A stretch of DNA of 64,000 nt from NCBI GenBank assembly GCA_035529315.1, contig DATKWZ010000030.1:67825-131824 (forward strand), in the 5' to 3' direction. How positions within the stretch are numbered: position 1 is the first letter of the stretch; each line of letters starts with the position of its first letter. Shown piece by piece: positions 1-64,000 of the stretch. This stretch comes from Anaerolineae bacterium. Its GTDB lineage: Bacteria; Desulfobacterota; Desulfobacteria; Desulfobacterales; ETH-SRB1. The notes below the pieces were generated by a model. That model saw only the letters and a program-made list of their open reading frames with translations. It had not been told where the DNA came from and did not search any database. A program made the translations under genes and the position numbers.

Positions 1-957
1 GTTCCCCAGGTAGAGCTTGCGTCATGGCTTGTCGACAACAGTTTTGCAGACAGGGTTTTTTTCTGCAACAGCGGCGCTGAAGCAAACGAGGCTGCAATAA
101 AATTAGCCAGAAAATATTTCAATGATAAAGGAGATCTGCACCGTAACAGGATAATAGCCATGGAGAAATCTTTTCATGGACGCACCATGGCCACCCTTTC
201 TGCTACCGGCCAGGACAAGATCAAGCAGGGTTTTGACCCATTACTCGAAGGTTTTGATTTTGTGCCTTTTAACGATATTGACGCGCTAAAAAATAAAATA
301 AACACATCTACATGCGCGGTTATTATAGAGCCTGTCCAGGGTGAAGGGGGTGTCCGCTGCCCTGATGCCGAATACCTTAAAGACGTGAGGCGGCTTTGTG
401 ATAAAACAGGGGTTTTGCTGGTTTTTGATGAAATACAGACAGGAATTGGACGGACCGGAAAACTTTTTGCTTATGAGCATTTCGGGATTAAGCCTGATAT
501 CATGACATTGGCCAAAGCGCTTGCCAATGGATTACCAATAGGAGCTATGCTGGCTAAAGAGCATATTGCCGAGGCATTCGGGCCGGGTTCACATGCTTCG
601 ACATTTGGAGGCACGCCGGTTGTTACCGCTGCTTCATTAGAAGTTGTCAGGACGCTTGTCAGGGAAAGGGTTATAGACCATTGCTTGCAGGTCGGAGCCT
701 ATTTTAAGGAAAGACTTTTGTGGCTGAAAGACAGGCATGATTCCATTACAGATGTTCGCGGAATCGGTTTGCTGCTTGGAATAAAACTTAAAACAGACGC
801 AGGGCCTGTTGTGAAAAAATGCATGGAAAAAGGGTTTCTGATAAATTGCGTTCAGGGTAATATCCTGCGATTCATTCCTCCCCTTATCATAGAAAAGGAT
901 GAGATAAACTCCCTGATAAAATGCCTGGATGAAATATTGATGGCGGGATTGAATTGA
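1..957 (+). CDS. argD: acetylornithine aminotransferase (5' end outside window)
   Basis: Frame 1 is open from nt 1 (VPQVELASWLVDNSFADRVFFCNSGAEANEAAIKLARKY..) and runs into ORF 160..957. Class-III PLP aminotransferase motifs are present (FDEIQTGIGRTGK, HASTFGG). It heads an argD-argF-argG-argH row. Confidence 0.9.
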   Translation, partial: VPQVELASWLVDNSFADRVFFCNSGAEANEAAIKLARKYFNDKGDLHRNRIIAMEKSFHGRTMATLSATGQDKIKQGFDPLLEGFDFVPFNDIDALKNKINTSTCAVIIEPVQGEGGVRCPDAEYLKDVRRLCDKTGVLLVFDEIQTGIGRTGKLFAYEHFGIKPDIMTLAKALANGLPIGAMLAKEHIAEAFGPGSHASTFGGTPVVTAASLEVVRTLVRERVIDHCLQVGAYFKERLLWLKDRHDSITDVRGIGLLLGIKLKTDAGPVVKKCMEKGFLINCVQGNILRFIPPLIIEKDEINSLIKCLDEILMAGLN

Positions 958-1868
958 AAAAAGACATACTAACACTTTTAGACCTGTCCAAAGAAGATTT
1001 TGAGATCTTCTTTAAGCGGGCGCTTGAGCTTAAAAAGGAACATAATAAAGGGATTTCCAATAGATCGTTTGCAGGGAAAACACTAGGCCTTATTTTTGAT
1101 AAACATTCGACACGCACCCGTCTGTCTTTTGAGACGGCAATGGTTCAGCTTGGCGGAACCTCTATATTTATCAGCGCCAAAGATACTCAGATCGCCAGGG
1201 ATGAACCGGTAAGGGATACTGCCAGGGTTCTTTCAAGATACCTGGACTGCCTGGCTATCAGGACATTTTCGCAGGATCTGTTAAATGAGTTTGCAGAGTA
1301 TGCTTCCATTCCGGTAATAAATGCCCTGACCGATCTTTATCATCCATGCCAGGTTTTAAGCGATCTTTTGACCGTGATAGAGCACAAGGGGGGATATAAA
1401 GACCTAAAAATAGCATGGGTTGGAGACGGCAATAATGTGGCTCATTCATGGATAAATGCTGCTGCTGTCCTCGGGCTTAATCTTACATTAGCCTGTCCTG
1501 AAGGATATTATCCTGACAGTAAAGTTGTCGAAAAGGCGCTTAAGAGAAAGTGCGGCAAGATTATGACAACCTCGGACCCTGTTGAGGCAGCGGATAATGC
1601 AGATGTGATATATACCGATGTATGGGCAAGCATGGGACAGGAGACCGAGCAAATTGAAAGAAAGCAGGCGTTTAAGCCTTTTCAGGTAAATAAAGAGCTT
1701 GTTGATAAGGCACGGAAAGATGTTATAGTAATGCACTGCCTGCCGGCTCACAGGGGTGAAGAGATTAGCGAAGAGGTGCTGGAAGGGCCTAATTCGGTTG
1801 TTTGGGATCAGGCTGAAAACAAACGCCATATGCATAAGGCGGTGCTTGAAGTATTGATGGGTAAGTAA
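954..1868 (+). CDS. argF: ornithine carbamoyltransferase
   Basis: 304 aa with STRTRLSFE, HPCQ and HCLPAHRGEE motifs. The TTG start overlaps the argD stop. Confidence 0.9.
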   Translation: MKKDILTLLDLSKEDFEIFFKRALELKKEHNKGISNRSFAGKTLGLIFDKHSTRTRLSFETAMVQLGGTSIFISAKDTQIARDEPVRDTARVLSRYLDCLAIRTFSQDLLNEFAEYASIPVINALTDLYHPCQVLSDLLTVIEHKGGYKDLKIAWVGDGNNVAHSWINAAAVLGLNLTLACPEGYYPDSKVVEKALKRKCGKIMTTSDPVEAADNADVIYTDVWASMGQETEQIERKQAFKPFQVNKELVDKARKDVIVMHCLPAHRGEEISEEVLEGPNSVVWDQAENKRHMHKAVLEVLMGK

Positions 1869-1886
1869 TGGAAACAGGATAATATC

Positions 1887-3089
1887 ATGTCTGATAAAAT
1901 AAACAAGGTGGTTTTAGCCTATTCGGGCGGCCTTGATACATCAGTTATATTAAAATGGCTTATTGAGACATATGATTGCGAAGTGATCGCATTTTCAGCC
2001 GATTTAGGGCAGGAAGAGGAGCTTGATCATTTAGAAGAAAAAGCATTAAAGACCGGCGCTAAAGCGGTTTATATAGATGATCTTAAGGAGACCTTTGTTA
2101 AGGATTATGTATTTCCGGCTTTTCGCGCAAATGCCATTTATGAGCACCAGTATCTTTTAGGCACATCCCTTGCCAGACCCCTTATAGCGAAACGACAAAT
2201 TGAGATAGCGCAGATAGAAGGGGCGGACGCCGTAAGCCATGGAGCTACAGGAAAGGGGAACGACCAGGTACGATTTGAGCTGAGCTATCTTGCGCTTAAT
2301 CCAGGCATTAAAATCATTGCTCCATGGCGTGAATGGACGCTTAACTCTCGCTCATCCCTTATGGAGTTTGCAGAAAAACACGGCATACCTGTTCCGACAA
2401 CCCCGGCAAAACCTTATAGCTCTGACAGAAACCTCCTTCATATAAGTTACGAAGGCGGCGTGCTTGAAAATCCCTGGCAGGAACCGCCTGAGAATATGTT
2501 TACATTGACTGTTTCGCCAGAGAACGCGCCTGACAAGCCTGAAATAATTGAAATAATTTTTAAGGAGGGTGATCCGGTTGCAATAAACGGTAAAGAGCTG
2601 TCGCCGGCAAATCTGCTTAAGGAGCTAAACAGACTTGGCGGCCGTAACGGCATAGGCAGGGCAGATATAGTTGAAAACCGCTTTGTCGGCATGAAATCCC
2701 GTGGAGTATATGAAACCCCCGGTGGCACTATATTGAGGACAGCCCACATAGCGATTGAATCGATTACCATGGACAGAGAGATAATGCATCTCAGGGATTC
2801 TTTGATACCTAAATATTCTGAAATCATATATTATGGTTTCTGGTTTTCACCTGAGATGAAGCTTCTGCAGGCTATGATAGACCAGACCCAGCATAATGTT
2901 TCAGGGGTTGTGCGCTTAGAACTATATAAGGGAAACTGCCGTGTTCTTGGGCGCAAATCAGATCAATCCCTTTACAGTGAGGATTTTGCAACATTTGAAA
3001 AAGACAGTGTTTTCAGCCAGAAAGATGCCGAAGGCTTTATCCGCCTTAATGCACTAAGATTGCGTATTCAAAAAATGATGAATTCGTAA
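1887..3089 (+). CDS. argG: argininosuccinate synthase
   Basis: 400 aa with the [12 protein letters not shown]-pyrophosphatase motif and [15 protein letters not shown]. The last codons and the stop (..AAA ATG ATG AAT TCG TAA) lie inside the left end of a MITE-like repeat. Confidence 0.95.
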
Positions 3090-3234
3090 AAAGCCGAATT
3101 TACCACAGAGCACACGGAGACCACAGAGACAACTATTTGTAATTACCGGATAGCGCTAACACTTCACTACATGCCCGGCTTTTGCCAGAATGACGGAAAA
3201 GAGAACTTTTCGACTTTTTACGAAGTCATCAAGA
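3074..3234. repeat. MITE-like element, family 1 (long form)
   Basis: The terminal inverted repeats are AATGATGAATTCGTAAAAAGCC (left) and GACTTTTTACGAAGTCATCAAG (right). The internal core GGATAGCGCT..CTTCACTACATGCCCGGCTTTTGCCAGAATGACGGAAAA (3148-3200) closely matches 47346-47398. Confidence 0.75.
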
Positions 3235-3288
3235 TTTATTTCTCCAATTTTCAATCGACAATATTCAATTCTAATTAAGAGGTTATAT

Positions 3289-4686
3289 ATGACAGAAAAG
3301 CCATGGGGCGGCAGATTTTCAGAAAAAACAGATAGAGGCGTAGAGATTTTTACCTCTTCAATAGATGTGGATAAGCGGCTCTATGCTTATGATATTGAAG
3401 GCAGTATCGCTCATTGCAGTATGCTTGCAAAGGCGTCGATTATTACAGAAGAGGATTCTTCATCAATAATACAGGGCCTTAGCAATATAAAAAAGGAATT
3501 TGAGAGAGAAGAATTCCTGTTTGATGATGGTCTGGAGGATATCCATATGCATATTGAATCCAGACTTCTCCATGTGGTAGGAAAGGTTGCCCAGAAGCTT
3601 CATACAGCAAGGAGCCGTAATGATCAGGTGGCCCTGGATGTGCGTATGTACCTTAGAGATGAGACCGCAAAGATTATTAAAAGCCTCATTAATCTGAAAA
3701 AAGTTATTTTGTTATTTGCCAAGGCCAATATTGATACTATTTTGCCTGGATATACCCATCTGCAGAGAGCGCAGCCGGTGCTTTTGGCTCACCATACGAT
3801 GGCCTATTATGAGATGTTTTTGCGGGATGCGGACAGATTCAGGGACTGTCTGAAACGGATAAATGTAATGCCGCTCGGAAGCGGAGCCCTTGCCGGAACA
3901 ACATTTCAGATCGACAGAGATTACACGGCCAAGCTTCTTAAATTTAAAGAGGTGTCGAGAAACAGTATAGATTCGGTTTCAGACAGAGATTTTATCATTG
4001 AATTCTTATCAGCGGCAAGTATATGCATGATGCATTTCAGCCGCTTATCGGAAGAGGTTATTTTATGGTCCACATATGAGTTCGGTTTTATTGACCTTCC
4101 TGATTCATTTGCCACAGGAAGCAGTATCATGCCCCAAAAGAAAAACCCTGATGTTCCTGAACTGGTCCGCGGGAAAACCGGTCGTGTTTTTGGGAATCTG
4201 ATGGCCATTTTATCCATTATGAAATCATTACCGCTTGCCTATAATCGGGACATGCAGGAGGATAAAGAGCCTTTGTTTAATACGGTTGATATTTTAAAAG
4301 CCTGCATTGATATATATTCGTCGATGCTTCCCAAGCTGAAAATCAACAAAGAGACAATGCGTGAGGCCGCAACCAAAGGGTTTTTAAATGCAACAGATCT
4401 GGCTGATTATCTTGTGACCGCGGGAATGCCTTTTCGGCAGGCTCATACCTGCGCAGGCAAAGCAGTAAGCTATGCGCTGGACAATGATAAAGAACTGCAC
4501 GAACTTACATTAAAAGAGTTAAAACCTTTTTCAAGCCTGATTAAAAAGGATGTTTTTAATATTTTAAGCACAGATCAGATGATAAATCGCAGGACATCTT
4601 TTGGCGGAACCGCCAGAAAAAATGTTCTGGCTGCTATAAAGGCCGCTGAAAAGGGTCTTAATGCTGTGGAGCATGCTGATGAATAA
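3289..4686 (+). CDS. argH: argininosuccinate lyase
   Basis: The start is taken at ATG 3289 (MTEKPWGGRFSEK..), with AAGAGG upstream. The fumarate-lyase signature GSSIMPQKKNPD is present. The 33 extra codons of ORF 3190.. lie inside the MITE and are discarded. Confidence 0.9.
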   Translation: MTEKPWGGRFSEKTDRGVEIFTSSIDVDKRLYAYDIEGSIAHCSMLAKASIITEEDSSSIIQGLSNIKKEFEREEFLFDDGLEDIHMHIESRLLHVVGKVAQKLHTARSRNDQVALDVRMYLRDETAKIIKSLINLKKVILLFAKANIDTILPGYTHLQRAQPVLLAHHTMAYYEMFLRDADRFRDCLKRINVMPLGSGALAGTTFQIDRDYTAKLLKFKEVSRNSIDSVSDRDFIIEFLSAASICMMHFSRLSEEVILWSTYEFGFIDLPDSFATGSSIMPQKKNPDVPELVRGKTGRVFGNLMAILSIMKSLPLAYNRDMQEDKEPLFNTVDILKACIDIYSSMLPKLKINKETMREAATKGFLNATDLADYLVTAGMPFRQAHTCAGKAVSYALDNDKELHELTLKELKPFSSLIKKDVFNILSTDQMINRRTSFGGTARKNVLAAIKAAEKGLNAVEHADE

Positions 4687-5131
4687 AGGCTTTGTCAGAG
4701 GTTTGGCCGCAATAATATTTTTAATTCTGCTCTGCATTGTTGTTTTTCCCTTTGGATGCGGCAGAAAGACAGATCCTGTCCCTCCAGGTCAGGCCGGGCC
4801 GCCTGTGGTTGATAATTTAAATTCAAGTATAGACGGTGATATTCTCGAGCTTGCCTGGACCATTCCTGATGAAAAAGGGAAGATCGCATCAGGCTTGGGC
4901 GGTTTTATTGTATATAAATCAAAAACATCTCTTTCCGAGCCTGTCTGTGAAAAGTGTCCTGTGCGTTTTAAGAAAATTGCCGATATTCCTATTGTAGAAA
5001 AGGATATAAATAAAAAAATAACCTACAGGGAAACCCTGGAAAAGGGCTGCAGATATATCTATAAGGTAGCCGTTTATACAAAAACAGGAGCTTTTGGAAA
5101 AGACTCCAATTATATAGAACTTGACCACTAA
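4679..5131 (+). CDS. hypothetical exported protein / possible lipoprotein
   Basis: The N-terminus MNKGFVRGLAAIIFLILLCIVVFPFGCG looks like a signal peptide with a Cys after the hydrophobic core. No family was recognised. The start could be ATG 4661, 4673 or 4679. Confidence 0.5.
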   Translation: MNKGFVRGLAAIIFLILLCIVVFPFGCGRKTDPVPPGQAGPPVVDNLNSSIDGDILELAWTIPDEKGKIASGLGGFIVYKSKTSLSEPVCEKCPVRFKKIADIPIVEKDINKKITYRETLEKGCRYIYKVAVYTKTGAFGKDSNYIELDH

Positions 5132-5193
5132 CGGCTCAATGTCATTAATTCAGGCAATTTTATTATTAATCACCAGTAACGAGCAGCAATTTT

Positions 5194-6453
5194 ATGCATC
5201 ATTTTAATTATCGTGACAATGAACTCTATTGTGAAGATGTTCCGGTTCAAACCATCGCTCAAAAGGTCGGCACCCCTTTTTATTTATACAGTCATGCCAC
5301 ATTAAAGCGTCATTTTGTCACCTTTAACGATGCGTTTGACGGCATAAAACGGCTTGTCTGTTTTTCTGCAAAGGCAAATACCAGCCTTGCTGTTTTAAAA
5401 CTTTTTGCAGGTCTTGGAAGCGGCCTTGATATTGTTTCAGGAGGGGAACTCTATCGCGGATTAAAAGCCGGCTTTCAGCCCGATAGAATTGTCTATTCAG
5501 GCGTTGGAAAACGCATAGATGAGATCGACTACGCTCTTAATACAGGCATCATGATGTTTAACGTCGAATCTCTTGAAGAGCTTGAACTTATAAACAAAAG
5601 AGCCGGCTTTTTAAAATTGAGAGCTCCTGTTGCAATCCGGGTAAATCCTGATGTTGATCCCAAAACACATCCATATATTTCAACGGGTCTGAAAAAGAAT
5701 AAATTTGGTATTGACATTGAGACCGCGAGTGAATGCTACAAGGTTGCAAAGAGCTTAAAGAATATTAATGTAATAGGAATCGACTGTCATATCGGATCAC
5801 AGATTACCCAGGTGCAGCCTTTTGTAGATGCGCTGAAAAGCATCAAGGTGTTGATAAACAGACTGAAGGATTCGGGGATTGAAATAAGATACCTTGATAT
5901 AGGCGGTGGCCTTGGAATAACATATAATGATGAATCTCCTCCTGAGCTTAATGATTACGCGGGAGCAATAGTTAAGTCTCTTGAAGGGATGCCGCTTCAA
6001 CTTATTTTAGAGCCCGGCAGAGTCATTGTAGGAAATGCAGGGATACTGGTCACAAAAGTTCTTTATAGAAAATCAGGCAAAGACAAGGAGTTTATTGTCG
6101 TTGATGCGGGCATGAACGATCTGGCGCGTCCGAGCCTTTATAAAGCATTTCATGCGATTGAACCGGTTGTAAAGTCTGAAAATGAGCTGATAACAGCGGA
6201 TATTGTAGGGCCTATCTGTGAGAGTGGAGATTTCCTGGCCGCAGATCGCAGGATTTCTAATGTAAAGAGAGACGATCTTCTAGCGGTGATGAGCGCCGGC
6301 GCATATGGATTTACAATGTCGTCTAATTACTGTTCAAGGCTGCGCGTTGCCGAAGTTATGGTAAAGGACGACCGGTTTTATGTTGTAAAAAAACGCCAGG
6401 ATTATACTGACCTGATAGCAGGAGAATCGATACCGCCGTTTTTAGAAAATTAG
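5194..6453 (+). CDS. lysA: diaminopimelate decarboxylase
   Basis: 419 aa of the PLP decarboxylase family, with GPICESGDFLA near the C-terminus. It is adjacent to dapF. Confidence 0.9.
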   Translation: MHHFNYRDNELYCEDVPVQTIAQKVGTPFYLYSHATLKRHFVTFNDAFDGIKRLVCFSAKANTSLAVLKLFAGLGSGLDIVSGGELYRGLKAGFQPDRIVYSGVGKRIDEIDYALNTGIMMFNVESLEELELINKRAGFLKLRAPVAIRVNPDVDPKTHPYISTGLKKNKFGIDIETASECYKVAKSLKNINVIGIDCHIGSQITQVQPFVDALKSIKVLINRLKDSGIEIRYLDIGGGLGITYNDESPPELNDYAGAIVKSLEGMPLQLILEPGRVIVGNAGILVTKVLYRKSGKDKEFIVVDAGMNDLARPSLYKAFHAIEPVVKSENELITADIVGPICESGDFLAADRRISNVKRDDLLAVMSAGAYGFTMSSNYCSRLRVAEVMVKDDRFYVVKKRQDYTDLIAGESIPPFLEN

Positions 6454-6679
6454 AGACTTTGTAACACGTTAGTTCTTTAAACGGTAAGGGCCAAAATAAA
6501 TTTTTAAAGCGAAATATTATACCTTAAGCTTCGACAACGGCACCAACAACAAACATTAAGACAATACTTGAAACCACGTATGAGTTCAGTAAGTTATATA
6601 TCCTGTTATCCTGTCAGAGTCTTTTTCAAAAGGCTAAAATGTTACTCAACTTTTAGTTGAGCACTTCTTTCTTAAAATT

Positions 6680-7513
6680 ATGAAACATATTGAATTCTTT
6701 AAAGTAAGCGGCAGCGGAAACGATTTTATCATAATCGATAACAGGGACAGGATTATTGATGAAAAGAATCTGAAAAATTTTGTCGCAAATGTGTGCCGCA
6801 GAAAAATGTCTGTTGGCGCTGATGGATTAATATTGGTAGAAAAGTCTGGTTTGGTTGATTTTAAGTGGCGTTTTTTTAATTCTGACGGAAACCCTGCCGA
6901 GATGTGTGGAAACGGGGCAAGATGTGTTGCGCGTTTTGCATATTTAAACAGGATCGCCGGCCCTGAGATGTCATTTGAAACAGATGCGGGGATAGTTTCC
7001 GCACAGGTTACAAACCATCTGGTTAAGGTTAAGATGCCGGACCCTGTGAATCTTAAAGTCGATTATTCCATTGACCTTAAAAACGGGCCTTTGTTTATCA
7101 GCAGTGTTAATACCGGCGTTCCTCACGTGGTAATTATGCTTGACAGCATTGATGATATTGATGTTGTTAATCTTGGCAGGGAGATGCGGTTTCACGAGAG
7201 GTTTGCTCCTGCAGGAACAAATGTAAATTTCATATGCCCGCGGCAGGATGGCGTTATTGCCATACGGACTTATGAGCGCGGAGTCGAAGATGAAACCCTG
7301 GCATGCGGCACAGGTGCGGTAGCAGGGGCTCTTGTAACGGCAAAAAAGTCAAAAATCAAATCTCCTGTTAATATTAGAACTAAAAGCAGGCAGAATCTTT
7401 ATGTTTACTACAAGGAAAAGGAAGACATTTTTTACGATGTTTATCTTGAGGGGGATGCCCGCATTATTTACAGGGGAGAAGTTTATGAGGATGCCTGGAA
7501 GTTTGAGGAATAA
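6680..7513 (+). CDS. dapF: diaminopimelate epimerase
   Basis: 277 aa with SGNDF and the two catalytic-Cys contexts MCGNGARC and LACGTGAVA. Confidence 0.9.
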   Translation: MKHIEFFKVSGSGNDFIIIDNRDRIIDEKNLKNFVANVCRRKMSVGADGLILVEKSGLVDFKWRFFNSDGNPAEMCGNGARCVARFAYLNRIAGPEMSFETDAGIVSAQVTNHLVKVKMPDPVNLKVDYSIDLKNGPLFISSVNTGVPHVVIMLDSIDDIDVVNLGREMRFHERFAPAGTNVNFICPRQDGVIAIRTYERGVEDETLACGTGAVAGALVTAKKSKIKSPVNIRTKSRQNLYVYYKEKEDIFYDVYLEGDARIIYRGEVYEDAWKFEE

Positions 7514-7519
7514 AAAATA

Positions 7520-8689
7520 ATGATTAAAATCGAAAAATCGGACAGATTAAATTCATTGCCGCCATATCTGTTCAAGGAAATAGACAGGCAAAAAGAAGAG
7601 GTCAGGAAGTCAGGTGTTGATATCATTGACCTGGGGGTAGGGGATCCCGACATGCCGACCCCTCCGCATATAATTGAAGCTTTAAACAGGGCGGCGCTGG
7701 ATCCGGCAAATCATAGATATCCATCATATACAGGCATGGATGATTTCAACAAGGCGGTTGCGAAATGGTATAAGCGCAGATTTAATGTAGATCTTGATTA
7801 TAAGAAGGAAATTGTCACGCTGATAGGGTCCAAGGAAGGGATAGCCCATATACCCCTTGCCTTTATTAATCCCGGAGATACGGCTCTTGTAACAAGTCCG
7901 GGCTATCCGGTCTATGATATCGGGGTGAGGTTTGCGGGCGGTCAGACATATTTCATGGATCTTATAAAGGAGAATAATTTTCTGCCTGATTTAGGGGCTG
8001 TGCCTGACGAGATCGCGGGGAAAGCAAAGATGATGTTTATTAATTATCCCAACAATCCGACGTCTGCGGTTGCAACCGGGGAATTCTTTGAAGAAACGGT
8101 CGCTTTTGCAGAAACGAACAATATAATTGTTTGTCACGATGCAGCCTATACTGAGATGGCTTTTGATGGATACAAACCGAAAAGTTTTCTTGAAACCCCA
8201 GGCGCAAAGGATGTGGGGATAGAGTTTCATTCACTTTCAAAAACATATAATATGACGGGCTGGCGCATCGGGTTTGCGGTCGGCAGGGCCGAGGTAATAC
8301 AGGCGCTTGGCCAGGTGAAAAGCAATATCGATTCAGGTGCGTTCCAGGCGATCCAGATTGCGGGCATAGCTGCCCTGGAAGGGGACCAGACCGGTTTAGA
8401 GGAGATAAACAAAGAATATGCGTCCCGCCGTGATATATTAGTTGACGGTCTTGCTGATCTTGGATTTTCGGTGGAAAGACCCAGGGCTACATTTTATCTC
8501 TGGATTGAGGTTCCAAAGGGATATTCTTCGACGGAAACAGCAGGCCGCCTTCTGAAAGAGGCAGGCATAGTCGTAACTCCGGGCAATGGATTTGGAGCGG
8601 CAGGAGAAGGATATATAAGAATGGCCTTAACCGTCGGTAAAAAAAGATTGAAAGAGGTTCTTGAAAGAATCGGCTCAGTCGGCTTTTAA
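7520..8689 (+). CDS. dapL: class I/II aminotransferase, probable LL-diaminopimelate aminotransferase
   Basis: 389 aa with the PLP-Lys context [14 protein letters not shown] and an N-terminus [10 protein letters not shown]. The functional call rests on its position after lysA-dapF and on remembered DapL N-termini. Confidence 0.65.
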
Positions 8690-9205
8690 ATGAATTATGG
8701 CCATATCGCATATATTTCCATAGGGTCAAACATGGGAAGCAGGCTTGAAAACTGCAAAAACAGCCTGACCTCCCTGGCAGAATCGAAAACATCTATTATA
8801 AGGAGCATATCTCCTTTTTACATGACCGAACCGGTTGATTATATAAATCAGGATTGGTTTGTAAATCTTGTTGTAAAAATTGAGACCAGACTAGATCCTT
8901 TCCGGCTTTTAGATAAACTAAAATTAATTCAAGGCAATGCGGGTCGCAATCATAATGCCGAAAGGTTCGGCCCCAGAATACTTGATCTTGATATCCTTAT
9001 ATATGATGATATTATAATAAATTCACCTGAGCTGATCATCCCTCATCCCAGGATGCATAAAAGACGCTTTGTTTTAAAGCCTATTTGTGATATAGGTCCA
9101 CACATTGTTCATCCTGTTTTTAAAAAGGATATGCAATGCCTGTTAGACAGCCTGGATGATGATGGGCAAATAGTAAGAGAGCTGAAAGAGCAGGATTTGA
9201 TATAG
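8690..9205 (+). CDS. folK: 2-amino-4-hydroxy-6-hydroxymethyldihydropteridine diphosphokinase
   Basis: 171 aa with the HPPK patterns YISIGSN, GPRILDLDIL and IPHPRMHKRRFVLKP. Confidence 0.85.
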   Translation: MNYGHIAYISIGSNMGSRLENCKNSLTSLAESKTSIIRSISPFYMTEPVDYINQDWFVNLVVKIETRLDPFRLLDKLKLIQGNAGRNHNAERFGPRILDLDILIYDDIIINSPELIIPHPRMHKRRFVLKPICDIGPHIVHPVFKKDMQCLLDSLDDDGQIVRELKEQDLI

Positions 9206-9472
9206 ATGCGGTTTTTAATAATATTAGGATTAATATACTTTGCATACAGGGCGATTAAGTCATGGATGCTTCAAGGCGGGTCATCGAAAACCAAGGTTTC
9301 CCGCGAGGCTGCCGGTGAAATCGACGATGTAATGGTAAAAGATCCTTATTGCGAGGCATATTTCCCAAAGAGAAACGGGGTACATTTAAAGATTGACGAA
9401 AAGGATCTGTATTTTTGCGGCACAGAATGCAGAGATAAATTTATTGCAAAGCATTCAAAAATGGACGTTTAG
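9206..9472 (+). CDS. small membrane-anchored Cys-motif (YHS/TRASH-like) protein
   Basis: 88 aa. An N-terminal hydrophobic helix is followed by DPYCEAYF..YFCGTECRDKF. Confidence 0.5.
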   Translation: MRFLIILGLIYFAYRAIKSWMLQGGSSKTKVSREAAGEIDDVMVKDPYCEAYFPKRNGVHLKIDEKDLYFCGTECRDKFIAKHSKMDV

Positions 9473-9485
9473 GAGGTTTTAACAG

Positions 9486-10130
9486 ATGAAATTTTTTATT
9501 GATACTGCAAATATAGAAGAAATAAAGGATGCTAACAGCATGGGCATGGTTGACGGAGTTACAACCAACCCAAGTCTGGTTGCAAAAGAAGGCCGTGATT
9601 TTGAAGAACTTATTAAAGAGATTTGCGAGATTGTGGATGGACCTGTAAGCGCGGAAGTTATCAGTCTTGATACTGAAGGCATGGTCAAGGAGGCTCGGCA
9701 TCTTGCAGCGCTTCATGATAACATAGTTGTTAAAATCCCCATGACGGTTAATGGAATAAAGGCTACGCGCAAGCTTTCGGAAGAGGGAATAAAGACAAAT
9801 GTCACCCTGGTTTTTTCACCTCTTCAGGCCCTTATGGCGGCAAAAGCGGGGGCTACTTATGTAAGCCCTTTTATCGGACGTTTAGATGACATATCTAATG
9901 AGGGTATGGTTCTGGTAGAGCAGATTGTTGAAATTTACGGCAATTATGCATTTGATACGGAGATTATTGTGGCAAGTGTCAGGAATCCGCTCCATGTTCT
10001 TGACGCGGCGTTAATCGGCGCCGATATTGCTACCATACCATATAAGGTGCTTGCCAAGTTTGCCGCCCACCCCTTGACCGACCAAGGGATTAAAGCCTTT
10101 CTTGATGACTGGAACAAGGCAAAGAAGTAA
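9486..10130 (+). CDS. tal: short-type transaldolase / fructose-6-phosphate aldolase
   Basis: 214 aa with [22 protein letters not shown], and the Schiff-base Lys context VVKIP. Confidence 0.85.
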
Positions 10131-10139
10131 TCAGACAGA

Positions 10140-10706
10140 ATGATTTCTAAAGACAAGATAAAAGATTTACTCAGCAATCCTAACAAGCTGACATTATATC
10201 GCATGGCGGTAATACCGGTCATTGTGTTTCTAATGGTGTTTCCGAACAAATTTTTCACATTTATTGCAGCCCTTTTATTCAGCGCCGCGGCAATTACCGA
10301 TTATCTGGACGGCTATTTTGCAAGGCTTCATGGACTTGAATCCAAGTTTGGAAGGATTATGGATCCGGTTGCCGACAAGCTCCTCGTTGCTTCGGCCTTT
10401 ATCATGCTAGCCTCTCATGGCTGGGTTCCCGGATGGATTGTTTGCATAATTATAGGCCGCGAGATCGCCGTAACCGGCCTGCGTAATTTTGCCGTTGAAA
10501 ACAGAGAGGATATTGCAGCATCAAGTCTTGGAAAATATAAAACAGGGTTTCAGATAGCAGCTATCATACCTCTTTTATTCCATTATCCTCGTTTTGGTGT
10601 AAATTTCCATGCAATCGGAACCATGTTTTTATGGGCGGCTCTGATATTAACGGTCTGGTCGGGAGTTGATTATTTTATGAAGTTCAAAAAGCATCTCAAA
10701 ATATAA
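10140..10706 (+). CDS. pgsA: CDP-diacylglycerol--glycerol-3-phosphate 3-phosphatidyltransferase
   Basis: 188 aa with the CDP-alcohol phosphatidyltransferase motif DGYFAR..G..DPVADK and several TM segments. Confidence 0.85.
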   Translation: MISKDKIKDLLSNPNKLTLYRMAVIPVIVFLMVFPNKFFTFIAALLFSAAAITDYLDGYFARLHGLESKFGRIMDPVADKLLVASAFIMLASHGWVPGWIVCIIIGREIAVTGLRNFAVENREDIAASSLGKYKTGFQIAAIIPLLFHYPRFGVNFHAIGTMFLWAALILTVWSGVDYFMKFKKHLKI

Positions 10707-10761
10707 CCCAGTTTTTTGTTGACAAAATTGCTGTTTTTGTAAAATATTCATAAATCTCTGA

Positions 10762-10836
10762 GCGGGAGTAACTCAGTGGTAGAGTGCGACCTTGCCAAGG
10801 TCGAAGTCGCGGGTTCAAATCCCGTTTCCCGCTCCA
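10762..10836 (+). tRNA. tRNA-Gly (anticodon GCC)
   Basis: A cloverleaf was folded by hand: acceptor GCGGGAG/TTCCCGC, anticodon stem CGACC/GGTCG with loop TTGCCAA, T arm GCGGG-TTCAAAT-CCCGT, and an encoded CCA. Confidence 0.95.
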
Positions 10837-10861
10837 TTTTTATTTTTAGCTTTGGTGTTCC

Positions 10862-10936
10862 GGCGGCATAGCCAAGTGGTAAGGCAGCGGTCTGCAAAAC
10901 CGCTATTCATCAGTTCGAATCTGATTGCCGCCTCCA
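10862..10936 (+). tRNA. tRNA-Cys (anticodon GCA)
   Basis: Acceptor GGCGGCA/TGCCGCC, anticodon stem GCGGT/ACCGC with loop CTGCAAA, T arm ATCAG-TTCGAAT-CTGAT, and an encoded CCA. Confidence 0.95.
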
Positions 10937-11071
10937 CACAATTCAGCACATCTTTAGAAAATATCCAAGTATCAACCGCCCGCTTTGCTCAAGACGCAAA
11001 GATCGCAGAGAAAATAAATAATTATCCTCATTAAATTAAGGTTCGCCTGATAAACAGCGTTGCCTGTCTTT

Positions 11072-11093
11072 GCTTTTTACGAATCCATCAAAG
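11072..11093. repeat. solo right end of MITE family 1
   Basis: GCTTTTTACGAATCCATCAAAG matches the right-end consensus GACTTTTTACGAA-NNNRTCAA(A)G. Confidence 0.5.
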
Positions 11094-11201
11094 ATAACTC
11101 ATCGAAAAGACGGCAAATTAAATTGACTTGCATGTTCACATGATATACAGTGTTTCAAATTAATTTTGGTATGTTTTTGAACCTCAAACAAGGAGGATCA
11201 T

Positions 11202-11231
11202 GTGACCTGTAACTGGATTACAAAAAAATAA
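11202..11231 (+). other. 9-codon micro-ORF (GTG ACC TGT AAC TGG ATT ACA AAA AAA TAA) behind AGGAGG
   Basis: AGGAGG at 11191-11196 sits 5 nt before the GTG. The same arrangement is found in copy A' (60879-60908, minus strand; peptide MNNNWITKK versus MTCNWITKK). Whether it is translated is unknown. Confidence 0.25.
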
Positions 11232-11275
11232 AGCCCCATTTCTTTTAGCAACATGAAGGATGGGGCTTTTTGCTT
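11230..11275 (+). terminator. intrinsic-terminator-like hairpin inside module A
   Basis: AAAGCCCCAT..(loop)..ATGGGGCTTTTT. There is an A-run on the 5' side and a T-run on the 3' side, so it could act on either strand. Confidence 0.5.
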
Positions 11276-11419
11276 CACAACCCTGGATCTGAACCTCGAA
11301 CTGAAAAAGAACTTAGCTGCCCTCTTCCTCTGCGATACAAGCTGATAAACTTGAGAAGCATTCCATAAACAGCCCATTACATCCCTCTTAAAACTGTATT
11401 AAATACAGCAATACGATAT

Positions 11420-11475
11420 TATAAAGAAAATATATAGCGTTAATATGCAGATTTTTTTCTGCTTAATACAATACG
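11420..11475 (+). repeat. repeat module C (copy 1), possible recombination/docking site ending in G|TTA
   Basis: TATAAAGAAAATATATAGCGTTAATATGCAGATTTTTTTCTGCTTAATACAATACG is about 95% identical to the reverse complement of 61221-61274. The homology stops right after GTTA in both copies. Confidence 0.7.
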
Positions 11476-11511
11476 TTATAGGGCATGAACACCAAAACTT
11501 AAGGAGATAAA

Positions 11512-12552
11512 ATGACCGAAGAAACTAAACCAAAAAAGGCCAAAAGACCCAGCTCACCCAAGGTTCCTAATTACCCAAGGTCATCTATAGAAAAAGCTTT
11601 AAGAATTCCCAAAGGTATCTTGGAACAAAATGCAGGAAAACCGTGCACAGATGAGGAAACTGCAACTTATGTTGGAGTAAAGTACAACAAAGGGCCATAT
11701 GCAGTTGAGATTAACACTGCAATTAAATATGGATTAATTGAGCGCCCTGAATCCGGAAAATTACGGTTAACTGATATAGCTCGAAAGATTCTAAAACCTC
11801 AAGAAAGCAATGATTATCTGTCAGGTGTACAAGAAGCCGCTATGAAAGCCCCTGTGATCTCTGACATTTATACTCACTATCGCGGTGAAAACCTTCCAGA
11901 TATGGAATTTTTTGATAACGCATTAACTGATAAATTTAAAATTCCACAATCAAAGTTGAGTGAGTTTAAATCAATTTTCTTTGACACATTAACATTTGCA
12001 AAACTCATTACAGAACACGAAGGAAAATATCGGGTTGTAAATGCGTTAGAAGATGAAGGCGCTGGTCAAGCTAAAGCAAATAAAACCTTTAAAAAACTAG
12101 AACGATCAGTAAAGGTTAAATCTGATGATTCTTGCTTTGTTATGATGCCATTTGCTAACCCACTTGGCAGCTATTATGAAAAAATATATAAAACCGCTAT
12201 TGAGAAGGCAGGTTTAAAACCTATTCGTGCTGATGATGAATTATTTGGTACAGGAAAAATAATTGATCAAATTTGGGCAGGTATAAATTCAGCAAAGATT
12301 CTAATTGCTGAGCTTACCAGTAGAAACCCTAATGTGTATTATGAACTTGGTATAGCACATGCTCTAAAAAAACCTGTTGTTCTAGTTTCATCGAACGAAG
12401 AAGATGTTCCCTTTGATTTAAATCATATTCGAGTTATCTATTACGATGTAAACGATCCTTTTTGGGGGCAGAAATTAATTGACAAGGTTGCAGAGAATAT
12501 TCTTTCTGCAATTAAAAATCCCGAAGAGGCTATTTTTGATACCAAGGAATAA
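11512..12552 (+). CDS. hypothetical protein: N-terminal winged-helix-like region + C-terminal nucleoside 2-deoxyribosyltransferase-like (NDT/TIR-like Rossmann) domain
   Basis: 346 aa, with AAGGAG 7 nt upstream. The C-terminal 150 aa (CFVMMPF..ADDELFGTGKIIDQIWAGINSAKILIAELTSRNPNVYYELGIAHALKKPVVLV) follow the NDT pattern, including the conserved Glu in ..YELG... Confidence 0.6.
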   Translation: MTEETKPKKAKRPSSPKVPNYPRSSIEKALRIPKGILEQNAGKPCTDEETATYVGVKYNKGPYAVEINTAIKYGLIERPESGKLRLTDIARKILKPQESNDYLSGVQEAAMKAPVISDIYTHYRGENLPDMEFFDNALTDKFKIPQSKLSEFKSIFFDTLTFAKLITEHEGKYRVVNALEDEGAGQAKANKTFKKLERSVKVKSDDSCFVMMPFANPLGSYYEKIYKTAIEKAGLKPIRADDELFGTGKIIDQIWAGINSAKILIAELTSRNPNVYYELGIAHALKKPVVLVSSNEEDVPFDLNHIRVIYYDVNDPFWGQKLIDKVAENILSAIKNPEEAIFDTKE

Positions 12553-12556
12553 AAGC

Positions 12557-12643
12557 GCCCTATAACCAGACGCTTGAGGCCGACCGCGTGATCTTCATCG
12601 CGAATAGAAAAGTCGTGCGCGGCGGCTCAGCTTCACGTTGTGC
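12557..12643 (+). other. attC-like imperfect palindrome (integron cassette recombination site)
   Basis: The site starts 5 nt after the CDS stop. The R''-like box GCCCTATAAC lies at 12557-12566. The L''-like box GCTTGAG (12572-12578) pairs with CTCAGC (12626-12631). The stem continues as CCG(A)CCGCG/CGCGGCGG, leaving an unpaired T, G and A on the '' arm. The site ends in GTTGTGC (12637-12643, GTTRRRY-like). The R'' box is the exact reverse complement of GTTATAGGGC at 11475-11484. Confidence 0.55.
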
Positions 12644-12684
12644 AGTAAGCAAAGAATCATATTTATAAGGAGGAAAAAGGGGTT

Positions 12685-12888
12685 ATGGCAATTACGATGA
12701 AAAGGCAACTCAATGCTGAGGAAAAAGAGATCATTATAAAACGGCATGGCAGGAATTGTTTTGCGACTGGCCACCCCATCCCTGAGACTGAAAATGTTCA
12801 CTTTGATCACATAAAAGCGCATGCACTCGGAGGTCAATCTGATCTCGACAACATCGCACCGAAGAAAAGGGGGCAAGTTTGCCTTTGA
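12685..12888 (+). pseudogene. HNH endonuclease, 3'-truncated at a MITE boundary
   Basis: AGGAGG is followed by an ATG. The sequence ..RNCFATGHPI..VHFDHIKAHALGGQSDLDNIAP.. is an HNH core. After DNIAP the frame runs into the repeat end GGGGGCAAGTTTGCCTTTGA and stops, so the distal Cys/His part is missing. Confidence 0.55.
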
Positions 12889-13026
12889 CCCATGAAAGAC
12901 AATAAGAGACAAAAACCTTAATAACAGAAGAGTTTCGAAGCTTATAAAATACGACAGGAAAATTAAAAAACAGATAGGGAAAATACAAGACAGCATTAAT
13001 AAGGGTCAAAGGCAGACTTGACCCCC
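12869..13026. repeat. MITE-like element, family 2 (module B, copy 1)
   Basis: The 22-bp inverted ends are GGGGGCAAGTTTGCCTTTGACC (12869-) and GGGTCAAAGGCAGACTTGACCCCC (-13026). The whole 158 bp matches the reverse complement of 61014-61168. A solo end lies at 21247-21264. Confidence 0.75.
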
Positions 13027-13106
13027 TTTTTTTAGCTCGTTCTGAAAATGATTTATTTATAAGGGGAAATGAAATACAATAAACATTATAAACTTGAGGA
13101 AAATCT

Positions 13107-13784
13107 ATGCCAAAAATCAAAGACTTACCAAAACATAAGCGGCCCCGAGAAAAGCTGTCGGAAAAGGGAGCGGAGAATGTAAGCGATGCCGAGTTATTGG
13201 CAATCCTGATTCGTATCGGGCGGGCCGGTAAAAGCGCTTTGGATATTGCTAAGGAAACTTTGAAAAAATATCCCTTATCAAAACTTTTGGCAGTTTCAAT
13301 AGATGATCTGAAAGGTATTAAGGGGCTGGAAGATACCAAAGCCATTACGATCAAGGCGGCTTTGGAGCTTGGCAGTCGCGCGGTTGGTTCCTTTAATAAT
13401 TCTCTTCCCATCCTCGATTCCGTAAGAGACACGGTTGCCCAGCTTGCCGATTTGCGCGGTAAGCAAAAAGAATATTTTATGGTGCTGTATCTCAATGCTC
13501 GCAAGCAACTCATTCATAAAGAAACTATTTCTATAGGCACATTGACGGAAACACTGGTGCATCCACGCGAAGTTTTTGAACCGGCTATACGCCACTTTAC
13601 TTCTTCCATCATATTGGCGCACAATCATCCATCAAAAAACACGGAAGTGTCTGATGAGGATATCAAGCTAACTGAAAAATTGATCCAATCGGGCACGATT
13701 CTCGATATTGAAGTACTTGACCATATCATCATCACCGATGACGGTTATATCAGTTTTAAGGAAAAAGGATTACTTTTTAAGTAA
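13107..13784 (+). CDS. radC: RadC-family JAB-domain protein
   Basis: 225 aa with the N-terminal KRPREKL..SDAELLAILIRIG and the JAB motif AHNHPSKNTEVSDEDIKLT. Confidence 0.85.
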   Translation: MPKIKDLPKHKRPREKLSEKGAENVSDAELLAILIRIGRAGKSALDIAKETLKKYPLSKLLAVSIDDLKGIKGLEDTKAITIKAALELGSRAVGSFNNSLPILDSVRDTVAQLADLRGKQKEYFMVLYLNARKQLIHKETISIGTLTETLVHPREVFEPAIRHFTSSIILAHNHPSKNTEVSDEDIKLTEKLIQSGTILDIEVLDHIIITDDGYISFKEKGLLFK

Positions 13785-13793
13785 AATAAAACC

Positions 13794-15884
13794 ATGTCAC
13801 AACTGGAAAATATAGAAGCAATAGAGAAAAGACTCTGGAGCGCGGCGGATACGCTCCGGGCAAATTCCAATTATGCAAGCAATGAATATTTTATGCCGGT
13901 AATGGGATTGGTTTTCTTGCGCCATGCCTACAGCCGGTATTTGGCGGTAAAAGATGAAATCATTGCCAGCCTGCCGATGCGCGGGGGCAAAACCCCGGCG
14001 TTGACAAAAAAGGATTTCAGCAAAAAATCCGCTATTTTTCTACAGCCCAAAGCTCAATTTGATTATCTCGTAGCTCTCAAAGACAGCGATGATCGCGCCA
14101 AGGCAGTTATTGATGCAATGGAATCAATTGAAGAAGATTATGACACTCTGCGCGGCGTGTTGCCCAAAAAAGAATATCGTGAATTGGATAATGAAATATT
14201 GGGCCAACTGCTGCGGGGGTTGAATCCTGAAGAACTTAAAAAAGTATCCGGCGATGTATTTGGAAGAATTTATGAATATTTTCTCACACAGTTCGCTGAT
14301 CAAAAAGCGCATGACGGCGGCGAGTTTTTTACGCCGGTATCCTTGGTAGCACTCATTGCCAATGTGCTGGAACCCAAAAAAGGAACAGTGCTGGATATAG
14401 CCTGCGGCAGCGGCGGGATGTTTGTTCAGAGTGCGCGTTTTGTAGAAAATCTGCACGAAAATCCAAACGATAAATTGAGCTTTTATGGTCTGGAGAAAAA
14501 CGCCACCACGATCAACCTGGCAAAAATGAATCTGGCGGTGCATGGCTTGGTGGGTGATATCAAAAAAGCGATTACCTACTATGAAGACCCGCATAATCTG
14601 TATAAGAAAGCCGACTTTTTGATGGCCAATCCGCCGTTTAATGTGGATGAAATTGATGCCGACAAAATCAAAAACGATCCCCGTTTGCCTTTTGGCCTGC
14701 CCGGAGTGAATAAGAAAGGCAAAGTCAGCAACGGCAACTATGTCTGGATCAGTTATTTTTACAGTTACTTGACCGAACAAGGCAGGGCTGGATTTGTAAT
14801 GTCGTCCCAGGCGTCAAGTGCAGGCAACACTGAAGCCAAAGTGCGGGAGAAGCTGATTGAGACCGGTCATGTGGATATCATGATCGCAATCCGATCAGGC
14901 TTTTTTTATACACGTACTGTTCCATGTGAGCTTTGGTTCTTTAATAAATCTAAACCGGAGAATCTAAAAGATAAGGTACTGATGATCGATGCGCGGAATG
15001 TTGCTCGTAAACTAAAGGGAAGCAGGAAAATTTGGGAATTTTCACCGGAGCAATTGCAAAATATTCTTTCCATCGTATGGCTTTATCGGGGTGAGACGAA
15101 GCGTTTTCATCACTTGGTAGTGAATTATATTTCCGCCACGATTAATGAAGCCGTGCAAAGCATCGCTCCGGCACGAGACTATGAAACTATTTTTACCAAA
15201 TTAAATAAAGAGATTCAACCATTTATGGCTACACTTGCTAAAGGCGGGAAACAAGCAGAAACAGTTAAAGAGTTAGCCGACTGTCTGAAAGACTACACCA
15301 GCGGAAGTCAGGCATTTGCCAAGTTGGCGCAAGAAAAAACCGCCTGGTGGAAAAAGCAAAATAAAGACACTATTAAACTTGCCGCAGCGCTCAAAGAATT
15401 GGAACCACTCGCAGAGGAAAACAATAAGCTAATTAAAGAAGCCGAACTGATGTATCGGCTCGCCAACCGTTTGATTGATGTGTGCCTCAATACCCACAAC
15501 TCCAAAGATAGCGACAAGTGGAATACGCGAGAAATTGCCATCCTCAAAAAACAAACCGAAGCGGCGCGCGACACAGCGGTAGAACAACTTAAATTAGCCC
15601 GCTATTTTCATCACCAAGCGCAGTGGCTCATCGAGCGATTCCCGGAAGGAAAACTCCGCGATGTGGAAGGGTTGGTGAAGCTGGTGGATAAAGCCGAACT
15701 GAAAGAAAACGACTGGAGCCTGACCCCGGGCAGGTATGTGGGCGTAGCACCGGAGGAGGAAGACCCGGATTTTGACTTTGGTGAAACCATGCGCACTATT
15801 CATACCGAGCTGGAAGGCCTGAACGCCCAAGCTGTCGATTTAGCAAAAAAAATTAGTGAAAATTTTAAGAAGATAGAGATATGA
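13794..15884 (+). CDS. hsdM: type I restriction-modification system, methyltransferase subunit
   Basis: 696 aa with the AdoMet motif VLDIACGSGGM and catalytic LMANPPFNV. A helical K/E/A-rich segment of about 190 aa precedes the conserved C-terminal ..NDWSLTPGRYVG. Confidence 0.9.
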   Translation: MSQLENIEAIEKRLWSAADTLRANSNYASNEYFMPVMGLVFLRHAYSRYLAVKDEIIASLPMRGGKTPALTKKDFSKKSAIFLQPKAQFDYLVALKDSDDRAKAVIDAMESIEEDYDTLRGVLPKKEYRELDNEILGQLLRGLNPEELKKVSGDVFGRIYEYFLTQFADQKAHDGGEFFTPVSLVALIANVLEPKKGTVLDIACGSGGMFVQSARFVENLHENPNDKLSFYGLEKNATTINLAKMNLAVHGLVGDIKKAITYYEDPHNLYKKADFLMANPPFNVDEIDADKIKNDPRLPFGLPGVNKKGKVSNGNYVWISYFYSYLTEQGRAGFVMSSQASSAGNTEAKVREKLIETGHVDIMIAIRSGFFYTRTVPCELWFFNKSKPENLKDKVLMIDARNVARKLKGSRKIWEFSPEQLQNILSIVWLYRGETKRFHHLVVNYISATINEAVQSIAPARDYETIFTKLNKEIQPFMATLAKGGKQAETVKELADCLKDYTSGSQAFAKLAQEKTAWWKKQNKDTIKLAAALKELEPLAEENNKLIKEAELMYRLANRLIDVCLNTHNSKDSDKWNTREIAILKKQTEAARDTAVEQLKLARYFHHQAQWLIERFPEGKLRDVEGLVKLVDKAELKENDWSLTPGRYVGVAPEEEDPDFDFGETMRTIHTELEGLNAQAVDLAKKISENFKKIEI

Positions 15885-17035
15885 AAACAAGTCAAAAATC
15901 GAAATTAGGTCATATTTGTACAATCAGAACAGGCAAGCTTGATTCTAATGCTGCTGTTGAAGGCGGCAAATACCCTTTTTTTACTTGTGCTCAAGAAACA
16001 TTCAGTATAGATAAATTCGCATTCGATACAGAGGCGGTGTTACTTGGAGGAAACAATGCTAATGGGATATTTCCACTAAAATATTATCAAGGGAAGTTTA
16101 ATGCGTATCAAAGGACTTACATTATAGAATCAAAAGATAGGAATAAAGTATTAAACAAATTTGTTTATTTCTCTCTTCGCCCCGTTTTAGAGTATTTCAA
16201 AAGTGCTTCAATAGGAGCTGCAACGCAGTATTTAACAAAACCGGTGCTGGACAATTTAAAAATTACTTTGCCAGATATTGACACTCAGCGAAGCATTATT
16301 GACATTGTATATGCCTACGACGACCTTATCTACACCAACCGCCGACGGATACAGCTTTTGGAAGAATCGGCGCGGCTATTATTCCGCGAGTGGTTTGTGT
16401 ATTTCCGCTTTCCGGGATATGGAAAAGTAAAGATAGTCGATGGCGTGCCGGATGGGTGGGAGAAAGAAAAGATAAATACCCTCGTTTCTCTTTTGGGAGG
16501 CCATGCATTTAAAGGCACATCATATCAACAAGAGGGTAAGTACGGAATTGTAACTATAAAAAATGTTCAGCAAGGCAGTTTTATTCCTCAATGCACTGAT
16601 TACTTGGACGACACCCCAAATGCAATGAGAAAACATTGTTTTTTATCTAATGGCGATATTTTAATGTCTCTTACGGGCAATGTTGGAAGAGTCTGTTTAG
16701 TATATGGTGAGAACTTTTTACTAAACCAACGCGTAGCAAAAATCGAATCGAAAAACAAATTACCTAAAAGCTATATTTATTGGATGTTTGATAGCCCAAC
16801 AATGCAAAAGAGAATTGAAAATTTATCTTATGGTTCCGCTCAGCAAAATTTGAGCCCCATTAAGCTTGGAGAGCAAAAGGTAATTCTTCCACCCGATCCA
16901 TTGCTTGAGTCGTTTGATGAAATATTTAGTTTGATAAATAGTGAGATAATCCAGCTATTAATTCAAAACCAAAAACTCGCCCAAGCCCGTGATTTGCTTT
17001 TGCCGCGGCTGATGAGCGGCGCGATTGAGGTATGA
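15881..17035 (+). CDS. hsdS: type I restriction-modification system, specificity subunit
   Basis: 384 aa. Two variable halves are separated by the conserved ..LLEESARLLFREWFVYFRFPG.., and the protein ends ..LAQARDLLLPRLMSG. The start overlaps the hsdM stop. Confidence 0.85.
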   Translation: MKTSQKSKLGHICTIRTGKLDSNAAVEGGKYPFFTCAQETFSIDKFAFDTEAVLLGGNNANGIFPLKYYQGKFNAYQRTYIIESKDRNKVLNKFVYFSLRPVLEYFKSASIGAATQYLTKPVLDNLKITLPDIDTQRSIIDIVYAYDDLIYTNRRRIQLLEESARLLFREWFVYFRFPGYGKVKIVDGVPDGWEKEKINTLVSLLGGHAFKGTSYQQEGKYGIVTIKNVQQGSFIPQCTDYLDDTPNAMRKHCFLSNGDILMSLTGNVGRVCLVYGENFLLNQRVAKIESKNKLPKSYIYWMFDSPTMQKRIENLSYGSAQQNLSPIKLGEQKVILPPDPLLESFDEIFSLINSEIIQLLIQNQKLAQARDLLLPRLMSGAIEV

Positions 17036-17085
17036 AATGATGAGCTGTGAACACTTGATATTATTTCTTTATTTTGGGGGAGGGT

Positions 17086-17961
17086 ATGTCGGATAAACAT
17101 TTGGTATCAATGGGAAGCAAGTCTTTTGAAGACCTGAAGAAAATAAATGAATATGGAGCGGAATATTGGAGCGCGCGGGAGATTCAGCCTCTTTTGGGAT
17201 ATACGCAATGGAGGAGATTTGAAGACGCCGTTAAAAGGGCAATAACATCTTGTAAAAATTCAGGGAATGAACCTCGCTATCACTTTGCCGGCGCCGGCAA
17301 ACCGATAGAGGGTGGAAAAGGTGCAGTGCAATTGGTTAATGACTACCATCTGTCCCGATTTGCCTGTTATTTGATTGCTCAGAATGGAGATCCTCGCAAA
17401 CCTGAAATCGCAAATGCTCAAAAATATTTTGCAATTCAGGCGCGCAGACAGGAAATTTCTGATGCCGTTACTGCCGATTTAGAACGGTTGGAGCTTCGCA
17501 AACAGACCGCTGAGGAGTTTAAAGCCCTGTCGGGCGCAGCGCGGGAAGCAGGGGTTCATGACAAGATGTTTGGTGTTTTTCATGATGCAGGATATAAAGG
17601 GATGTACGGTGGTATGGGGCGTGACGCCATTAAGCGATTTAAAAGGATACCCGAAAAAGAAAATCTGATGGACAGGATGGATACAACCGAACTTGCTGCA
17701 AACCAGTTCCGCATGACCCAGACGCGTGACAAGCTGGCGCGCGAACGGATAAGGGATCAACAGGCTGCCATACGAACCCATGAAAGTGTAGGCAAGGAGG
17801 TTAGAGACGCTATCAAACGTATCGGTGGAACACCTCCTGAGCATTTACCTCCTGCCGAACATATAAAGCTTGTCGAGAAAAGGGTAAAGGGTGTACCTCC
17901 AAAGCTGGAACTGGAAGAAAAAGACGCCAAAGGGCTGATCGGGCATTCGGAAGAGGAATGA
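17086..17961 (+). CDS. dinD: DNA-damage-inducible protein D-like (DinD/BRO-N-type) protein
   Basis: MSDKHLVSMGSKSFEDLKKINEYGAEYWSAREIQPLLGYTQWRRFEDAVKRA.. resembles DinD. ATG 17086 has GGGGGAGGG just upstream. The gene sits between hsdS and hsdR. Confidence 0.7.
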   Translation: MSDKHLVSMGSKSFEDLKKINEYGAEYWSAREIQPLLGYTQWRRFEDAVKRAITSCKNSGNEPRYHFAGAGKPIEGGKGAVQLVNDYHLSRFACYLIAQNGDPRKPEIANAQKYFAIQARRQEISDAVTADLERLELRKQTAEEFKALSGAAREAGVHDKMFGVFHDAGYKGMYGGMGRDAIKRFKRIPEKENLMDRMDTTELAANQFRMTQTRDKLARERIRDQQAAIRTHESVGKEVRDAIKRIGGTPPEHLPPAEHIKLVEKRVKGVPPKLELEEKDAKGLIGHSEEE

Positions 17962-17964
17962 GTT

Positions 17965-20900
17965 ATGACCTACTTGAACGAAGATACATTGGTCCAGCAA
18001 ACAACCGTCGATTACTTAAAAGATAAACTCGGTTGGGATTCGGTGTATGCCTATAATCAGGAAACTTTTGGACAGGATGGTCTTTTGGGGAGAAAATCCG
18101 ATCGTGAAGTGGTACTCATACGATATCTCAGGCACGCTCTTAAAGAACTCAATCCAGGACTTCCCGAAACCGCATACGACGAGGCAGTACGACAAGTTGT
18201 AAATTATTCCCAGAGCCAGTCAATGCTCTCTTCCAACTATGATAAATACAAACTGTTCAAAGATGGTGTGCTGGTTTCTTTTCAGGGAGAACATGGCGAG
18301 ATAAAAAAGGAACGGCTCAAGATTTTTGATTTTAATGAAGCGATAAGAAATCACTTTTTGACGGTCCGGGAATTGTGGGTACAGGGTGATTTATATCGAC
18401 GTCGGATTGACATCGTCGGGTTTGTAAACGGCATCCCGTTGTTGTTCGTTGAATGCAAAAACATACATAAAGACCTTAAAAACGCTTACGCAAAAAACTT
18501 TGCCGATTACAAAGACACTATCCCGCATTTTTTTCATCATAATGCTATTATTATGCTGGCAAACGGCGAAAAAGCAAAAATCGGCACTATTACTGCCGGT
18601 TATGAGCATTTTCATGAGTGGAAGCGCTTGTCCGAATCCGACCCGGGCGTGGTGGATATGGAAACACTTTTAAAAGGTGTTTGCGATAAAAAGAATTTCA
18701 TGGATATTTTTGAAAACTTCATCATCTATGACGATTCCACCGGCAGGCAGATAAAAGTTCTGGCGAAAAACCATCAGTATCTTGGCGTGAATCAGGTTAT
18801 CAAAGCCCTTCATGATCCCGGAAGAGTCAAAGGAAAACTCGGCGTTTTCTGGCATACGCAAGGCGCCGGGAAAAGTTATTCGATGGTGTTTTTTACCGCC
18901 AAAGTGCACCGTAAAATCGGCGGTAATTATACATTTTTAATCTGCACAGATCGCGAGGACCTGGATACCCAAATATATAAAACCTTTGCCGGATGTGGTG
19001 TGGCTGATAATGATAAAAATCCTTGCCGCCCCGGTAGTGGTAAACACTTGGCCGAACTGATGACGCAGCACAAAGCCTATCTGTTTACAACAATACAAAA
19101 ATTCAATCAGGATGTAGATCCGGGTGAGGGATATACCAAACGCGATGACATTATTGTAATTACTGACGAAGCGCATCGCACTCAATACGGCGCGTTGGCC
19201 TTGAATATGCGCAATGCTCTGCCGAATGCCAACTTTATCGGATTTACGGGAACACCGCTATTTAAAGACGATCAAATCACCATGCAGGTCTTTGGTGATT
19301 ATGTTTCCACTTACGATTTTCAGCGTGCCGTGGAAGATAAATCTACGGTCCCGCTCTATTATGACTCGCGTGGCGACACCTTGGGTGTAGCCACGAACGA
19401 TATTAATGAGCGCATCGCCGAAAAACTGGAACAGATTGAAATTAATGATATTGATGTAAGTCAGAGGCTGCAAAAAGAACTCAAGCGTGATTACCATATC
19501 ATTACGGCGAAAAAGAGGCTCAATCAAATCGCCAGGGATTTTGTCTATCACTACACCACTTCCTGGGAAGCAGGCAAGGCGATGTTTATATGCATCGATA
19601 AATTAACCTGTGTGCGGATGTATGAATTGATAAGGCAATACTGGGATCAGAAAGAAGAGGAAATAGAAGAATCCTGGAAAATGGCCGCAGGGGAAGAAAA
19701 GGATTATCTTTCCAATCAGCTCATCTGGATGAAAGAGACAAAGATGGCGGTGATTGTGAGTGAAGAGCAAGGCGAGGTCGACAAGTTCAAAAAATGGGGT
19801 TTTGATATCATATCTCATCGGCGGCTTATTAAAAATGGCTTTGAACTTTCCGATGGAAAACGAATTGATGTGGATTCCGCTTTTAAGAAAGAAGAACATC
19901 CATTTAGAATCGCGATAGTCTGCGCTATGTGGTTAACCGGGTTTGATGTGCCGAGTCTGGCAAACCTTTATTTGGACAAACCGCTCAAAGCCCATACGCT
20001 GATGCAGGCGATTGCCCGTGCCAACAGGGTAAACGGCGATAAAAATAACGGCCTTATTATTGATTATTGCGGTATCCTCAAAAATTTACGCAAAGCTCTC
20101 GCTACTTTCACCGGTACAGGCGATACCGGCAGACCCGGTGGATTGGGGCCGGATGAACTGGATCCAACCAGAACTAAAGAAGAATTACTCGAAGGATTAA
20201 AACAAGCGATTGGCCTGGTAAGCGATTTTCTTAATGAGCGAAAAGCGCCTCTTGATGCAATCATCAACGCGAGCGGTTTTGAGAGAAACAAGGCGATTGT
20301 CGCGGCTAAAGAAGCGGTGAACGAAAATGATGAAACCAGAAAGAAGTTTGAGGTAATGTGCCGCGAAGTGTTTATTAAATTTAAAGCGTGCCTGACAATT
20401 CCTGGTGTAAATACTTATCGCAACCAATACAGCGCAATAAATATCATCTACAAAAGCCTGCAAAAAGACCGAGATAAAGCGGATATCAGCGATATCATTA
20501 AACAGCTTCATGAAGTTATCGATGAGTCGATAACCGTTACACCCGACAGAGGCAAAGAACCCAACAAGGCTTATGATATCAGCAAAGTTGACTTTAACCG
20601 GTTGCGGGCGGAATTTGAACACGCTAAAACAAAAAACACCACTGTTCAAAGCCTGAAAAGCGTGATTGAGAAAAAACTGGCACGGCTCATCCAAAGAAAT
20701 CCGCTCCGGACAGATTTTCAGGAACATTATGAAAAGATAATCAATGAGTACAATAAAGAAAAAGACCGCCAGAATATTGAGGCCACCTTTGAGGCATTGT
20801 TGAAATTTGTGCAAGAGTTGGACGAGGAAGAAAGCCGAGCAGTGCGAGAGGGATTGAATGAGGAGACGCTGGCTATATATGACCTTTTGATAAAAACAGA

Positions 20901-21183
20901 TTTGAAATCTCAGGAAATCCAAAAGATAAAGAAGGTAGCCAAAGAACTGCTAAAAACACTGAAAGCAAAATTGAAGTATCTGTATAGGTGGCAAGACAAG
21001 GAGCCTACAAGAGATGATGTGAAAGTATTAATACGAAATTTCTTATGGGATGAAGCTGGCGGTTTGCCTGTGGCGTTTTATACTCAAAACGATGTATATA
21101 AAAAGGCCGAAGATGTTTATTATCATGTCTATCGGGCATATCCGACTGTCCCATCGCCATATTATGCAAGCGCGGGTAATTGA
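17965..21183 (+). CDS. hsdR: type I restriction enzyme, endonuclease/helicase subunit
   Basis: 1072 aa with helicase motif I WHTQGAGKS, the DEAH box VITDEAHRTQYG and motif VI QAIARANR. Confidence 0.9.
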   Translation: MTYLNEDTLVQQTTVDYLKDKLGWDSVYAYNQETFGQDGLLGRKSDREVVLIRYLRHALKELNPGLPETAYDEAVRQVVNYSQSQSMLSSNYDKYKLFKDGVLVSFQGEHGEIKKERLKIFDFNEAIRNHFLTVRELWVQGDLYRRRIDIVGFVNGIPLLFVECKNIHKDLKNAYAKNFADYKDTIPHFFHHNAIIMLANGEKAKIGTITAGYEHFHEWKRLSESDPGVVDMETLLKGVCDKKNFMDIFENFIIYDDSTGRQIKVLAKNHQYLGVNQVIKALHDPGRVKGKLGVFWHTQGAGKSYSMVFFTAKVHRKIGGNYTFLICTDREDLDTQIYKTFAGCGVADNDKNPCRPGSGKHLAELMTQHKAYLFTTIQKFNQDVDPGEGYTKRDDIIVITDEAHRTQYGALALNMRNALPNANFIGFTGTPLFKDDQITMQVFGDYVSTYDFQRAVEDKSTVPLYYDSRGDTLGVATNDINERIAEKLEQIEINDIDVSQRLQKELKRDYHIITAKKRLNQIARDFVYHYTTSWEAGKAMFICIDKLTCVRMYELIRQYWDQKEEEIEESWKMAAGEEKDYLSNQLIWMKETKMAVIVSEEQGEVDKFKKWGFDIISHRRLIKNGFELSDGKRIDVDSAFKKEEHPFRIAIVCAMWLTGFDVPSLANLYLDKPLKAHTLMQAIARANRVNGDKNNGLIIDYCGILKNLRKALATFTGTGDTGRPGGLGPDELDPTRTKEELLEGLKQAIGLVSDFLNERKAPLDAIINASGFERNKAIVAAKEAVNENDETRKKFEVMCREVFIKFKACLTIPGVNTYRNQYSAINIIYKSLQKDRDKADISDIIKQLHEVIDESITVTPDRGKEPNKAYDISKVDFNRLRAEFEHAKTKNTTVQSLKSVIEKKLARLIQRNPLRTDFQEHYEKIINEYNKEKDRQNIEATFEALLKFVQELDEEESRAVREGLNEETLAIYDLLIKTDLKSQEIQKIKKVAKELLKTLKAKLKYLYRWQDKEPTRDDVKVLIRNFLWDEAGGLPVAFYTQNDVYKKAEDVYYHVYRAYPTVPSPYYASAGN

Positions 21184-21246
21184 TTTGGAAATTATGAAAT
21201 TAGGGGCATTTATGGGACGCTCCTTCATATGTTGACATAGGGAGAT

Positions 21247-21264
21247 GGGGTCTGCCTTTGACCC
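21247..21264. repeat. solo end of MITE family 2
   Basis: GGGGTCTGCCTTTGACCC resembles the family-2 terminal repeat with a 4-nt deletion. Confidence 0.4.
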
Positions 21265-21362
21265 TTGTTGTTTAATTAATCAAGATCCAAGAGGGTATGT
21301 TAAAAAACAGGTGGGCTGAAGCGAAAAGCCTCGCATTGCGGAGCGAGCGTTTAGGGAGATTA

Positions 21363-22499
21363 TTATACATACGCATCCTGCCACAGGTTTGTAATAAAAT
21401 CTTTCCAGGGAACGATACATATATCTCCATCTTTTTGGGGGGTATCTTCAAGAGTGACCAATATATAATTTTCTAAAAGTTCTTCTTCCTTTATCGCAGT
21501 CAATCCTTTGAAGTCTTTTTTTGTGATATTTGCCTTACCTTTTACCTCAATCGCTGTTTTTCCGTTAACAACAAAGTCAACCTCAAAACCTGAGGTTGCC
21601 CTCCAGTAAGACAGATCACACCCCCGCTTGTAATCACAGTAGGTTTTTATCTCATGATGGATATAAGCTTCAAATGCCTCCCCAAATTCCGGAGATCTCA
21701 TCTTCAGACCCCTACGACCTTGCAGAAATCTGGCGACTCCTATATCGAAAAAGTAGAATTTAGAGGTGGAAACCGGTTTTCGTTTGACGGATTTCCGCCA
21801 TGCAGGCAGATCATCGCCAAGCATCGTGTCGCGTAGAATCTGAAAATATTCCTGCACCGTTGATCTTGGAACCTGTGCATCGCTTGCTATGTTCGTATAA
21901 TTAATAATTTTACCGTTACACAGCCCGGCCACGGTGAGAAATCTGCTGAATGCAGGCACATTCCGAACGATGGCTTCCGCTGCAATCTCTTCCCTTAAAT
22001 AATTTCCCGCATATGCCTCCAGATCTTCAAATGGTGCAGTGGAAAAATAGATAGAAGGGATCAAGCCTGTATCCAGGGCTTTCAGTAATTGGAAATTCCC
22101 CTTTAACTCATTGAGAATAAAGGGGCGCAGGTGCCTGGTTCTGGCGCGCCCTCCCAGCAGATTCACACCCTTATTTCTCAACTTCCTGGCGCTGGACCCT
22201 GTAAGAAGGAAATGAATCCCTTTTTCTTCAATCAGGTTATGTACTTCATCAAGCAGAATCGGCAGCTTCTGAATCTCATCGATGATAACAATCTTGTCAT
22301 CGTCCGTTATTTCCTGGCGAAGTCTTTGGGGCGCTCTGCTTAATTTCAGATAAACATCCGTTTGAAGCAGATTGTAATACCTGTATTCATTTAACGTATG
22401 TTGAATTAAGGATGTCTTTCCTGTTTGACGCGGTCCGAATAAAAAGTAAGATTTTTCTTGTAGAATCCCTAATAAATCCAATTGCCTTTTAACATACAT
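21363..22499 (-). CDS. AAA-type ATPase (DUF4143-like)
   Basis: Walker A GPRQTGKTS and Walker B VIIDEIQ are present. The start is moved to ATG 22499 (MYVKRQLD..), with GGAGG 7 nt upstream. Confidence 0.75.
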   Translation of the reverse strand: MYVKRQLDLLGILQEKSYFLFGPRQTGKTSLIQHTLNEYRYYNLLQTDVYLKLSRAPQRLRQEITDDDKIVIIDEIQKLPILLDEVHNLIEEKGIHFLLTGSSARKLRNKGVNLLGGRARTRHLRPFILNELKGNFQLLKALDTGLIPSIYFSTAPFEDLEAYAGNYLREEIAAEAIVRNVPAFSRFLTVAGLCNGKIINYTNIASDAQVPRSTVQEYFQILRDTMLGDDLPAWRKSVKRKPVSTSKFYFFDIGVARFLQGRRGLKMRSPEFGEAFEAYIHHEIKTYCDYKRGCDLSYWRATSGFEVDFVVNGKTAIEVKGKANITKKDFKGLTAIKEEELLENYILVTLEDTPQKDGDICIVPWKDFITNLWQDAYV

Positions 22500-22622
22500 C
22501 ACTCGCCTCCACAATATTGCCATGAATACCGTCATATATCATGATAATTGCCAGCTTACATGTCAAATATCACGCAGTCAAGACCTTTCTTGTGTATCCT
22601 GGCGCTTCGTTGGACTATGGGA

Positions 22623-22649
22623 CATTCCTCAGTTTATAAGTTTGTATCG
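22623..22649. repeat. partial third copy of the distal end of module A
   Basis: CATTCCTCAGTTTATAAGTTTGTATCG matches AATGCTTCTCAGTTTATGAGTTTGTATCG (60751-60780) and the reverse complement of 11333-11364. Confidence 0.5.
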
Positions 22650-22771
22650 TCAAGAAATGAACATTGATTTTCTTTTGCAATTTTCTTCCTAATCTTTACA
22701 CAAACTCCGAAAGAAACAGGTGGGGTGATACCTGCGTGGCCCGCACGGAAGGGAAGCGAACTATTTTTATG

Positions 22772-23113
22772 TTAAATATTGTGTAAAATTATTATGCCTG
22801 TAAAAAGTAAGATTGGAGTGCCCACTAATGCTATGTACTGCACATTCTTTTTAAATATACTTGTCATTAACTGAGCTAAGCAGAAACCAATAATAAGTAC
22901 TATAAATGGGCTCCACCACTGAAACAGGTAAGCAGAAGCAAGTGCTGAACCTGGTAAAGAAATCAAGCCGGCAATTTTTATCAGAGAGGTATTTTTTTCA
23001 TACCATTTGCTGATATGCCAGTTTTTAAGTTCAGCATAATGATTATAGGAAAGCACGACCCATGAAAAACCGGCGAGCAGAGTAAAAATGCTGATTACAG
23101 TATAAGGATTCAT
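22772..23113 (-). CDS. hypothetical membrane protein
   Basis: 113 aa with about four hydrophobic segments. No family was recognised. Confidence 0.4.
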   Translation of the reverse strand: MNPYTVISIFTLLAGFSWVVLSYNHYAELKNWHISKWYEKNTSLIKIAGLISLPGSALASAYLFQWWSPFIVLIIGFCLAQLMTSIFKKNVQYIALVGTPILLFTGIIILHNI

Positions 23114-23158
23114 ATTATGCGACTCCTTTCTTTATTAAGAAATTTGAACCCGGGTTGA

Positions 23159-23845
23159 CTATATCCCTGATCGCCTGAAGTAATCTACCAGCATGCCGGG
23201 GTTATTGCTTCCAATACCATCAACACCAATATCGGCAAAAGGCTTAACAAGATCTGGAGTATCTATGTTCCATATAAAAACTTTCAAACCGTTTTTATGA
23301 GATAATTCAACTAATTCCGCGTCAACAAAATCATATTTCATAACCAGCGCATCAGCCGATGTCTGATCCGCAATACTTGTGTCAACAGGACATCCAACCA
23401 TGAGAACGCCTGTTTTAATATTGCTGTCTATTTCCTTAACGTTTTTTACAAGTCTGTGCCAGAATGAAATAACATAAACATTGTCTTCAAAACCGTTCTT
23501 TTTTATCTGTTCAACAACTATTCTTTCCGTACCTTTCTCCTTGAGCTCAATTACAAGCTTAACCTTTTTATCAGTTAATTCCATAACCTCCTGAAGAGTT
23601 GGAACAGACTCACCCTTTCCGGCATCATATTTTTTTAGTTCAGATAAGGTATAATTATTAACCGGTCCGGTTCCGCTGGTCGTCCGGTCAAGAGTTGAAT
23701 CATGTATTACAATTATTTCTTTGTCCTTGCTCAGATGCACGTCAATTTCCACAGCATCTACACCAATGTCCATTGCCTTTTTAATAGATAACAGAGTATT
23801 CTCCGGTTCAATAGCCGCAGCCCCGCGATGTCCCATTATCATCAT
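23159..23845 (-). CDS. glycerophosphodiester phosphodiesterase family protein
   Basis: 228 aa with the GDPD motifs MGHRGAAAIEPENT and EIDVHLSKD. No signal peptide is present. Confidence 0.8.
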   Translation of the reverse strand: MMIMGHRGAAAIEPENTLLSIKKAMDIGVDAVEIDVHLSKDKEIIVIHDSTLDRTTSGTGPVNNYTLSELKKYDAGKGESVPTLQEVMELTDKKVKLVIELKEKGTERIVVEQIKKNGFEDNVYVISFWHRLVKNVKEIDSNIKTGVLMVGCPVDTSIADQTSADALVMKYDFVDAELVELSHKNGLKVFIWNIDTPDLVKPFADIGVDGIGSNNPGMLVDYFRRSGI

Positions 23846-24044
23846 ATTATTTATTCTCCATTAAACTTTTTAATTAAGATACAATTACTCGTTTTTATAA
23901 TTTTACCATAAAAAACAGCATAAACGCAAATATCTCAATCCTGCCGAGAAGCATATTGGCAGTTAGGGAAACTTTCGGGCAACAGTTGGGGACGGGGGAT
24001 ATAGGGGACACGCGGTCGAACCCCGCCCGAAAGCGGGGCCGCGG

Positions 24045-25463
24045 CTAATACCTGTAAGAATCAGGTTTAAATGGCCCGTTAACCGACACTCCCAGGTAAT
24101 TGGCCTGGAACTGGTTGAGTTTTGTTAGTTTTACGCCAAGCTTGCCGAGATGAAGTCTGGCCACCTCTTCATCTAACTTTTTTGGAAGAGTATAAACCTT
24201 GCGTTCGTATTGTTTTGTCGCAAGTTCAATCTGCGCAAGGCATTGATTTGTAAAGCTGTTGCTCATTACAAAGCTTGGATGTCCTGTCGCGCATCCAAGA
24301 TTTACCAGTCTCCCTTCAGCAAGAACAATAATGGATCGTCCTGATTTAAGGGTCCACTTGTCAACCTGTGGTTTAATCCGCTCCTTTTTACAATCCGGAT
24401 TATCATCCAGATAGGTCATCTGAATTTCATTATCAAAGTGGCCGATATTGCAGACAATAGCCTCGTTTTTCATCTGCTCCATATGCTCGCCGGTAATAAC
24501 ATGATAACATCCCGTGGCTGTGACAAAGATATCCGCTATGGCTGCTGCATATTCCATGGTTACGACCTCATATCCCTCCATGGAAGCCTGAAGAGCACAT
24601 ATGGGATCGATCTCAGTAATAAGCACACGTGCGCCGTAACTGCTCATCGACTTTGCGCATCCCTTGCCGACATCTCCGTAACCGCATATTACTATGACTT
24701 TGCCGGCAAGCATAATATCTGTGGCGCGTTTGATTCCATCAGCCAGAGATTCCCGGCATCCGTAAAGGTTGTCAAATTTTGATTTTGTGACCGAGTCGTT
24801 TACATTAAAAGCCGGAAAAAGAAGTTCACCGTTTTTTGCGAGATGATAAAGCCTGTGAACGCCGGTAGTGGTTTCTTCGGAAACACCCCTGATTTTTGAT
24901 GCAATTTTTGTCCAGCGCTTAGGGTCCCGCTCATAGCTTGCCTTTAAACGCCTTATAAGATACTGCATGTCACGGCTGTCATAAGCCTTGTCTAAAAGAG
25001 CAGGGTCATTTTCTATTTTTACGCCCTCGTGAACGTATAGGGTAGCGTCTCCGCCATCATCGACGATAAGATCAGGGCCGCTGTTGTCGGGCCATGTAAG
25101 GGCCTGTTCCGTACACCACCAGAATTCCTCGAGAGTTTCGCCTTTCCATGCATATACTGCGGCAAGTCCTGCTTTGGCGATTGCAGCGGCCGCATGATCC
25201 TGTGTTGAAAAGATGTTGCACGTGGCCCAGCGAAGGTCGGCTCCAAGCTCCTTTAGTGTTTGAATAAGCATTGCGGTCTGAATGGTCATGTGGAGACTTC
25301 CCATGATCTTCATTCCTTTTAGAGGCTTTTCATGCCCGTATTTTTTCTGGACCGCCATAAGACCGGGCATTTCATTTTCTGCAAGTTTCATCTCCTTGAA
25401 TCCGAAATCCGCAAGTGAAATGTCGGCTACCTTATATGGAAGAGAGGGATCTATCTTAGACAT
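24045..25463 (-). CDS. ahcY: adenosylhomocysteinase
   Basis: 472 aa with the N-terminal [27 protein letters not shown], the NAD site CGYGDVGKG, and the C-terminal ..[10 protein letters not shown]. Confidence 0.95.
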
Positions 25464-25532
25464 TTTATCATTCTCCTTGGTATCAGGGTTGTCGGTTTAT
25501 GGTTTTTTTACTGATTGCTTTTATGTTTTGAT

Positions 25533-25566
25533 CAACCGTTAACTGTAAACTGTTAACCGTGAACGC
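25533..25566. repeat. GTTCACGGTT-type low-complexity palindromic repeat
   Basis: CAACCGTTAACTGTAAACTGTTAACCGTGAACGC lies between metK and ahcY. Confidence 0.6.
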
Positions 25567-25575
25567 TTACAGATT

Positions 25576-26745
25576 TTACAACCCTGCTTTTTCTCTGAGC
25601 ACATCAGCCATATTGGTTTTTTCCCACGTGAATTCCGGTTCAGTCCTTCCAAAATGTCCATAAGCGGAAGTTTTTCTGTATATAGGTCGCAATAGATCAA
25701 GATACTCGATTATCGCAGCAGGCCTTAAATCAAAAACCTCTCTGATTAGTTCTTTAATCCTGCATTTGGATACGACCCCTGTACCCATAAGATCTACCAT
25801 AATAGAAACCGGCTCAGCCACACCTATGGCATATGCTATCTGCACCTCACATTTCTTTGCTAAACCTGCTGCAACAATGTTCTTGGCAATATGCCTGCCC
25901 ATGTATGATGCGCTGCGATCAACCTTGGAAGGATCTTTTCCTGAAAAGCATCCGCCGCCATGGCTGCCCTGACCGCCATATGTATCAACAATGATTTTTC
26001 TGCCGGTAAGACCGCAGTCACCCATGGGACCGCCAAGTACAAACCTGCCTGTGGCGTTAATAAAATATCGGGTACCTCTGTCTGTCATTTCTTCTGGAAT
26101 AACTTTTTTTATGACTTCTTCTATGATAGCCTCTTTCAAATCTTCATATTCCACATCCGGCTTGTGCTGGGCAGCTATTACGATTGCATCAACCCTCTTT
26201 GGCATACCATTTTCATATTCTATTGTAACCTGGGACTTTCCATCAGGCCTTAGGAATCCAAGGGAACCGTTCTTTCTAACCTCTGCTAAACGGCGGCACA
26301 GCTTGTGAGCATACATTATGGGCATGGGCATTAACTCAGGAGTTTCATCGCTTGCAAAACCAAACATAAGCCCCTGATCTCCCGCACCCTGATCCTTGAA
26401 CAGGCCTTCGCCTATATTTACACCCTGAGCGATATCTGGTGATTGATGGTCTATACTGGTAATCACCGAACATGTCTGCCAGTCAAAACCCATCTGGGAG
26501 GAATGGTATCCTATTTCACGAATCGTTTCCCGAACAATCTGAGGCATATCAACATAGCACTCGGTTGTAATTTCGCCGGCGATAAAAGCAAGACCCGTTG
26601 TTACAAGAGTTTCGCATGCAACCCTGCAGTTTTTATCCTCTTTAATAATTGCGTCCAGTATTGAATCAGATATCGCGTCGGCCACCTTGTCCGGATGCCC
26701 TTCTGTGACGGATTCAGATGTAAAAAAGAATTGTTCTTTGCTCAT
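25576..26745 (-). CDS. metK: S-adenosylmethionine synthase
   Basis: 389 aa with [20 protein letters not shown] and [14 protein letters not shown]. Confidence 0.95.
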
Positions 26746-26780
26746 AAGTTTCTCCTTTTTTGTGCTTTGTGGCTGAACTG

Positions 26781-27659
26781 TTACTCTGGATTAAGCATCA
26801 TGTTGTCGATCAGGCGGGTTTTCCCTACATTTACCGCAAGAGCCATCAATGCCGGCCTGTCGATTGTTTCCATATCAACAAGGGTTTCAGGATCGCAGAT
26901 GGCGATATAATCTATAACTGTTTCCGGGTGTGATTTGATCAAAGTATATGCCGCATCAATTATCTTTTTCGCATCCTTAACTCCGCTTTCAACAAGTTGT
27001 TTAGAATGCTTTAATGATTTGTAAAGTGAGAGCGCATTAATCCTCTGCTCAGGAGTAAGATAAGTGTTTCTTGAGCTCATTGCAAGACCGTCAGGCTCCC
27101 TTACTGTCGGAAATCCGACAATTTTTATATCAAAATTAAGATCTCTCACCATCCGGCGTATGACTGCAAGCTGCTGATAATCTTTCCGGCCGAATATGGC
27201 AATATGCGGTCTTACAATGTTAAACAGCTTTGTAACAACTGTCGCAACCCCTTGAAAAAATATCGGTCTGGAGATTCCGCAAAGGTGTTTCGGAAGGTTG
27301 TCCAGCTCTACATGTGTTTGAAACCCATCCTGATACAGATCATTTTTGTCTGGATAAAAAATTACATCTACGCCCTCTTTTTGCAATAGCTTAAGATCGT
27401 TATCAAAATCTCTTGGGTATGATTCAAAATCTTCTTCAGGAGAAAACTGGGAGGGATTTACAAAAATGCTGACAACTAAATTATCTCCTAGTTTGCGTCC
27501 CTCCTTTATCAGGGACAGGTGTCCTTCATGCAAAAACCCCATGGTCGGCACAAAGGCAACAGTTTTGCCCAGATTCCGCATATGATCGGAATATTCCTGC
27601 ATCTCTGTTGTCCTGACAATAACCTTGATATCATGCATTTTAAATTCATTTTGAAGCAA
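26781..27659 (-). CDS. panC: pantoate--beta-alanine ligase
   Basis: 292 aa with [13 protein letters not shown]. The start is ATG 27659 or 27638. Confidence 0.85.
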
Positions 27660-27726
27660 TTATTAAAAAATAATACTATAAACGGATGGAATAAATGTCA
27701 ACTCAACTTTGACGCTTTTGCAAAAT

Positions 27727-27749
27727 GACTTTTTACGAAATCGTCAAAG
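27727..27749. repeat. solo right end of MITE family 1
   Basis: GACTTTTTACGAAATCGTCAAAG. Confidence 0.5.
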
Positions 27750-27806
27750 TATGATAGAGTATTAAAAAAATCAGGCCTTATATGCAAACATGAAAGACGT
27801 TGAAAA

Positions 27807-29366
27807 TTGCAAAATCAAAAAATTAACAAACTAAAATTATGCTTGGCAATATTAAGCGGATTGCTCCTTACCGGCTCCTTCCCCAAACCCGGTATTAGTC
27901 TGCTTGCCTGGTTTGCCCTTGTTCCACTCCTGTTTGCCTTAAGAGATCTTTCTCCCAAAAGAGGTTTTATCCTTGGTTTTATTGCAGGGCTTGTTCATTA
28001 TCTGACACTTTTATACTGGCTTGTATATACAATGCATACATACGGTTATCTTCCCATGGTGCTATGCGTGTTTATACTTATTCTTGCTTCGGCCTTTCTT
28101 GCCCTTTACCTTGCGGCATTTTCAGCAACCCTGTTAAACTTATGCGCAAAGCCTGCGATTTGCATGTTTGCGGTTCCTGTTTTATGGGTTGCGTTTGAAT
28201 ATACGCGCAGCCTTTTTTTTCTCGCGTTTCCATGGGAACTTATCGGCTATTCCCAATATAATAATTTACCCCTTATACAGATTGCGGATATATTCGGCGT
28301 TTATGGCGTATCCTTTTTAATCGCCTTGTCAAATACAACAATTTATTTAACCCTTCTTTACTTAATTAAAAAAGACTGGAAAAGGGAGACTGTAACAAAA
28401 AAAACCGTTTTAGGATCAATATCTGTTTTTGCGCTGATTTTTGTCCTTGTATTGTCTTATGGAAAATGGCGGATAGATTCAATTGACAGACTTGTTTGCT
28501 CTTCTCCATCAATTAAAGCCGCAGTTGCTCAGGGGAATATTGATCAGGCTGTAAAATGGAATCCCGAATTTCAACGCTTAACTGTAAAAAAATATATTAA
28601 GCTTTCTTTTTTATCAAAAGCTGATAATCCCGACATTATTGTTTGGCCTGAAACCGCTACCCCTTTTTATTTCCTTTATGATATCGAGCTCTCAAACATG
28701 GTTAAAAAAGGGATTAATAATACAGGGACAACATTCCTGCTTGGCAGCCCTTCATTTGTTTCCGGAAAAGGGGTTATTAAATATTACAATACCGCTTACC
28801 TGGTCAGCCAGGATGGAAAGGTATGCGGCAAATATGACAAGGTGCGTCTTGTCCCTTTCGGAGAATACATCCCTTTTAATAAATGGTTGCCATTTGTCGG
28901 CAAAATGGTGGAAGGGGTTGGTGATTTCAAGCCTGGCATTAAAGGTAAAACCATTAAGTGGGGTGACTATAGTTTAGGTTTGCAGATCTGTTACGAGATT
29001 ATTTTTCCTGACCTTTCCAGAGCTATGGTAAAAAACAATGCGGCATTACTCATAAATATTACCAATGATGCGTGGTTTGGCACAACCAGCGCTCCTTATC
29101 AGCATTTTTCCATGGCAATATTTAGAGCTGTAGAAAACAGGCGAGCCCTTGTCAGGTCGGCCAATACAGGAATAAGCGGATTTATCGATCCTGTCGGCAG
29201 AATCATTGAAAAAACAGATCTTTTTAAGGAAGCGGTAGCTACACGTACTGTGCCTTTGATACAGATGACATCCTTTTATACCTGTTTCGGAGATCTGTTT
29301 GCCATAGCCTGTATGGTTGCAACAGCTATTTGCTATATGTTAAAATATGTTTATAATAGATCATAA
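27807..29366 (+). CDS. lnt: apolipoprotein N-acyltransferase
   Basis: 519 aa. A multi-TM N-terminal half is followed by a CN-hydrolase domain (IIVWPE, LQICYEIIFP). The TTG start is uncertain. Confidence 0.8.
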   Translation: MQNQKINKLKLCLAILSGLLLTGSFPKPGISLLAWFALVPLLFALRDLSPKRGFILGFIAGLVHYLTLLYWLVYTMHTYGYLPMVLCVFILILASAFLALYLAAFSATLLNLCAKPAICMFAVPVLWVAFEYTRSLFFLAFPWELIGYSQYNNLPLIQIADIFGVYGVSFLIALSNTTIYLTLLYLIKKDWKRETVTKKTVLGSISVFALIFVLVLSYGKWRIDSIDRLVCSSPSIKAAVAQGNIDQAVKWNPEFQRLTVKKYIKLSFLSKADNPDIIVWPETATPFYFLYDIELSNMVKKGINNTGTTFLLGSPSFVSGKGVIKYYNTAYLVSQDGKVCGKYDKVRLVPFGEYIPFNKWLPFVGKMVEGVGDFKPGIKGKTIKWGDYSLGLQICYEIIFPDLSRAMVKNNAALLINITNDAWFGTTSAPYQHFSMAIFRAVENRRALVRSANTGISGFIDPVGRIIEKTDLFKEAVATRTVPLIQMTSFYTCFGDLFAIACMVATAICYMLKYVYNRS

Positions 29367-29368
29367 GA

Positions 29369-29425
29369 GTTCACGGTTTACGGTTGAAAAACTGTGAACT
29401 GTGAACCTACAACCGTAAACCGTAA
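29369..29425. repeat. GTTCACGGTT-type palindromic repeat (hairpin)
   Basis: CACGGTTTACGGTTG (29372-29386) pairs with CAACCGTAAACCGT (29410-29423). The element lies between lnt and prfB. Confidence 0.65.
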
Positions 29426-29444
29426 TTATTATGGAGGAAATAAT

Positions 29445-30543
29445 ATGTCGATAGAACTTGAGCAAACAATAAAGGAACTTTTCGTAAAATTAGAACAATT
29501 GCGAGGCTATCTTTGACATTGCCGGCAAAGAAAAAAGGCTAAAGGAAATTGAGCACCTGATTGCAAAAAAGGATTTTTGGGACAATCCTGAAAATAATAA
29601 GGTTGTTTTAAAAGAGCGAACATCTATTTCCAATAAAATCGAAGGATGGAAAAGGCTCTACAATGACCTTGAAGAAAGTAAAATCCTGTTTGATCTTGCC
29701 AGGGAGGAATCAGATGCTGATACAGTTGAAGAAGCAATCCAGCAAGTTCAGGACATCAAGGAAAAAATAAAAAAATTTTCGCTTGGCCTGACCTTGAGCG
29801 CCGCAGACGACCAGAATAACGCTATTGTTTCAATTAACGCCGGAGCCGGTGGAACCGATGCCCAGGACTGGGCTGAGATGCTCTTTAGAATGTATACAAG
29901 ATGGGTTGAACGGAAAGGCTTTAAAATCAGTATGATCGATTATCAACCCGGTGATGAGGCAGGCATTAAAAGTGTTACCTTCACAGCAAGCGGAGAATAT
30001 GCGTACGGATACTTAAAAACAGAAAGCGGGGTGCACCGCCTGGTGAGAATTTCACCGTTTAATGCGAGCGGGAAACGGCAGACCTCCTTTGCTTCTGTAT
30101 TTGTCTATCCTGAGCTTGACAATGAAATCAAGATCGATATCGAGGATAAAGAGTTGCGTATAGATGTTTTCAGGGCAAGCGGCGCCGGAGGACAACATGT
30201 CAATAAAACAAGCAGTGCCGTCCGTATTACACACTATCCAAGCGGGATTGTTGTTCAGTGCCAGCAGGAAAAATCCCAGTACAGGAATAAAGAGATGGCT
30301 ATGAAGGTGTTAAAAGCCAGGCTTTACCAGCGTGAAAAGCTTAAGCAGGACGAAAAAATGCAAGATCTGCATGGAACCAAAGATGAAATAGCCTGGGGAA
30401 GCCAGATCAGATCATATATTTTGCAACCATATCAAATGGTTAAGGATCACAGAATAAATCTTGAGATCGGTGATGTAAACAATGTTCTGAACGGAGGGCT
30501 CGATCCTTTTATAGAAGGGGTGTTACTCGCAGGGAAAACCTAG
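29445..30543 (+). CDS. prfB: peptide chain release factor 2 (programmed +1 frameshift at 29511-29517)
   Basis: ATG 29445 follows a GGAGG. There are 23 codons to ..CGA GGC TAT CTT TGA C. Shifting +1 at CTT_TGA_C gives DIAGKEKRLKEIEHLIAKKDFWDNP.., which is in frame with ORF 29794..30543 (SPF, GGQHVNKT). The total is 365 aa. Confidence 0.9.
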
Positions 30544-30551
30544 TTTAAACT

Positions 30552-31118
30552 ATGGATTGTCTTGATATCATAAGTGAATATTACGAACAGGGCACCGTGC
30601 TGTATGAAATTCTCATACAGCACGGTGAAAATGTTGCAAAAAAGGCTCTTGATACAGCTAAAAATGTATCCCACCTAAATCCTGATCTTGATTTTATACA
30701 GCATGCCGCCATGCTCCATGACATCGGCATCTTCCTTACAAATATGCCAAAGCTGGGTTGTACTGGTAAACATCCTTATATATGTCACGGGTATCTGGGA
30801 CGCAACCTGCTGGAAAACAAAGGCATGCCCGAACTCGCGCTTGTATGTGAGCGGCATGTAGGCGTTGGAATAACGCCCGAAGATATAAGACATTATAACC
30901 TTCCGCTTCCTGAACGTAATATGGAACCTGTCTCAATAGAGGAACAGATTATATGCTATGCTGACAAGTTTTATTCCAAAAACAATGATTTTATCGCAAA
31001 GGAAAAATCTGTTGAAGATATCAAGCTCCTTCTTGAGCAATATGGTCATGATAAGGTTATGAAATTTCAGTCATGGGTTGATATGTTTGAAGGAGGTTCA
31101 GGTGTCAAAGCTGTTTGA
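30552..31118 (+). CDS. HD-domain phosphohydrolase
   Basis: 188 aa with ..AAMLHDIGIF.. and ..CERHVGVG... Confidence 0.7.
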   Translation: MDCLDIISEYYEQGTVLYEILIQHGENVAKKALDTAKNVSHLNPDLDFIQHAAMLHDIGIFLTNMPKLGCTGKHPYICHGYLGRNLLENKGMPELALVCERHVGVGITPEDIRHYNLPLPERNMEPVSIEEQIICYADKFYSKNNDFIAKEKSVEDIKLLLEQYGHDKVMKFQSWVDMFEGGSGVKAV

Positions 31119-32226
31119 AGCAACAAACATAAACGGCATGATTATTAAGAACCGGTTTGTCCGGTCCGCCACCTGGGAGGGACTGGCAGAAGATGACGGC
31201 ATGTGCACAGATAAGCTGATAAATTTAATGTGTAAATTGGTCGAAGGGGAGGTGGGCCTCATTATTACAGGTCATACTTATGTTCATAAAAAGGGGAAAG
31301 CAAGCCCCTGGCAGTTGGGCATATATGAAGACAGGCTTATTCCAGGGCTGCATGAAATGACAGATGCCGTGCATAAAAGGGGAGGCAAAATCGCGGTGCA
31401 GCTTGCGCATGCCGGCATGTATGCAAACACCGGCATTAAAGGGGATATACCTTTTGCCCCTTCACTTGTCAGTGGTTTTAGAAAATCTGCGGTACAGGAG
31501 ATGATGCCGCAGGACATACAGGACGTAATTGAAGCATTCGGCCTGGCGGCACAACGGGCAAAAAAAGCCGGTTTTGACGGTGTTCAGATTCATGCGGCAC
31601 ACGGGTATCTTTTGAGTCAATTCCTTTCTCCCGCCTTTAATAAACGGCAGGATAAATATGGGGGAGACATTGAAAACAGAGCCAATATCCTAATTGAGAT
31701 TTTGAGCGGTATAAGAAAGCAGGTCGGGAATAATTATCCTGTGCTGATTAAAATGAACTCATGTGATTTTCTTGAACAAGGGCTTGAACTTGATGATTCA
31801 TTGATAGTCGGAGCTATCCTGAAAAAGGCGGGTATAGACGCTATTGAATTAAGCGGCGGCACTATTGCATCAGGAAAGAAAGGGCCTGTAAGAACAGGAA
31901 TTGTATCAGGGAAAAATGAGGCTTATTTCAAGGACGCAGCTTCTGTGTTTAAGGAAAAGATTGATCTTCCGATAATGCTTGTGGGTGGAATCAGGTCTTT
32001 TTCTCTTGCACAACAGTTAGTTAACGATAATATCGCGGATTATATATCCATGAGCAGGCCGTTTATCAGAGAGCCTGGTCTGATAAAACGCTGGAAGGCC
32101 GGAGATCATAATCAAGCTGCCTGCCTTTCCGACAGCAAGTGCTTTATTCCAGCCATGAACGGCAAGGGAATATATTGTGTGGTAGGAGCTAAACAAAAAC
32201 AATGCAAAAGATTGCCGGACAATTAA
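31102..32226 (+). CDS. NADH:flavin oxidoreductase (Old Yellow Enzyme family)
   Basis: ..VQIHAAHGYLLSQFLSP.. is present. GTG 31102 sits 5 nt after AGGAGG and is preferred over ATG 31078. Confidence 0.75.
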   Translation: MSKLFEATNINGMIIKNRFVRSATWEGLAEDDGMCTDKLINLMCKLVEGEVGLIITGHTYVHKKGKASPWQLGIYEDRLIPGLHEMTDAVHKRGGKIAVQLAHAGMYANTGIKGDIPFAPSLVSGFRKSAVQEMMPQDIQDVIEAFGLAAQRAKKAGFDGVQIHAAHGYLLSQFLSPAFNKRQDKYGGDIENRANILIEILSGIRKQVGNNYPVLIKMNSCDFLEQGLELDDSLIVGAILKKAGIDAIELSGGTIASGKKGPVRTGIVSGKNEAYFKDAASVFKEKIDLPIMLVGGIRSFSLAQQLVNDNIADYISMSRPFIREPGLIKRWKAGDHNQAACLSDSKCFIPAMNGKGIYCVVGAKQKQCKRLPDN

Positions 32227-32702
32227 TAATATATGTTTTGTTAATAATAGGTTCAACCATTGCTTTGCCGGAAATTTTATCAACCGCTCATGCTGAACCT
32301 GCTGACAGGATAATTGTTGAAAGTATCACCCCTGCTGCTTTTGACAAGATTATCGCGGACAGAGAAAACCGGTATTTGATTGTTTTTATGACATCATGGT
32401 GCGGCCCTTGCAGAGAAGAGTTGCCCGGATTAATTAATCTGAACAACAAGTATAAGGGCCGTGGCCTCAAAATAATCGGTATAAGTATCGACTTTGATGG
32501 GCCAATGGCCATGCAGCCGATTATTGACAAGGTGCGTGTTAATTTTCTTGTATATTGGATCAACGAAGAAGCAGCAAAAAAATATAATATTTATGCCGTG
32601 CCGATGATTTTTTTAGTCAAAGAAGGCGAGATAGTTGAAAAAATTGTCGGAATACGATCAGAAAAGTTTCTGGATAAGAAATTGGCAGATTTTCTGGGAT
32701 AA
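32202..32702 (+). CDS. TlpA-like exported thioredoxin-fold protein
   Basis: 166 aa with a signal-peptide-like N-terminus and the WCGPC active site. Confidence 0.75.
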   Translation: MQKIAGQLIIYVLLIIGSTIALPEILSTAHAEPADRIIVESITPAAFDKIIADRENRYLIVFMTSWCGPCREELPGLINLNNKYKGRGLKIIGISIDFDGPMAMQPIIDKVRVNFLVYWINEEAAKKYNIYAVPMIFLVKEGEIVEKIVGIRSEKFLDKKLADFLG

Positions 32703-32716
32703 AAGGGTTAAGCCTG

Positions 32717-33655
32717 TTACTCGCTACTTGTTGCTTGTTGCTGGTTACTGGTTCTCTCTGGCATCCGACCTTTGATTTCTGATCTTCGTTCTTCAGGACT
32801 TATGACCGTCATGCCGGCAATCTCATAGGAGATAGCCCCAAAACCACATGATTCATTGAGGCATTTCAGGCATCTGATACAATCATGCTGGTTGGGCCCT
32901 TCATAGAACTTAATCCCCATTGGACAATTGTTGTAACATTCCCGGCAGTGTGTGCATTTATCAGAATTGTAAACCATCCTGAACACGCTGTGTTTATTAA
33001 AAAGGGAATAAATAGCTCCCAAAGGACATGCTACACGACAAAACGGTCTGCGGCTCAATATCATCCATATGATGAAAATGAACAATATCGTCAACTTAAA
33101 GTAAAATAGCACCCCTATTGACTCTTTTAGTTCAGGTTGTAGAATCATCAACGGAAGACCGGCCTCCATGGTCCCGGCAGGGCATATAAACTTGCAAAAC
33201 CATGTCATCCCGTAGCCATAGTCATCTATAACCAGCGCGGGAAGAATAAAAATAAACAGCGCCAGAAACAGATACTTCATATATGTTGGAATTTTAGGGA
33301 TCTCGAACTTTGGTGAAGGGATTTTATGAATTAATTCCTGCAGTAAACCAAAAGGACAAATCCAGCCGCAGGGCATGCGTCCCACCAGGCTTCCAATCAG
33401 TCCCAGTGTTCCGATAATATATGTGCCAAAATGGTAATGACCTGCTTTAACAGCCGGCCTCAAACCGGCTATTATATTCTGTAATGAACCAAGCGGGCAT
33501 GCACCTGTCGCAGCAGGGCAGGAATAACAGTTAAGACCGGGCACACATATTGATTTAAGCGTGCCCTGATATATTCCTTTTGTGTGTGGAAACAACCAGT
33601 AGGCATTACTTAAAGCAGTTGCAATGATCTGTATCCATCGCCTTAAAACCCGCAT
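32717..33655 (-). CDS. NapH/MauN-type membrane 4Fe-4S protein
   Basis: 312 aa with several TM segments. CxxCP-type motifs are present (CYSCPAATGACPLG, GWICPFG, CPAG, CPLG), plus a C-terminal 2x CxxCxxC ferredoxin part. Confidence 0.75.
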   Translation of the reverse strand: MRVLRRWIQIIATALSNAYWLFPHTKGIYQGTLKSICVPGLNCYSCPAATGACPLGSLQNIIAGLRPAVKAGHYHFGTYIIGTLGLIGSLVGRMPCGWICPFGLLQELIHKIPSPKFEIPKIPTYMKYLFLALFIFILPALVIDDYGYGMTWFCKFICPAGTMEAGLPLMILQPELKESIGVLFYFKLTILFIFIIWMILSRRPFCRVACPLGAIYSLFNKHSVFRMVYNSDKCTHCRECYNNCPMGIKFYEGPNQHDCIRCLKCLNESCGFGAISYEIAGMTVISPEERRSEIKGRMPERTSNQQQATSSE

Positions 33656-33804
33656 TATCCAATCCCCATACAGTCCAGGCAGATCCTGGCCGCTTTTCCC
33701 ATGACCGTTGAGACTTCGCCAAGGTTAATACCAATGAGAATAAGGATAAGAAAAAGTATAATCAATAAAAAAGGAAATGTTCTTTTGGGGGAAGTCATAG
33801 CCAT
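33655..33804 (-). CDS. 49-aa single-TM CXXC protein (absent from the ORF track)
   Basis: Hand translation gives MAMTSPKRTFPFLLIILFLILILIGINLGEVSTVMGKAARICLDCMGIG. Its stop overlaps the downstream start (TAATG). From memory it resembles the small proteins annotated as 'CD1871A family CXXC motif' that precede such 4Fe-4S proteins. Confidence 0.55.
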   Translation of the reverse strand: MAMTSPKRTFPFLLIILFLILILIGINLGEVSTVMGKAARICLDCMGIG

Positions 33805-33927
33805 CTTACCACATTCTCTGTGTTTTCTGCGGTGAAAAACAGACTTTCGAACAACTTGGTTGTTTTGGTCTGCAGTGCCCTAAATCGGCATAATGTAGCT
33901 TTTTACGAAACTGTTAATTTTGAGGAA

Positions 33928-34806
33928 CTAAGCAAAATCTATTCCGCTTTCATACTTCGCTTCCTTACCCTTTATGTCAAGATGCAGCGTCGCCACCTGT
34001 TCAAGGGGAGGATATATAATACGCTCTGTTTTTCTTGTATCTATGTTTTTGATATATTTTTTACATTTGTCGCACAGATCAACCCTGTATTCCTTTTCTT
34101 CTTCACTGTATAAATAGCTGAGTGTCTTGCTGTCCGTATTGTCACAAAATGGGCAGTACAGTCTTCTGGACGACCATTTGTGCGCGCAGAAACCGCATAG
34201 CAGAAAGCGCTCCCCCCCTTCTCCTTCAAACATTGAAAACACAGGAGGACTTCCGCAAATGGGGCAGTATCCTTTTGTCCAGGGCTGATTCTTATTAAGA
34301 CAGGTTGAAAGTTGCTGAGCACACATTGATAAAGATGGTTTTATGCTGTTGTAAATGATAAAGGCAAGGTCACCTTTTTTTATATCATGTTTCTTTGCGG
34401 TTTTTTCAAAAACAGAGTCATCCTCTTCGAGAAGACCGGAAAACAGAGAGTCAAAATCAAATTCTTCTGCGTCAACAGCTTTTAGTATTGCCCGGGCGGA
34501 AGAGGCCATGTCTCCGCTTGATGCTTTTATTATCCCGCAAATTTTTATTAAAAGCATCTTGGATGCTTTAGCATCAATTGCAAATTCAGACAGATTTACC
34601 AGGGGAAACTCTTCATCGGCCTTTATTAAAAGCATCTCCTCCGGAATCTGTATCGGGTCGATCTGTATCTTGTCTTTGGAATCTTCCTGGGCAATAAAGA
34701 TTTGTTTGTAAAAATCTAAAATAGCTCCATAAGCAGGCCTAAGCTGCTTTAATGACTCTGCGGCCTTTGTTATCTGATCTTCGGTAAGTTGAATGTTATC
34801 TGCCAT
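33928..34806 (-). CDS. fdhE: formate dehydrogenase accessory protein FdhE
   Basis: 292 aa with four CxxC pairs (CPICGS, CGFCAHKW, CPFCDN, CDKCKKY). Confidence 0.8.
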   Translation of the reverse strand: MADNIQLTEDQITKAAESLKQLRPAYGAILDFYKQIFIAQEDSKDKIQIDPIQIPEEMLLIKADEEFPLVNLSEFAIDAKASKMLLIKICGIIKASSGDMASSARAILKAVDAEEFDFDSLFSGLLEEDDSVFEKTAKKHDIKKGDLAFIIYNSIKPSLSMCAQQLSTCLNKNQPWTKGYCPICGSPPVFSMFEGEGGERFLLCGFCAHKWSSRRLYCPFCDNTDSKTLSYLYSEEEKEYRVDLCDKCKKYIKNIDTRKTERIIYPPLEQVATLHLDIKGKEAKYESGIDFA

Positions 34807-34977
34807 GTGCTCTCCTGTTCAGATGTTTTCAAGTGGTTGTTATTATGTGAACAAATAGATTTTCATGTTGAGTGTTCTCAAAGGCCTCTTATTTCTTATC
34901 ACATTTGTTTGCAACATAAAAGGGGAGAAGATAAAAATCCCCTCCCCTTTTATAGTTACCGACTTAATTAGATTTAA

Positions 34978-35697
34978 TTAAAGCAGACGCGAAGTAATAT
35001 TCGTCAACGGGCGAATCATCCGCTTTAATGCCATCTGCCTTGTAATGCTGAAGTCAGCATTTGAGGCCATGGCATTCTTGCAATACAGTTTCGGCTCATA
35101 AGCTACAAGATAAATAACACTTACAGTATCTTCATCTATCAGCATGGCCTTTGGATTGGTCTTTTTAACCTCTCCAAGACGCTTTTTTGCAAGACCGAGC
35201 ATTTCATCCCGGTCGCCGAAATTCATGGCGCCTGTCGGGCATGTCTTGACACATGCCGGAGGCAGTCCGTTTTCAACCCTGTCTAAGCACATATCGCACT
35301 TGGCAAGTGTGCCGTCGGCTGCTTTCCGCGGAATATTATAAGGACATGCTTCAATAATGGCCGCAGCGTCCAAACGTTTGGTGTTTGCCGTAAATATAAT
35401 GGCACCTGTCTTATCATCCCTGAATATAGCGCCCGGATCTCCCGCTGTTTCAAGGCAGGGTGCCTCAATACAGTGACGGCACTGTTCAGGAAAGAAGAGC
35501 CAGTTTAACTTTCCGTCAATAACCTGCTCACGCATTCTAACCACTTTATAAGTTATAAAGGATAGATCTGCGGGGTTTTCGTAAGTTCCACGGTTTGTAG
35601 TTATTTCTGCGGGAAGGTTATGCCATTGCTTACAGGCTACCTGACATCCTCTGCAGGCCGTGCAAATAGTCGTATCTACGAAAAAAGACTTACTCAT
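34978..35697 (-). CDS. fdhB: formate dehydrogenase iron-sulfur subunit
   Basis: 239 aa with CTACRGCQVACK and further 4Fe-4S Cys clusters. It lies directly downstream of the catalytic subunit. Confidence 0.8.
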   Translation of the reverse strand: MSKSFFVDTTICTACRGCQVACKQWHNLPAEITTNRGTYENPADLSFITYKVVRMREQVIDGKLNWLFFPEQCRHCIEAPCLETAGDPGAIFRDDKTGAIIFTANTKRLDAAAIIEACPYNIPRKAADGTLAKCDMCLDRVENGLPPACVKTCPTGAMNFGDRDEMLGLAKKRLGEVKKTNPKAMLIDEDTVSVIYLVAYEPKLYCKNAMASNADFSITRQMALKRMIRPLTNITSRLL

Positions 35698-35711
35698 TCA
35701 GATCACCTCCC

Positions 35712-38700
35712 TTATTTTTTGGTTATATTGACCATAAAGGCCTTGGTTTCAGGTATCCTGGTGTTTGGATCACCGGTAGATGGAGTGAGCAGATTTGCGC
35801 TCTCCTCTGTGCCGCTTTCAGGCCATCTCCATCCAAAATGCCATGGAATACCGACCTGATGTACAACATTTTCACCTATGTTGAATGGCTTAAAGCGCTT
35901 TGTTACAATAGCCGTACAGTCAAGGGCACCACGAGCAGATGAGACACTGACCCGTTCTCCATTATTAATGCCTTTAAGTTTGGCAAGCTCCTCGCTCATT
36001 TCAACAAAGACCTGTGGCTGAAGTTCGAGCAGCCAAGGCTGTGGACGCGTCATAAGGCCTGTCTGCCAGTGTTCTGACACACGATATGTCGTGCCTACAA
36101 ACGGGAACCTTGGATCGCATGAAGCATAAGCATCCGCAGCTGTCCCGTAAACAGGCGCTACCGGACTCATGCGCTGCTTACTCATAAGGTTCTTTTCAAC
36201 AGGACACTCAAGAGGCTCGTAATGTTCCGGGAACGGACCATCAGCGAGGCCCGGGCCGAATATCTGCCCATGTCCATGCTTTCTCATGATAAAAGGATGT
36301 TTTGAATCCGCTCTCTTTGTTCCGTCAGGATTTTCAAGAGGATACCATCCACCGTCCGGAACATCTCCGACCCACTTATTTGAGACATACTTGCCGTCCT
36401 TGGCATCGCCTGCGAATTTGATAACCCAGTCTTTTTTGTCCCAAGGCTGTCCTTTGAGATCGACTGAAGCGCGGTTGTAAATAATTCTCCTGTTTACAGG
36501 CCAGCACCATGCAAACTCAGGATACAGACCGATGTTGTTCGGTGCATCTACTTTGCTGCGCCTTGCTGACATGTTTCCCTTTTCCGTGTAGCTGTTGCAG
36601 TAGAGCCAGTTCGCTGATGAGGTTGAACCGTCAGCCTGCAGAAAAGCAAAGCTCGGAACAAGGGTTCCCTTTTTGTAAAGTTTATCTTTTATGGTAACAT
36701 CTTCCACGAAGTAGCCGTTGGTCTCTTTAGCTACCTTGTGCGGATCATACAGGCCGTCCGTCGTATAATCCCATTTCAGGTTGAGTATGGGCTCGGTAAA
36801 AGCGCCGCCTTTTTCATAAATCTCTTTGATCTTCTGGCCGAGCTCCATTATGATGTCTCCGTCAGAAAGGCTGTTTCCAAGCGGTTTCGGCCCCTGATAG
36901 CGCCACTGCATCCATCTGCCGCTGTTGGTAATACTTCCTTCCTTTTCAACAGACACACATGCCGGAAGCATAAAGACTTCGGTCTTTATTGTGGAAGGAT
37001 TCATGCCAGGACCTTTCCAGAAGGAGCCGGTTTCATTGTCAAAAAGGTTGACGTTAACCATCCAGTCAAGGTTTTTCATGGCCTCGCGGACTTTTCCGGC
37101 ATTGGAGCTACTACAGGCCGGATTCTGACCCCAGGCAAAGAAACCATTAACAGTGCCCTTGTACATTACATCAAAGAGGCTCAACCAGGAATAATCGGTC
37201 CCATCCTCAACCTTAGGCAGCCAGTCATACCCAAAATCGTTTGCCTTTGTGGCCTTTTCACCAAAGAACGATTTCAGAAGGCTGACAGAATATTTTGGAT
37301 AATTCTGCCACCAGTTGGCTGAAAGCGGATCATTGCTCTTTGGAGTCCACTTTTTGTTATACTCGGCAAGAGACACATTTGAAGCCCTCGGTGTTTTAAG
37401 ATATCCGGGCCAGATGTGCCACAGCAGACACTGATCTGTGGAACCCTGAACATTTGACTCGCCTCGCAGAGCATTAATACCACCGCCTGCAACACCCATG
37501 TTGCCAAGAAGAAGCTGTATTATCGCCATTGTCCGGATATTCTGGACGCCTACTGTATGCTGAGTCCAACCCATGGCATACATGGATGTGCCGGCTTTTC
37601 CTGTAGCGCCGGTAGCAGCATAAACCTTGTAAACTTTCAGGAGATCGGCTTCCGGGGTTCCGGTAATAGAGGAAACCAGCTTTGTATTATACCTGCTGTA
37701 ATGTTGTTTTAAAAGATTCAGTACGCAACGGCTGTTTTTTAAAGAACGGTCTAACATGGGTACACCGTTTGCGTCCATATCAAAAGACCATTTGCCCTTG
37801 TCATATTTACTGTTTTTTGCTTCATAGCCGGAAAACAGACCATCGCTAAATTTAAAGTCCTTTCCAACTATAAAGGGGGCGTTTGTATAATTGGCCACAT
37901 ACTCTTTATTATAGAGATTGTTGTCCACTATATACTTTATCATACCACCAAGAAAGGCAATATCCGTACCTGAACGCATAGGAGCGTAGATATCGGCCTT
38001 TGAAGATGTTCTTGTAAACCTTGGATCAACACTGATGAGCGTTGCGCCATTTTGTTGAGCCTCGGTAACATACTTGAATGATATGGGGTGATTTTCTGCA
38101 GCATTACTCCCCATGATAAGTATGCAATCGCTGTTTTTGATGTCAATCCAGTGATTTGTCATTGCGCCGCGTCCGAACGACTCTGCCAGAGCCGCAACAG
38201 TAGCGCTATGTCAGATACGGGCCTGATGTTCAATATAGACAAGTCCGAGCGCTCGCATCAGCGCCTGGTAAATCCAGCACTCCTCATTGTCCATGGCAGC
38301 GCTTCCTACCGAAACAATGTTTGTCGTCCGGTTTACCACCTGCCCTTTGGCATTTTTGTGTTCAAATGCCGCATCCCTTGTTTCCTTAACCCTTTTGGCG
38401 ATTTGGGTTAGCGCCCAGTCCCAGGAAACCTTTTTCCACTCTTTAGCATACGGCGCTCTGTACATGGGTTCAACAAGCCTATTTTCATTCTCGGTCAGCT
38501 GAGAAATTGAAGCTCCCTTTGAACAGAGCGAACCCCTGCTGATGACATGGTCCGGGTCACCTTCGATGTTGATGACACGTCCGTCGCCTTTCTTGCTGGT
38601 ATGCACAATAGCACCGCATCCCACCGCGCAATAGCAGCAGATTGTGGTGGTCTCCTTGGCATACTTTGTCTTGAGCATCTGCGCATGGGCTTTGATCGGC

Positions 38701-38792
38701 GTAAGATCTACTCCCAAACCGCAACCGCTTACAGCAAGACCGGCAACGGAAGCACCAGTAATCTGGATAAACTTCCTTCGAGTAACATTCAT
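35712..38792 (-). CDS. fdhA: formate dehydrogenase catalytic subunit, selenocysteine-containing (in-frame TGA at 38211-38213)
   Basis: ORFs 38211..38792 and 35712..38162 are a single frame: ..YIEHQARI-U-HSATVAALAESFGRGAMTNHWIDIKN... A Tat signal (RRKFIQITG) and an N-terminal CxxCxxxC..C 4Fe-4S motif are present. The QARI-U-H..FGRGAMTN context is the standard Sec site of FdnG/FdhA-type enzymes. Confidence 0.85.
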
Positions 38793-38836
38793 AAAACCTA
38801 CCTCCTTTTTAAATCTCCGGTTAATATTAATTAATA

Positions 38837-39868
38837 TTATCCACCAATTGCCGACATTTGCCCTGCAACTTCGCCGGGGTGATCACAGGCAATGTTGTGA
38901 TCAAATGGTTTGTGGCTTACAGCTTGTAGAAAAATATCGGCCAGACTGCTGTCAAGATATCCTTTTCTGAGAGGACCTTTAAGATCATCTTGATAATCTG
39001 ACAAAAGACATGCTCGCAGCTGGCCGCTTGCCGTTAATCTCAACCGATTGCATTGATTGCAGAAATGGCGGCTTATTGCATCAATAAAACCTATTTCCCC
39101 TTTTGCGTCTTTAAACTTATAACGCCTTGCAGGGCCGTCATTGATTCCATTTTTAACAGGAATCAATTCCCCTAATTCATTGATGCGTTTTTTTATTTCA
39201 GGAGCAAGCAATTGCTTGCCGATATTCTTAATATGAGGAATTCCTATTGGCATGTACTCGATGAATCGAATATGAAATGGATAAGAAAAGGATAATTTAG
39301 CGATATCTGTTAATTCATCATCATTGATTCCATTTAGGGCTACGACATTAATTTTTATAGGATTAAAACCCTCTCTTTGCGCTGATTCTATACCTTCCCA
39401 GACCTGATCAAACATGTCGTGCCCTGTTATCTCTTTATATTTTTGTCTGTTTAATGTATCCATGCTGACATTGATTCGTTTTATGCCGGCAGATTTAATT
39501 TTTTTAATATTATCTCTCAGCAAAATACCGTTGGTTGTTAGAGACACATCCGCAAGGCCATTTATCTTAGTTAATTCGCCCAGGAAATCGTAAACCCCTT
39601 TTCGTATAAGCGGTTCTCCACCGGTAATTCGGACCTTGGATATCCCCAGCCGCGCCCCGATTCTGACAAGACGCAGTATTTCTTCATATCTTAAAATTTC
39701 TTTATACGGAAGGAGCTGATGCAGATCATCAGGAGCGCAGTATATGCATCGCAGGTTGCAACGGTCGGTAATAGATATGCGCAAATAGTTCAAGCATCGA
39801 TTATATTTATCGATTAAGTGTAAGTTTGGCAATTTTATTATCCTGTTATCGATATACGCCATTACCAT
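38837..39868 (-). CDS. moaA: GTP 3',8-cyclase
   Basis: 343 aa with the radical-SAM motif CNLRCIYC and a C-terminal second cluster CNQCNRLRLTASGQLRAC. It ends 44 nt before the fdhA start. Confidence 0.9.
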   Translation of the reverse strand: MVMAYIDNRIIKLPNLHLIDKYNRCLNYLRISITDRCNLRCIYCAPDDLHQLLPYKEILRYEEILRLVRIGARLGISKVRITGGEPLIRKGVYDFLGELTKINGLADVSLTTNGILLRDNIKKIKSAGIKRINVSMDTLNRQKYKEITGHDMFDQVWEGIESAQREGFNPIKINVVALNGINDDELTDIAKLSFSYPFHIRFIEYMPIGIPHIKNIGKQLLAPEIKKRINELGELIPVKNGINDGPARRYKFKDAKGEIGFIDAISRHFCNQCNRLRLTASGQLRACLLSDYQDDLKGPLRKGYLDSSLADIFLQAVSHKPFDHNIACDHPGEVAGQMSAIGG

Positions 39869-39892
39869 AACCTGTTAGGAGGTAAACTCACA

Positions 39893-40040
39893 AAAAAAAC
39901 GCCTCTGGTATCTTTCTACCAAAGGCGTTTTTTTTTACATCATATCGTACCTTTGGTAACCCGACAATCATGACCTTGCGGCTGTAGACTCGTGGTTTTG
40001 CGCCAATGTCTTTCGACATAGTTGCCTTTTTCTGTACGTT
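39893..40040 (-). promoter_or_regulatory. candidate Moco/Tuco riboswitch with terminator expression platform in the moaA leader
   Basis: On the minus-strand RNA there are two GNRA-capped hairpins (AUGUC-GAAA-GACAU at 40006-40019, and GCC-GCAA-GG at 39973-39983). CACGAGUC and GGGUUACCAAAGG resemble remembered Moco-motif blocks. A 12-bp hairpin ACGCCUUUGGUA/UACCAGAGGCGU plus U8 (39891-39936) follows, ending 23 nt before the moaA ATG. Confidence 0.4.
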
Positions 40041-40266
40041 AAACAAATTTTGACGAATTTATAAAAATCGAAGGCGTAACGTATAAAACAACTTTTTACC
40101 AGCCCATCCATTTTTGTAACTTATAAGTTTGATTCGGTACTCCTGTCAAGAAGAAAGTTAAACAAAAAAACTCCGTGGATTAATCCTCGCGGGAACCATA
40201 CGTGGTCTCAATCGATTCGGCTACTTTATTTACATATGAGAATATTTCGAGGATAGCTCTGAAGCT

Positions 40267-40737
40267 TTAATTTTCTTCTTCAGAATCAATCACATCATCA
40301 TCCGGCTCATCATCCGCCACTTTAATGGAGCAAACATTTTTTAATATTTTATGACTATCAAAACCATCCTCAAACAATTCATCATCCCCAAGCACCTTAT
40401 CTTCAACCTCTTCTAAATCCATACTAACTTCTATTGTTTTTGAAAACGATGCGGCATCATCAAAAAAAAGTTTAATGGGCTCTTTGTATTCCGTGCTATA
40501 TATACTTATAACAGCTTCGGCTAATTTGTCTGCATATAACCCAACAGGAAACATATTATTTGTTCTCAACGCTTCGACCAGATGCTTCCTGCCTTTTGCA
40601 ACAGCCGCTTCTATGTCATTCTTATCGTATGTTTCCTCGCAGACAAGTGAAAAGTGCTCTTTATTTATTTCCAGGAATTCTCTAATTATCAACTCGTTTT
40701 TTTCCTCATTTTTAAGGATTAAATATTTTTGTTTCAT
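40267..40737 (-). CDS. hypothetical acidic protein
   Basis: 156 aa with a very acidic C-terminus (..VADDEPDDDVIDSEEEN). No family was recognised. Confidence 0.45.
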   Translation of the reverse strand: MKQKYLILKNEEKNELIIREFLEINKEHFSLVCEETYDKNDIEAAVAKGRKHLVEALRTNNMFPVGLYADKLAEAVISIYSTEYKEPIKLFFDDAASFSKTIEVSMDLEEVEDKVLGDDELFEDGFDSHKILKNVCSIKVADDEPDDDVIDSEEEN

Positions 40738-40787
40738 TGTTTACCTTTCAAATTTTCTATTGTGGTTCAAATGTCTTACTTTAATGA

Positions 40788-41135
40788 TCAGGCAAGAAGA
40801 TCTCGGATGCTTTTAAGTTCTGATCGGATGTCATCAAGTATGTTTGATGAAGAATTTGACTCTTCTTCAGGAATTTTGGATTTAAGATGCTGCTTTGCTC
40901 CCTGGATAGTATATTTTTTGTTATGTAAGAGATGCTTGATTTTCAGGATAAGCTCAACATCGTTTTTGCTGTACAGTCTCTGGCCTGAAGATGTTCTTTT
41001 TGGTTTTATCTTTGTGAACTCGGTTTCCCAGAATCGTAATACGGACGTTGGAAGCTCTGCGAGTTCGCCAACCTCTCCGATCTTAAAGTATAGTTTGTCC
41101 GGCAATTCTTTTTGATATGGCCTGTTATTTTGCAT
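40788..41135 (-). CDS. MerR-family transcriptional regulator
   Basis: 115 aa with the HTH YFKIGEVGELAELPTSVLRFWETEF..IKPKRTSSGQRLYS. Confidence 0.8.
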   Translation of the reverse strand: MQNNRPYQKELPDKLYFKIGEVGELAELPTSVLRFWETEFTKIKPKRTSSGQRLYSKNDVELILKIKHLLHNKKYTIQGAKQHLKSKIPEEESNSSSNILDDIRSELKSIRDLLA

Positions 41136-41149
41136 ATGTAAAAAATTAA

Positions 41150-43567
41150 TCAGGCAGGAAGTATTGCATCAAATCCCTTTATCAGCTTGCCTGTAATATC
41201 CTTGTGCAGGGAATTTATTATTTTATCTTCAAGTGTTTCAAAGGCCGACCTGTATGTTATTCTAAGTGAGATGCTTTTTTTGCCGGCAGGGATCGGACTG
41301 CCTTCATAAACATCAAACAAATGTAAATTTTCTACCAGATTTTCGTTAAGAACTTCAACACTTTTTATAATATTAAATGCCTCGATATCCTTATCGACAA
41401 TCAGGGTAACATCTCTGGATGTTGATGGAAACTTTGGCAGCGGTTTTGCCGACTTAATATCAGGTATAAGTTCAATAAGATTGTCGGCATTAAGTTCAAA
41501 AATATATGCCTGTTGTTTTAGATCATAATTCTTAAGCACCTGAGGAAGAATCTCTCCGAGAATGCCTATTGATTTATTTCCAGCAAAAAGTTGGGCTGTA
41601 TATCCGGGTTTCGTATAGCAGCAGTCTTCAGGCTGCATGCGGGTAAACTTTACGTTTGTTACGCACAGATTTCTTAAAAAAGCTTCAACAGCCCCTTTTA
41701 TATCATAAAAATCACAGCTTTTTCCCATGGAAAGCCAGGAGTCATCCATTCTATTTCCAGTCCACAGGCCTGCCAGCATTTCAATCTCATCAGGCTGGCT
41801 GTCCTCTTTGCCGGTATTGAAAAAAACATTGCCGATCTCAAAAAGCTTAAGATTCTTATTCTGCATAGCCATGTTGTAATGCATTGTTTCAAGCAGGCCT
41901 GGAATAAGTGATGTCCGCAAAACCGATTGATCCTCTGCAATTGGATTTAAAATGTTCATTAAGCGTCTTTTCTGATCATTTGATTTAAGTTCGAGGCGAT
42001 CGCATGATAATTTATTGATAAAACTATAAGTTATCGTTTCGGTAAAACCAAAACTCACAAGCAGGCGCTTGATATGATACCTTGAATCGATTTTTTTTGA
42101 CGGTCTAACTGCTTCGGCTGCTATAAGAGGAAAGGTTGTTTTAATATGGTTATAACCGTAAAGACGCGCAATTTCTTCTACAAGGTCTTCAAATCTATTT
42201 ATATCCACCCTGAAAGATGGCGGAATAACTCGAAGCTGATCATCGTCAATCTTTTCAACCTTAAATTCAATGGAACTTAAGTGTTGCTTAATATCATTTT
42301 GGCTTAACTCAGTGCCCAACATGCGATTTGTAGAGTCGGCGCTCATGGTAATCACCTTGTCAGGCACAGGTTTTGGATATTCATCAATTGCATCGCCGAT
42401 CAGATTGCCCCCGCAGATTTCGGAGATAAGCTGCGCTGCCCGGTTTAATGCCGTGATCGTGCCCTTAGGATCTGTTCCACGTTCAAAACGGTGGGACGCA
42501 TCTGTGGCAAGCCCTGTTTTTTTAGAAGTCCTGCGAATGCAGGCAGGATCAAAATACGCGCTTTCAAGCAAAATCCTTGTTGTGGACTGTTTGATTTCAG
42601 AATTTAATCCACCCATAACGCCTGCAAGAGCCACCGGTTTTTCACCATCACAGATCATGAGCATTTCCGGAGAAAGAGGGTGCTCTTTTCTATCAAGAGT
42701 TGTAAAAATTTCATCTTTTTCAGCTGTTCTGACAATAATTTTATTTTTTGCAAGGCGGTCAAAATCAAAGGCATGAAGCGGCTGGCCGGTTTCCATCATT
42801 ACAAAATTAGTGATGTCAACAATATTGTTTATCGGCTTTAACCCTATCGATATCAGGCGGTCCTGAAGCCAGAAAGGTGACGGCGCAATTTTAACATCAA
42901 AAACAAGCCGTGCGCTATATCTTGGGCAAAGATCAGGATCTAATATTTTAACCGAAGTAAAGTTTGCAATATCTCCATCAGATTCAGGGAGGCTGATCTC
43001 AGGGCAGGTTAGCTTTGTAGCTTGAAATGCAGCAATTTCACGTGCTGTCCCAATTATACTGAGACAGTCCGGCCTGTTTGGAGTGAGGTCGATTTCAAGC
43101 ACATGGTCTGACAGGTTAAGCGCTTGATGAAGCTTATCTCCAACATCAAAACTTTCTTCGAGCTCCATTATGCCGTTGCTGTTTGCTCCAAGCCCTAATT
43201 CAACGGCGCTGCAAAGCATTCCTTCCGACACCTCTCCCCGGATAGAGCATTTTTCCAGTATGGTTCCGTTCGGAAAAACAGTGCCGGGCAGAGCGCATGG
43301 TGCAAGAATACCGTTTTTTACATTTGGCGCGCCACAAACAACAGGAATAACCCTGTTGCCTATATCCACATGACAAAGTTTAAGCTTATCGGCATTGAGA
43401 TGTGTTTCGATTTCTACAACACGGCCTATGACAACGGTATTGAGATAGCTGTATCTGTCTGAAACAGATTCGACTTCAAGGCCGGCCATGGTAAGAGCAT
43501 CGGCTAAGTCATCAATATTCTTATCAACGGAGATATAGTCTTTTAACCAGCTTAAACTAACCTTCAT
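41150..43567 (-). CDS. pheT: phenylalanine--tRNA ligase beta subunit
   Basis: 805 aa with the N-terminal MKVSLSWLKDYI and a tRNA-binding domain. It follows pheS with a 1-nt gap. Confidence 0.95.
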   Translation of the reverse strand: MKVSLSWLKDYISVDKNIDDLADALTMAGLEVESVSDRYSYLNTVVIGRVVEIETHLNADKLKLCHVDIGNRVIPVVCGAPNVKNGILAPCALPGTVFPNGTILEKCSIRGEVSEGMLCSAVELGLGANSNGIMELEESFDVGDKLHQALNLSDHVLEIDLTPNRPDCLSIIGTAREIAAFQATKLTCPEISLPESDGDIANFTSVKILDPDLCPRYSARLVFDVKIAPSPFWLQDRLISIGLKPINNIVDITNFVMMETGQPLHAFDFDRLAKNKIIVRTAEKDEIFTTLDRKEHPLSPEMLMICDGEKPVALAGVMGGLNSEIKQSTTRILLESAYFDPACIRRTSKKTGLATDASHRFERGTDPKGTITALNRAAQLISEICGGNLIGDAIDEYPKPVPDKVITMSADSTNRMLGTELSQNDIKQHLSSIEFKVEKIDDDQLRVIPPSFRVDINRFEDLVEEIARLYGYNHIKTTFPLIAAEAVRPSKKIDSRYHIKRLLVSFGFTETITYSFINKLSCDRLELKSNDQKRRLMNILNPIAEDQSVLRTSLIPGLLETMHYNMAMQNKNLKLFEIGNVFFNTGKEDSQPDEIEMLAGLWTGNRMDDSWLSMGKSCDFYDIKGAVEAFLRNLCVTNVKFTRMQPEDCCYTKPGYTAQLFAGNKSIGILGEILPQVLKNYDLKQQAYIFELNADNLIELIPDIKSAKPLPKFPSTSRDVTLIVDKDIEAFNIIKSVEVLNENLVENLHLFDVYEGSPIPAGKKSISLRITYRSAFETLEDKIINSLHKDITGKLIKGFDAILPA

Positions 43568-43568
43568 A

Positions 43569-44576
43569 TTAAAACTGCCTTAAGAATCTTAAATCATTCT
43601 CATAGTATTTGCGGATGTCATCAATTCCGTATTTCAGCATGGCAATTCGTTCTATCCCCATCCCAAAGGCAAATCCTGTGAAAATAGATGTGTCGTATCC
43701 GACATTTTCAAACACAGCGGGATGAACCATGCCAGCGCCGATTATCTCGAGCCATCCCGTTTGTGAGCAGACCCTGCATCCCTTTCCCCTGCACATGACG
43801 CAGCGTATGTCAACCTCGGCGCTTGGTTCTGTAAAAGGGAAGAAACTGGGGCGAAATCTCAGGCTTGTCTGTTCGTCAAAAATCTGGTGAATAAAGGTGG
43901 TAAGTATTCCCTTGAGATCTCCGAAAGACACGCGTGTGTCCACAAGAAGGCCCTCCACCTGGTGAAACATAGGGGTGTGTGTTAAATCGGAATCGCACCG
44001 GTAAACCTTGCCTGGAGCAATAATCCTTAATGGAGGCTTCTGCTTTTCCATTATTCTGGGCTGAGTTGGAGAGGTATGAGTTCGTAGAACTATATTTTGT
44101 GATATATAAAATGTATCCTGCATATCCCTGGCAGGATGATTTTTCGGGATATTAAGAGCTTCAAAATTATAATAATCTGTTTCAACTTCAGGTCCTTCAG
44201 CTATAGCAAAACCCAGCCTGGAAAAAATATCACATATTTGCCGGGTAATTTGTGTAATGGGATGCAAAGAACCATGGCTTACAATTCTTCCGGGCATCGA
44301 AACATCAATGCTGTCTTCAATTGCCGCTGACCTGTTTTCTATCCGTATTAATGCTTCCTTAAATGCTTCATCCAGGCTCTTTTTTATTTCATTAGTCTTT
44401 TTCCCCGCTTCTGCTCTTTTCCCCTCTGGCAGGCTTGCAATAGTTCTTAAGAATTGAGTAACAGCCCCTTTTCGCCCCAGATATTTTACAGAAAGATCAT
44501 TAATCTTTTTGGTGTCAGAAGCGGCTTCAATCTCTTTAAGCGCATCCTCCTTAATCTGTTCTATGCTTTTATTCAC
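43569..44576 (-). CDS. pheS: phenylalanine--tRNA ligase alpha subunit
   Basis: 335 aa with class II motifs (FRPSFFPFTEPSAEVD, GFAFGMGIERIAML). Confidence 0.95.
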   Translation of the reverse strand: MNKSIEQIKEDALKEIEAASDTKKINDLSVKYLGRKGAVTQFLRTIASLPEGKRAEAGKKTNEIKKSLDEAFKEALIRIENRSAAIEDSIDVSMPGRIVSHGSLHPITQITRQICDIFSRLGFAIAEGPEVETDYYNFEALNIPKNHPARDMQDTFYISQNIVLRTHTSPTQPRIMEKQKPPLRIIAPGKVYRCDSDLTHTPMFHQVEGLLVDTRVSFGDLKGILTTFIHQIFDEQTSLRFRPSFFPFTEPSAEVDIRCVMCRGKGCRVCSQTGWLEIIGAGMVHPAVFENVGYDTSIFTGFAFGMGIERIAMLKYGIDDIRKYYENDLRFLRQF

Positions 44577-44703
44577 TTATTGTTTTACATCCCTTATCAT
44601 AGGGTATAAAAAAATTGTAACTGTTTACAGTTATCGGCCCACAGTTTTTTCAATAAACCATGCAATGACCGAAGCATGTTGGGTTTTGATGGTTACTCAG
44701 AAT

Positions 44704-45054
44704 TTATATCTGTTGCGCAGCCAGGCCGGCTATCTGTGTGAATGCTAAAGGATCGGATATTGCCAGCTCTGCAAGCACCTTGCGGTCAAGCTCGATATTT
44801 GCGACCTTTAACCCGTGGATGAATTTACTGTATGACATGTCATTCATGCGGGTTGCTGCATTAATCCTGAGAATCCAGAGACTGCGAAAATCCCTTTTGC
44901 GAGCTCTTCGATCCCTATAAGCATACATGAGTGCTTTATCTACAGCATCAGCAGCAGTGCGAAATAGTTTGCTGCGGCCTCCACGAAACCCTTTTGCTAA
45001 TTTTAAAACCTTGTTGCGACGTTTTCTTGCTTTAAAACCTCTTTTAATACGCAT
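44704..45054 (-). CDS. rplT: 50S ribosomal protein L20
   Basis: 116 aa, [25 protein letters not shown]... Confidence 0.95.
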
Positions 45055-45150
45055 AATTTATTCCTCAATAATATTTAGTTCGGCTACCTTGTTAAAATAA
45101 CTCAGCTTGAAAGCTTTGCAACACTACTGTTATTCGTCATTGGCCTCAAC

Positions 45151-45348
45151 CTATGTATTAGGAAGAAGCAGCCGCACTTCCCTTTTGTTGGATTTGTCTA
45201 TAATCTGGCTCTTCCTTAAAGACCTTTTACGTTTAGTGGTCTTTTTAGTCAGTATGTGACTTGAATGCGATTTTGAAAAGACGAATTTACCTGTGCCTGT
45301 TTTCTTGAAACGCTTTGCAGCGGCTCTATTTGTCTTAATCTTTGGCAT
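45151..45348 (-). CDS. rpmI: 50S ribosomal protein L35
   Basis: 65 aa, [22 protein letters not shown]... Confidence 0.95.
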
Positions 45349-45372
45349 GTTATATTTTCTCCTTTACAGCTC

Positions 45373-45420
45373 AAAAATCGATGGCGTGAGCGATTGACAA
45401 ATGCCGGCCCACGCCATCGA
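45373..45420 (-). terminator. hairpin plus U-run between infC and rpmI (terminator/attenuator)
   Basis: An 11-bp stem forms between TCGATGGCGTG (45378-45388) and CACGCCATCGA (45410-45420). On the minus-strand RNA it is followed by AUUUUUGAG and then the rpmI AAGGAG. Confidence 0.5.
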
Positions 45421-45482
45421 AACCTTCTTTCAAAGGCCTCATTAAGGAAATGATTATTAATAAATAATCCGGTTTCCGGTTA

Positions 45483-46022
45483 TTATTTTGGCGATAGAAT
45501 CATCATCATGTTGCGTCCCTCAAATTTGGGAAACTGCTCAACAAATGCTATGTCCTTGGTTTCTTCGGCAATTTGTGCCAACAAATCCCTGCCGAACTGA
45601 GACAGAGTAATTTCCCGGCCTCTGAAAACGACTGTTATCTTGACCTTATCCTTATTGCCTATAAATTTCTTTATATGACCGATCTTGGTCACGAGATCAT
45701 GATTCCCGGTCTTTGGACGTATTTTTATCTCTTTTACCTGAAATGAGCTTTGTTTTTTTTTGGCTTCCTGCAATTTCTTGGTTAGTTGATACTTATACCG
45801 CCCATAATCCATTATTTTGCAAACAGGAGGGTTTGCGTTAGGAGAAATTTCTACCAGATCAAGGCCAAAATCCTTGGCCATTGCGAGCGCCTTATAAGTT
45901 GGAATAACACCGATCTGATTGCCGTCGGGATCTATAACCCTTACCTCTTTTGCTCTTATCTTGTTATTAATGTTTGTTCTGTCTGATCTCTCTGGTTTAT
46001 TTGTGTGTCTGAATATTGCTAT
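45483..46022 (-). CDS. infC: translation initiation factor IF-3 (non-canonical AUA start)
   Basis: The frame is open upstream of Met-45881 and encodes ..INNKIRAKEVRVIDPDGNQIGVIPTYKALAMAKDFGLDLVEISPNANPPVCKIMDY, the IF-3 N-domain. There is no in-frame ATG/GTG/TTG after the AGGAGG (46031-46036). ATA at 46020-46022 sits 8 nt downstream of it. Confidence 0.8.
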   Translation of the reverse strand: MAIFRHTNKPERSDRTNINNKIRAKEVRVIDPDGNQIGVIPTYKALAMAKDFGLDLVEISPNANPPVCKIMDYGRYKYQLTKKLQEAKKKQSSFQVKEIKIRPKTGNHDLVTKIGHIKKFIGNKDKVKITVVFRGREITLSQFGRDLLAQIAEETKDIAFVEQFPKFEGRNMMMILSPK

Positions 46023-46207
46023 GCCTTCACCTCCTAATGTTGCAGTTCAATCAACCGTAGTAAATATTAAAATTTTACAATTTTAATATAGAATACTATC
46101 GCATATATAACAATATTAATAAATGCAAGAAAAAAAATACGGTTTAAAACATTGATTTAAATACAGTGCAACCTTATTGCTGAAAAACAAGAACTCGCGC
46201 TGTAGTG

Positions 46208-46720
46208 CTATTGTATAAGTGTATACTTGGCCAACAGGCTTCCCGCCCAGTAATTATTATTCGGATTTGCAAAATATTGCCTGAAAAGTTTCAGGCTTTT
46301 TTCACGTAATATATTTGGAATCATTAAAATTTTACTATTTCTATACAAAGGAGATAATTTTGTCAAATCAGATTTTGTGAATCCTCCCATTACATCTTCA
46401 TATGCATAAACAATTTTGCCGATATTGCTTAAAACAAGAGCGCAGTAGCACATAAGGCACGGTTCCAGTGTGCAGAACAGGGTTGTTTCTTTCTTGTTTA
46501 AAACCCCTTTAAAATTGACAAGATGCCTTAAGGCAACTATCTCTGCATGGTCTATTTCATTTGCGGAGGTTCCTGAGGTGCCTGCCCGGGATCCGGTTGC
46601 GACAATCTTATCCTGATGCACTATCACACACCCAACAGGGAATTCTCCGGCTGATAATGCCTTTTTTGCCTGGTCAAGCGCTTTTTCCATAAAATAATTA
46701 TAGTTCATAAGTCGTGTCAT
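46208..46720 (-). CDS. CDA-fold nucleoside/nucleotide deaminase (TadA/GuaD-like)
   Basis: 170 aa with the zinc motifs DHAEIVALR and TLEPCLMC. Its C-terminal 60 aa are unlike the TadA I remember. Confidence 0.7.
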   Translation of the reverse strand: MTRLMNYNYFMEKALDQAKKALSAGEFPVGCVIVHQDKIVATGSRAGTSGTSANEIDHAEIVALRHLVNFKGVLNKKETTLFCTLEPCLMCYCALVLSNIGKIVYAYEDVMGGFTKSDLTKLSPLYRNSKILMIPNILREKSLKLFRQYFANPNNNYWAGSLLAKYTLIQ

Positions 46721-47247
46721 ATTGAGCAGCTCCCATCAATTTCAAATGCATAAACAATTCTTGCTTCCATCATGGCCTGCTTTTCCGAAATTGATATAAA
46801 GTCAGCATGTCCGGCAATTTCGAGGAGCTCGGGTTTTGAAGGTATTGAATCAAGGCCGTTCGAAATTACCTTTCCTGTTGATCCGCTGACAACTTCCGCA
46901 TCCTCTCCGTTTGATACGACAACCACAGGCACCTGATAACCGGAAACAAGCCTTGATATGGCAAGAGCGGGCCGGCATCTGGTTACCATGGAACCGGGGC
47001 CGTATTTTATTATCATGCAGATCCTGCCTGATAAAGTAACCATGAAATCAATATTTATAACAGCTGTTTTATCTCCCACATTTACAAGAAGTTGATGCCC
47101 GGCTTTGATCTCCTTTTTTTGATACCCTTTATGATTAACAAGCAAATGCGCCAATTTTTGTCTATATCGCTCGTCATGTGTATCTTTTATGGTTTTGCCG
47201 GTAATATAATCTTCAATTTCACCAAGTATCAGGCAACTTTTGCCCAT
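46717..47247 (-). CDS. hypothetical protein, possibly HsdR-N-terminal-like (restriction-endonuclease-fold) domain
   Basis: 176 aa. ..DYITGKTIKDTHDERYRQKLAHLLVNHKGYQKKEI..INIDFMV..MIIKY.. recalls small proteins annotated as HsdR N-terminal domain. Its stop overlaps the deaminase start (ATGA). Confidence 0.4.
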   Translation of the reverse strand: MGKSCLILGEIEDYITGKTIKDTHDERYRQKLAHLLVNHKGYQKKEIKAGHQLLVNVGDKTAVINIDFMVTLSGRICMIIKYGPGSMVTRCRPALAISRLVSGYQVPVVVVSNGEDAEVVSGSTGKVISNGLDSIPSKPELLEIAGHADFISISEKQAMMEARIVYAFEIDGSCSI

Positions 47248-47270
47248 TTAGTTTTTTAACTCCTCTAAAA

Positions 47271-47430
47271 AACGATGATTTCGTAAAAAGTCGTCACTCC
47301 GGTGAAAACCGGAGTCCATAGCAGTTGCAACTACCTGAAAAGACTGGATAGCGCTTTAGCTTCACTACGTGTCCGGCTTTCGCCGGAATGACGGGAAACG
47401 GTGTTTTTTGACTTTTTACAAGTTCATCAA
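47271..47430. repeat. MITE-like element, family 1 (long form)
   Basis: The ends are AACGATGATTTCGTAAAAAGTC and GACTTTTTACAAGTTCATCAA. The core at 47346-47398 matches 3148-3200. Confidence 0.75.
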
Positions 47431-47469
47431 CTTTAAATTGAGTCTGTTATCGTGTAAAGGAATATTTGC

Positions 47470-47745
47470 ATGATTTCCAAAACATTTGGGGTTTTTTATC
47501 AGCTAATTCCATCGGCCATAGGGAAAATCGGTATGGTATGCGGTTCAAAAGAATGACGCCCCTTTGATCTTGCGTATCATGCTTCCCCCGGGAGCCGCAA
47601 GGGCGGTTGGCTCGGCGCTTGCCAGAAACCCCTTTCCGCTTATCATACCCTGTCATCGCGTGATAAAATCCAACGGCTATCTGGGAAATTTTGGGGGCGG
47701 ATCAGAGATGAAGGAATTTCTTCTACAGATGGAAGGTGTGCCGTC
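47470..47745 (+). pseudogene. methylated-DNA--protein-cysteine methyltransferase (MGMT/Ogt family) remnant
   Basis: MISKTFGVFYQLIPSAIGKIGMVCGSKE stops at TGA 47554. A different frame then gives ..PGAARAVGSALARNPFPLIIPCHRVIKSNGYLGNFGGG..LLQMEGV, which contains the PCHR active site. The DNA-binding middle part is missing. Confidence 0.6.
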
Positions 47746-47989
47746 AAATACCAGGGGGAATCCCTGTCGAGCTGGAACAGGCCCATAATGCCATCCAGGA
47801 TGGCCTCGACCACTTTCTCCGGAACATTTTTTTTGGACAAAAAACCCAGCTTGACCGCACTGCAGACGAGAAAATCGTCTTCCTATACTCTGCTCAATTC
47901 ACGCTCATGCGCAAGACCGGCCAACTCCCGCAGCTTTTTACGAATTGGTTTTGCATGCTGATGTGTCATATTTTATAATATTATCAAGA

Positions 47990-48190
47990 TGCTAAGCCAA
48001 CAACTGATTTACCAATGGACCTCCCGCAAATTCCCCCCCGTTCTCATAGTCCTCACAAGTTTAAAAGTTGAGAATGTCCCGCAAGTCCCCAAAGCATTTC
48101 CCGTGGGCGATCTCCTTCAGGCCAGTCCTTTATGTGCATATCTTTTTTACCTTTTTGAAGAGTTCCTTGCTTGCGTCTTTCCGATGTCAT
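47990..48190 (-). pseudogene. radC-like remnant
   Basis: The minus strand reads MTSERRKQGTLQKGKKDMHIKDWPEGDRPREMLWGLAGHSQLLNL*, which is a RadC N-terminal pattern (DWP..RPRE.L). No JAB domain follows. Confidence 0.4.
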
Positions 48191-48276
48191 CTATAACCTT
48201 GTAAAGTGAAAAAATCAATAAATCTATTGTGTTCCGCTATGTTCTGCATCAGAAAACGGGTAGAGTAATGATAAAA

Positions 48277-49572
48277 TCAAATATAGTTTAGTGTCTCAGC
48301 ATAGATTTCTACAGGATGTTTAACAATAATTTTGCTTTGCGACCTGGAAAGCATGTCTGAAATCTGGATCATGCAGGCAGGACATCCTGTAGCAACGACT
48401 GAACATCCGGTGCTTAAGATATTTGCTGCTTTCCGTTTTCCGATCTGAGATGAGATGGCATGGTGCTGCAAATTAAAGCTTCCGCCCGACCCGCAACACC
48501 TGTCTGCTTCGGGCATCTCTTGCAGATGGTATCGAGGGTTGGCCTTGATGAGCGCCCTGGGTTCTGTTGACACTCCAAGAGATTTTGAAAGATGGCATGG
48601 GTCGTGATAGGTTACGACAATAGATTGATCGCTATTACTCTCTCCTGTTTTAATACCGATCTTTGACACAAGGAATTGATTAATATCCATGGTTTTATCC
48701 GCCATTTTTTCGACCCTGTACTTGAGATCAGACCTCTCAAGCATCATGGGCCATAGCTTTTTTATCGTATAAGCGCAGGTAGCGCATGCTGTAATCAGAT
48801 AATCAAACTCCTGTTTGTCAAATATTTCGAGATTTAAGTTAACCAGGCGCTCAAAGGTATCTCTGTCACCTGAAGTCAGTGCCGGAGCACCGCAACATCC
48901 TTGACCCTCCGGTATAAAAAAGCCGACTCCATGATGATCCAGAACATCGCAAACAGCCTGAGCAACTCCTGGAAAAATTTTGTCTGTAAGGCAGCCGACA
49001 AAAAATCCCACCTTAATGCCTGAATGACCGGATCCTGTGCGCTGAACCGGCAGCAATTTGTGAAATGGTTTATCGGCCAGAGGCATAAAATGACGGTTTC
49101 TCAGCAAAGGTGAGGCAAGCCTTGCGCAAGAGGTCCCAAGAAATTTGTCTGTTGGTTTGGTAAAAAGTCTCTGCGCCCATATAGACCATTCCAAAAAACG
49201 GTTAAAGGTTTCAGGGCAGGCCAGCACACCTCTTAATATCAGCTTTTGTGCTAAAGAAAGACCCATAAAGGATGTAAGGATCATGCGGGATTTAATAAAG
49301 ATTTCCAGAATGCTTACCCGGCTGGGGCAGTTTTCTGCACAGGAACCGCAAAGAAGACAACGGGTCAAACGCTTGTAAACACCTTTTGGGTCTTTGAACA
49401 TTTCATGCGCAAGCCCGTCAAGAAGCGCCAGTTTTCCGCGAGCCACATCGGCTTCGCGGCCTGTTTCCGCAAAGACCGGGCATACTGCCTGGCACATCCC
49501 GCAGCGCATGCAGATTGAAAGCTGGTTTTCAAGCTCCTTCATAAGCAGTGTAAGCTCTTTTATATCATGCAT
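48277..49572 (-). CDS. (Fe-S)-binding protein, GlcF/HdrD-like (2x 4Fe-4S + 2x CCG domains)
   Basis: 431 aa with CMRCGMCQAVCP, CLLCGSCAENCP and CCG motifs (GCCGAP, RCCGSGG). Confidence 0.75.
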   Translation of the reverse strand: MHDIKELTLLMKELENQLSICMRCGMCQAVCPVFAETGREADVARGKLALLDGLAHEMFKDPKGVYKRLTRCLLCGSCAENCPSRVSILEIFIKSRMILTSFMGLSLAQKLILRGVLACPETFNRFLEWSIWAQRLFTKPTDKFLGTSCARLASPLLRNRHFMPLADKPFHKLLPVQRTGSGHSGIKVGFFVGCLTDKIFPGVAQAVCDVLDHHGVGFFIPEGQGCCGAPALTSGDRDTFERLVNLNLEIFDKQEFDYLITACATCAYTIKKLWPMMLERSDLKYRVEKMADKTMDINQFLVSKIGIKTGESNSDQSIVVTYHDPCHLSKSLGVSTEPRALIKANPRYHLQEMPEADRCCGSGGSFNLQHHAISSQIGKRKAANILSTGCSVVATGCPACMIQISDMLSRSQSKIIVKHPVEIYAETLNYI

Positions 49573-49643
49573 TTAATAAATTTCCTGCGATTGCCTTTGC
49601 AGTTCAAAAAGTTCCTGGTATTAGTAAGCCATAAATGATAATT

Positions 49644-49687
49644 GTAACCGTTCAAGGTTCACGGTTCAAAAGTTCACGGTTATAAAG
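49644..49687. repeat. GTTCACGGTT-type repeat
   Basis: GTAACCGTTCAAGGTTCACGGTTCAAAAGTTCACGGTTATAAAG. Confidence 0.6.
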
Positions 49688-49754
49688 CAATCGACCGTGT
49701 GACTGACAACCTTAAAACAGTTAGTTTTTGTAGCCTATGACATGGATTTTGTAA

Positions 49755-50603
49755 ATGAACAAAAAAAGAGAAAATCCGCTTGTAAGTGTAATCATCCCGA
49801 CTTTCAACCGTGGCTGGATACTTAAAGAGGCCATTGATTCGGTCCTGACCCAGACTTTTGAAGATTTTGAGCTGATTGTCATAGATGACGGTTCAACCGA
49901 CAACACCCCGGATATTCTTAACTCATATAAAAATGATATTACAGCTTTTACTCAAAAGAATAAGGGGGTAAGCGCTGCAAGAAACAGAGGGATTGCCCTG
50001 TCGTCAGGCCGTTTTATCGCCTTTCTTGATTCAGATGACCTCTGGATGCAAAACAAGTTGTCAACACAGGTTGATTTTTTTAATGAAAATCATGATGCCC
50101 TGATTTGCCAGACCGATGAGATATGGATTAGAAACAATGTAAGGGTCAATCCAAAAAAGCGGCACAAGAAGTTATCAGGGATGATTTTTGAACATTCCTT
50201 AGACCTGTGCATGGTAAGCCCTTCCGCGGTAATGATAAAGCGCGGGCTCTTTGACAAAGTCGGCCTGTTTGATGAAGACCTGCCAGCATGCGAAGACTAT
50301 GATCTATGGCTCAGGATAAGCTGCATCTATCCTGTATACCTTATAGATAAACCTCTTATAATAAAACGCGGCGGACATGAAGATCAGCTTTCAAGATTGC
50401 CGGTACTGGACAAATACCGGATTAAGGCGCTAAACAAAATAATTGCAAGCGGCCTGCTTTCAGAAGGGCAGTACAGGGCGGCCATAAAAACCCTGAAAGA
50501 AAAATGTGCGATCTATGCTAATGGATGCCTTAAACGGGGACGCGCAGATGAAGCCCTTTTTTATAAAACCGGTTCATCTTCAGGCATTGGCATGTCTTCA
50601 TAG
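49755..50603 (+). CDS. family 2 glycosyltransferase
   Basis: 282 aa with VSVIIPTFNRG, the DxD-like DSDD, and ..CEDYDLWLR... Confidence 0.8.
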   Translation: MNKKRENPLVSVIIPTFNRGWILKEAIDSVLTQTFEDFELIVIDDGSTDNTPDILNSYKNDITAFTQKNKGVSAARNRGIALSSGRFIAFLDSDDLWMQNKLSTQVDFFNENHDALICQTDEIWIRNNVRVNPKKRHKKLSGMIFEHSLDLCMVSPSAVMIKRGLFDKVGLFDEDLPACEDYDLWLRISCIYPVYLIDKPLIIKRGGHEDQLSRLPVLDKYRIKALNKIIASGLLSEGQYRAAIKTLKEKCAIYANGCLKRGRADEALFYKTGSSSGIGMSS

Positions 50604-51097
50604 ACATGTTTGACAAGGTGCCCCAGTTCAGGGAAAATAAGAGCTTTGCATGCGAGTTTACATGCCTTGAGGCTTCCCGGCATACAAAAGATAATGGTTC
50701 CTTTAACAACCCCGGCGGTAGCGCGGGATAAAAGGGCGGCAGAATCTATCTCTTCGAAACTGAGCTGGGCAAAAAGAGGGCCGAATGCCGTAAGCTCCTT
50801 ATCAAACATCGGATGCACAGCTTCAATGGTAACATCTTTGCTGCTTATGCCTGTGCCGCCTGTAAGCAAAATAACATTAGGCTTATAATCGCTTATAACT
50901 TCAATGACGGTTTGCGCTATTGTTTTGCTGTCATCCGGAACAACGCGGTGAAACACCACCTCGTGCCCCTCCTTTTTAGCCCGCTTGCTTATCCAAAGGC
51001 CGCTTTTATCGTCCGCAATTGTTCGGGTGGTTGAAACCGATATTATGGCTGCCCTTACACTTTTTGGAGCCTTTTTTTTATGTTCTCTTGTACTCAT
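50561..51097 (-). CDS. moaB: molybdenum cofactor biosynthesis protein B (MoaB/MogA family)
   Basis: 178 aa with LLTGGTGISSKDVT and ..FCMPGSLKAC... Confidence 0.8.
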   Translation of the reverse strand: MSTREHKKKAPKSVRAAIISVSTTRTIADDKSGLWISKRAKKEGHEVVFHRVVPDDSKTIAQTVIEVISDYKPNVILLTGGTGISSKDVTIEAVHPMFDKELTAFGPLFAQLSFEEIDSAALLSRATAGVVKGTIIFCMPGSLKACKLACKALIFPELGHLVKHVYEDMPMPEDEPVL

Positions 51098-51636
51098 AAT
51101 GAGAGCTTTGCAATAGTGACCTGGTCTTTGCCGTCATGTTCGGCCAGTAAAACATTTACCGTTTCAGAAAGCCTTGTTTCAATAAATTTGCCGACATAAT
51201 TTGCCTGAATCGGAAGTTCCCTGTGCCCCCGATCAACAAGCACAGCCAGCTCAATACGGTCAGGCCTTCCAAAATCTATAATCGCATCCATTGCCGCCCT
51301 TATGGTGCGACCTGTAAACAGAACATCATCGATTAATATAATCTGCTTACCATCTACGGAAAATGTTATATCTGTGGCCTGAACTATGGGGTTGTGGCTA
51401 ATTCTTGTCCAGTCGTCGCGGTACATCGTAATATCTATATCACCTGTTGGAACTGAAACCCCTTCGATCCTATCAATTACGGCCTGAATACGCTTTGCAA
51501 GATAAACGCCGCGTGTGTGAATGCCGATCAGCGTGAGGTTGTCAGCCCCTTTGTGCTTTTCAAGTATTTCATGGCTGATCCTTGTCATTATACGATCTAT
51601 ATCTGCTGCATCCAAAATAATATCATACTGGCTCAT
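51094..51636 (-). CDS. pyrR: bifunctional pyrimidine operon regulator / uracil phosphoribosyltransferase
   Basis: 180 aa with the PRPP motif ILIDDVLFTGRTIRAAMDA. The stop overlaps the moaB start. Confidence 0.85.
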   Translation of the reverse strand: MSQYDIILDAADIDRIMTRISHEILEKHKGADNLTLIGIHTRGVYLAKRIQAVIDRIEGVSVPTGDIDITMYRDDWTRISHNPIVQATDITFSVDGKQIILIDDVLFTGRTIRAAMDAIIDFGRPDRIELAVLVDRGHRELPIQANYVGKFIETRLSETVNVLLAEHDGKDQVTIAKLSL

Positions 51637-51882
51637 TAATTCTCTCCAATTTTTTGAAGAACCATGCGGTCCGCCTCAGGCAGACATGGAATCTTCGACT
51701 ATAAGAAAATTTACCGTTTTTAGATTCACCATATTATGCATTTATATCATGAAACATGTCTTGATCAATATATATATCTTTGCGTTCAAATACTTGTCAA
51801 AAACATGGCTGCGGGCGGATTCGAATTACCTTGATTTTGCATGATATTTTTGTTTATCATACTATTTTTTAGTAAGTCAATA

Positions 51883-52024
51883 TTGATGAATTCGTAAAAA
51901 AACGGATTCATCAGGTGTTAAGTGTAAAGTGTCAGGTGTCAGGTTAAAGCAATTGCCTGTTTAATCATACGCTTAACATGGTTCGCAAAAAGTGGTTCTT
52001 TGGCTTTTTGCGAAACTATCAAAC
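51883..52024. repeat. MITE family 1 variant
   Basis: The left end is TTGATGAATTCGTAAAAAAAC and the right end is GCTTTTTGCGAAACTATCAAAC. The interior carries CAGGTGTTAAGTGTAAAGTGTCAGGTGTCAGGT low-complexity repeats. Confidence 0.55.
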
Positions 52025-52044
52025 TTTATGGCGAGACTCTTAAT

Positions 52045-52653
52045 ATGAAATATCCTTGCAGCGGTGTAATACTGGCCGGCGGATTAAGCACCCGCTTTTC
52101 AGGACAAAACAAGGCTTTTATCTCTATTGGCGGAAAGCGCATACTGGATCATATATATGAGGTTTTTAACAAACTGTTTGCAGAAATTATTCTGGTTACC
52201 AATGATCCGGTTCAATATCTGGAATGGGATTTGAATATAGGTACAGACCTTTTTTCAATTAGAAGCTCCTTGACAGGAATACATGCAGGCCTGTTTTATT
52301 CGACCAATCCTTATTCCTTTTTTATAGCATGTGACACCCCGTTTTTAAAAACAGAGATGGCCGAGGCAATCGTAAACAGTATCGAGTCGGATGTGGACAT
52401 TGTTTTACCTGAAACATCGGAAGGGATTCAGCCTCTTTGCGCCGTCTATTCAAAACAATGCCTGAAACATATTGAAGCGCAACTATCCAAAAAGGAGCTT
52501 AAGATACGGCAGTTTTTTAAAAAGGTTCGCGTAAAAAAACTTCCGGAAAATCTATTACGAGAAAACGATCCTGATTTATTATCATTTTTTAATGTCAACA
52601 CTCCGGACGATCTGACCAAAGCAGAAAAAATTATCCAAAATACTTTTAAATAA
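52045..52653 (+). CDS. mobA: molybdenum cofactor guanylyltransferase
   Basis: MKYPCSGVILAGGLSTRF.. is the typical MobA N-terminus. The TTG 52000 extension lies in the repeat and is discarded. Confidence 0.8.
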   Translation: MKYPCSGVILAGGLSTRFSGQNKAFISIGGKRILDHIYEVFNKLFAEIILVTNDPVQYLEWDLNIGTDLFSIRSSLTGIHAGLFYSTNPYSFFIACDTPFLKTEMAEAIVNSIESDVDIVLPETSEGIQPLCAVYSKQCLKHIEAQLSKKELKIRQFFKKVRVKKLPENLLRENDPDLLSFFNVNTPDDLTKAEKIIQNTFK

Positions 52654-52659
52654 GAGGTA

Positions 52660-52740
52660 TTCGTAAAAAGTGATTTTGTGGCTGAATCCCAAAATTGGTT
52701 ACAGAGAGAGCAAAATTAGACTTTTTACGAATGCGTCAAA
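52660..52740. repeat. MITE family 1 (short form)
   Basis: TTCGTAAAAAGTG .. GACTTTTTACGAATGCGTCAAAC. Confidence 0.6.
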
Positions 52741-52752
52741 CAAGAGGTGGTT

Positions 52753-53112
52753 ATGAATCTAAACAATCTTATCAATGCTATAAAAAAACACCCTGATTAC
52801 AGCAAGACAGGGATGATCCTTTGCCATAACGGAGTCGTGCGCGGCACATCGCGGGATGGCCGTCAAGTATCAGGGCTTAGAATTGTTGTAGATCGTGAAA
52901 AACTGCGCAACGTGATAACAGAAAATAAAAAAAGAAAAGGCATTATAGAAATACTGATTGAAATCGCTGAAAACAAAGACCTGTCTGTCGGCGATGATGT
53001 TATGTTTCTGGTTGTTGCCGGCGATATACGCGACACTGTTATTGAGGTGCTAAAGAAAACTCTTGATGAAATTAAAACTACCGTCACTACAAAAACAGAG
53101 TTTTTTGTGTAA
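52753..53112 (+). CDS. small MoaE-like protein
   Basis: 119 aa from ATG 52753. ..ILCHNGVVRGTSRDG..V..L.. and ..VVAGDIRDTVIEVLKKTLDEIKT.. loosely follow the MoaE pattern. It lies next to mobA. Confidence 0.45.
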   Translation: MNLNNLINAIKKHPDYSKTGMILCHNGVVRGTSRDGRQVSGLRIVVDREKLRNVITENKKRKGIIEILIEIAENKDLSVGDDVMFLVVAGDIRDTVIEVLKKTLDEIKTTVTTKTEFFV

Positions 53113-53224
53113 CTGTTTCAGCTGAGCGCCTTAAATTATTAAACGTGTTGCTGTTTTGCTGAAACCACAAATTGTGATTTCAAAAGTTTGGAGAGAGTAT
53201 GATAGAGGGGAGTTTAACTAAAGT

Positions 53225-54967
53225 TCAGCTCGATGGAAAGAACCTGTCAATTGCATCAAAAAGACTCTCTGAAGAGATCGGCTTTGAAATATAGTCGTCC
53301 ATGCCGGCATCCAAAAATCTCTGCCTGTCTTCTTTCAAGGCATAAGCGGTCATTGCGATAATCGGAATACTCGGGTTAAGGACATTGAATTGAGGCTCAC
53401 GGATTATCCTTGTCGTTTCAAGCCCATCCATGACGGGCATTCTTATATCCATTAAAACAAGATCGAATTCCTCTTTTTTTAACAGCTCAAAGGCCTCCTT
53501 TCCGTTATCTGCGGTAACCACCAAATAATTTCTAATAGCCAGAATTCCCTTTGCCACCTCCTGGTTGTTTTTTGAATCGTCGACCAAAAGAATTCTCAAT
53601 TTAATTTCTTGCTCTTCTGATGGCATTGCTTCGGAAATAATAATTTCATGATCCTCGGCCGCATGGTCAAGCTTTTTTATTTTTTTCAGGGGTACTGTAA
53701 ACCAGAACTTTGACCCTTTGTCCGATTCGCTTTTAACACCGATTTTACCTTTCATCATTTCGGTTAATTTTTTAGATATGGCAAGTCCAAGGCCGGTTCC
53801 TTGATGAATTTGCGTAATATGAGAATTTATCTGGGAAAAAGATTTGAAAAGCTTGTCAATCCGATCTCCGGGGATGCCGACGCCTGTGTCTCTGATAGAG
53901 AACCTTATAGTCACATGGGTATCTGTTTCATTGTCCAGCGATACATGAATGATGATAATACCTTTTTCTGTAAACTTGACGGCGTTTCCAATAATGTTTC
54001 TCAAAATCTGCTTAATTTTTAGGGCATCACCCAGAACCTGTGATGGCACATTGCTTTCAACAATAGACTCTATTTGAAGATCCTTCTTGCGGGCCATGGC
54101 GATCATTTGGTTTTTAACATCTGTTATTGCCGCTCTGAGGTTAAAGTAGAGACAATCAAGATCCATCTTTTTTGCCTCTATCTTTGAAAAATCGAGTATA
54201 TCGTCGATCAGGGTCAGCAAGTCGTGCGCTGAAGAATCGACCATGGTCAAATAATCCCGCTGCTTTGGCGTTAGTTCCATTTGAAGGACAAGCTGTGTCA
54301 TCCCCATTATCACATTCATGGGAGTCCTGATTTCGTGGCTCATGTTTGCCAGAAACTCGCTTTTTGCGTGGTTTGCGGCATCCGCGGCTTTTTTAGCTTT
54401 AATCAATTCCTTTTCTATATGCTTACGTTCTTGTATTTCCTCCTTTAATTCCTTGTTTGTTTTGAATAGTTCAGCAGTGCGTTCCTCCACCCGGAGTTCC
54501 AATTCATCGTGTGCTTTCTGTAGCGCTTCCTCCGCATGTTTGCGTTCTTCAATTTCCTGTTTCAGTTGCTTGTTGGTTTTGGTCAGTTCGATGTTATCTT
54601 CGGAAATCTTTTGTTTAAGCTCGTCTCGGTATTCAATGAGACAATCTGTTATAACCGTATGGGTGATAATACCAACAAACTCATCGCCTTTGAACACCGG
54701 CAACACAAAATTTTGACTCTCCTTCATTAATTTCAAAACCGATCCAATGCCATCCTCAAAATTTACACGAGGCTTGTCATGCATGCAATCAATCACAAGA
54801 TTATGCGGAGATTCGATGATGTCAGAGGGGGTAAGAATCCCTGAAAACGAATTGCCATCTAACACAACCAGGAACGAGTTGTCTTTCAGGCACTTTTCAA
54901 TAGACTCTATCCCTGCATATGGATTTGTTTTTTCAAACGACTGTTTCACCAGATGCTTTATTCTCAT
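53225..54967 (-). CDS. hybrid sensor histidine kinase (CBS pair - coiled coil - HisKA - HATPase - receiver)
   Basis: H-box [17 protein letters not shown]-box [12 protein letters not shown], and receiver [24 protein letters not shown]. The start is at ATG 54967 (MRIKHLVK..), just after the stop of the upstream ORF. Confidence 0.85.
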
Positions 54968-54975
54968 TTTCTCTT

Positions 54976-55320
54976 TTAGAGCGTTCCCTCTATTTGATCG
55001 TGATATATAGTTACATTGAAATCTACCTTTACGCATTCACCGATCATAATGAACGGAAAGACTTTCGCCTTTAGTATCTCGATAATTTTCTTCATCGGCA
55101 TGCGTTTGAGAATTTTTTTGCTTATGAGTATCGCTTCAATAACAGGGTCATCAATTTCGAACATTTCAAACCTGTCCGGCTCTAAAAGGTGAAGACATTT
55201 TGACATACCTGCCTTTCCTTGCGGGCACTTTTTGCCAAGCAGCAGAATATCATCAAACGGCGGAAACTTTATATCCACAAAACTGAGCGCAACAGTAAAC
55301 CTTGAACCTTCTTTTTTCAT
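54976..55320 (-). CDS. hypothetical protein
   Basis: 114 aa ORF ending 8 nt before the kinase start. No family was recognised. Confidence 0.35.
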
Positions 55321-55664
55321 TCTATATCCTCCTCGTCAGTTTGGCGCTTTAACCAGGAAAAGCATTAATTTATCATAAGCTGTAATTGTCGAATATGTGG
55401 GTATAACTCCAGATAAGCCGTTCAAATCATTTGAATCTGGTCATTGCTATCAATATTTCAGCCAAAACAAATCATGGTAGCAGCTGATTCCAAAATTTTG
55501 GCAAGTAGGTGTCAAATAAAATTATCGGGATGTTCGGATAAAAACTTAATTATTTTTTCTGAAACAAGAGGGTCGCCACAGGGCAAAACCTTTGTGGGAC
55601 TTTTGGTGTCACCCATTAAAGGGCTGGTCAGCTCCAGCGAGAATGACAGGCGGAGCGAATATTG

Positions 55665-56021
55665 TTATGCGCCAAATATTTTTTGACGAAAGATAAAAAA
55701 AACAGCCCCCAAAATGCAAAGAGCGGCCCATAAAAAATCTAATCGTAATTTTTCCTCCATAAAAAAAACCGAAAAAGGAACAAAAACTGAAAGAGTTATT
55801 ACTTCTTGAAGGATTTTGAGTTGTCCGAGATTCATAACTTGAAATCCAACTCTGTTTGCCGGAACCTGGATTAAATATTCAAAAAGAGCTATCCCCCAAC
55901 TAATTAATGCGGCAATTATCCAAGGCTTGCTTGAAAGGTTTTTCAGGTGTCCATACCATGCAAACGTCATAAATATGTTACTACAACACAACATTCCAGC
56001 TGATAAAAAAATTGTACGCAT
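55665..56021 (-). CDS. small DMT-superfamily membrane protein (DUF486-like)
   Basis: 118 aa with four TM segments and ..FMTFAWYGHLK.. near the N-terminus. Confidence 0.65.
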   Translation of the reverse strand: MRTIFLSAGMLCCSNIFMTFAWYGHLKNLSSKPWIIAALISWGIALFEYLIQVPANRVGFQVMNLGQLKILQEVITLSVFVPFSVFFMEEKLRLDFLWAALCILGAVFFIFRQKIFGA

Positions 56022-56091
56022 TTCTTTAATTTTCCTTCACATAACCAACAAACCCCGCAGTTAGCGCAGTTTGTATTTATAGGCGTTTAAT

Positions 56092-57190
56092 AAATTTTGG
56101 AAATTTTTGGGAAATTTTGGGGTCACATCTTGATTAACTCACTTATTCTGCCATATTCCTTTTTAAAGGTTTTATCGACACGAAGTTTTTCTCTGAAAAT
56201 AGCAACTCGCCTGCTAACGGATGAGTACGACAGACCGAACAGTCCTGATATCTTCTGGTTTGTAAAACGTCCTGTTTGCCACAAAAAATATATCATCAAA
56301 TCTCTGGCCACCTTATCTTTTTCCGGTATCCTTAAAGATTCTCTGAATGATTCAAGATCACATTCTAAAGCATCGGATAAGCCTCGCAGTAGTTTTTCAG
56401 GCTCATGCTTCTTAAGCAGCATTATCTGTTGAGGCAGTTCCGGGTGGGCTTTTCTTTTAAAATCAGGCAAAAATCCGGATTTCAGTCTATCGGCAAATCC
56501 GGCTGTCCCAAAAAATAAACCATAGCGCAGCTCTTCAAACAGAGATGCTTCCTCTTTTGAATATCTCTGAACCTTTTTACGATAGGCTAATTGCGGATTA
56601 TCTGTACCGAGCTGCGACAGAACGGTATCTGTTTTCAACCATTCGGGATACTTTCTGTTATAGGCATATACCGGATAACTGCTCCACTTATAATTAATAA
56701 GCCGTTTAACGATACCGGCTCTTAATGGATTGCGATGAATATAACATGACAAACGAACAAGGTAAGCATCATTTTCTACGATAAGACTTTTAAACCTGCC
56801 CTGAAACAGATGACCACTGCGGGCATGGCGGTTATTAAAACGTCTTGTATAAGTGACTCCCAGCCACTGCATTGCCTTTGAAAGGTTGGGATTGTTTGTT
56901 CGAAGAAGAATATGGTAATGGTTGTCCATTAATACATAGGCAAAAATATTCACATCAAAGCGATCTGACATTTCACCCATAATGCGAATAAAACAATTCC
57001 GGTCCTCATCGTCCCCAAATATATCCTGCTGTTCGTTCCCCCGTGAAAGAACGTGATACAGAGCACCTTTAAATTCAATTCTCCATGATCTCGACATGTT
57101 TTTTAAATAGCATCTACGTAAACAGATGTCAAACTAATGCGCTAATCAAGATGTGACACCAAAGCTTCCACCAAAGCTTCCAAAGCTTTT
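56092..57190 (-). mobile_element. IS-like unit: Y1 transposase gene bounded by inverted repeats
   Basis: GTCACATCTTGATTA (56122-56136) is the exact reverse complement of TAATCAAGATGTGAC (57143-57157). Both are flanked outward by three tandem ~10-nt units ending in TTTGG (AAATTTTGG AAATTTTTGG GAAATTTTGG on one side, and the reverse complement AAGCTTTGG AAGCTTTGG TGGAAGCTTTGG on the other). Confidence 0.55.
56123..57097 (-). CDS. IS200/RAYT-like Y1 (HUH) transposase with C-terminal DnaA-C-like HTH
   Basis: 324 aa with the HUH motif MDNHYHILL and the catalytic-Tyr context RLSCYIHRNP. The C-terminus ..ARDLMIYFLWQTGRFTNQKISGLFGLSYSSVSRRV is HTH-like. Confidence 0.75.
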   Translation of the reverse strand: MSRSWRIEFKGALYHVLSRGNEQQDIFGDDEDRNCFIRIMGEMSDRFDVNIFAYVLMDNHYHILLRTNNPNLSKAMQWLGVTYTRRFNNRHARSGHLFQGRFKSLIVENDAYLVRLSCYIHRNPLRAGIVKRLINYKWSSYPVYAYNRKYPEWLKTDTVLSQLGTDNPQLAYRKKVQRYSKEEASLFEELRYGLFFGTAGFADRLKSGFLPDFKRKAHPELPQQIMLLKKHEPEKLLRGLSDALECDLESFRESLRIPEKDKVARDLMIYFLWQTGRFTNQKISGLFGLSYSSVSRRVAIFREKLRVDKTFKKEYGRISELIKM

Positions 57191-57204
57191 GAGGGGCCCG
57201 GAAG

Positions 57205-58902
57205 TTACTTCTCGCCGGCGAATACCCCCCACGCGCCGAAATCCGAAGTGTCAGAAACGACAGTCCATGCGCCGGCCTGCTCGGCTGCGCCGGGTCCGAA
57301 ATGGGCCCCATTAACGTCCCAATCGGAAACAGCGCCTCCATCAACCCTGAATGTTCCCCCTGAAATGATAAACTGGCCGCTGCTGTCAACAGTGGAACTT
57401 CCCGCCTGGACAAAGCCCACCGTATGACCGCCCCCGGAGGCATTGAGGTTAAAGTCCTGGATGGAGGAGGACCCGAAATTAACACTTGAACTGTAGGTTC
57501 CTTCCATGTCCGCATTGCTGGGATAATAGGTCCCGCGGACCACACCGCTGTAAGTATAGTCACCCGAAAGAGCGGCCAGTTGGCCGATCTTTGTGGGATA
57601 GCCCTCGACAAACCAGAACTTGTTGATAAGTTCGTAAACAGTGCCCCCGATGTTGAGTTCAGGCAGGGTTTTCGCCGAGTGGTAGCCCCACTGGAGGTAG
57701 TTGTAATGTCCGAGATATGTTCTCAGGCCCTCAATGTTTAGGGGGTCGGAACTTGAACCAGGGGGATCCAGGTAGACCTCCCCCCGGGCATCCACTTCAT
57801 CGCCGTTGCTCACCTCGTCGGCTAAATAATAGTTGCTGGGATTGACCGCGCCGTATGCATAGACGTCGTCCATAGGGTCGGTATGCTGGAGAGAATTGCT
57901 GGCAAAGGCGTCCCTAACCTCTCCGTTGTTGTACTTGAGAAAGGCCGAAAAATAACCATGCTTTTTTTCTTCCGTTTTTGTCCCGGTTTCGAGGCTGGTG
58001 AAATCGGTCAGGTTCTCGGCGTTATCGGCGCCCGATCGCAAGGTCGTTTCCTCTCCGGTGTCCATTACGAGTTCTTCTCCTTCAGCCTTCACGCCTTCCC
58101 CGATCTTTTCTCCTTCCTGCCTCATCCTGGCGGCGTATTGGATATCGGCCATGACGGTAGGATCATACTTTTTCACGTTGTCAATGGTATTGAACGTCTC
58201 ACCGGGATTGAGGAGAATTCCGTTGACGTCGACCTGGCCGTCGCCGTTGGCCACCACGGTTACAGGCCGACCATTTTCTCTTGGCTGGGCCTTCGCCATA
58301 TAGGTGCTCAGAGCGTTCCCGCTGTCAGCCCTCTTCTCCGGTTCCAGATAATAGACATGGGCGCCGAACTTGGTTCCACTTACACCTACGACGGCCGTGG
58401 GGGTCTTGAGGTTGAACCGGGTGTCCTTGTAAAGGAATAGTCGCATGGAGTAAAACATGGCCTTGCCCTTGACCATGCTGAAAAGGGACCTCTTTTTCCC
58501 CTCTTTTCTTTGATTCACGTATTCTTCCACGGCAAACCTTGAATCCTGGGCCATGGTGACCACATCGTCGTTGGAAAACCGGATGCGACAACGAGAATCG
58601 GCCAGGGTACTGAGGCCGTCGTTTTCAAAGACGGCGTCCCCCGATCTTCCGAAATAGGCCTCCCTGGTGGCCCTGTGGATCACGACGACCGTGCCGTTGA
58701 GATCGTGGATGACACCGACCAGCTTGTTGGAGGAGGGTATAAAAGAGTCCTTGATCTCCATACCCTTCAATGCCCCTGGAAGGTCCTGGTCCGGCACGGC
58801 GGCGCCCCGATTGACCCGGGCGCCCAGGTCCATCGCTGTCAGGGCGAAACAAAGGATCAAGAAACACCACAAGCCCGGCAAGCCTATCTTAAACTTTTTC
58901 AT
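57205..58902 (-). CDS. exported protein: FecR-type domain + C-terminal TbpB/fHbp/hemophilin-like beta-barrel (putative Slam cargo)
   Basis: The start is at ATG 58902 (MKKFKIGLPGLWCFLILCFALTAMDLGA), with GGAGG 7 nt upstream. The FecR-like block is ..CRIRFSNDDVVTMAQDSRF..LKTPTAVVGVSGTKFGAHV. The C-terminus is ..YSGVVRGTYY..VNFGSSSIQDFNLNA..GAHFGPGAAEQAGAW..GAWGVFAGEK. Confidence 0.6.
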   Translation of the reverse strand: MKKFKIGLPGLWCFLILCFALTAMDLGARVNRGAAVPDQDLPGALKGMEIKDSFIPSSNKLVGVIHDLNGTVVVIHRATREAYFGRSGDAVFENDGLSTLADSRCRIRFSNDDVVTMAQDSRFAVEEYVNQRKEGKKRSLFSMVKGKAMFYSMRLFLYKDTRFNLKTPTAVVGVSGTKFGAHVYYLEPEKRADSGNALSTYMAKAQPRENGRPVTVVANGDGQVDVNGILLNPGETFNTIDNVKKYDPTVMADIQYAARMRQEGEKIGEGVKAEGEELVMDTGEETTLRSGADNAENLTDFTSLETGTKTEEKKHGYFSAFLKYNNGEVRDAFASNSLQHTDPMDDVYAYGAVNPSNYYLADEVSNGDEVDARGEVYLDPPGSSSDPLNIEGLRTYLGHYNYLQWGYHSAKTLPELNIGGTVYELINKFWFVEGYPTKIGQLAALSGDYTYSGVVRGTYYPSNADMEGTYSSSVNFGSSSIQDFNLNASGGGHTVGFVQAGSSTVDSSGQFIISGGTFRVDGGAVSDWDVNGAHFGPGAAEQAGAWTVVSDTSDFGAWGVFAGEK

Positions 58903-58972
58903 TGCACTTCCTCCTCTTTTTGCAAAAAGCGGACGGCCTCGGAGACCCGGCCGTAGACATGGACCTGATAGA

Positions 58973-60430
58973 TTAGAACTTGACGCCCACATTAAAGCCA
59001 TAGATGTCCTTCTTGAAATCATAGAGTTCCGTGTTGGAATTGTTGTTGATCAGGTTGTAGGAGATCGAAGCGAAATAGCGATTGGAGAAATTTCTGCTGA
59101 ACACCACGTAGAAATTGTGCCTCTTGTCGGTCCTGAAATAGGCATCGGGCCACAGAAAGGCGGACGTCGCATATTCCCTTCTCGTATATTTATACCGGGT
59201 ATAGATTTCCAGATCCCAGTTCCACCAGTTCAACCGCTTGAAATAGGAAACCGCCAGATTGTTGGCATCGTAGGAAAACCTTTTGTTTTTGGCATTGAGG
59301 TTTTCGTCGGAGATGTAGAAGGAAAGGATGTCCTTGCGGTTGTTGAGGTAGAAGTTGGGGTTGATTTCCCAGATCCGGTTGATGTTGTTCTGACCGCTCT
59401 TGTCATCCGGAGGAGACGAGGGATCATAGGTGTCCCGTAAATAGGAGAACATGCCCCTGAGGCTGAATCCGGGGGTAAAAAAGTATTCGTAACTCGGGCT
59501 CAGGTCAAAGGTGTCATAAAGATGGTCATGTTCATAGATGTTTTTCGCATAGCCGACAGGCAATTTGAGTACGCTCTTGCTGCTTACCAGCCAGGGTCCG
59601 GTTGTCAACCGCAACTGGGTGAAATCAAAGTTGTGATATTGGTCTACGTGGGTCTGGTAAAAGGATCCGGTCGTGTTCCACATCCAGCCCCTTTTTTCTC
59701 CCGCGTCATAAAGTGCGTTTCCCGCCAGGCTGATGACGCCCACCCAGTCCCTCAAGGACCTTTGGGTGTTGCTCAGGACAATCGTTCCGCCTTCGGGGAC
59801 ATCAATGAACTCCAGATCGGGGCCGGAACTGACATTGCTGTCACTCTGGACCCCCAGGGAGATCCTTGCGTTGACAAAGAGCCTTTTGGTCTTTTCATCA
59901 ATGGCCGCCAAGAGCCTTTTGATGTTGCTTTGCACAGTCTCGAGGGGTTTGGCCTCGAGAACGGCGTTTAGCTCCTTGCGGGCTTCGTCGTACTTTCCCA
60001 TCTCGAAGTATACGGTACCAAGTTCCAGCCGCACCCTGTGGAGGTCGGGTTCGATAGCCAGCATGTCCCTGAACTTGGTAATGGCCAGATCCTTTTCGCC
60101 CGCCTTTGCGGCACAGGACGCAAACCAGAACATGACGTCCATGGTCTCCACCTGATCCGATATCTCCCTGAAGATGGGAAGGGCCCTTGCGTATTCCCTG
60201 TCATAGAGGAGGGTCAGGGCCTGAGCCAGCTTCTTGTCGAGGTCCTCCACTTCCTGCGGAGACATCTTTTTCAGTTTTTCCAGTGCCCCCTTGTCGAAGG
60301 CTTCCGTCTGGGGGCTCTTTACCAGCATACCACCTGTGTCCCCCTGGGCAAAGGCGAGGGTGGACAGAAAGGTGAGTATGACGATGGGAATAAACATGAT
60401 AGCCGCTTTGGGTAGATAAAATATCTTCAT
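58973..60430 (-). CDS. Slam-like outer-membrane translocator (TPR N-domain + DUF560-type beta-barrel)
   Basis: 485 aa with a signal peptide ..LSTLAFAQGD. TPR-like helices are present (YDREYARALPIFREI, VYFEMGKYDEARKELNAVLEAKP). About 300 aa rich in beta-strands follow (RISLGVQSDSNVSSG.. to ..NNNSNTELYDFKKDIYGFNVGVKF), with a terminal Phe. Confidence 0.6.
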   Translation of the reverse strand: MKIFYLPKAAIMFIPIVILTFLSTLAFAQGDTGGMLVKSPQTEAFDKGALEKLKKMSPQEVEDLDKKLAQALTLLYDREYARALPIFREISDQVETMDVMFWFASCAAKAGEKDLAITKFRDMLAIEPDLHRVRLELGTVYFEMGKYDEARKELNAVLEAKPLETVQSNIKRLLAAIDEKTKRLFVNARISLGVQSDSNVSSGPDLEFIDVPEGGTIVLSNTQRSLRDWVGVISLAGNALYDAGEKRGWMWNTTGSFYQTHVDQYHNFDFTQLRLTTGPWLVSSKSVLKLPVGYAKNIYEHDHLYDTFDLSPSYEYFFTPGFSLRGMFSYLRDTYDPSSPPDDKSGQNNINRIWEINPNFYLNNRKDILSFYISDENLNAKNKRFSYDANNLAVSYFKRLNWWNWDLEIYTRYKYTRREYATSAFLWPDAYFRTDKRHNFYVVFSRNFSNRYFASISYNLINNNSNTELYDFKKDIYGFNVGVKF

Positions 60431-60749
60431 GTGTCCTCTACAACAGGCGTGTTCAGTCTTTTTCGAGTTATTTTAAAATGTTGTGATAGCATCAGGCGGC
60501 GTTCTGATTTTTTCTATTCCATTAATACATTTAATTCCTTCGATTACCGCTGCCAACCTCAAGGTTTTTACAAACTTCTGGTGGATATTTTTTTGTCCAT
60601 TTTTTCAAAGGAAGATAGAATTAATGCAATGATTAAAATTGTTTTAATAATTATACATTGAACCATTTAATTGTAAGGCAATGAATCAATGATATCAGCT
60701 ATTGGTCGCTTATTTCTTGATTTTAATCACTTATTAATATTTTATTTTT

Positions 60750-60950
60750 GGAATGCTTCTCAGTTTATGAGTTTGTATCGCAGGAAGATAGCAGCTGAGT
60801 TCTTTTTTAGTTCGAGTTTCAGGTCCAAGGCTGTGAAGCAAAAAACCCCACACTTCATGTGACTGAAGAAATGGGGCTTTATTTTTTTGTAATCCAGTTA
60901 TTGTTCACTTGTTCCTCCTCTTTGAGGTTCAAAAAACAGACCAAAATAAA
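60750..60950 (-). repeat. repeat module A (copy 2, inverted)
   Basis: Its reverse complement aligns with 11160-11366. It contains GAGGAGG, a 9-codon ORF (60879-60908) and the hairpin at 60836-60885. Confidence 0.8.
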
Positions 60951-61013
60951 TTCAAGATACTATATATTAATTGAATAAACAAGTAAATAACTATCTTTTA
61001 ACCTAAAAAAACT

Positions 61014-61168
61014 GGGTCAAGTATGTCTTTGACCCTTATTAATACTTTTCTGTATTTCTTCTATCTGTCTTTTATTTTTCTGTCGTATTTTTTAAGCTTT
61101 TAAACTCTTCTGTTATTAAGGTTTTTGCCTAGTATTGTCTTCCATGAGTCAAAGGCAGACTTGCCCCC
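61014..61168. repeat. MITE-like element, family 2 (module B, copy 2, inverted)
   Basis: The ends are GGGTCAAGTATGTCTTTGACCC (61014-61035) and GAGTCAAAGGCAGACTTGCCCCC (61146-61168). The interior matches the reverse complement of 12892-13002. Confidence 0.75.
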
Positions 61169-61220
61169 ATTTGTTCCTCATTTTGACCTTCAAATATCAG
61201 TCTTCCTTTCCTGTGGCTAA

Positions 61221-61274
61221 CTATTGTATTAAGCAGAAAAAATCTGCATATTAACACTATATATTTTCTTTATA
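61221..61274 (-). repeat. repeat module C (copy 2, inverted), ending in G|TTAGCC (61215-61221)
   Basis: Its reverse complement reads TATAAAGAAAATATATAGTGTTAATATGCAGATTTTTTCTGCTTAATACAATA-GTTAGCC. Confidence 0.7.
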
Positions 61275-61407
61275 AGAGGAATATATTATGGGATATAAGA
61301 GAAAGCATGTAAAGAATCGGATATTGAGATGCTAAGAGACCGGGGGCGTTTTCGAAAGTCTCGCTAAAAGACTTTACAACAGCCTGGTCTTGAATTATAA
61401 AATATAA

Positions 61408-61452
61408 GGTAACAGTTCGCGGTTTACAGTTGTCGGTTCACGGTTTAAAAAG
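61408..61452. repeat. GTTCACGGTT-type repeat
   Basis: GGTAACAGTTCGCGGTTTACAGTTGTCGGTTCACGGTTTAAAAAG. Confidence 0.6.
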
Positions 61453-61472
61453 ATTAAACAGGATAAACAAAA

Positions 61473-62123
61473 ATGAACAATTTAATTACCCTGGTTATCG
61501 CTACAGGAAACAAAAACAAAACATCTGAAATTAGAGACCTTTTAAAGGGGTTTCCGATTAATATTAAAAACCTGGGCGATTTTGGTCCTATTCCAGAGGT
61601 TGAAGAGGACGGAGATACCTTTGATGAAAATGCTTACAAAAAAGCAAGCTTTACGGCAAGAATTTTAGGGTTGCCGGCTCTGGCCGATGATTCAGGGTTG
61701 CTGGTCGAGGCTCTTGGAGGCGCTCCGGGAGTTCATTCAGCCCGCTATGCCGGAGAAAACGCAACAGATAAGCAAAGACGGGACAAACTGCTGCAGGAAA
61801 TGGAAGATAAGACCGACCGCAGGGCGGCCTTTGAATGCGTGATATCGATTGCTGTTCCAACAGGGGCTGCTCTGACATATGAAGCCCGCTGCGAAGGCTT
61901 GATAACCAGAGAGCCTGCCGGCTCAAATGGATTTGGATATGATCCTGTTTTTTACTATCCGCCGCTTAAAAAGACCTTCGCAGAATTAACGATGCAGGAA
62001 AAGAGCCGTGTGAGTCACAGAGGGAAGGCTCTCAGGGAGCTAAGGGATGAATTTGACAAAGCCCTGACCTGGATACGCCAGAATATGCCGGCTCAATTAA
62101 AATTTAAATGTAATGGTGAGTAA
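61473..62123 (+). CDS. rdgB: non-canonical purine NTP pyrophosphatase (RdgB/HAM1)
   Basis: 216 aa with VIATGNKNK, ADDSGL and FGYDPVF. Confidence 0.9.
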   Translation: MNNLITLVIATGNKNKTSEIRDLLKGFPINIKNLGDFGPIPEVEEDGDTFDENAYKKASFTARILGLPALADDSGLLVEALGGAPGVHSARYAGENATDKQRRDKLLQEMEDKTDRRAAFECVISIAVPTGAALTYEARCEGLITREPAGSNGFGYDPVFYYPPLKKTFAELTMQEKSRVSHRGKALRELRDEFDKALTWIRQNMPAQLKFKCNGE

Positions 62124-62124
62124 A

Positions 62125-62718
62125 ATGATTGCAGACCTGATTAAAAAAAACAGAAGTTGTAGAAGATTTTACCAGGACCACGCAGTGTCTTTAAAGACTT
62201 TAAAGGGCCTGGTAAATCTTGCAAGGCTGTCGGCTTCCGCGGCAAACTTGCAGCCGTTAAACTACATCCTTTCCAGCAATCCCGTGGAAAATGGCCTCAT
62301 ATTTTCCTGCCTTGCCTGGGCTGGATATATCAAAGACTGGCCCGGCCCAAAGGATGGAGAAAGGCCGGCAGCCTATATAATCATTCTCGGTAATACAGAT
62401 ATCAGAAAAAATTTTGGGTGCGACCATGGGATTGCAAGCCAGAGCATGCTGCTTGGCGCAAGGGAAAAGAGCCTTGCAGGATGCATTATCGGATCGGTAA
62501 ACCGGAGAAAACTCCGTAAAATTCTTAACATACCGCCTAAGTATAAAATACTTCTTGTCCTTGCAATCGGAAAGCCCAAAGAAAAGGTTAAAGTAGAAGT
62601 TGTTGATTCCGATAGTCCATCGAGTATTGTTAATAACATCAAGTACTGGAGGGATGGCAAAGGGGTTCATCATGTGCCCAAAAGAAAATTAATTGATATC
62701 ATTCTGGATTGCTATTAA
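62125..62718 (+). CDS. nitroreductase-family protein
   Basis: MIADLIKKNRSCRRF.. is the typical nitroreductase N-terminus. ATG 62125 follows GGTGAG, and ATG 62113 is the alternative. Confidence 0.75.
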   Translation: MIADLIKKNRSCRRFYQDHAVSLKTLKGLVNLARLSASAANLQPLNYILSSNPVENGLIFSCLAWAGYIKDWPGPKDGERPAAYIIILGNTDIRKNFGCDHGIASQSMLLGAREKSLAGCIIGSVNRRKLRKILNIPPKYKILLVLAIGKPKEKVKVEVVDSDSPSSIVNNIKYWRDGKGVHHVPKRKLIDIILDCY

Positions 62719-63959
62719 AAAACGTGCAGCCTGTAAAGCAAAAACCCATAATTTATACGATTTGCAGCAGCCGTATGCTGATAACTCTTCTTATGGGTTT
62801 TTCCTGCGGCCTGCCTCTTCTTTTGACCATAACCGTATTACAGGCATGGATGAAAGAACAAGGGGTGGATCTGGCCGTAATCGGAATGATGGCCCTGGTT
62901 GGCCTTCCTTATACCTTGAAATTTCTATGGGCCCCTTTTCTGGATCGTTTTACCCTCCCCTTTCTGGGCCGCCGCAGAGGATGGTTGCTGATAGCTCAAA
63001 TAGCGTTGTTGTTAGCCATCGCAGGGCTTGGCTTTACTCATCCAAAAGAAAATCCGTGGATGTTGGCCTTTGCTGCTTTTCTGGTGACCTTCTTCAGCGC
63101 CTCCCAGGATATTGTTGTGGATGCATATAGAAGAGAGGACCTTCCTGATGATGAGCTCGGACTCGGGTCCTCTCTTTATATCAACGGATACAGGATCGGG
63201 ATGCTGCTTGCTTCTGGAGGGGGCTTAATTCTGGCCGATCATATCCCGTTTTCCATGGTTTATTTAATAATGGCATGCTGTATGCTGCCCGGTATTCTTA
63301 CAACTATCTTTGCACATGAACCTGAGCTGACCGCCGGAGCTCCTGAAACAATAAAAGAGGCTGTTTTTGACCCCCTGGTTGAGTATTTCAGTCGTCATGG
63401 GGCTTTGTATATACTGGCATTTATACTGCTTTACAAGATCGGCGACACCATGGCCAGCGCCATGACTATACCTTTTTATCTTGATATAGGATTTTCAAAA
63501 ACGGAAATCGGCGCTGTCGTTAAACTATTCGGTTTCTGGGCAACAATTGCAGGCAGCCTGATCGGAGGAACGGTCATGCTGCGTATGGGAATCAACCGCA
63601 GCCTCTGGTATTTTGGTTTTCTACAGGCCTTGTCAACGGCAGGTTTTGCTGTTCTGGCGCGTATCGGTTACAGCGTTCCGGCTCTGTCAGCCGTTATTGC
63701 TTTTGAAAATCTAAGCAGCGGCATGGGAACCGCCGCTTATGTGGCATTTATGGCAAGTATTACAAATAAAAGATTTACCGCCACACAATACGCTCTTTTA
63801 AGCAGCCTGATGGGAATCCCAAGAGTGCTGGCCTCGGCCCCGACAGGCTTTCTTGCTAAAAATATCGGCTGGGAAGCTTTTTTTATCGCATGCACCCTGA
63901 TCGCCATTCCCGGCATGGTCCTTTTGCTTAAATTTGCGCGCTGGGAGAGAAATATATGA
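62709..63959 (+). CDS. ampG: AmpG-family muropeptide MFS transporter
   Basis: 416 aa with ..LLMGFSCGLPLLLTITVLQAWMKEQGV.., like the AmpG N-terminus, and about 12 TM segments. The start is TTG 62709 or ATG 62775. Confidence 0.75.
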   Translation: MLLKNVQPVKQKPIIYTICSSRMLITLLMGFSCGLPLLLTITVLQAWMKEQGVDLAVIGMMALVGLPYTLKFLWAPFLDRFTLPFLGRRRGWLLIAQIALLLAIAGLGFTHPKENPWMLAFAAFLVTFFSASQDIVVDAYRREDLPDDELGLGSSLYINGYRIGMLLASGGGLILADHIPFSMVYLIMACCMLPGILTTIFAHEPELTAGAPETIKEAVFDPLVEYFSRHGALYILAFILLYKIGDTMASAMTIPFYLDIGFSKTEIGAVVKLFGFWATIAGSLIGGTVMLRMGINRSLWYFGFLQALSTAGFAVLARIGYSVPALSAVIAFENLSSGMGTAAYVAFMASITNKRFTATQYALLSSLMGIPRVLASAPTGFLAKNIGWEAFFIACTLIAIPGMVLLLKFARWERNI

Positions 63960-64000
63960 AAAAAGACACACAAATTAAAAAGTCAATGAATTTAGCCCAA

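Follow-up and report, generated by a model that had tools for sequence, protein, structure and literature searches.

A probable integron gene cassette beside an attI-like site in a decayed chromosomal integron

A gene encoding a 346-aa protein (positions 11512..12552, + strand) is followed, 5 nt past its stop codon, by an 87-bp palindrome (12557-12643) in the 64-kb stretch of DNA analysed here (the window), and the locus raises the question of whether this gene is an integron cassette and, if so, what became of the integron. We consider, with a probability of roughly 0.88, that positions 11476-12637 are an integron gene cassette, inserted by the integrase IntI through recombination at G|TT between an attC site, as a folded bottom strand, and a double-stranded attI site (module C). 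An earlier note made from the sequence had proposed an integron-type cassette; the proposal is borne out by a covariance match, by the junction with attI and by relatives of the cassette in real integrons, and all the sequence features on which it was based were found where that note had placed them.

The attC site (12557..12643, + strand), delimited by our covariance model and by the architecture given in PMC5027507, begins with an R'' box read from the sequence (12557-12566, core CTATAAC at 12560-12566) and continues with an unpaired 5-nt spacer (CAGAC, 12567-12571), a 5' arm GCT[T]GAG[G]CCG[A]CCGCG (12572-12588), a variable loop (12589-12617), a 3' arm CGCGGCGGCTCAGC (12618-12631) that pairs perfectly with the 5' arm over 14 bp, a second 5-nt spacer (TTCAC, 12632-12636) and an R' box GTTGTGC (12637-12643) with the crossover at G12637|T12638. 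The site has its R''...AAC and GTT...R' boxes inverted to each other, with 5-nt spacers, as well as the paired arms, the GC-rich stem and the unpaired T, G and A on the R'' arm that had been described before; the AAC and GTT triplets also stand, but the boxes fit the proposed RYYYAAC/GTTRRRY consensus only partly, deviating outside the triplets, and R'' pairs with the present R' at 4/7 positions and with the cassette's own 5' end at 10/10.

In published attC sites the AAC arm of the top strand bears the extrahelical bases. A 6-bp stem separates the outer two, a middle one is optional and, read on the bottom strand, the first is usually a G and the last a T; the spacers measure 5-6 nt and the sites 57-141 bp (PMC5027507). 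Here the three extrahelical bases (T12575, G12579 and A12583) all lie on the AAC arm with a spacing of 3 + 3 bp, agreeing in position and spacing and only partly in identity, as the bottom strand has the usual T for the last of them but A for the first, where G is usual; among 36 aligned environmental attC sites the first extrahelical base is mostly C. The site thus resembles VCR2 of the Vibrio cholerae superintegron and attC_oxa2 (PMC5027507) in its AAC/GTT R boxes, its 5-nt spacers, its three unpaired AAC-arm bases 3 bp and 3 bp apart, the bottom-strand T as last extrahelical base, a length of 87 bp and its position directly after a promoterless-looking ORF, and differs from them by the bottom-strand A as first extrahelical base and by R boxes that deviate outside the triplets.

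Using a covariance model (R1) trained on 36 attC sites from integron arrays of other genomes only, we found a sole significant match in the window, full length and on the + strand at 12560-12643, its start lying 7 nt past the gene's stop codon (31.1 bits, E 1.7e-5 from a shortened calibration, filters off; the runner-up had 11.2 bits). R1 is a home-made model that differs from the attc_4 model of IntegronFinder and whose training sites were chosen by a pairing heuristic; its training alignment (36 sites) has 83% of paired cells against 60% when shuffled and a covariation score of 0.52 against 0.17. Applied to 1.19 Mb of other loci, R1 gave 76 matches, 75 of them on the gene's strand; the best opposite-strand match reached 21.3 bits, and the 31-bit score of our site falls at the low end of the range of real arrays (24-74 bits). 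The covariance-model check, one of three that the earlier note had fixed in advance as able to refute its own proposal, went in its favour, as did the other two, the site scoring above noise on the strand of the cassette ORF. The palindrome score based on AAC...GTT and arm pairing ranked the attC site third in the window, after ordinary palindromes at 30582-30639 and 22101-22242; since this score is strand-blind, it served only for collecting training sites. Rfam returned no attC-like family and only noise, both with gathering thresholds over the window and at E <= 10 over 11000-13200. The folding energy of 12545-12660 was no better than that of shuffled sequences (z = -1.7 for the DNA top strand, -0.9 for the DNA bottom strand and -0.1 for RNA), so that the bottom-strand folding suggested earlier as a check has no significance, and thermodynamics alone cannot support an attC site.

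The cassette (11476..12637, + strand, 1162 bp) extends from the TT at the attI/cassette junction to the G of R', limits given by the homology with two loci of other genomes, L084 and L087, and by the end of the R1 match at 12643. The hybrid core site GTTATAGGGC at the attI junction (11475..11484, + strand) is the exact reverse complement of the cassette's own R'' (GCCCTATAAC, 12557-12566), and neither has further occurrences in the window; by chance, an exact 10-mer inverted match between two flanks of ~100 nt is expected at about 0.01 (91x91/4^10). Stronger evidence than this calculation is that L084 and L087, whose genes are 88-90% identical, have both boxes unaltered and in the same places around the gene, and the 10-bp complement claimed earlier holds at 10 of 10 positions. 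A cassette 5' end complementing its own R'' is as expected for a circularising unit, in which the circle restores R', and in the arrays of L046 and L050 the R' of one site is complementary to the R'' of the next. The predicted junction of the circular cassette reads ...TTCACG|TTATAGGGC... and the predicted empty attI site ...CAATACG|TTGTGCAGTAAGC....

On its 5' side the cassette is joined to module C (copy 1, 11393..11478, + strand, with a near-invariant core at 11419-11478 and the crossover at G11475|T11476). A second copy, 50 kb from the first (61218..61275, - strand), is 97% identical to it and, compared with L092, has lost 31 nt internally, upstream of the core; core identity is 97-100% in this copy and in the loci L090, L091 and L092, the core being still recognisable in L094. 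The break of module C had been placed at G|TT on the ground of two copies near-identical up to GTTA and unrelated afterwards; this observation is correct, but two copies alone place the break only within GTTA, which is compatible with G|TT. With the four copies from other contigs there are six, alike to ...CAATA(C)|GTT and then continuing as six different sequences, so that one G|TT is the joining point of different cassettes; the boundary at GTT in related loci is confirmed on both sides, since L090, L091, L092 and L094 switch cassettes there and the homology of L084 and L087 with the window starts at GTTATAGGGC. The R'' box of the first cassette in L091 and L092 (AATATAAC, GCCCAAC) complements the 5' end at the junction (GTTATATT, GTTGGGC). 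In L092, L093 and L094 a truncated intI, in divergent orientation, also starts ~100 nt away from module C, the IntI fragments having 179 aa in L092 and L093 (TIGR02249 positions 1-120) and 220 aa in L094 (positions 1-191); in the window, copy 2 keeps 10 codons of intI and copy 1 has another module (module A) instead. No intact cognate IntI was found, the best 120 relatives of the L092 fragment all having at most 231 aa.

Six copies with different cassettes at one GTT and the adjacency to intI argue for attI behaviour and not for a random attG, and on these comparisons we read module C as the attI of a lineage of chromosomal integrons. Like attI1, attI2, attI3 and VchattIA, it lies ~100 nt from the start of intI, joins cassettes at a GTT core and is lineage-specific, but it has no sequence similarity to known attI sites. 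Its TTAA(A)TAC repeats are candidate IntI binding sites, and a promoter scan found no convincing promoter within it. The same evidence bears on the possibility that the cassette is an isolated one, inserted by IntI at an ordinary secondary site (attG) with a GTT, module C being just a dispersed repeat. Insertions of this kind are on record and frequent in genomes (bioRxiv 10.1101/2022.09.11.507474), and a single attC in a window without intI would suit one; however, six copies of one 60-nt module have different cassettes attached at an identical GTT, and the module adjoins intI fragments in three loci as well as the 10-codon remnant at copy 2, so that this explanation is largely refuted and very improbable.

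For the gene in other genomes, we considered a reference set of 80 genomes' loci carrying homologues of it. An attC site directly follows the gene in 15 of these 80 loci. L084 (Ca. Thiodiazotropha) encodes a divergent 321-aa integron integrase (TIGR02249 481.9 bits, cut-off 265), followed by an attC site ending ...AAAC|GTTATAGGGC (41.2 bits) and then by an 88%-identical gene; L009 (a Thermodesulfovibrionales MAG) has an intact IntI (370.8 bits), the gene as first cassette and then a 49-bit attC site; and L046, L045, L050 and L056 are long arrays containing the gene. The homology of L084 and L087, the two closest relatives, with the window ends right past R'', with no attC site after the gene even with filters off, and L007 and L012, which are more distant relatives, have matching ends and a full attC site (55 and 54 bits). 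The same cassette thus recurs in further integrons and keeps its boundaries there (L084, L087, L007 and L012), the 3' agreement reaching only to R'' in L084 and L087. A DNA search of the 80 loci recovered neither the palindrome nor the upstream region, the homology ending at the CDS below 80% DNA identity. With integron integrases and attC arrays accompanying it in other genomes, the gene family is shown to be a recurrent integron cassette in Planctomycetota, Acidobacteriota, Verrucomicrobiota, Nitrospirota, Desulfobacterota and Gammaproteobacteria. As a separate observation, the pair formed by R'' and the 5' end travels with the gene across phyla, whereas the attC hairpin has a body like that of other cassettes in the host lineage.

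The homology shared by the window, L084 and L087 spans exactly from one 10-bp box to the other, with no attC past the right box in L084 and L087, as would also be seen for a small non-autonomous transposable element with 10-bp terminal inverted repeats (GTTATAGGGC/GCCCTATAAC) beside which the GC-rich palindrome is unrelated flanking sequence. We regard such an element as highly improbable, because there is no transposase and no target-site duplication (flanks AATAC/CAGAC, TAAAC/ACATA and AAGAC/AAAGC), because the left repeat coincides with the R' of the model-confirmed attC site of L084 and with the attI core here, and because L007 and L012 combine matching ends with a full attC site. That the palindrome is a terminator or another regulatory hairpin, and the 10-bp complement a product of chance or of 5'/3' UTR pairing, is barely credible despite its location in the usual place of a terminator, as no T-run follows the stem, a terminator scan (GC-rich stem and T-run on the coding strand) finds no + strand site at 12553-12650, the RNA fold is unremarkable (z = -0.1), the site matches a strand-specific attC model and, in other contexts, conservation of the gene does not extend to the palindrome.

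A second cassette starts immediately after the first (12638..12860, + strand) with an HNH-endonuclease ORF from 12685 (Pfam HNH, E 5e-4), its own attC site is missing, and it is cut at 12861 by a MITE-like element (module B copy 1, 12861..13035, + strand, delimited by its 30-nt terminal inverted repeats) that truncates the array. Upstream of attI, at the expected place of intI, lies module A (copy 1, 11122..11329, + strand), which contains a promoter-like site, a 9-codon ORF (11202-11231) and a hairpin with a T-run; L091 has module A, the spacer and attI in the same, collinear order (82% over 364 nt). At the second attI copy a remnant of the 5' end of intI is preserved (61277..61314, + strand, 89% DNA identity to L092 834-871), with an ATG at 61288 and ten codons, MGYKRKHVKN, followed by unrelated sequence and a stop; its L092 counterpart, MAYKREHVKE, continues as IntI, and rdgB starts at 61473, beyond the remnant. 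Following attI copy 2 are the first 44 nt of another cassette (TTAGCCACAGG..., 61177..61220, - strand), which is cut by a second copy of the MITE-like module B (61003-61176).

This reading of module C as an attI makes the locus a decayed integron rather than a random orphan insertion: it has attI, one intact cassette and a second cassette cut by a MITE, and has lost intI. By tblastn with an integron integrase (E <= 1e-3), intI is absent from the 64-kb window, as had been claimed, and within the window there is no complete integron as IntegronFinder defines it (intI within reach of at least one attC). Single attC sites and attC clusters without an integron integrase are called SALIN and CALIN, respectively (PMC4889954; bioRxiv 10.1101/2022.09.11.507474), and since the window has a single attC match and a CALIN at least two, IntegronFinder would file the locus as SALIN, as it is expected to do with --calin-threshold 1. 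The designation "CALIN-like or orphan site" in the earlier note was right as to the lack of intI and calls for refinement otherwise, there being one attC site and an attI site at the 5' junction. The locus resembles a SALIN by its one attC-bearing cassette with no intI nearby, but the attI at its 5' junction and the intI stub at the second attI copy distinguish it from both SALIN and CALIN and point to an origin by decay of an integron platform, not by attG insertion.

The integron lies beside core genes of the chromosome (tRNA-Cys and rdgB). The whole 11-61 kb between the two attI copies was considered as an island and rejected, because core genes, including metK, ahcY, panC, lnt, prfB, pheST and formate dehydrogenase, lie within 22.7-55 kb. 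The locus L002, considered as another insertion context, was uninformative, having the same sequence from tRNA-Gly onward and being probably a chimeric assembly. Xanthomonas provides an example of sedentary chromosomal integrons with an inactivated integrase. Like such integrons (bioRxiv 10.1101/2025.06.18.660453), the one described here has a chromosomal site by core genes, a truncated or deleted intI and cassettes of unknown-function, toxin-antitoxin or defence type; unlike them, it belongs to a different lineage (the source MAG is labelled Anaerolineae), has two inverted attI copies 50 kb apart and, at one attI, is preceded by module A in place of intI.

The cassette would have arrived as a circle, through an integrase that acted before the local loss of intI or from elsewhere in the genome, and would now be immobile unless IntI were supplied in trans. 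A more speculative suggestion, which we think rather doubtful, is that the attI sites of this lineage remain in use without an adjacent integrase. The platform formed by module A, spacer and attI is 82% identical overall between the window and L091, the 60-nt attI core is 100% identical and the first cassettes differ, which, if the suggestion is true, would mean that cassettes had been exchanged in trans at an attI lacking an intI of its own; a single genome may then have several docking sites that all depend on one IntI, either remote or transiently acquired.

The cargo protein has an N-terminal helical, winged-helix-like part and a C-terminal nucleoside 2-deoxyribosyltransferase (NDT)/TIR-like domain. 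It matches Pfam PF05014 at 24 bits, under the family cut-off, and a PADLOC TIR effector (E 4.9e-7); its AlphaFold model (pLDDT 79) gave Foldseek matches to NDT, DNPH1 and BcmB N-glycosidases, and 2906 relatives with 60-90% identity are spread over many phyla. From this predicted combination of a winged-helix-like part with an NDT/TIR-like N-glycosidase fold, a defence or toxin-type effector is plausible. Anti-phage systems carried by integron cassettes are known elsewhere (bioRxiv 10.1101/2024.07.02.601719; PMC12614218), and RadC and type I restriction-modification genes neighbour the cassette in the window, so that the protein is a reasonable candidate for defence tests.

The element is a well-supported case of a known kind and leaves the accepted integron model unchanged. 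Its attC and cassette signature could be read from raw sequence, and it supplies an attI site not described before, together with the crossover point, for an environmental lineage of integrons in which the integrase is usually truncated. A highly conserved protein of unknown function, with its winged-helix-like and NDT/TIR-like parts, emerges from this analysis as recurrent integron cargo.

Downstream of two tRNA genes, tRNA-Gly (10762-10836) and tRNA-Cys (10862-10936), the window carries in order module A (11122-11329, +; ~210 nt), copy 1 of the repeat called module C (60-85 nt, last base 11478), an ORF of 346 aa (11512-12552; HUV50509.1 in GenBank), a GC-rich imperfect palindrome (12557-12643) and a short HNH ORF (12685-12888) broken at 12861 by a 175-bp MITE-like element. 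Beyond this element lie RadC (13107-13784), a neighbour of the cassette, a type I restriction-modification system (hsdM, 13794-15884; hsdS, 15881-17035; hsdR, 17965-21183) with a Bro-N protein (17074-17961) between hsdS and hsdR, and an AAA_14/DUF4143 ATPase. In other assemblies of the cassette locus (L001, L002), gene calling splits hsdM in two (517 and 161 aa). One of these, contig ERZ27256827:k141_2474244 (L002 1-7454), is identical to the window rightwards from the first base of tRNA-Gly (10762), is unrelated to it and of higher GC to the left, and is probably a chimeric metagenome assembly joined at the conserved tRNA.

The earlier note had read the 346-aa gene as an integron-type cassette from an exact 10-bp complement, GTTATAGGGC (11475-11484) against GCCCTATAAC (12557-12566), and this complement was recovered, with no other occurrence in the window; upon circularisation, the two termini of the cassette would restore a perfect R'/R'' pair. 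The 346-aa protein has 2906 database relatives, the best 120 of which are 63-100% identical to it, and at least 581 relatives in more than 10 phyla were confirmed among GTDB reference genomes by a pattern scan. In a Ca. Thiodiazotropha locus (L084), an 88%-identical copy lies inside a real integron, in the order integrase, attC (41.2 bits; bits for attC are scores of R1, our home-made covariance model of these sites) ending ...GAGCTTAAAC|GTTATAGGGCAC, then the gene, the integrase being a divergent 321-aa gene whose score on TIGR02249 'integron integrase' is 481.9 bits, against a cut-off of 265. In another locus (L009), the gene is the first cassette after an intact IntI (370.8 bits) and is itself followed by a 49-bit attC, and at 15 of 80 reference-genome loci an R1 match begins no more than ~60 nt from the gene's stop codon. 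The end-complementarity rule also holds in more distant cassettes (GTTATAGG/CCTATAAC in L007, GTTATAGC/GCTATAAC in L012), and homology across the three closest contexts (the window, L084-86 and L087-88) begins exactly at GTTATAGGGC, the sequences to its left being unrelated among the three.

Past the stop codon, L084 (2801-2901) and L087 (1757-1901) retain the R'' box GCCCTATAAC, after which no attC was detected in either interval; in L087 a GTT stands 5 nt after R'' (AACAAAGCGTT), as though the hairpin body had been deleted. What the window cassette has in common with its closest relatives is the R''/5'-end pair alone, without the hairpin body. A transposon delimited by the 10-bp inverted repeats would account for homology that ends right after R'' in L084 and L087, but no transposase and no target duplication were found, and the left repeat doubles as the R' of the confirmed attC in L084.

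The reading as an integron cassette also draws on module C, copy 2 of which (61218-61275, -) is 97% identical to copy 1; the two diverge after ...CAATA(C)GTTA, as the earlier note had reported. An exact-pattern scan of metagenome contigs returned three further copies (L090, L091, L092), and L094 has a diverged orthologue beside a related IntI. Near-identity extends in all copies through ...CTGCTTAATACAATAC, beyond which GTT is followed by differing sequences: GTTATAGGGC... in window copy 1, GTTAGCCACAGG... in window copy 2, GTTAGCAGTTT... in L090 (ATPase gene), GTTATATTC... in L091 (a small gene with a 40-bit attC), GTTGGGCAT... in L092 (BrnT/BrnA-like genes, with attCs of 17.6 and 52.7 bits) and GTTAGACAT... 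in L094 (T5orf172 gene). The R'' of the first cassette in L091 and L092 (AATATAAC and GCCCAAC) complements that cassette's own 5' end at the junction. In L092 and L093, an integron-integrase fragment of 179 aa (TIGR02249 positions 1-120) lies on the opposite strand and starts ~100 nt upstream of the crossover; that of L094 has 220 aa (positions 1-191). At window copy 2 the same promoter-proximal sequence survives together with the first 10 intI codons (MGYKRKHVKN versus MAYKREHVKE in L092), homology being lost thereafter, 150 nt before rdgB. At window copy 1 the 85-nt attI region is complete, and module A stands ahead of it in place of intI, an arrangement also found in L091 (82% identity over 364 nt). 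An attI is a conserved site ~100 nt from intI, with a GTT end, joined to different cassettes; module C, having all three properties, is therefore an attI site with cassette turnover. Insertion by IntI at a random genomic site (attG), which would give a SALIN (bioRxiv 10.1101/2022.09.11.507474), runs counter to the repeated use of module C and to its linkage to intI.

The window palindrome is a canonical attC. Its 5' side consists of R'' CTATAAC, the spacer CAGAC and the arm GCT[T]GAG[G]CCG[A]CCGCG (unpaired bases bracketed), followed by a 29-nt loop, and its 3' side of the arm CGCGGCGGCTCAGC, the spacer TTCAC and R' GTTGTGC; the two arms pair perfectly at 14 positions, and all three unpaired bases are on the AAC arm. 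According to Nivina et al. (2016, PMC5027507), attC sites have 2-3 extrahelical bases on the top-strand AAC arm, the first and last separated by a 6-bp stem and the middle one optional; on the bottom strand the last is T and the first usually G, and the sites have spacers of 5-6 nt and a length of 57-141 bp. The window site agrees in the arm bearing the extrahelical bases, stem, last T, spacers and length, and departs only in its first extrahelical base, A (bottom strand) instead of the usual G; in 36 environmental attC sites this base is mostly C. Taken alone, folding of the palindrome was not statistically remarkable (z-scores -1.7, -0.9 and -0.1), a simple palindrome score ranked the site only third within the window, and an Rfam search matched no attC-like family.

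R1 was trained on attC sites from arrays in other genomes, fetched for encoding relatives of the 346-aa protein. The arrays are unmistakable as such and include 17 sites at ~500 bp spacing (L050) and 12 downstream of an IntI gene (L046), in both of which the R' of each site complements the R'' of the next (GTTCTGC then GCAGAAC, for example), the same relation that had first been noticed in the window. The 36 array sites alignable at both ends were used, with no window sequence among them; their consensus has a 7-bp R pairing, a spacer, 3 bp, one unpaired base, 6 bp, an unpaired A and at least 6 further bp, with 83% paired cells (60% in shuffles) and a covariation score of 0.52 (0.17 shuffled) that collapses when partner columns are slid. 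Over the whole window with filters off, R1 gave a single significant match, full length at 12560-12643 (+; 31.1 bits, E 1.7e-5), the runner-up reaching 11.2 bits. In other loci totalling 1.19 Mb it gave 76 matches, 75 of them on the strand of the homologous gene, and the opposite-strand maximum was 21.3 bits, so that 31 bits lies above empirical noise, yet among the lower scores of true sites (24-74 bits). A terminator is excluded, as the palindrome has no T-run, its RNA fold is unremarkable and the R1 match is strand-specific.

The cassette (11476-12637) would have entered through IntI-catalysed attI x attC recombination at G|TT, with the HNH cassette coming behind it; the MITE would later have truncated this second cassette and removed its attC. 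intI has been lost at the window locus, presumably by deletion, and the cassette would now be fixed unless IntI were supplied from elsewhere. A full-length IntI has ~320 aa, and the best 120 relatives (P0121-P0240) of the IntI N-terminus linked with module C all have 231 aa or fewer. The cut points of intI differ (179 aa in L093, 220 aa in L094, 10 codons in the window), as do the core genes that follow (yidD, an AsnC-like gene and rdgB, respectively); together, these short relatives, cut points and core genes point to a putative clade of integrons with a decayed integrase and a conserved attI. Most of the sequence separating the two attI copies belongs to the core genome (metK, ahcY, panC, lnt, prfB, pheST, formate dehydrogenase), which rules out that they are the ends of one island; they are separate loci in inverted orientation.

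Module A, a conserved unit also present at 60782-60988 (-) and at about 956-1199 of L091, occupies the place expected of intI upstream of attI copy 1. Its parts are a promoter-like site (TTGACT-17-TACAGT, 11123-11151), a 9-codon ORF (11202-11231; V/M-TCNWITKK, MNNNWITKK in copy 2) and a T-run hairpin (about 11232-11272), so that the module resembles an attenuator with a leader peptide, or else a gene for a tiny peptide; Rfam gave only sub-threshold similarity for it (Phe_leader 22 bits, rimP 25 bits). The MITE-like element (12861-13035, +, where it truncates the HNH ORF, and 61003-61176, -) has 30-nt terminal inverted repeats (12862-12891/13003-13032), and its copies, 83-88% alike, are each inserted just downstream of an attI copy. 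Elsewhere in the window we noted a c-di-GMP-I riboswitch (RF01051, 70.2 bits; 39952-40036, -) upstream of the gene at 38837-39868, and a Y1 (IS200-like/RAYT-like) transposase gene (56123-57097, -, within 56095-57184) flanked by 47-nt inverted repeats (56095-56141/57138-57184) and adjoining a GC-rich block (57-60 kb, 50-55% GC) with genes for FecR- and TPR-domain proteins. An intergenic motif pair, ...GATGAATTCGTAAAAAG... with its inverted partner ...GACTTTTTACGAA..., is repeated at three or four loci (3061-3232, 47258-47430, 51879-51913, 52638-52739), and a similar motif, ...CTTTTTACGAATCC..., lies at 11080, just past tRNA-Cys.

As to the cargo, the 346-aa protein gave a sub-threshold Pfam match to nucleoside 2-deoxyribosyltransferase (24 bits) and a weak TIR-effector match in PADLOC (E 4.9e-7). 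In its AlphaFold model (pLDDT 79), the C-terminal domain is flavodoxin-like, with NDT, DNPH1 and BcmB N-glycosidases as best structural matches and the SPARTA TIR domain more weakly, and HTH regulators align loosely with the helical part at the N terminus. The protein may reasonably be guessed to be an effector that targets nucleotides or NAD, since integron cassettes can carry defence systems (bioRxiv 10.1101/2024.07.02.601719; PMC12614218).

Both the observation and its interpretation as an integron cassette with an attC, first made from the sequence alone, hold, and the element is a decayed sedentary chromosomal integron, which would formally count as a SALIN, but with an identifiable attI. 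Mildly new are this attI itself and its two copies within one genome, the apparent clade-wide truncation of the integrase linked to the module C attI, and the finding that the R''/5'-end pair, not the hairpin body, is what the cassette and its closest relatives have in common.

What the first reader, a model, noticed from the sequence alone, without database searches (positions are those of the whole stretch)
57205..60430. Slam-like (TPR + DUF560-type barrel) translocator with an adjacent FecR-domain / TbpB-like-barrel cargo: a type XI secretion pair in an unexpected host
The translocator gene, 58973..60430 (minus strand), encodes 485 aa. It has a signal peptide, TPR-like helices, and then a long Y/N/D-rich beta region ending ..YGFNVGVKF. 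This is the size and layout I remember for Neisseria Slam/DUF560.

Seventy nt downstream on the same strand is the cargo gene, 57205..58902. It encodes a 565-aa exported protein.
- Its last ~110 aa (..VNFGSSSIQDFNLNA..GAHFGPGAAEQAGAW..GAWGVFAGEK) follow the 8-strand barrel pattern shared by TbpB, fHbp, HpuA and hemophilin. That pattern is the known Slam-cargo signature.
- Its N-terminal third is a FecR-type domain.

I am not aware of a FecR-domain Slam cargo. Characterised systems come from host-associated Beta/Gammaproteobacteria, not a sulfate-reducer-like genome.
Basis: partly seen in the sequence, partly recalled or inferred. Interest (0 to 1): 0.7.

Follow-up and report, generated by a model that had tools for sequence, protein, structure and literature searches.

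The report
Slam-type secretion pair in Desulfobacterales
Two adjacent genes in a sulfate-reducer-type (Desulfobacterales) genome encode an outer-membrane translocator of the Slam/type XI secretion family and its partner protein, whose TbpB-like tail marks it as cargo but whose FecR-type head has not been described for this secretion system, and the same pair recurs in about 70 related species.

Summary
Gene 58973..60430(-) encodes a signal peptide, TPR helices and a 14-strand barrel (AlphaFold pLDDT 90). Gene 57205..58902(-), 70 nt downstream, encodes a Sec-exported, non-lipidated protein. It has a FecR domain, an acidic linker, then a TbpB-like handle and barrel.

Neither protein hits PF04575 or PF01298 on its own. 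At family level, 23/40 translocator homologs hit PF04575 and 40/40 hit TPR_Slam. The cargo profile hits NHBA (1.8e-8) and TbpB (1.3e-7). Foldseek returns TbpB, NHBA, hemophilins and fHbp.

In 80 species-level Desulfobacterota genomes, 71 of 73 testable loci have such a partner directly downstream, and 69 carry FecR. The host is therefore not unexpected. DUF560 proteins of Deltaproteobacteria were already catalogued (SSN cluster 7, uncharacterised), but I found no description of their cargo.

New findings:
- Lobe number varies from 0 to 6.
- Rare relatives carry CHAP, M23 or CsgG-like heads instead of FecR.
- Close relatives have a third, OmpA-like peptidoglycan-binding component, separate or fused to the cargo N-terminus. 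The window copy has lost it.
- The window copy is a horizontally acquired island (GC3 0.67-0.70 versus 0.29-0.48).

Whether the FecR head is exported or stays periplasmic is unresolved. This is a new variant of a known kind.

The parts
58973..60430 (-). Gene for the Slam/T11SS-family outer-membrane protein (485 aa)
   Evidence: ORF. TPR_Slam 35.6 bits. 40/40 homologs hit TPR_Slam and 23/40 hit PF04575. AF2 pLDDT 90.1.
60347..60430 (-). Signal peptide of the OMP (aa 1-28, ..LAFA|QG)
   Evidence: Read from the sequence. Helix 8-26 with low pLDDT in the model.
59888..60313 (-). Periplasmic TPR domain (aa 40-181, about 8 helices)
   Evidence: Pfam TPR families and TPR_Slam aa 63-153. AF2 helices 40-181. 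Most conserved part of the OMP, mean pairwise identity 0.59.
58976..59881 (-). DUF560-type beta-barrel (aa 184-485), 14 long strands by my count of the DSSP string
   Evidence: AF2. Best barrel fold matches are 14-strand OmpG (TMt 0.71), CymA and FadL. PF04575 covers the equivalent region end to end in homologs: P0055 189-475, 29.9 bits; P0099 185-470, 55.1 bits; cut-off 22.
60434..60438 (-). Shine-Dalgarno-like GAGGA before the OMP start
   Evidence: Sequence.
58903..58972 (-). 70-nt spacer between the two genes, with GGAGG at 58910-58914 and no terminator-like site, so probably one operon
57205..58902 (-). Gene for the partner/cargo protein (565 aa)
   Evidence: ORF. 164 homologs. Alignment A2. 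AF2 pLDDT 79.
58819..58902 (-). Sec-type signal peptide of the cargo (aa 1-28); no conserved lipobox
   Evidence: Alignment A2: no conserved Cys, family cleavage motif A|Q.
58117..58818 (-). Conserved N-motif (RG..VP...LP..L....IKD.F.PS) plus FecR-type beta module (aa 29-262). Pfam FecR core is aa 97-182 = 58357-58614.
   Evidence: PF04773 1.5e-10, 40/40 homologs. Fold match to FecR-type anti-sigma periplasmic domain 4m0n, TMt 0.51. Most conserved module, 0.54 mean pairwise identity.
58372..58377 (-). Invariant Gly176-Thr177 in GV[RS]GTKFG, a candidate FecR-type self-cleavage site
   Evidence: Invariant in 40/40. Maps to about Pfam FecR positions 73/74, against about 75/76 for the self-cleaving G181-T182 of E. 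coli FecR. Direct alignment was not significant.
57970..58116 (-). Acidic/Gly-rich disordered linker (aa 263-311)
   Evidence: pLDDT <50 for aa 263-311. Variable in length and sequence.
57583..57969 (-). Handle ('pedestal') beta domain (aa 312-440)
   Evidence: Family profile aligns to TbpB C-lobe handle plus barrel (profile 412-583 to TbpB 341-512). AF2 strands 314-434.
57208..57582 (-). C-terminal TbpB/NHBA/fHbp-type beta-barrel (aa 441-565), ending GVFAGEK
   Evidence: NHBA 1.8e-8 and TbpB 1.3e-7 with the family profile. PF01298 in 9/40 homologs. Foldseek NHBA TMt 0.68-0.73 at 26% identity, plus TbpB, hemophilins and fHbp.
60431..61472 (.). AT-rich (GC 0.29-0.34) non-coding stretch upstream of the operon; presumed promoter/regulatory region and island boundary
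   Evidence: Promoter-like hits are not above chance. No Rfam family at gathering threshold.
56123..57097 (-). Flanking Y1 (IS200/REP-type) tyrosine-transposase-like gene at the other island boundary
   Evidence: PF01797 Y1_Tnp. GC3 0.375, host-like.

Best explanation
This is a two-gene type XI secretion (Slam/DUF560-family) module of a Desulfobacterales bacterium.

Both proteins are exported to the periplasm by Sec. The first inserts in the outer membrane as a 14-strand barrel with a periplasmic TPR domain. It recognises the partner through the partner's C-terminal TbpB-like handle and barrel lobe and moves that lobe, C-terminus first, to the cell surface, as Slam does for TbpB, fHbp and hemophilin. 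The partner is not lipidated, so it is either released or held by protein contacts.

Its N-terminal FecR-type domain is the family-specific 'head'. By analogy with all characterised cargo I take it to be exported with the rest, but only by a narrow margin (see the first rival). Its ligand is unknown.

The window's copy was acquired horizontally from a GC-rich relative. In the process it lost the OmpA-like peptidoglycan-binding gene that sits between the two genes in its closest relatives.

Shown here: domain content, homology, predicted folds, conserved gene pairing, modularity of the lobe, and the transfer and deletion.
Inferred: translocation itself, its direction, the final location of each domain, and the function.

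My confidence that this is a T11SS-family OMP with its dedicated partner is about 0.85. My confidence in the whole statement, including full export, is given below.
For: OMP:
- TPR_Slam is above its cut-off.
- 40/40 homologs hit TPR_Slam and 23/40 hit PF04575, best 8.5e-16. PF04575 covers the barrel end to end in P0055 and P0099 (58% and 44% identical in A1).
- The AF2 model (pLDDT 90) shows a signal peptide, TPR helices and a 14-strand barrel. Fold matches are BcsC-type TPR+barrel proteins and 14-strand OmpG/CymA/FadL.

Partner:
- FecR 1.5e-10.
- The family profile hits the NHBA barrel at 1.8e-8 and TbpB C-lobe handle plus barrel at 1.3e-7. PF01298 is found in 9/40 homologs.
- Foldseek top hits are TbpB, NHBA, HphA/Hpl hemophilins and fHbp. 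TbpB, fHbp and hemophilins are verified T11SS cargo classes (PMC12282271).

Linkage and modularity:
- 71/73 species-level loci have a partner directly downstream on the same strand, within otherwise different neighbourhoods.
- The same lobe type carries CHAP, Peptidase_M23 or TPR+CsgG-like heads in rare relatives, and is repeated 2, 3 or 6 times in others. This fits the published effector-pedestal-barrel layout of cargo.

Horizontal transfer:
- GC3 is 0.70/0.67 for the pair against 0.29-0.48 for neighbours, while donor-like loci have GC3 0.69-0.85 throughout.
- blastn shows 79-82% nucleotide identity to L091, with the OmpA-like gene segment missing.
Against: - The window proteins themselves do not reach PF04575 or PF01298.
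- No Slam structure appeared among the top 50 PDB fold matches, so the barrel could not be compared with one.
- No TonB-dependent receptor, ECF sigma factor or other clue to a ligand lies in any neighbourhood examined.
- Against full export: close relatives encode a soluble OmpA-type peptidoglycan-binding protein between the two genes, or fuse it to the partner's N-terminus. About five species have complete FecR-only partners without any barrel. FecR is the most conserved module (0.54 against 0.25-0.37), unlike the variable effector heads of known cargo.
Confidence: 0.5

Rival explanations
1. Threaded, envelope-spanning complex. Only the C-terminal lobe(s) reach the surface. The FecR head folds in the periplasm, where it binds the TPR domain of the OMP and/or the OmpA-like peptidoglycan anchor. 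The acidic linker stays in the lumen of the 14-strand barrel. The system would then couple a surface-exposed TbpB-like binding module to the periplasm or cell wall, as a tether or sensor, rather than secreting a protein.
For: - An OmpA-type peptidoglycan-binding domain (60.9 bits; NRRSE[LVI]H motif) followed by a Pro/Lys-rich spacer is fused in front of FecR in P0158, P0188, P0195, L022, L025, L027 and L029. It is a separate Sec-exported gene between OMP and partner in 12 of the surveyed loci (12 of the 22 loci L008-L029) and in L005, L089, L090 and L091. Such a domain has to be periplasmic.
- Complete FecR-only partners exist next to the OMP.
- The FecR core and the OMP's TPR domain are the most conserved parts of their proteins (0.54 and 0.59).
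- Most alternative heads (CHAP, M23, CsgG-like, TPR) are domains typical of the periplasm or cell wall.
- FecR domains are periplasmic in their native anti-sigma context (PMC8144685).
Against: - Every characterised type XI cargo is fully surface-exposed or released (PMC8406197, PMC12282271).
- CHAP and M23 are also classic secreted bacteriolytic enzymes.
- The Pro/Lys spacer, rather than the acidic linker, could be the segment that crosses the membrane.
- The window's own copy has no OmpA-like component.
- No structural or co-evolution test of a TPR-FecR contact could be run.
Confidence: 0.35
2. Hemophore/TbpB-like nutrient capture. The partner is secreted, binds a metal, heme or another scarce nutrient, and hands it to a TonB-dependent receptor, as hemophilin and TbpB do.
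For: The fold and profile similarity of the lobe is to TbpB and hemophilins. In Proteobacteria, hemophilin loci often co-occur with FecR regulator genes (bioRxiv 10.1101/2023.03.15.532718).
Against: - No TonB-dependent receptor, heme oxygenase or ECF sigma gene is present in any of the neighbourhoods read.
- The lobe aligns best to the ligand-free C-lobe/NHBA-type barrel, not to a heme-binding handle.
- Ligand residues were not assessed.
Confidence: 0.1
3. A cell-surface-signalling FecR anti-sigma factor that merely lies next to an unrelated TPR porin.
For: The PF04773 hit. Public records name the protein 'FecR family protein'.
Against: - The protein has a cleavable signal peptide in place of the cytoplasmic anti-sigma domain (DUF4880) and transmembrane helix, and lacks FecR_C. 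E. coli FecR has all three.
- No ECF sigma factor or TonB-dependent transducer gene is nearby.
- The pairing with the OMP is conserved in 71/73 loci.
Confidence: 0.02

Closest known systems
Slam1/Slam2 of Neisseria and other type XI secretion OMPs (NilB, HrpB, Hsf); Pfam PF24575 TPR_Slam + PF04575 SlipAM/DUF560
   Same: The architecture is the same: signal peptide, periplasmic TPR domain and a predicted 14-strand barrel of about 480 aa. The gene is adjacent to one whose product ends in a TbpB-type barrel. Homologs match both Pfam models.
   Different: - It is very divergent: the window protein itself misses PF04575.
- It comes from free-living anaerobic Desulfobacterota, not animal-associated Beta/Gammaproteobacteria.
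- It probably corresponds to the small, uncharacterised SSN cluster 7 of Grossman 2021, not cluster 1. I could not test this assignment.
- No TonB-dependent receptor lies in the locus.
- Close relatives have an extra OmpA-like component.
Soluble type XI cargo: hemophilin (Hpl/HphA) and HrpC
   Same: Both are Sec-exported and non-lipidated, with a C-terminal 8-strand barrel preceded by a beta 'handle'. Foldseek hits 8glo, 8gmm, 7re4 and 6om5.
   Different: The partner here has an additional 230-aa FecR-type N-terminal module and a roughly 50-aa disordered acidic linker. Relatives carry 0-6 lobes. There is no evidence of heme binding or of a cognate receptor.
NHBA (GNA2132) and the TbpB C-lobe
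   Same: These are the best sequence and fold matches to the last 125 aa: profile E 1.8e-8 and 1.3e-7, TMt 0.68-0.73, and the same G-x-F-x-G-x-[KR] C-terminus.
   Different: NHBA and TbpB are lipoproteins of host-restricted pathogens with host-protein ligands. Here there is no lipobox and no host.
[quoted passage not shown]
   Same: They share the central FecR beta domain, including an invariant Gly-Thr at about the position of the self-cleavage site.
   Different: There is no cytoplasmic anti-sigma domain, no transmembrane helix, no FecR_C domain, and no sigma factor or transducer partner. The domain is fused to a secretion-type lobe instead.
Multi-TbpBBD 'Sphingomonas/Psychrobacter surface proteins' predicted as cargo in PMC12282271
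   Same: Relatives of the window protein also repeat the handle-barrel pair (2, 3 or 6 times).
   Different: The N-terminal region differs (FecR here, Pro-Thr repeats there), as does the OMP cluster.

Membership tests
Type XI secretion / Slam OMP (PF24575 + PF04575) | N-terminal periplasmic TPR domain matching TPR_Slam | tested here: met
   35.6 bits against a cut-off of 35.2 for the window protein. 40/40 homologs match, best 5.5e-12. AF2 helices span aa 40-181.
Type XI secretion / Slam OMP (PF24575 + PF04575) | Direct match of the window protein to the DUF560/SlipAM barrel profile PF04575 | tested here: not met
   No PF04575 hit even at E<=1. I read this as a sensitivity failure; see the next row.
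Type XI secretion / Slam OMP (PF24575 + PF04575) | Homology of the barrel to DUF560, tested through full-length homologs | tested here: met
   23/40 homologs (42-76% identical over the full length) hit PF04575, best 8.5e-16. P0055 (E 2e-174 to the window protein) scores 29.9 bits over aa 189-475 = profile 3-278/288. P0099 scores 55.1 bits. The cut-off is 22.
Type XI secretion / Slam OMP (PF24575 + PF04575) | 14-stranded outer-membrane barrel | tested here: met
   AF2 model at pLDDT 90.1: 12 unbroken long strands plus two kinked ones between aa 184 and 484. The best barrel superpositions are 14-strand OmpG, CymA and FadL. This is a prediction only; no Slam structure appeared among the PDB matches.
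Type XI secretion / Slam OMP (PF24575 + PF04575) | Adjacent gene for a protein with a C-terminal TbpBBD-type barrel | tested here: met
   In the window the partner is 70 nt downstream. 71/73 species-level loci show the same arrangement.
Type XI secretion / Slam OMP (PF24575 + PF04575) | OMP-dependent surface exposure or release of the partner | not testable with these tools
   This needs a co-expression and shaving or secretion assay.
Type XI cargo (C-terminal TbpBBD / lipoprotein C barrel) | Sec or lipoprotein signal peptide | tested here: met
   A Sec-type signal peptide with no conserved lipobox Cys across 40 sequences.
Type XI cargo (C-terminal TbpBBD / lipoprotein C barrel) | C-terminal 8-strand barrel homologous to PF01298/PF08794 | tested here: met
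   - The window protein alone gives no Pfam hit, but phmmer finds NHBA at 0.0045.
- The family profile finds NHBA at 1.8e-8 and TbpB at 1.3e-7.
- 9/40 homologs hit PF01298, and 23/84 further relatives do, best 2.6e-18.
- Foldseek gives NHBA at TMt 0.68-0.73.
Type XI cargo (C-terminal TbpBBD / lipoprotein C barrel) | Beta 'handle/pedestal' preceding the barrel | tested here: met
   The profile aligns across TbpB C-lobe handle plus barrel. AF2 strands span aa 314-434. Foldseek alignments of more than 200 columns to hemophilins and the TbpB C-lobe.
Type XI cargo (C-terminal TbpBBD / lipoprotein C barrel) | N-terminal domain of one of the roughly ten described cargo architectures | tested here: not met
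   PMC12282271 lists hemophilin-like 1/2, TbpB-like, fHbp-like, LbpB-like, disordered N-terminus 1/2, Pls-like, Sphingomonas and Psychrobacter types. 'FecR' occurs 0 times in that paper. This makes it a new architecture, not a non-member.
FecR-type anti-sigma factor (cell-surface signalling) | PF04773 FecR domain | tested here: met
   1.5e-10, aa 97-182.
FecR-type anti-sigma factor (cell-surface signalling) | Cytoplasmic anti-sigma N-domain (DUF4880), a transmembrane helix and FecR_C | tested here: not met
   E. coli FecR shows DUF4880, FecR and FecR_C. The window protein and two homologs show FecR only.
FecR-type anti-sigma factor (cell-surface signalling) | Neighbouring ECF sigma factor and TonB-dependent transducer | tested here: not met
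   None is present in the window locus or in seven homologous loci read with Pfam annotation.

The most novel reading that the evidence does not exclude
The partner is not a secreted cargo but a protein that stays threaded through its type XI translocon. The TbpB-like lobes sit on the cell surface. The FecR head sits in the periplasm, docked to the translocon's TPR domain and, in the full three-gene form, tied to peptidoglycan by an OmpA-like protein. This would be a new class of envelope-spanning tether or sensor built on a secretion system. Relatives would use the same device to place CHAP/M23 cell-wall hydrolases or CsgG-like modules.
Probability: 0.3. Interest if true: 0.85.

Novelty: new variant of a known kind. 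Interest (0 to 1): 0.6.

Why it matters
Experimental knowledge of type XI secretion comes from seven animal-associated systems in one sequence cluster. When a second (marine) cluster was analysed, the C-terminal-barrel rule for cargo largely failed (PMC12282271).

This locus and about 70 relatives show that a third, very divergent, free-living anaerobic clade does keep the barrel rule. That clade attaches the barrel to heads not reported so far: FecR in most cases, and CHAP, M23 or CsgG-like in rare ones. It also has variable lobe numbers and an OmpA-like peptidoglycan-binding third component.

This offers a clean natural test of two questions. What does the translocon recognise? Is every 'cargo' fully exported? 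It also gives a functional lead for hundreds of proteins annotated only as 'FecR family' or 'tetratricopeptide repeat protein' in Desulfobacterota.

Tried and rejected
- Direct Pfam and NCBIfam scans of the two window proteins found no DUF560 or TbpB hit. I replaced them with family-level tests.
- I looked for a solved Slam structure by sequence profile and by fold. The profile search hit only TPR proteins, and the top 50 fold matches were generic barrels.
- Promoter and terminator consensus scans of 56.9-61.6 kb gave counts equal to the shuffled expectation, so no signal can be claimed.
- An Rfam gathering scan found nothing in the 1-kb upstream gap.
- I tried to show that the invariant Gly176-Thr177 is homologous to the self-cleavage Gly181-Thr182 of E. 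coli FecR. hmmsearch and hhalign against E. coli FecR were not significant. Pfam profile coordinates agree only to within about 2 positions. I keep this as a hypothesis only.
- A FecR anti-sigma factor reading is rejected on domain content and context.
- A hemophore reading has no receptor or heme genes nearby. I keep it at low probability.
- An 'Anaerolineae' host, the public label of the identical MAG proteins, is rejected. PheT is 87-88% identical to Desulfobacterales MAGs and the window encodes Lnt.
- The first Pfam census of 126 lobe relatives exceeded the residue limit. I repeated it on 84.

Full report

Yes. The ORF list shows 58973..60430(-), 485 aa, and a second minus-strand ORF ending at 57205.

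The mechanical ORF for the second gene begins at 59022, but the ATG at 58902 is the real start. It is preceded by GGAGG at a 7-nt spacing. All 39 aligned homologs begin there. It opens a Sec signal peptide. The gap to the first gene is exactly 70 nt and holds no terminator-like site, so the two genes probably form one operon.

The first protein has a signal peptide (..LAFA|QG), TPR hits (TPR_19 5e-10) and a TPR_Slam hit that just clears Pfam's cut-off (35.6 against 35.2 bits). The second has a FecR hit at 1.5e-10, aa 97-182. Neither protein hits PF04575 (DUF560/SlipAM) or PF01298 (TbpB_B_D) directly.

**2. The translocator**

A homolog search returned 153 relatives, nearly all about 475-490 aa, from Deltaproteobacteria/Thermodesulfobacteriota MAGs. 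In an alignment of 40 of them (A1; 42-76% identical to the window protein), all 40 hit TPR_Slam and 23 hit PF04575, best 8.5e-16.

PF04575 covers the barrel from end to end in these relatives. P0055 (E 2e-174 to the window protein) matches over aa 189-475 = profile 3-278 of 288 at 29.9 bits. P0099 scores 55.1 bits. The cut-off is 22. The miss for the window protein is therefore a sensitivity problem, not absence of homology.

AlphaFold2 on A1 gave a confident model, pLDDT 90.1. It shows a signal helix, about eight TPR helices (aa 40-181) and a barrel (aa 184-484). I count twelve unbroken long strands plus two kinked ones, 14 in total. That is the number predicted for Slam (PMC5449769).

No Slam structure appeared among the top 50 PDB fold matches. 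Foldseek returns TPR-plus-barrel exporters (BcsC, PelBC) and 14-strand barrels (OmpG TMt 0.71, CymA, FadL).

**3. The partner**

The 164 homologs share one architecture (A2):
- a Sec signal peptide with no conserved lipobox Cys;
- a conserved N-motif (RG..VP...LP..L....IKD.F.PS);
- a strongly conserved FecR module;
- an acidic/Gly-rich disordered linker;
- a variable beta 'handle';
- a C-terminal barrel ending G-[VI]-F-x-G-x-[KR].

FecR is found in 40/40 and PF01298 in 9/40. A profile of A2 hits the NHBA C-domain at 1.8e-8. It also hits TbpB at 1.3e-7, across the whole C-lobe handle plus barrel.

The AF2 model (pLDDT 79, with confident modules and disordered stretches at 189-208 and 263-311) was searched against the PDB. 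Top hits were TbpB, NHBA (TMt 0.68-0.73, 26% identity), the HphA/Hpl hemophilins and fHbp. The N-terminal module hit a FecR-type anti-sigma periplasmic domain (4m0n, TMt 0.51). TbpB, fHbp and the hemophilins are experimentally verified type XI cargo classes (PMC12282271).

The protein is not an anti-sigma factor. E. coli FecR shows DUF4880, FecR and FecR_C, while the window protein shows FecR only. No ECF sigma factor or TonB-dependent transducer gene is nearby.

**4. Is the pairing more than chance?**

A scan of one genome per species found 80 loci, labelled Desulfobacterales, Desulfobacteraceae, Desulfatiglandales, Syntrophales/Syntrophaceae, Desulfatibacillaceae, Desulfobacterium sp. N47, an Olavius symbiont and one Geobacteraceae, or unresolved Deltaproteobacteria/Proteobacteria/Pseudomonadota MAGs. 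I cut module HMMs from A2 and searched all ORFs in these loci.

Of 73 loci with at least 300 bp downstream of the OMP gene:
- 71 have a partner-like gene directly downstream on the same strand;
- 69 of those partners carry the FecR module.

Among complete ORFs:

| Partner type | Loci |
|---|---|
| FecR + 1 lobe | 37 |
| FecR + 2 lobes | 8 |
| FecR + 3 lobes | 1 |
| FecR + 6 lobes (1959 and 1973 aa) | 2 |
| FecR only | 8 |
| Lobes without FecR | 2 |

Of the eight FecR-only cases, about five are genuine complete ORFs (signal peptide, FecR, acidic tail) and the rest are split genes. One of the two FecR-less partners has a CHAP domain instead.

The surrounding genes differ between lineages. None of the eight neighbourhoods read with Pfam annotation contains a TonB-dependent receptor.

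**5. A third component, and the origin of the window's copy**

In the closest relatives, a small Sec-exported OmpA-family protein (161-190 aa) is encoded between the OMP and the partner. These include P0002 (76% identical, L091), L089, L090 and L005. An HMM of it finds a separate gene at that position in 12 of the surveyed loci. In at least four more the same domain is fused to the N-terminus of the partner.

The fusions read: signal peptide, OmpA domain (60.9 bits, with the NRRSE[LVI]H motif), a Pro/Lys-rich spacer, then N-motif, FecR, handle and barrel. That is a Rosetta-stone link between a peptidoglycan-binding protein and the partner's head.

The window has no such gene anywhere in its 64 kb. 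blastn against L091 shows 79% nucleotide identity over the OMP gene and 82% over the start of the partner gene. The 539-bp OmpA-like segment of L091 is replaced by 25 nt in the window.

The window's two genes have GC3 of 0.70 and 0.67, against 0.29-0.48 for all neighbouring genes. The boundaries are sharp: a 1-kb AT-rich non-coding stretch on one side and a Y1 transposase-like gene on the other. In L091, L089 and L005 the system and its neighbours all have GC3 of 0.69-0.85.

The window copy is therefore a horizontally acquired, OmpA-less derivative of a system that is native, at a conserved position (fabH-like, aminotransferase, about 340 aa protein, OMP, OmpA-like, partner, rarA, dnaE), in GC-rich Desulfobacterales. 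Both ORFs are intact, and the identical locus occurs in several independent assemblies.

**6. The host**

Public records label the identical proteins 'Anaerolineae bacterium'. However, PheT from the window is 87-88% identical to Desulfobacterales MAGs and 70% identical to Desulfobacteraceae Eth-SRB2. The window also encodes Lnt and a Sec-interrupted FdhN-type formate dehydrogenase. The host is a Desulfobacterales bacterium.

**7. How modular is the lobe?**

An exhaustive phmmer search of 1.84 billion cluster representatives with the lobe alone (aa 313-565) found only 143 at E<=1e-3, so this is a small family.

Among 84 further representatives with intact N-termini:
- 44 carry FecR;
- 23 hit PF01298 (best 2.6e-18);
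- others carry Peptidase_M23, CHAP, TPR+CsgG-like or CBM_5_12 heads behind Sec signal peptides.

The handle-barrel pair is thus a portable C-terminal module. That is what a secretion or targeting domain should look like, and it matches the published effector-pedestal-barrel scheme.

**8. Mechanism**

The best-supported reading is a type XI module. The OMP recognises the C-terminal lobe of the Sec-exported partner and moves it to the surface.

What is shown is homology, predicted fold, conserved linkage and modularity. Translocation itself is inferred.

The open point is the fate of the FecR head. Precedent favours full export, since all seven characterised cargoes are fully surface-exposed or released. 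Several observations fit better with a head that stays in the periplasm while only the lobes are exposed:
- the OmpA-like peptidoglycan-binding component, separate or fused in front of FecR;
- the FecR-only partners;
- conservation: FecR is the most conserved module (0.54 mean pairwise identity against 0.25 for the handle and 0.37 for the barrel), and the TPR domain is the most conserved part of the OMP (0.59 against 0.47);
- the periplasm-typical nature of most alternative heads.

My estimates are about 0.5 for classical export, about 0.3-0.35 for the threaded model, and the rest for other outcomes.

One further hypothesis: the invariant Gly176-Thr177 in GV[RS]GTKFG lies within about 2 Pfam profile positions of the self-cleaving Gly181-Thr182 of E. 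coli FecR. A direct alignment was not significant.

**9. Comparison with what is known, and novelty**

- Slam-related sequences were reported in all proteobacterial clades in 2017.
- The 2021 DUF560 similarity network lists a 35-sequence deltaproteobacterial cluster 7 (Dole_1853, Syntrophorhabdus, Ca. Magnetomorum). It falls among the nine clusters with 'no characterized proteins'.
- Cargo prediction has been done only for clusters 1 and 3, giving about ten architectures. None has FecR, and in cluster 3 the barrel rule largely failed.
- FecR appears in that literature only as a neighbouring regulator gene.
- No paper in the library contains both DUF560 and FecR.

So the translocator family in this host is catalogued but unstudied. 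I found no published description of the FecR-lobe partner, its lobe-number variation, the alternative heads or the OmpA-like third component.

This is a new variant of a known kind. It is well supported as a system and of moderate to high interest to the field. It would be considerably more interesting if the threaded topology proves true.

Noticed in passing
window 39952-40036 (-): A c-di-GMP-I riboswitch (Rfam RF01051, 70.2 bits, E 1e-11) lies directly upstream of the 343-aa ORF 38837..39868(-). The regulated gene was not identified.
   Followed up: no
L091 9498-10049; L089 11496-12026; L090 11451-12023; L005 11509-11994; 12 of loci L009-L026: A small Sec-exported OmpA-family peptidoglycan-binding protein is encoded between the Slam-like OMP and the FecR partner in the closest relatives. 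In L022, L025, L027, L029 and in P0158/P0188/P0195 it is fused to the partner's N-terminus through a Pro/Lys-rich spacer. It is absent from the window.
   Followed up: yes
L023 4003-9924; L074 9339-15218; L058 9456-13007: Giant partners carry one FecR head followed by six (1973 and 1959 aa) or three (1183 aa) tandem handle-barrel lobes.
   Followed up: partly
L059 9487-11256; P0447, P0412, P0456, P0405, P0429, P0439, P0401: The same handle-barrel lobe carries CHAP, Peptidase_M23 or TPR+CsgG-like N-terminal domains instead of FecR. The L059 CHAP variant sits next to a Slam-like OMP gene. The contexts of the others were not checked.
   Followed up: partly
L006 11445-12488; L008 6258-7274; L016 10139-11131; L070 9398-10423; L068 9441-10433: These are complete FecR-only partners (signal peptide, FecR module, acidic tail, no barrel) directly downstream of a Slam-like OMP gene. 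It is unexplained how these would be handled if the barrel is the targeting signal.
   Followed up: partly
L090 6506-9847 and 10001-13887: The whole system is duplicated in tandem: two OMP genes, each followed by a FecR partner. Only the second pair has an OmpA-like gene. Several other loci have a second FecR-lobe paralog nearby (L009, L014, L034, L037, L044, L056).
   Followed up: no
window 57205-60430 against its flanks: The public MAG carrying identical proteins is labelled 'Anaerolineae bacterium', but PheT (41150-43567) is 87-88% identical to Desulfobacterales MAGs. This is a probable mislabel of the public bin.
   Followed up: yes
window 56123-57097 (-): A 324-aa Y1 (IS200/REP-type) tyrosine-transposase-like gene lies 107 nt downstream of the partner's stop, with host-like codon usage (GC3 0.375). 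A short direct repeat (agctttgg, 3 copies) lies in the gap at about 57160-57190.
   Followed up: no
window 13794-21183 (+): A type I restriction-modification system is present: hsdM-like 13794..15884, a 384-aa ORF 15881..17035 (untested, possibly the specificity subunit), and hsdR 17965..21183.
   Followed up: no
window 35712-38162 (-): A formate dehydrogenase-N alpha subunit ORF matches the family profile only from position 212 onward. This is consistent with an in-frame selenocysteine TGA splitting the gene.
   Followed up: no
window 58372-58377 (-): Gly176-Thr177 is invariant in the FecR module of all 40 aligned partners, at about the position of the self-cleavage site of E. coli FecR. Autoproteolysis is possible but homology of the site was not proven.
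   Followed up: partly
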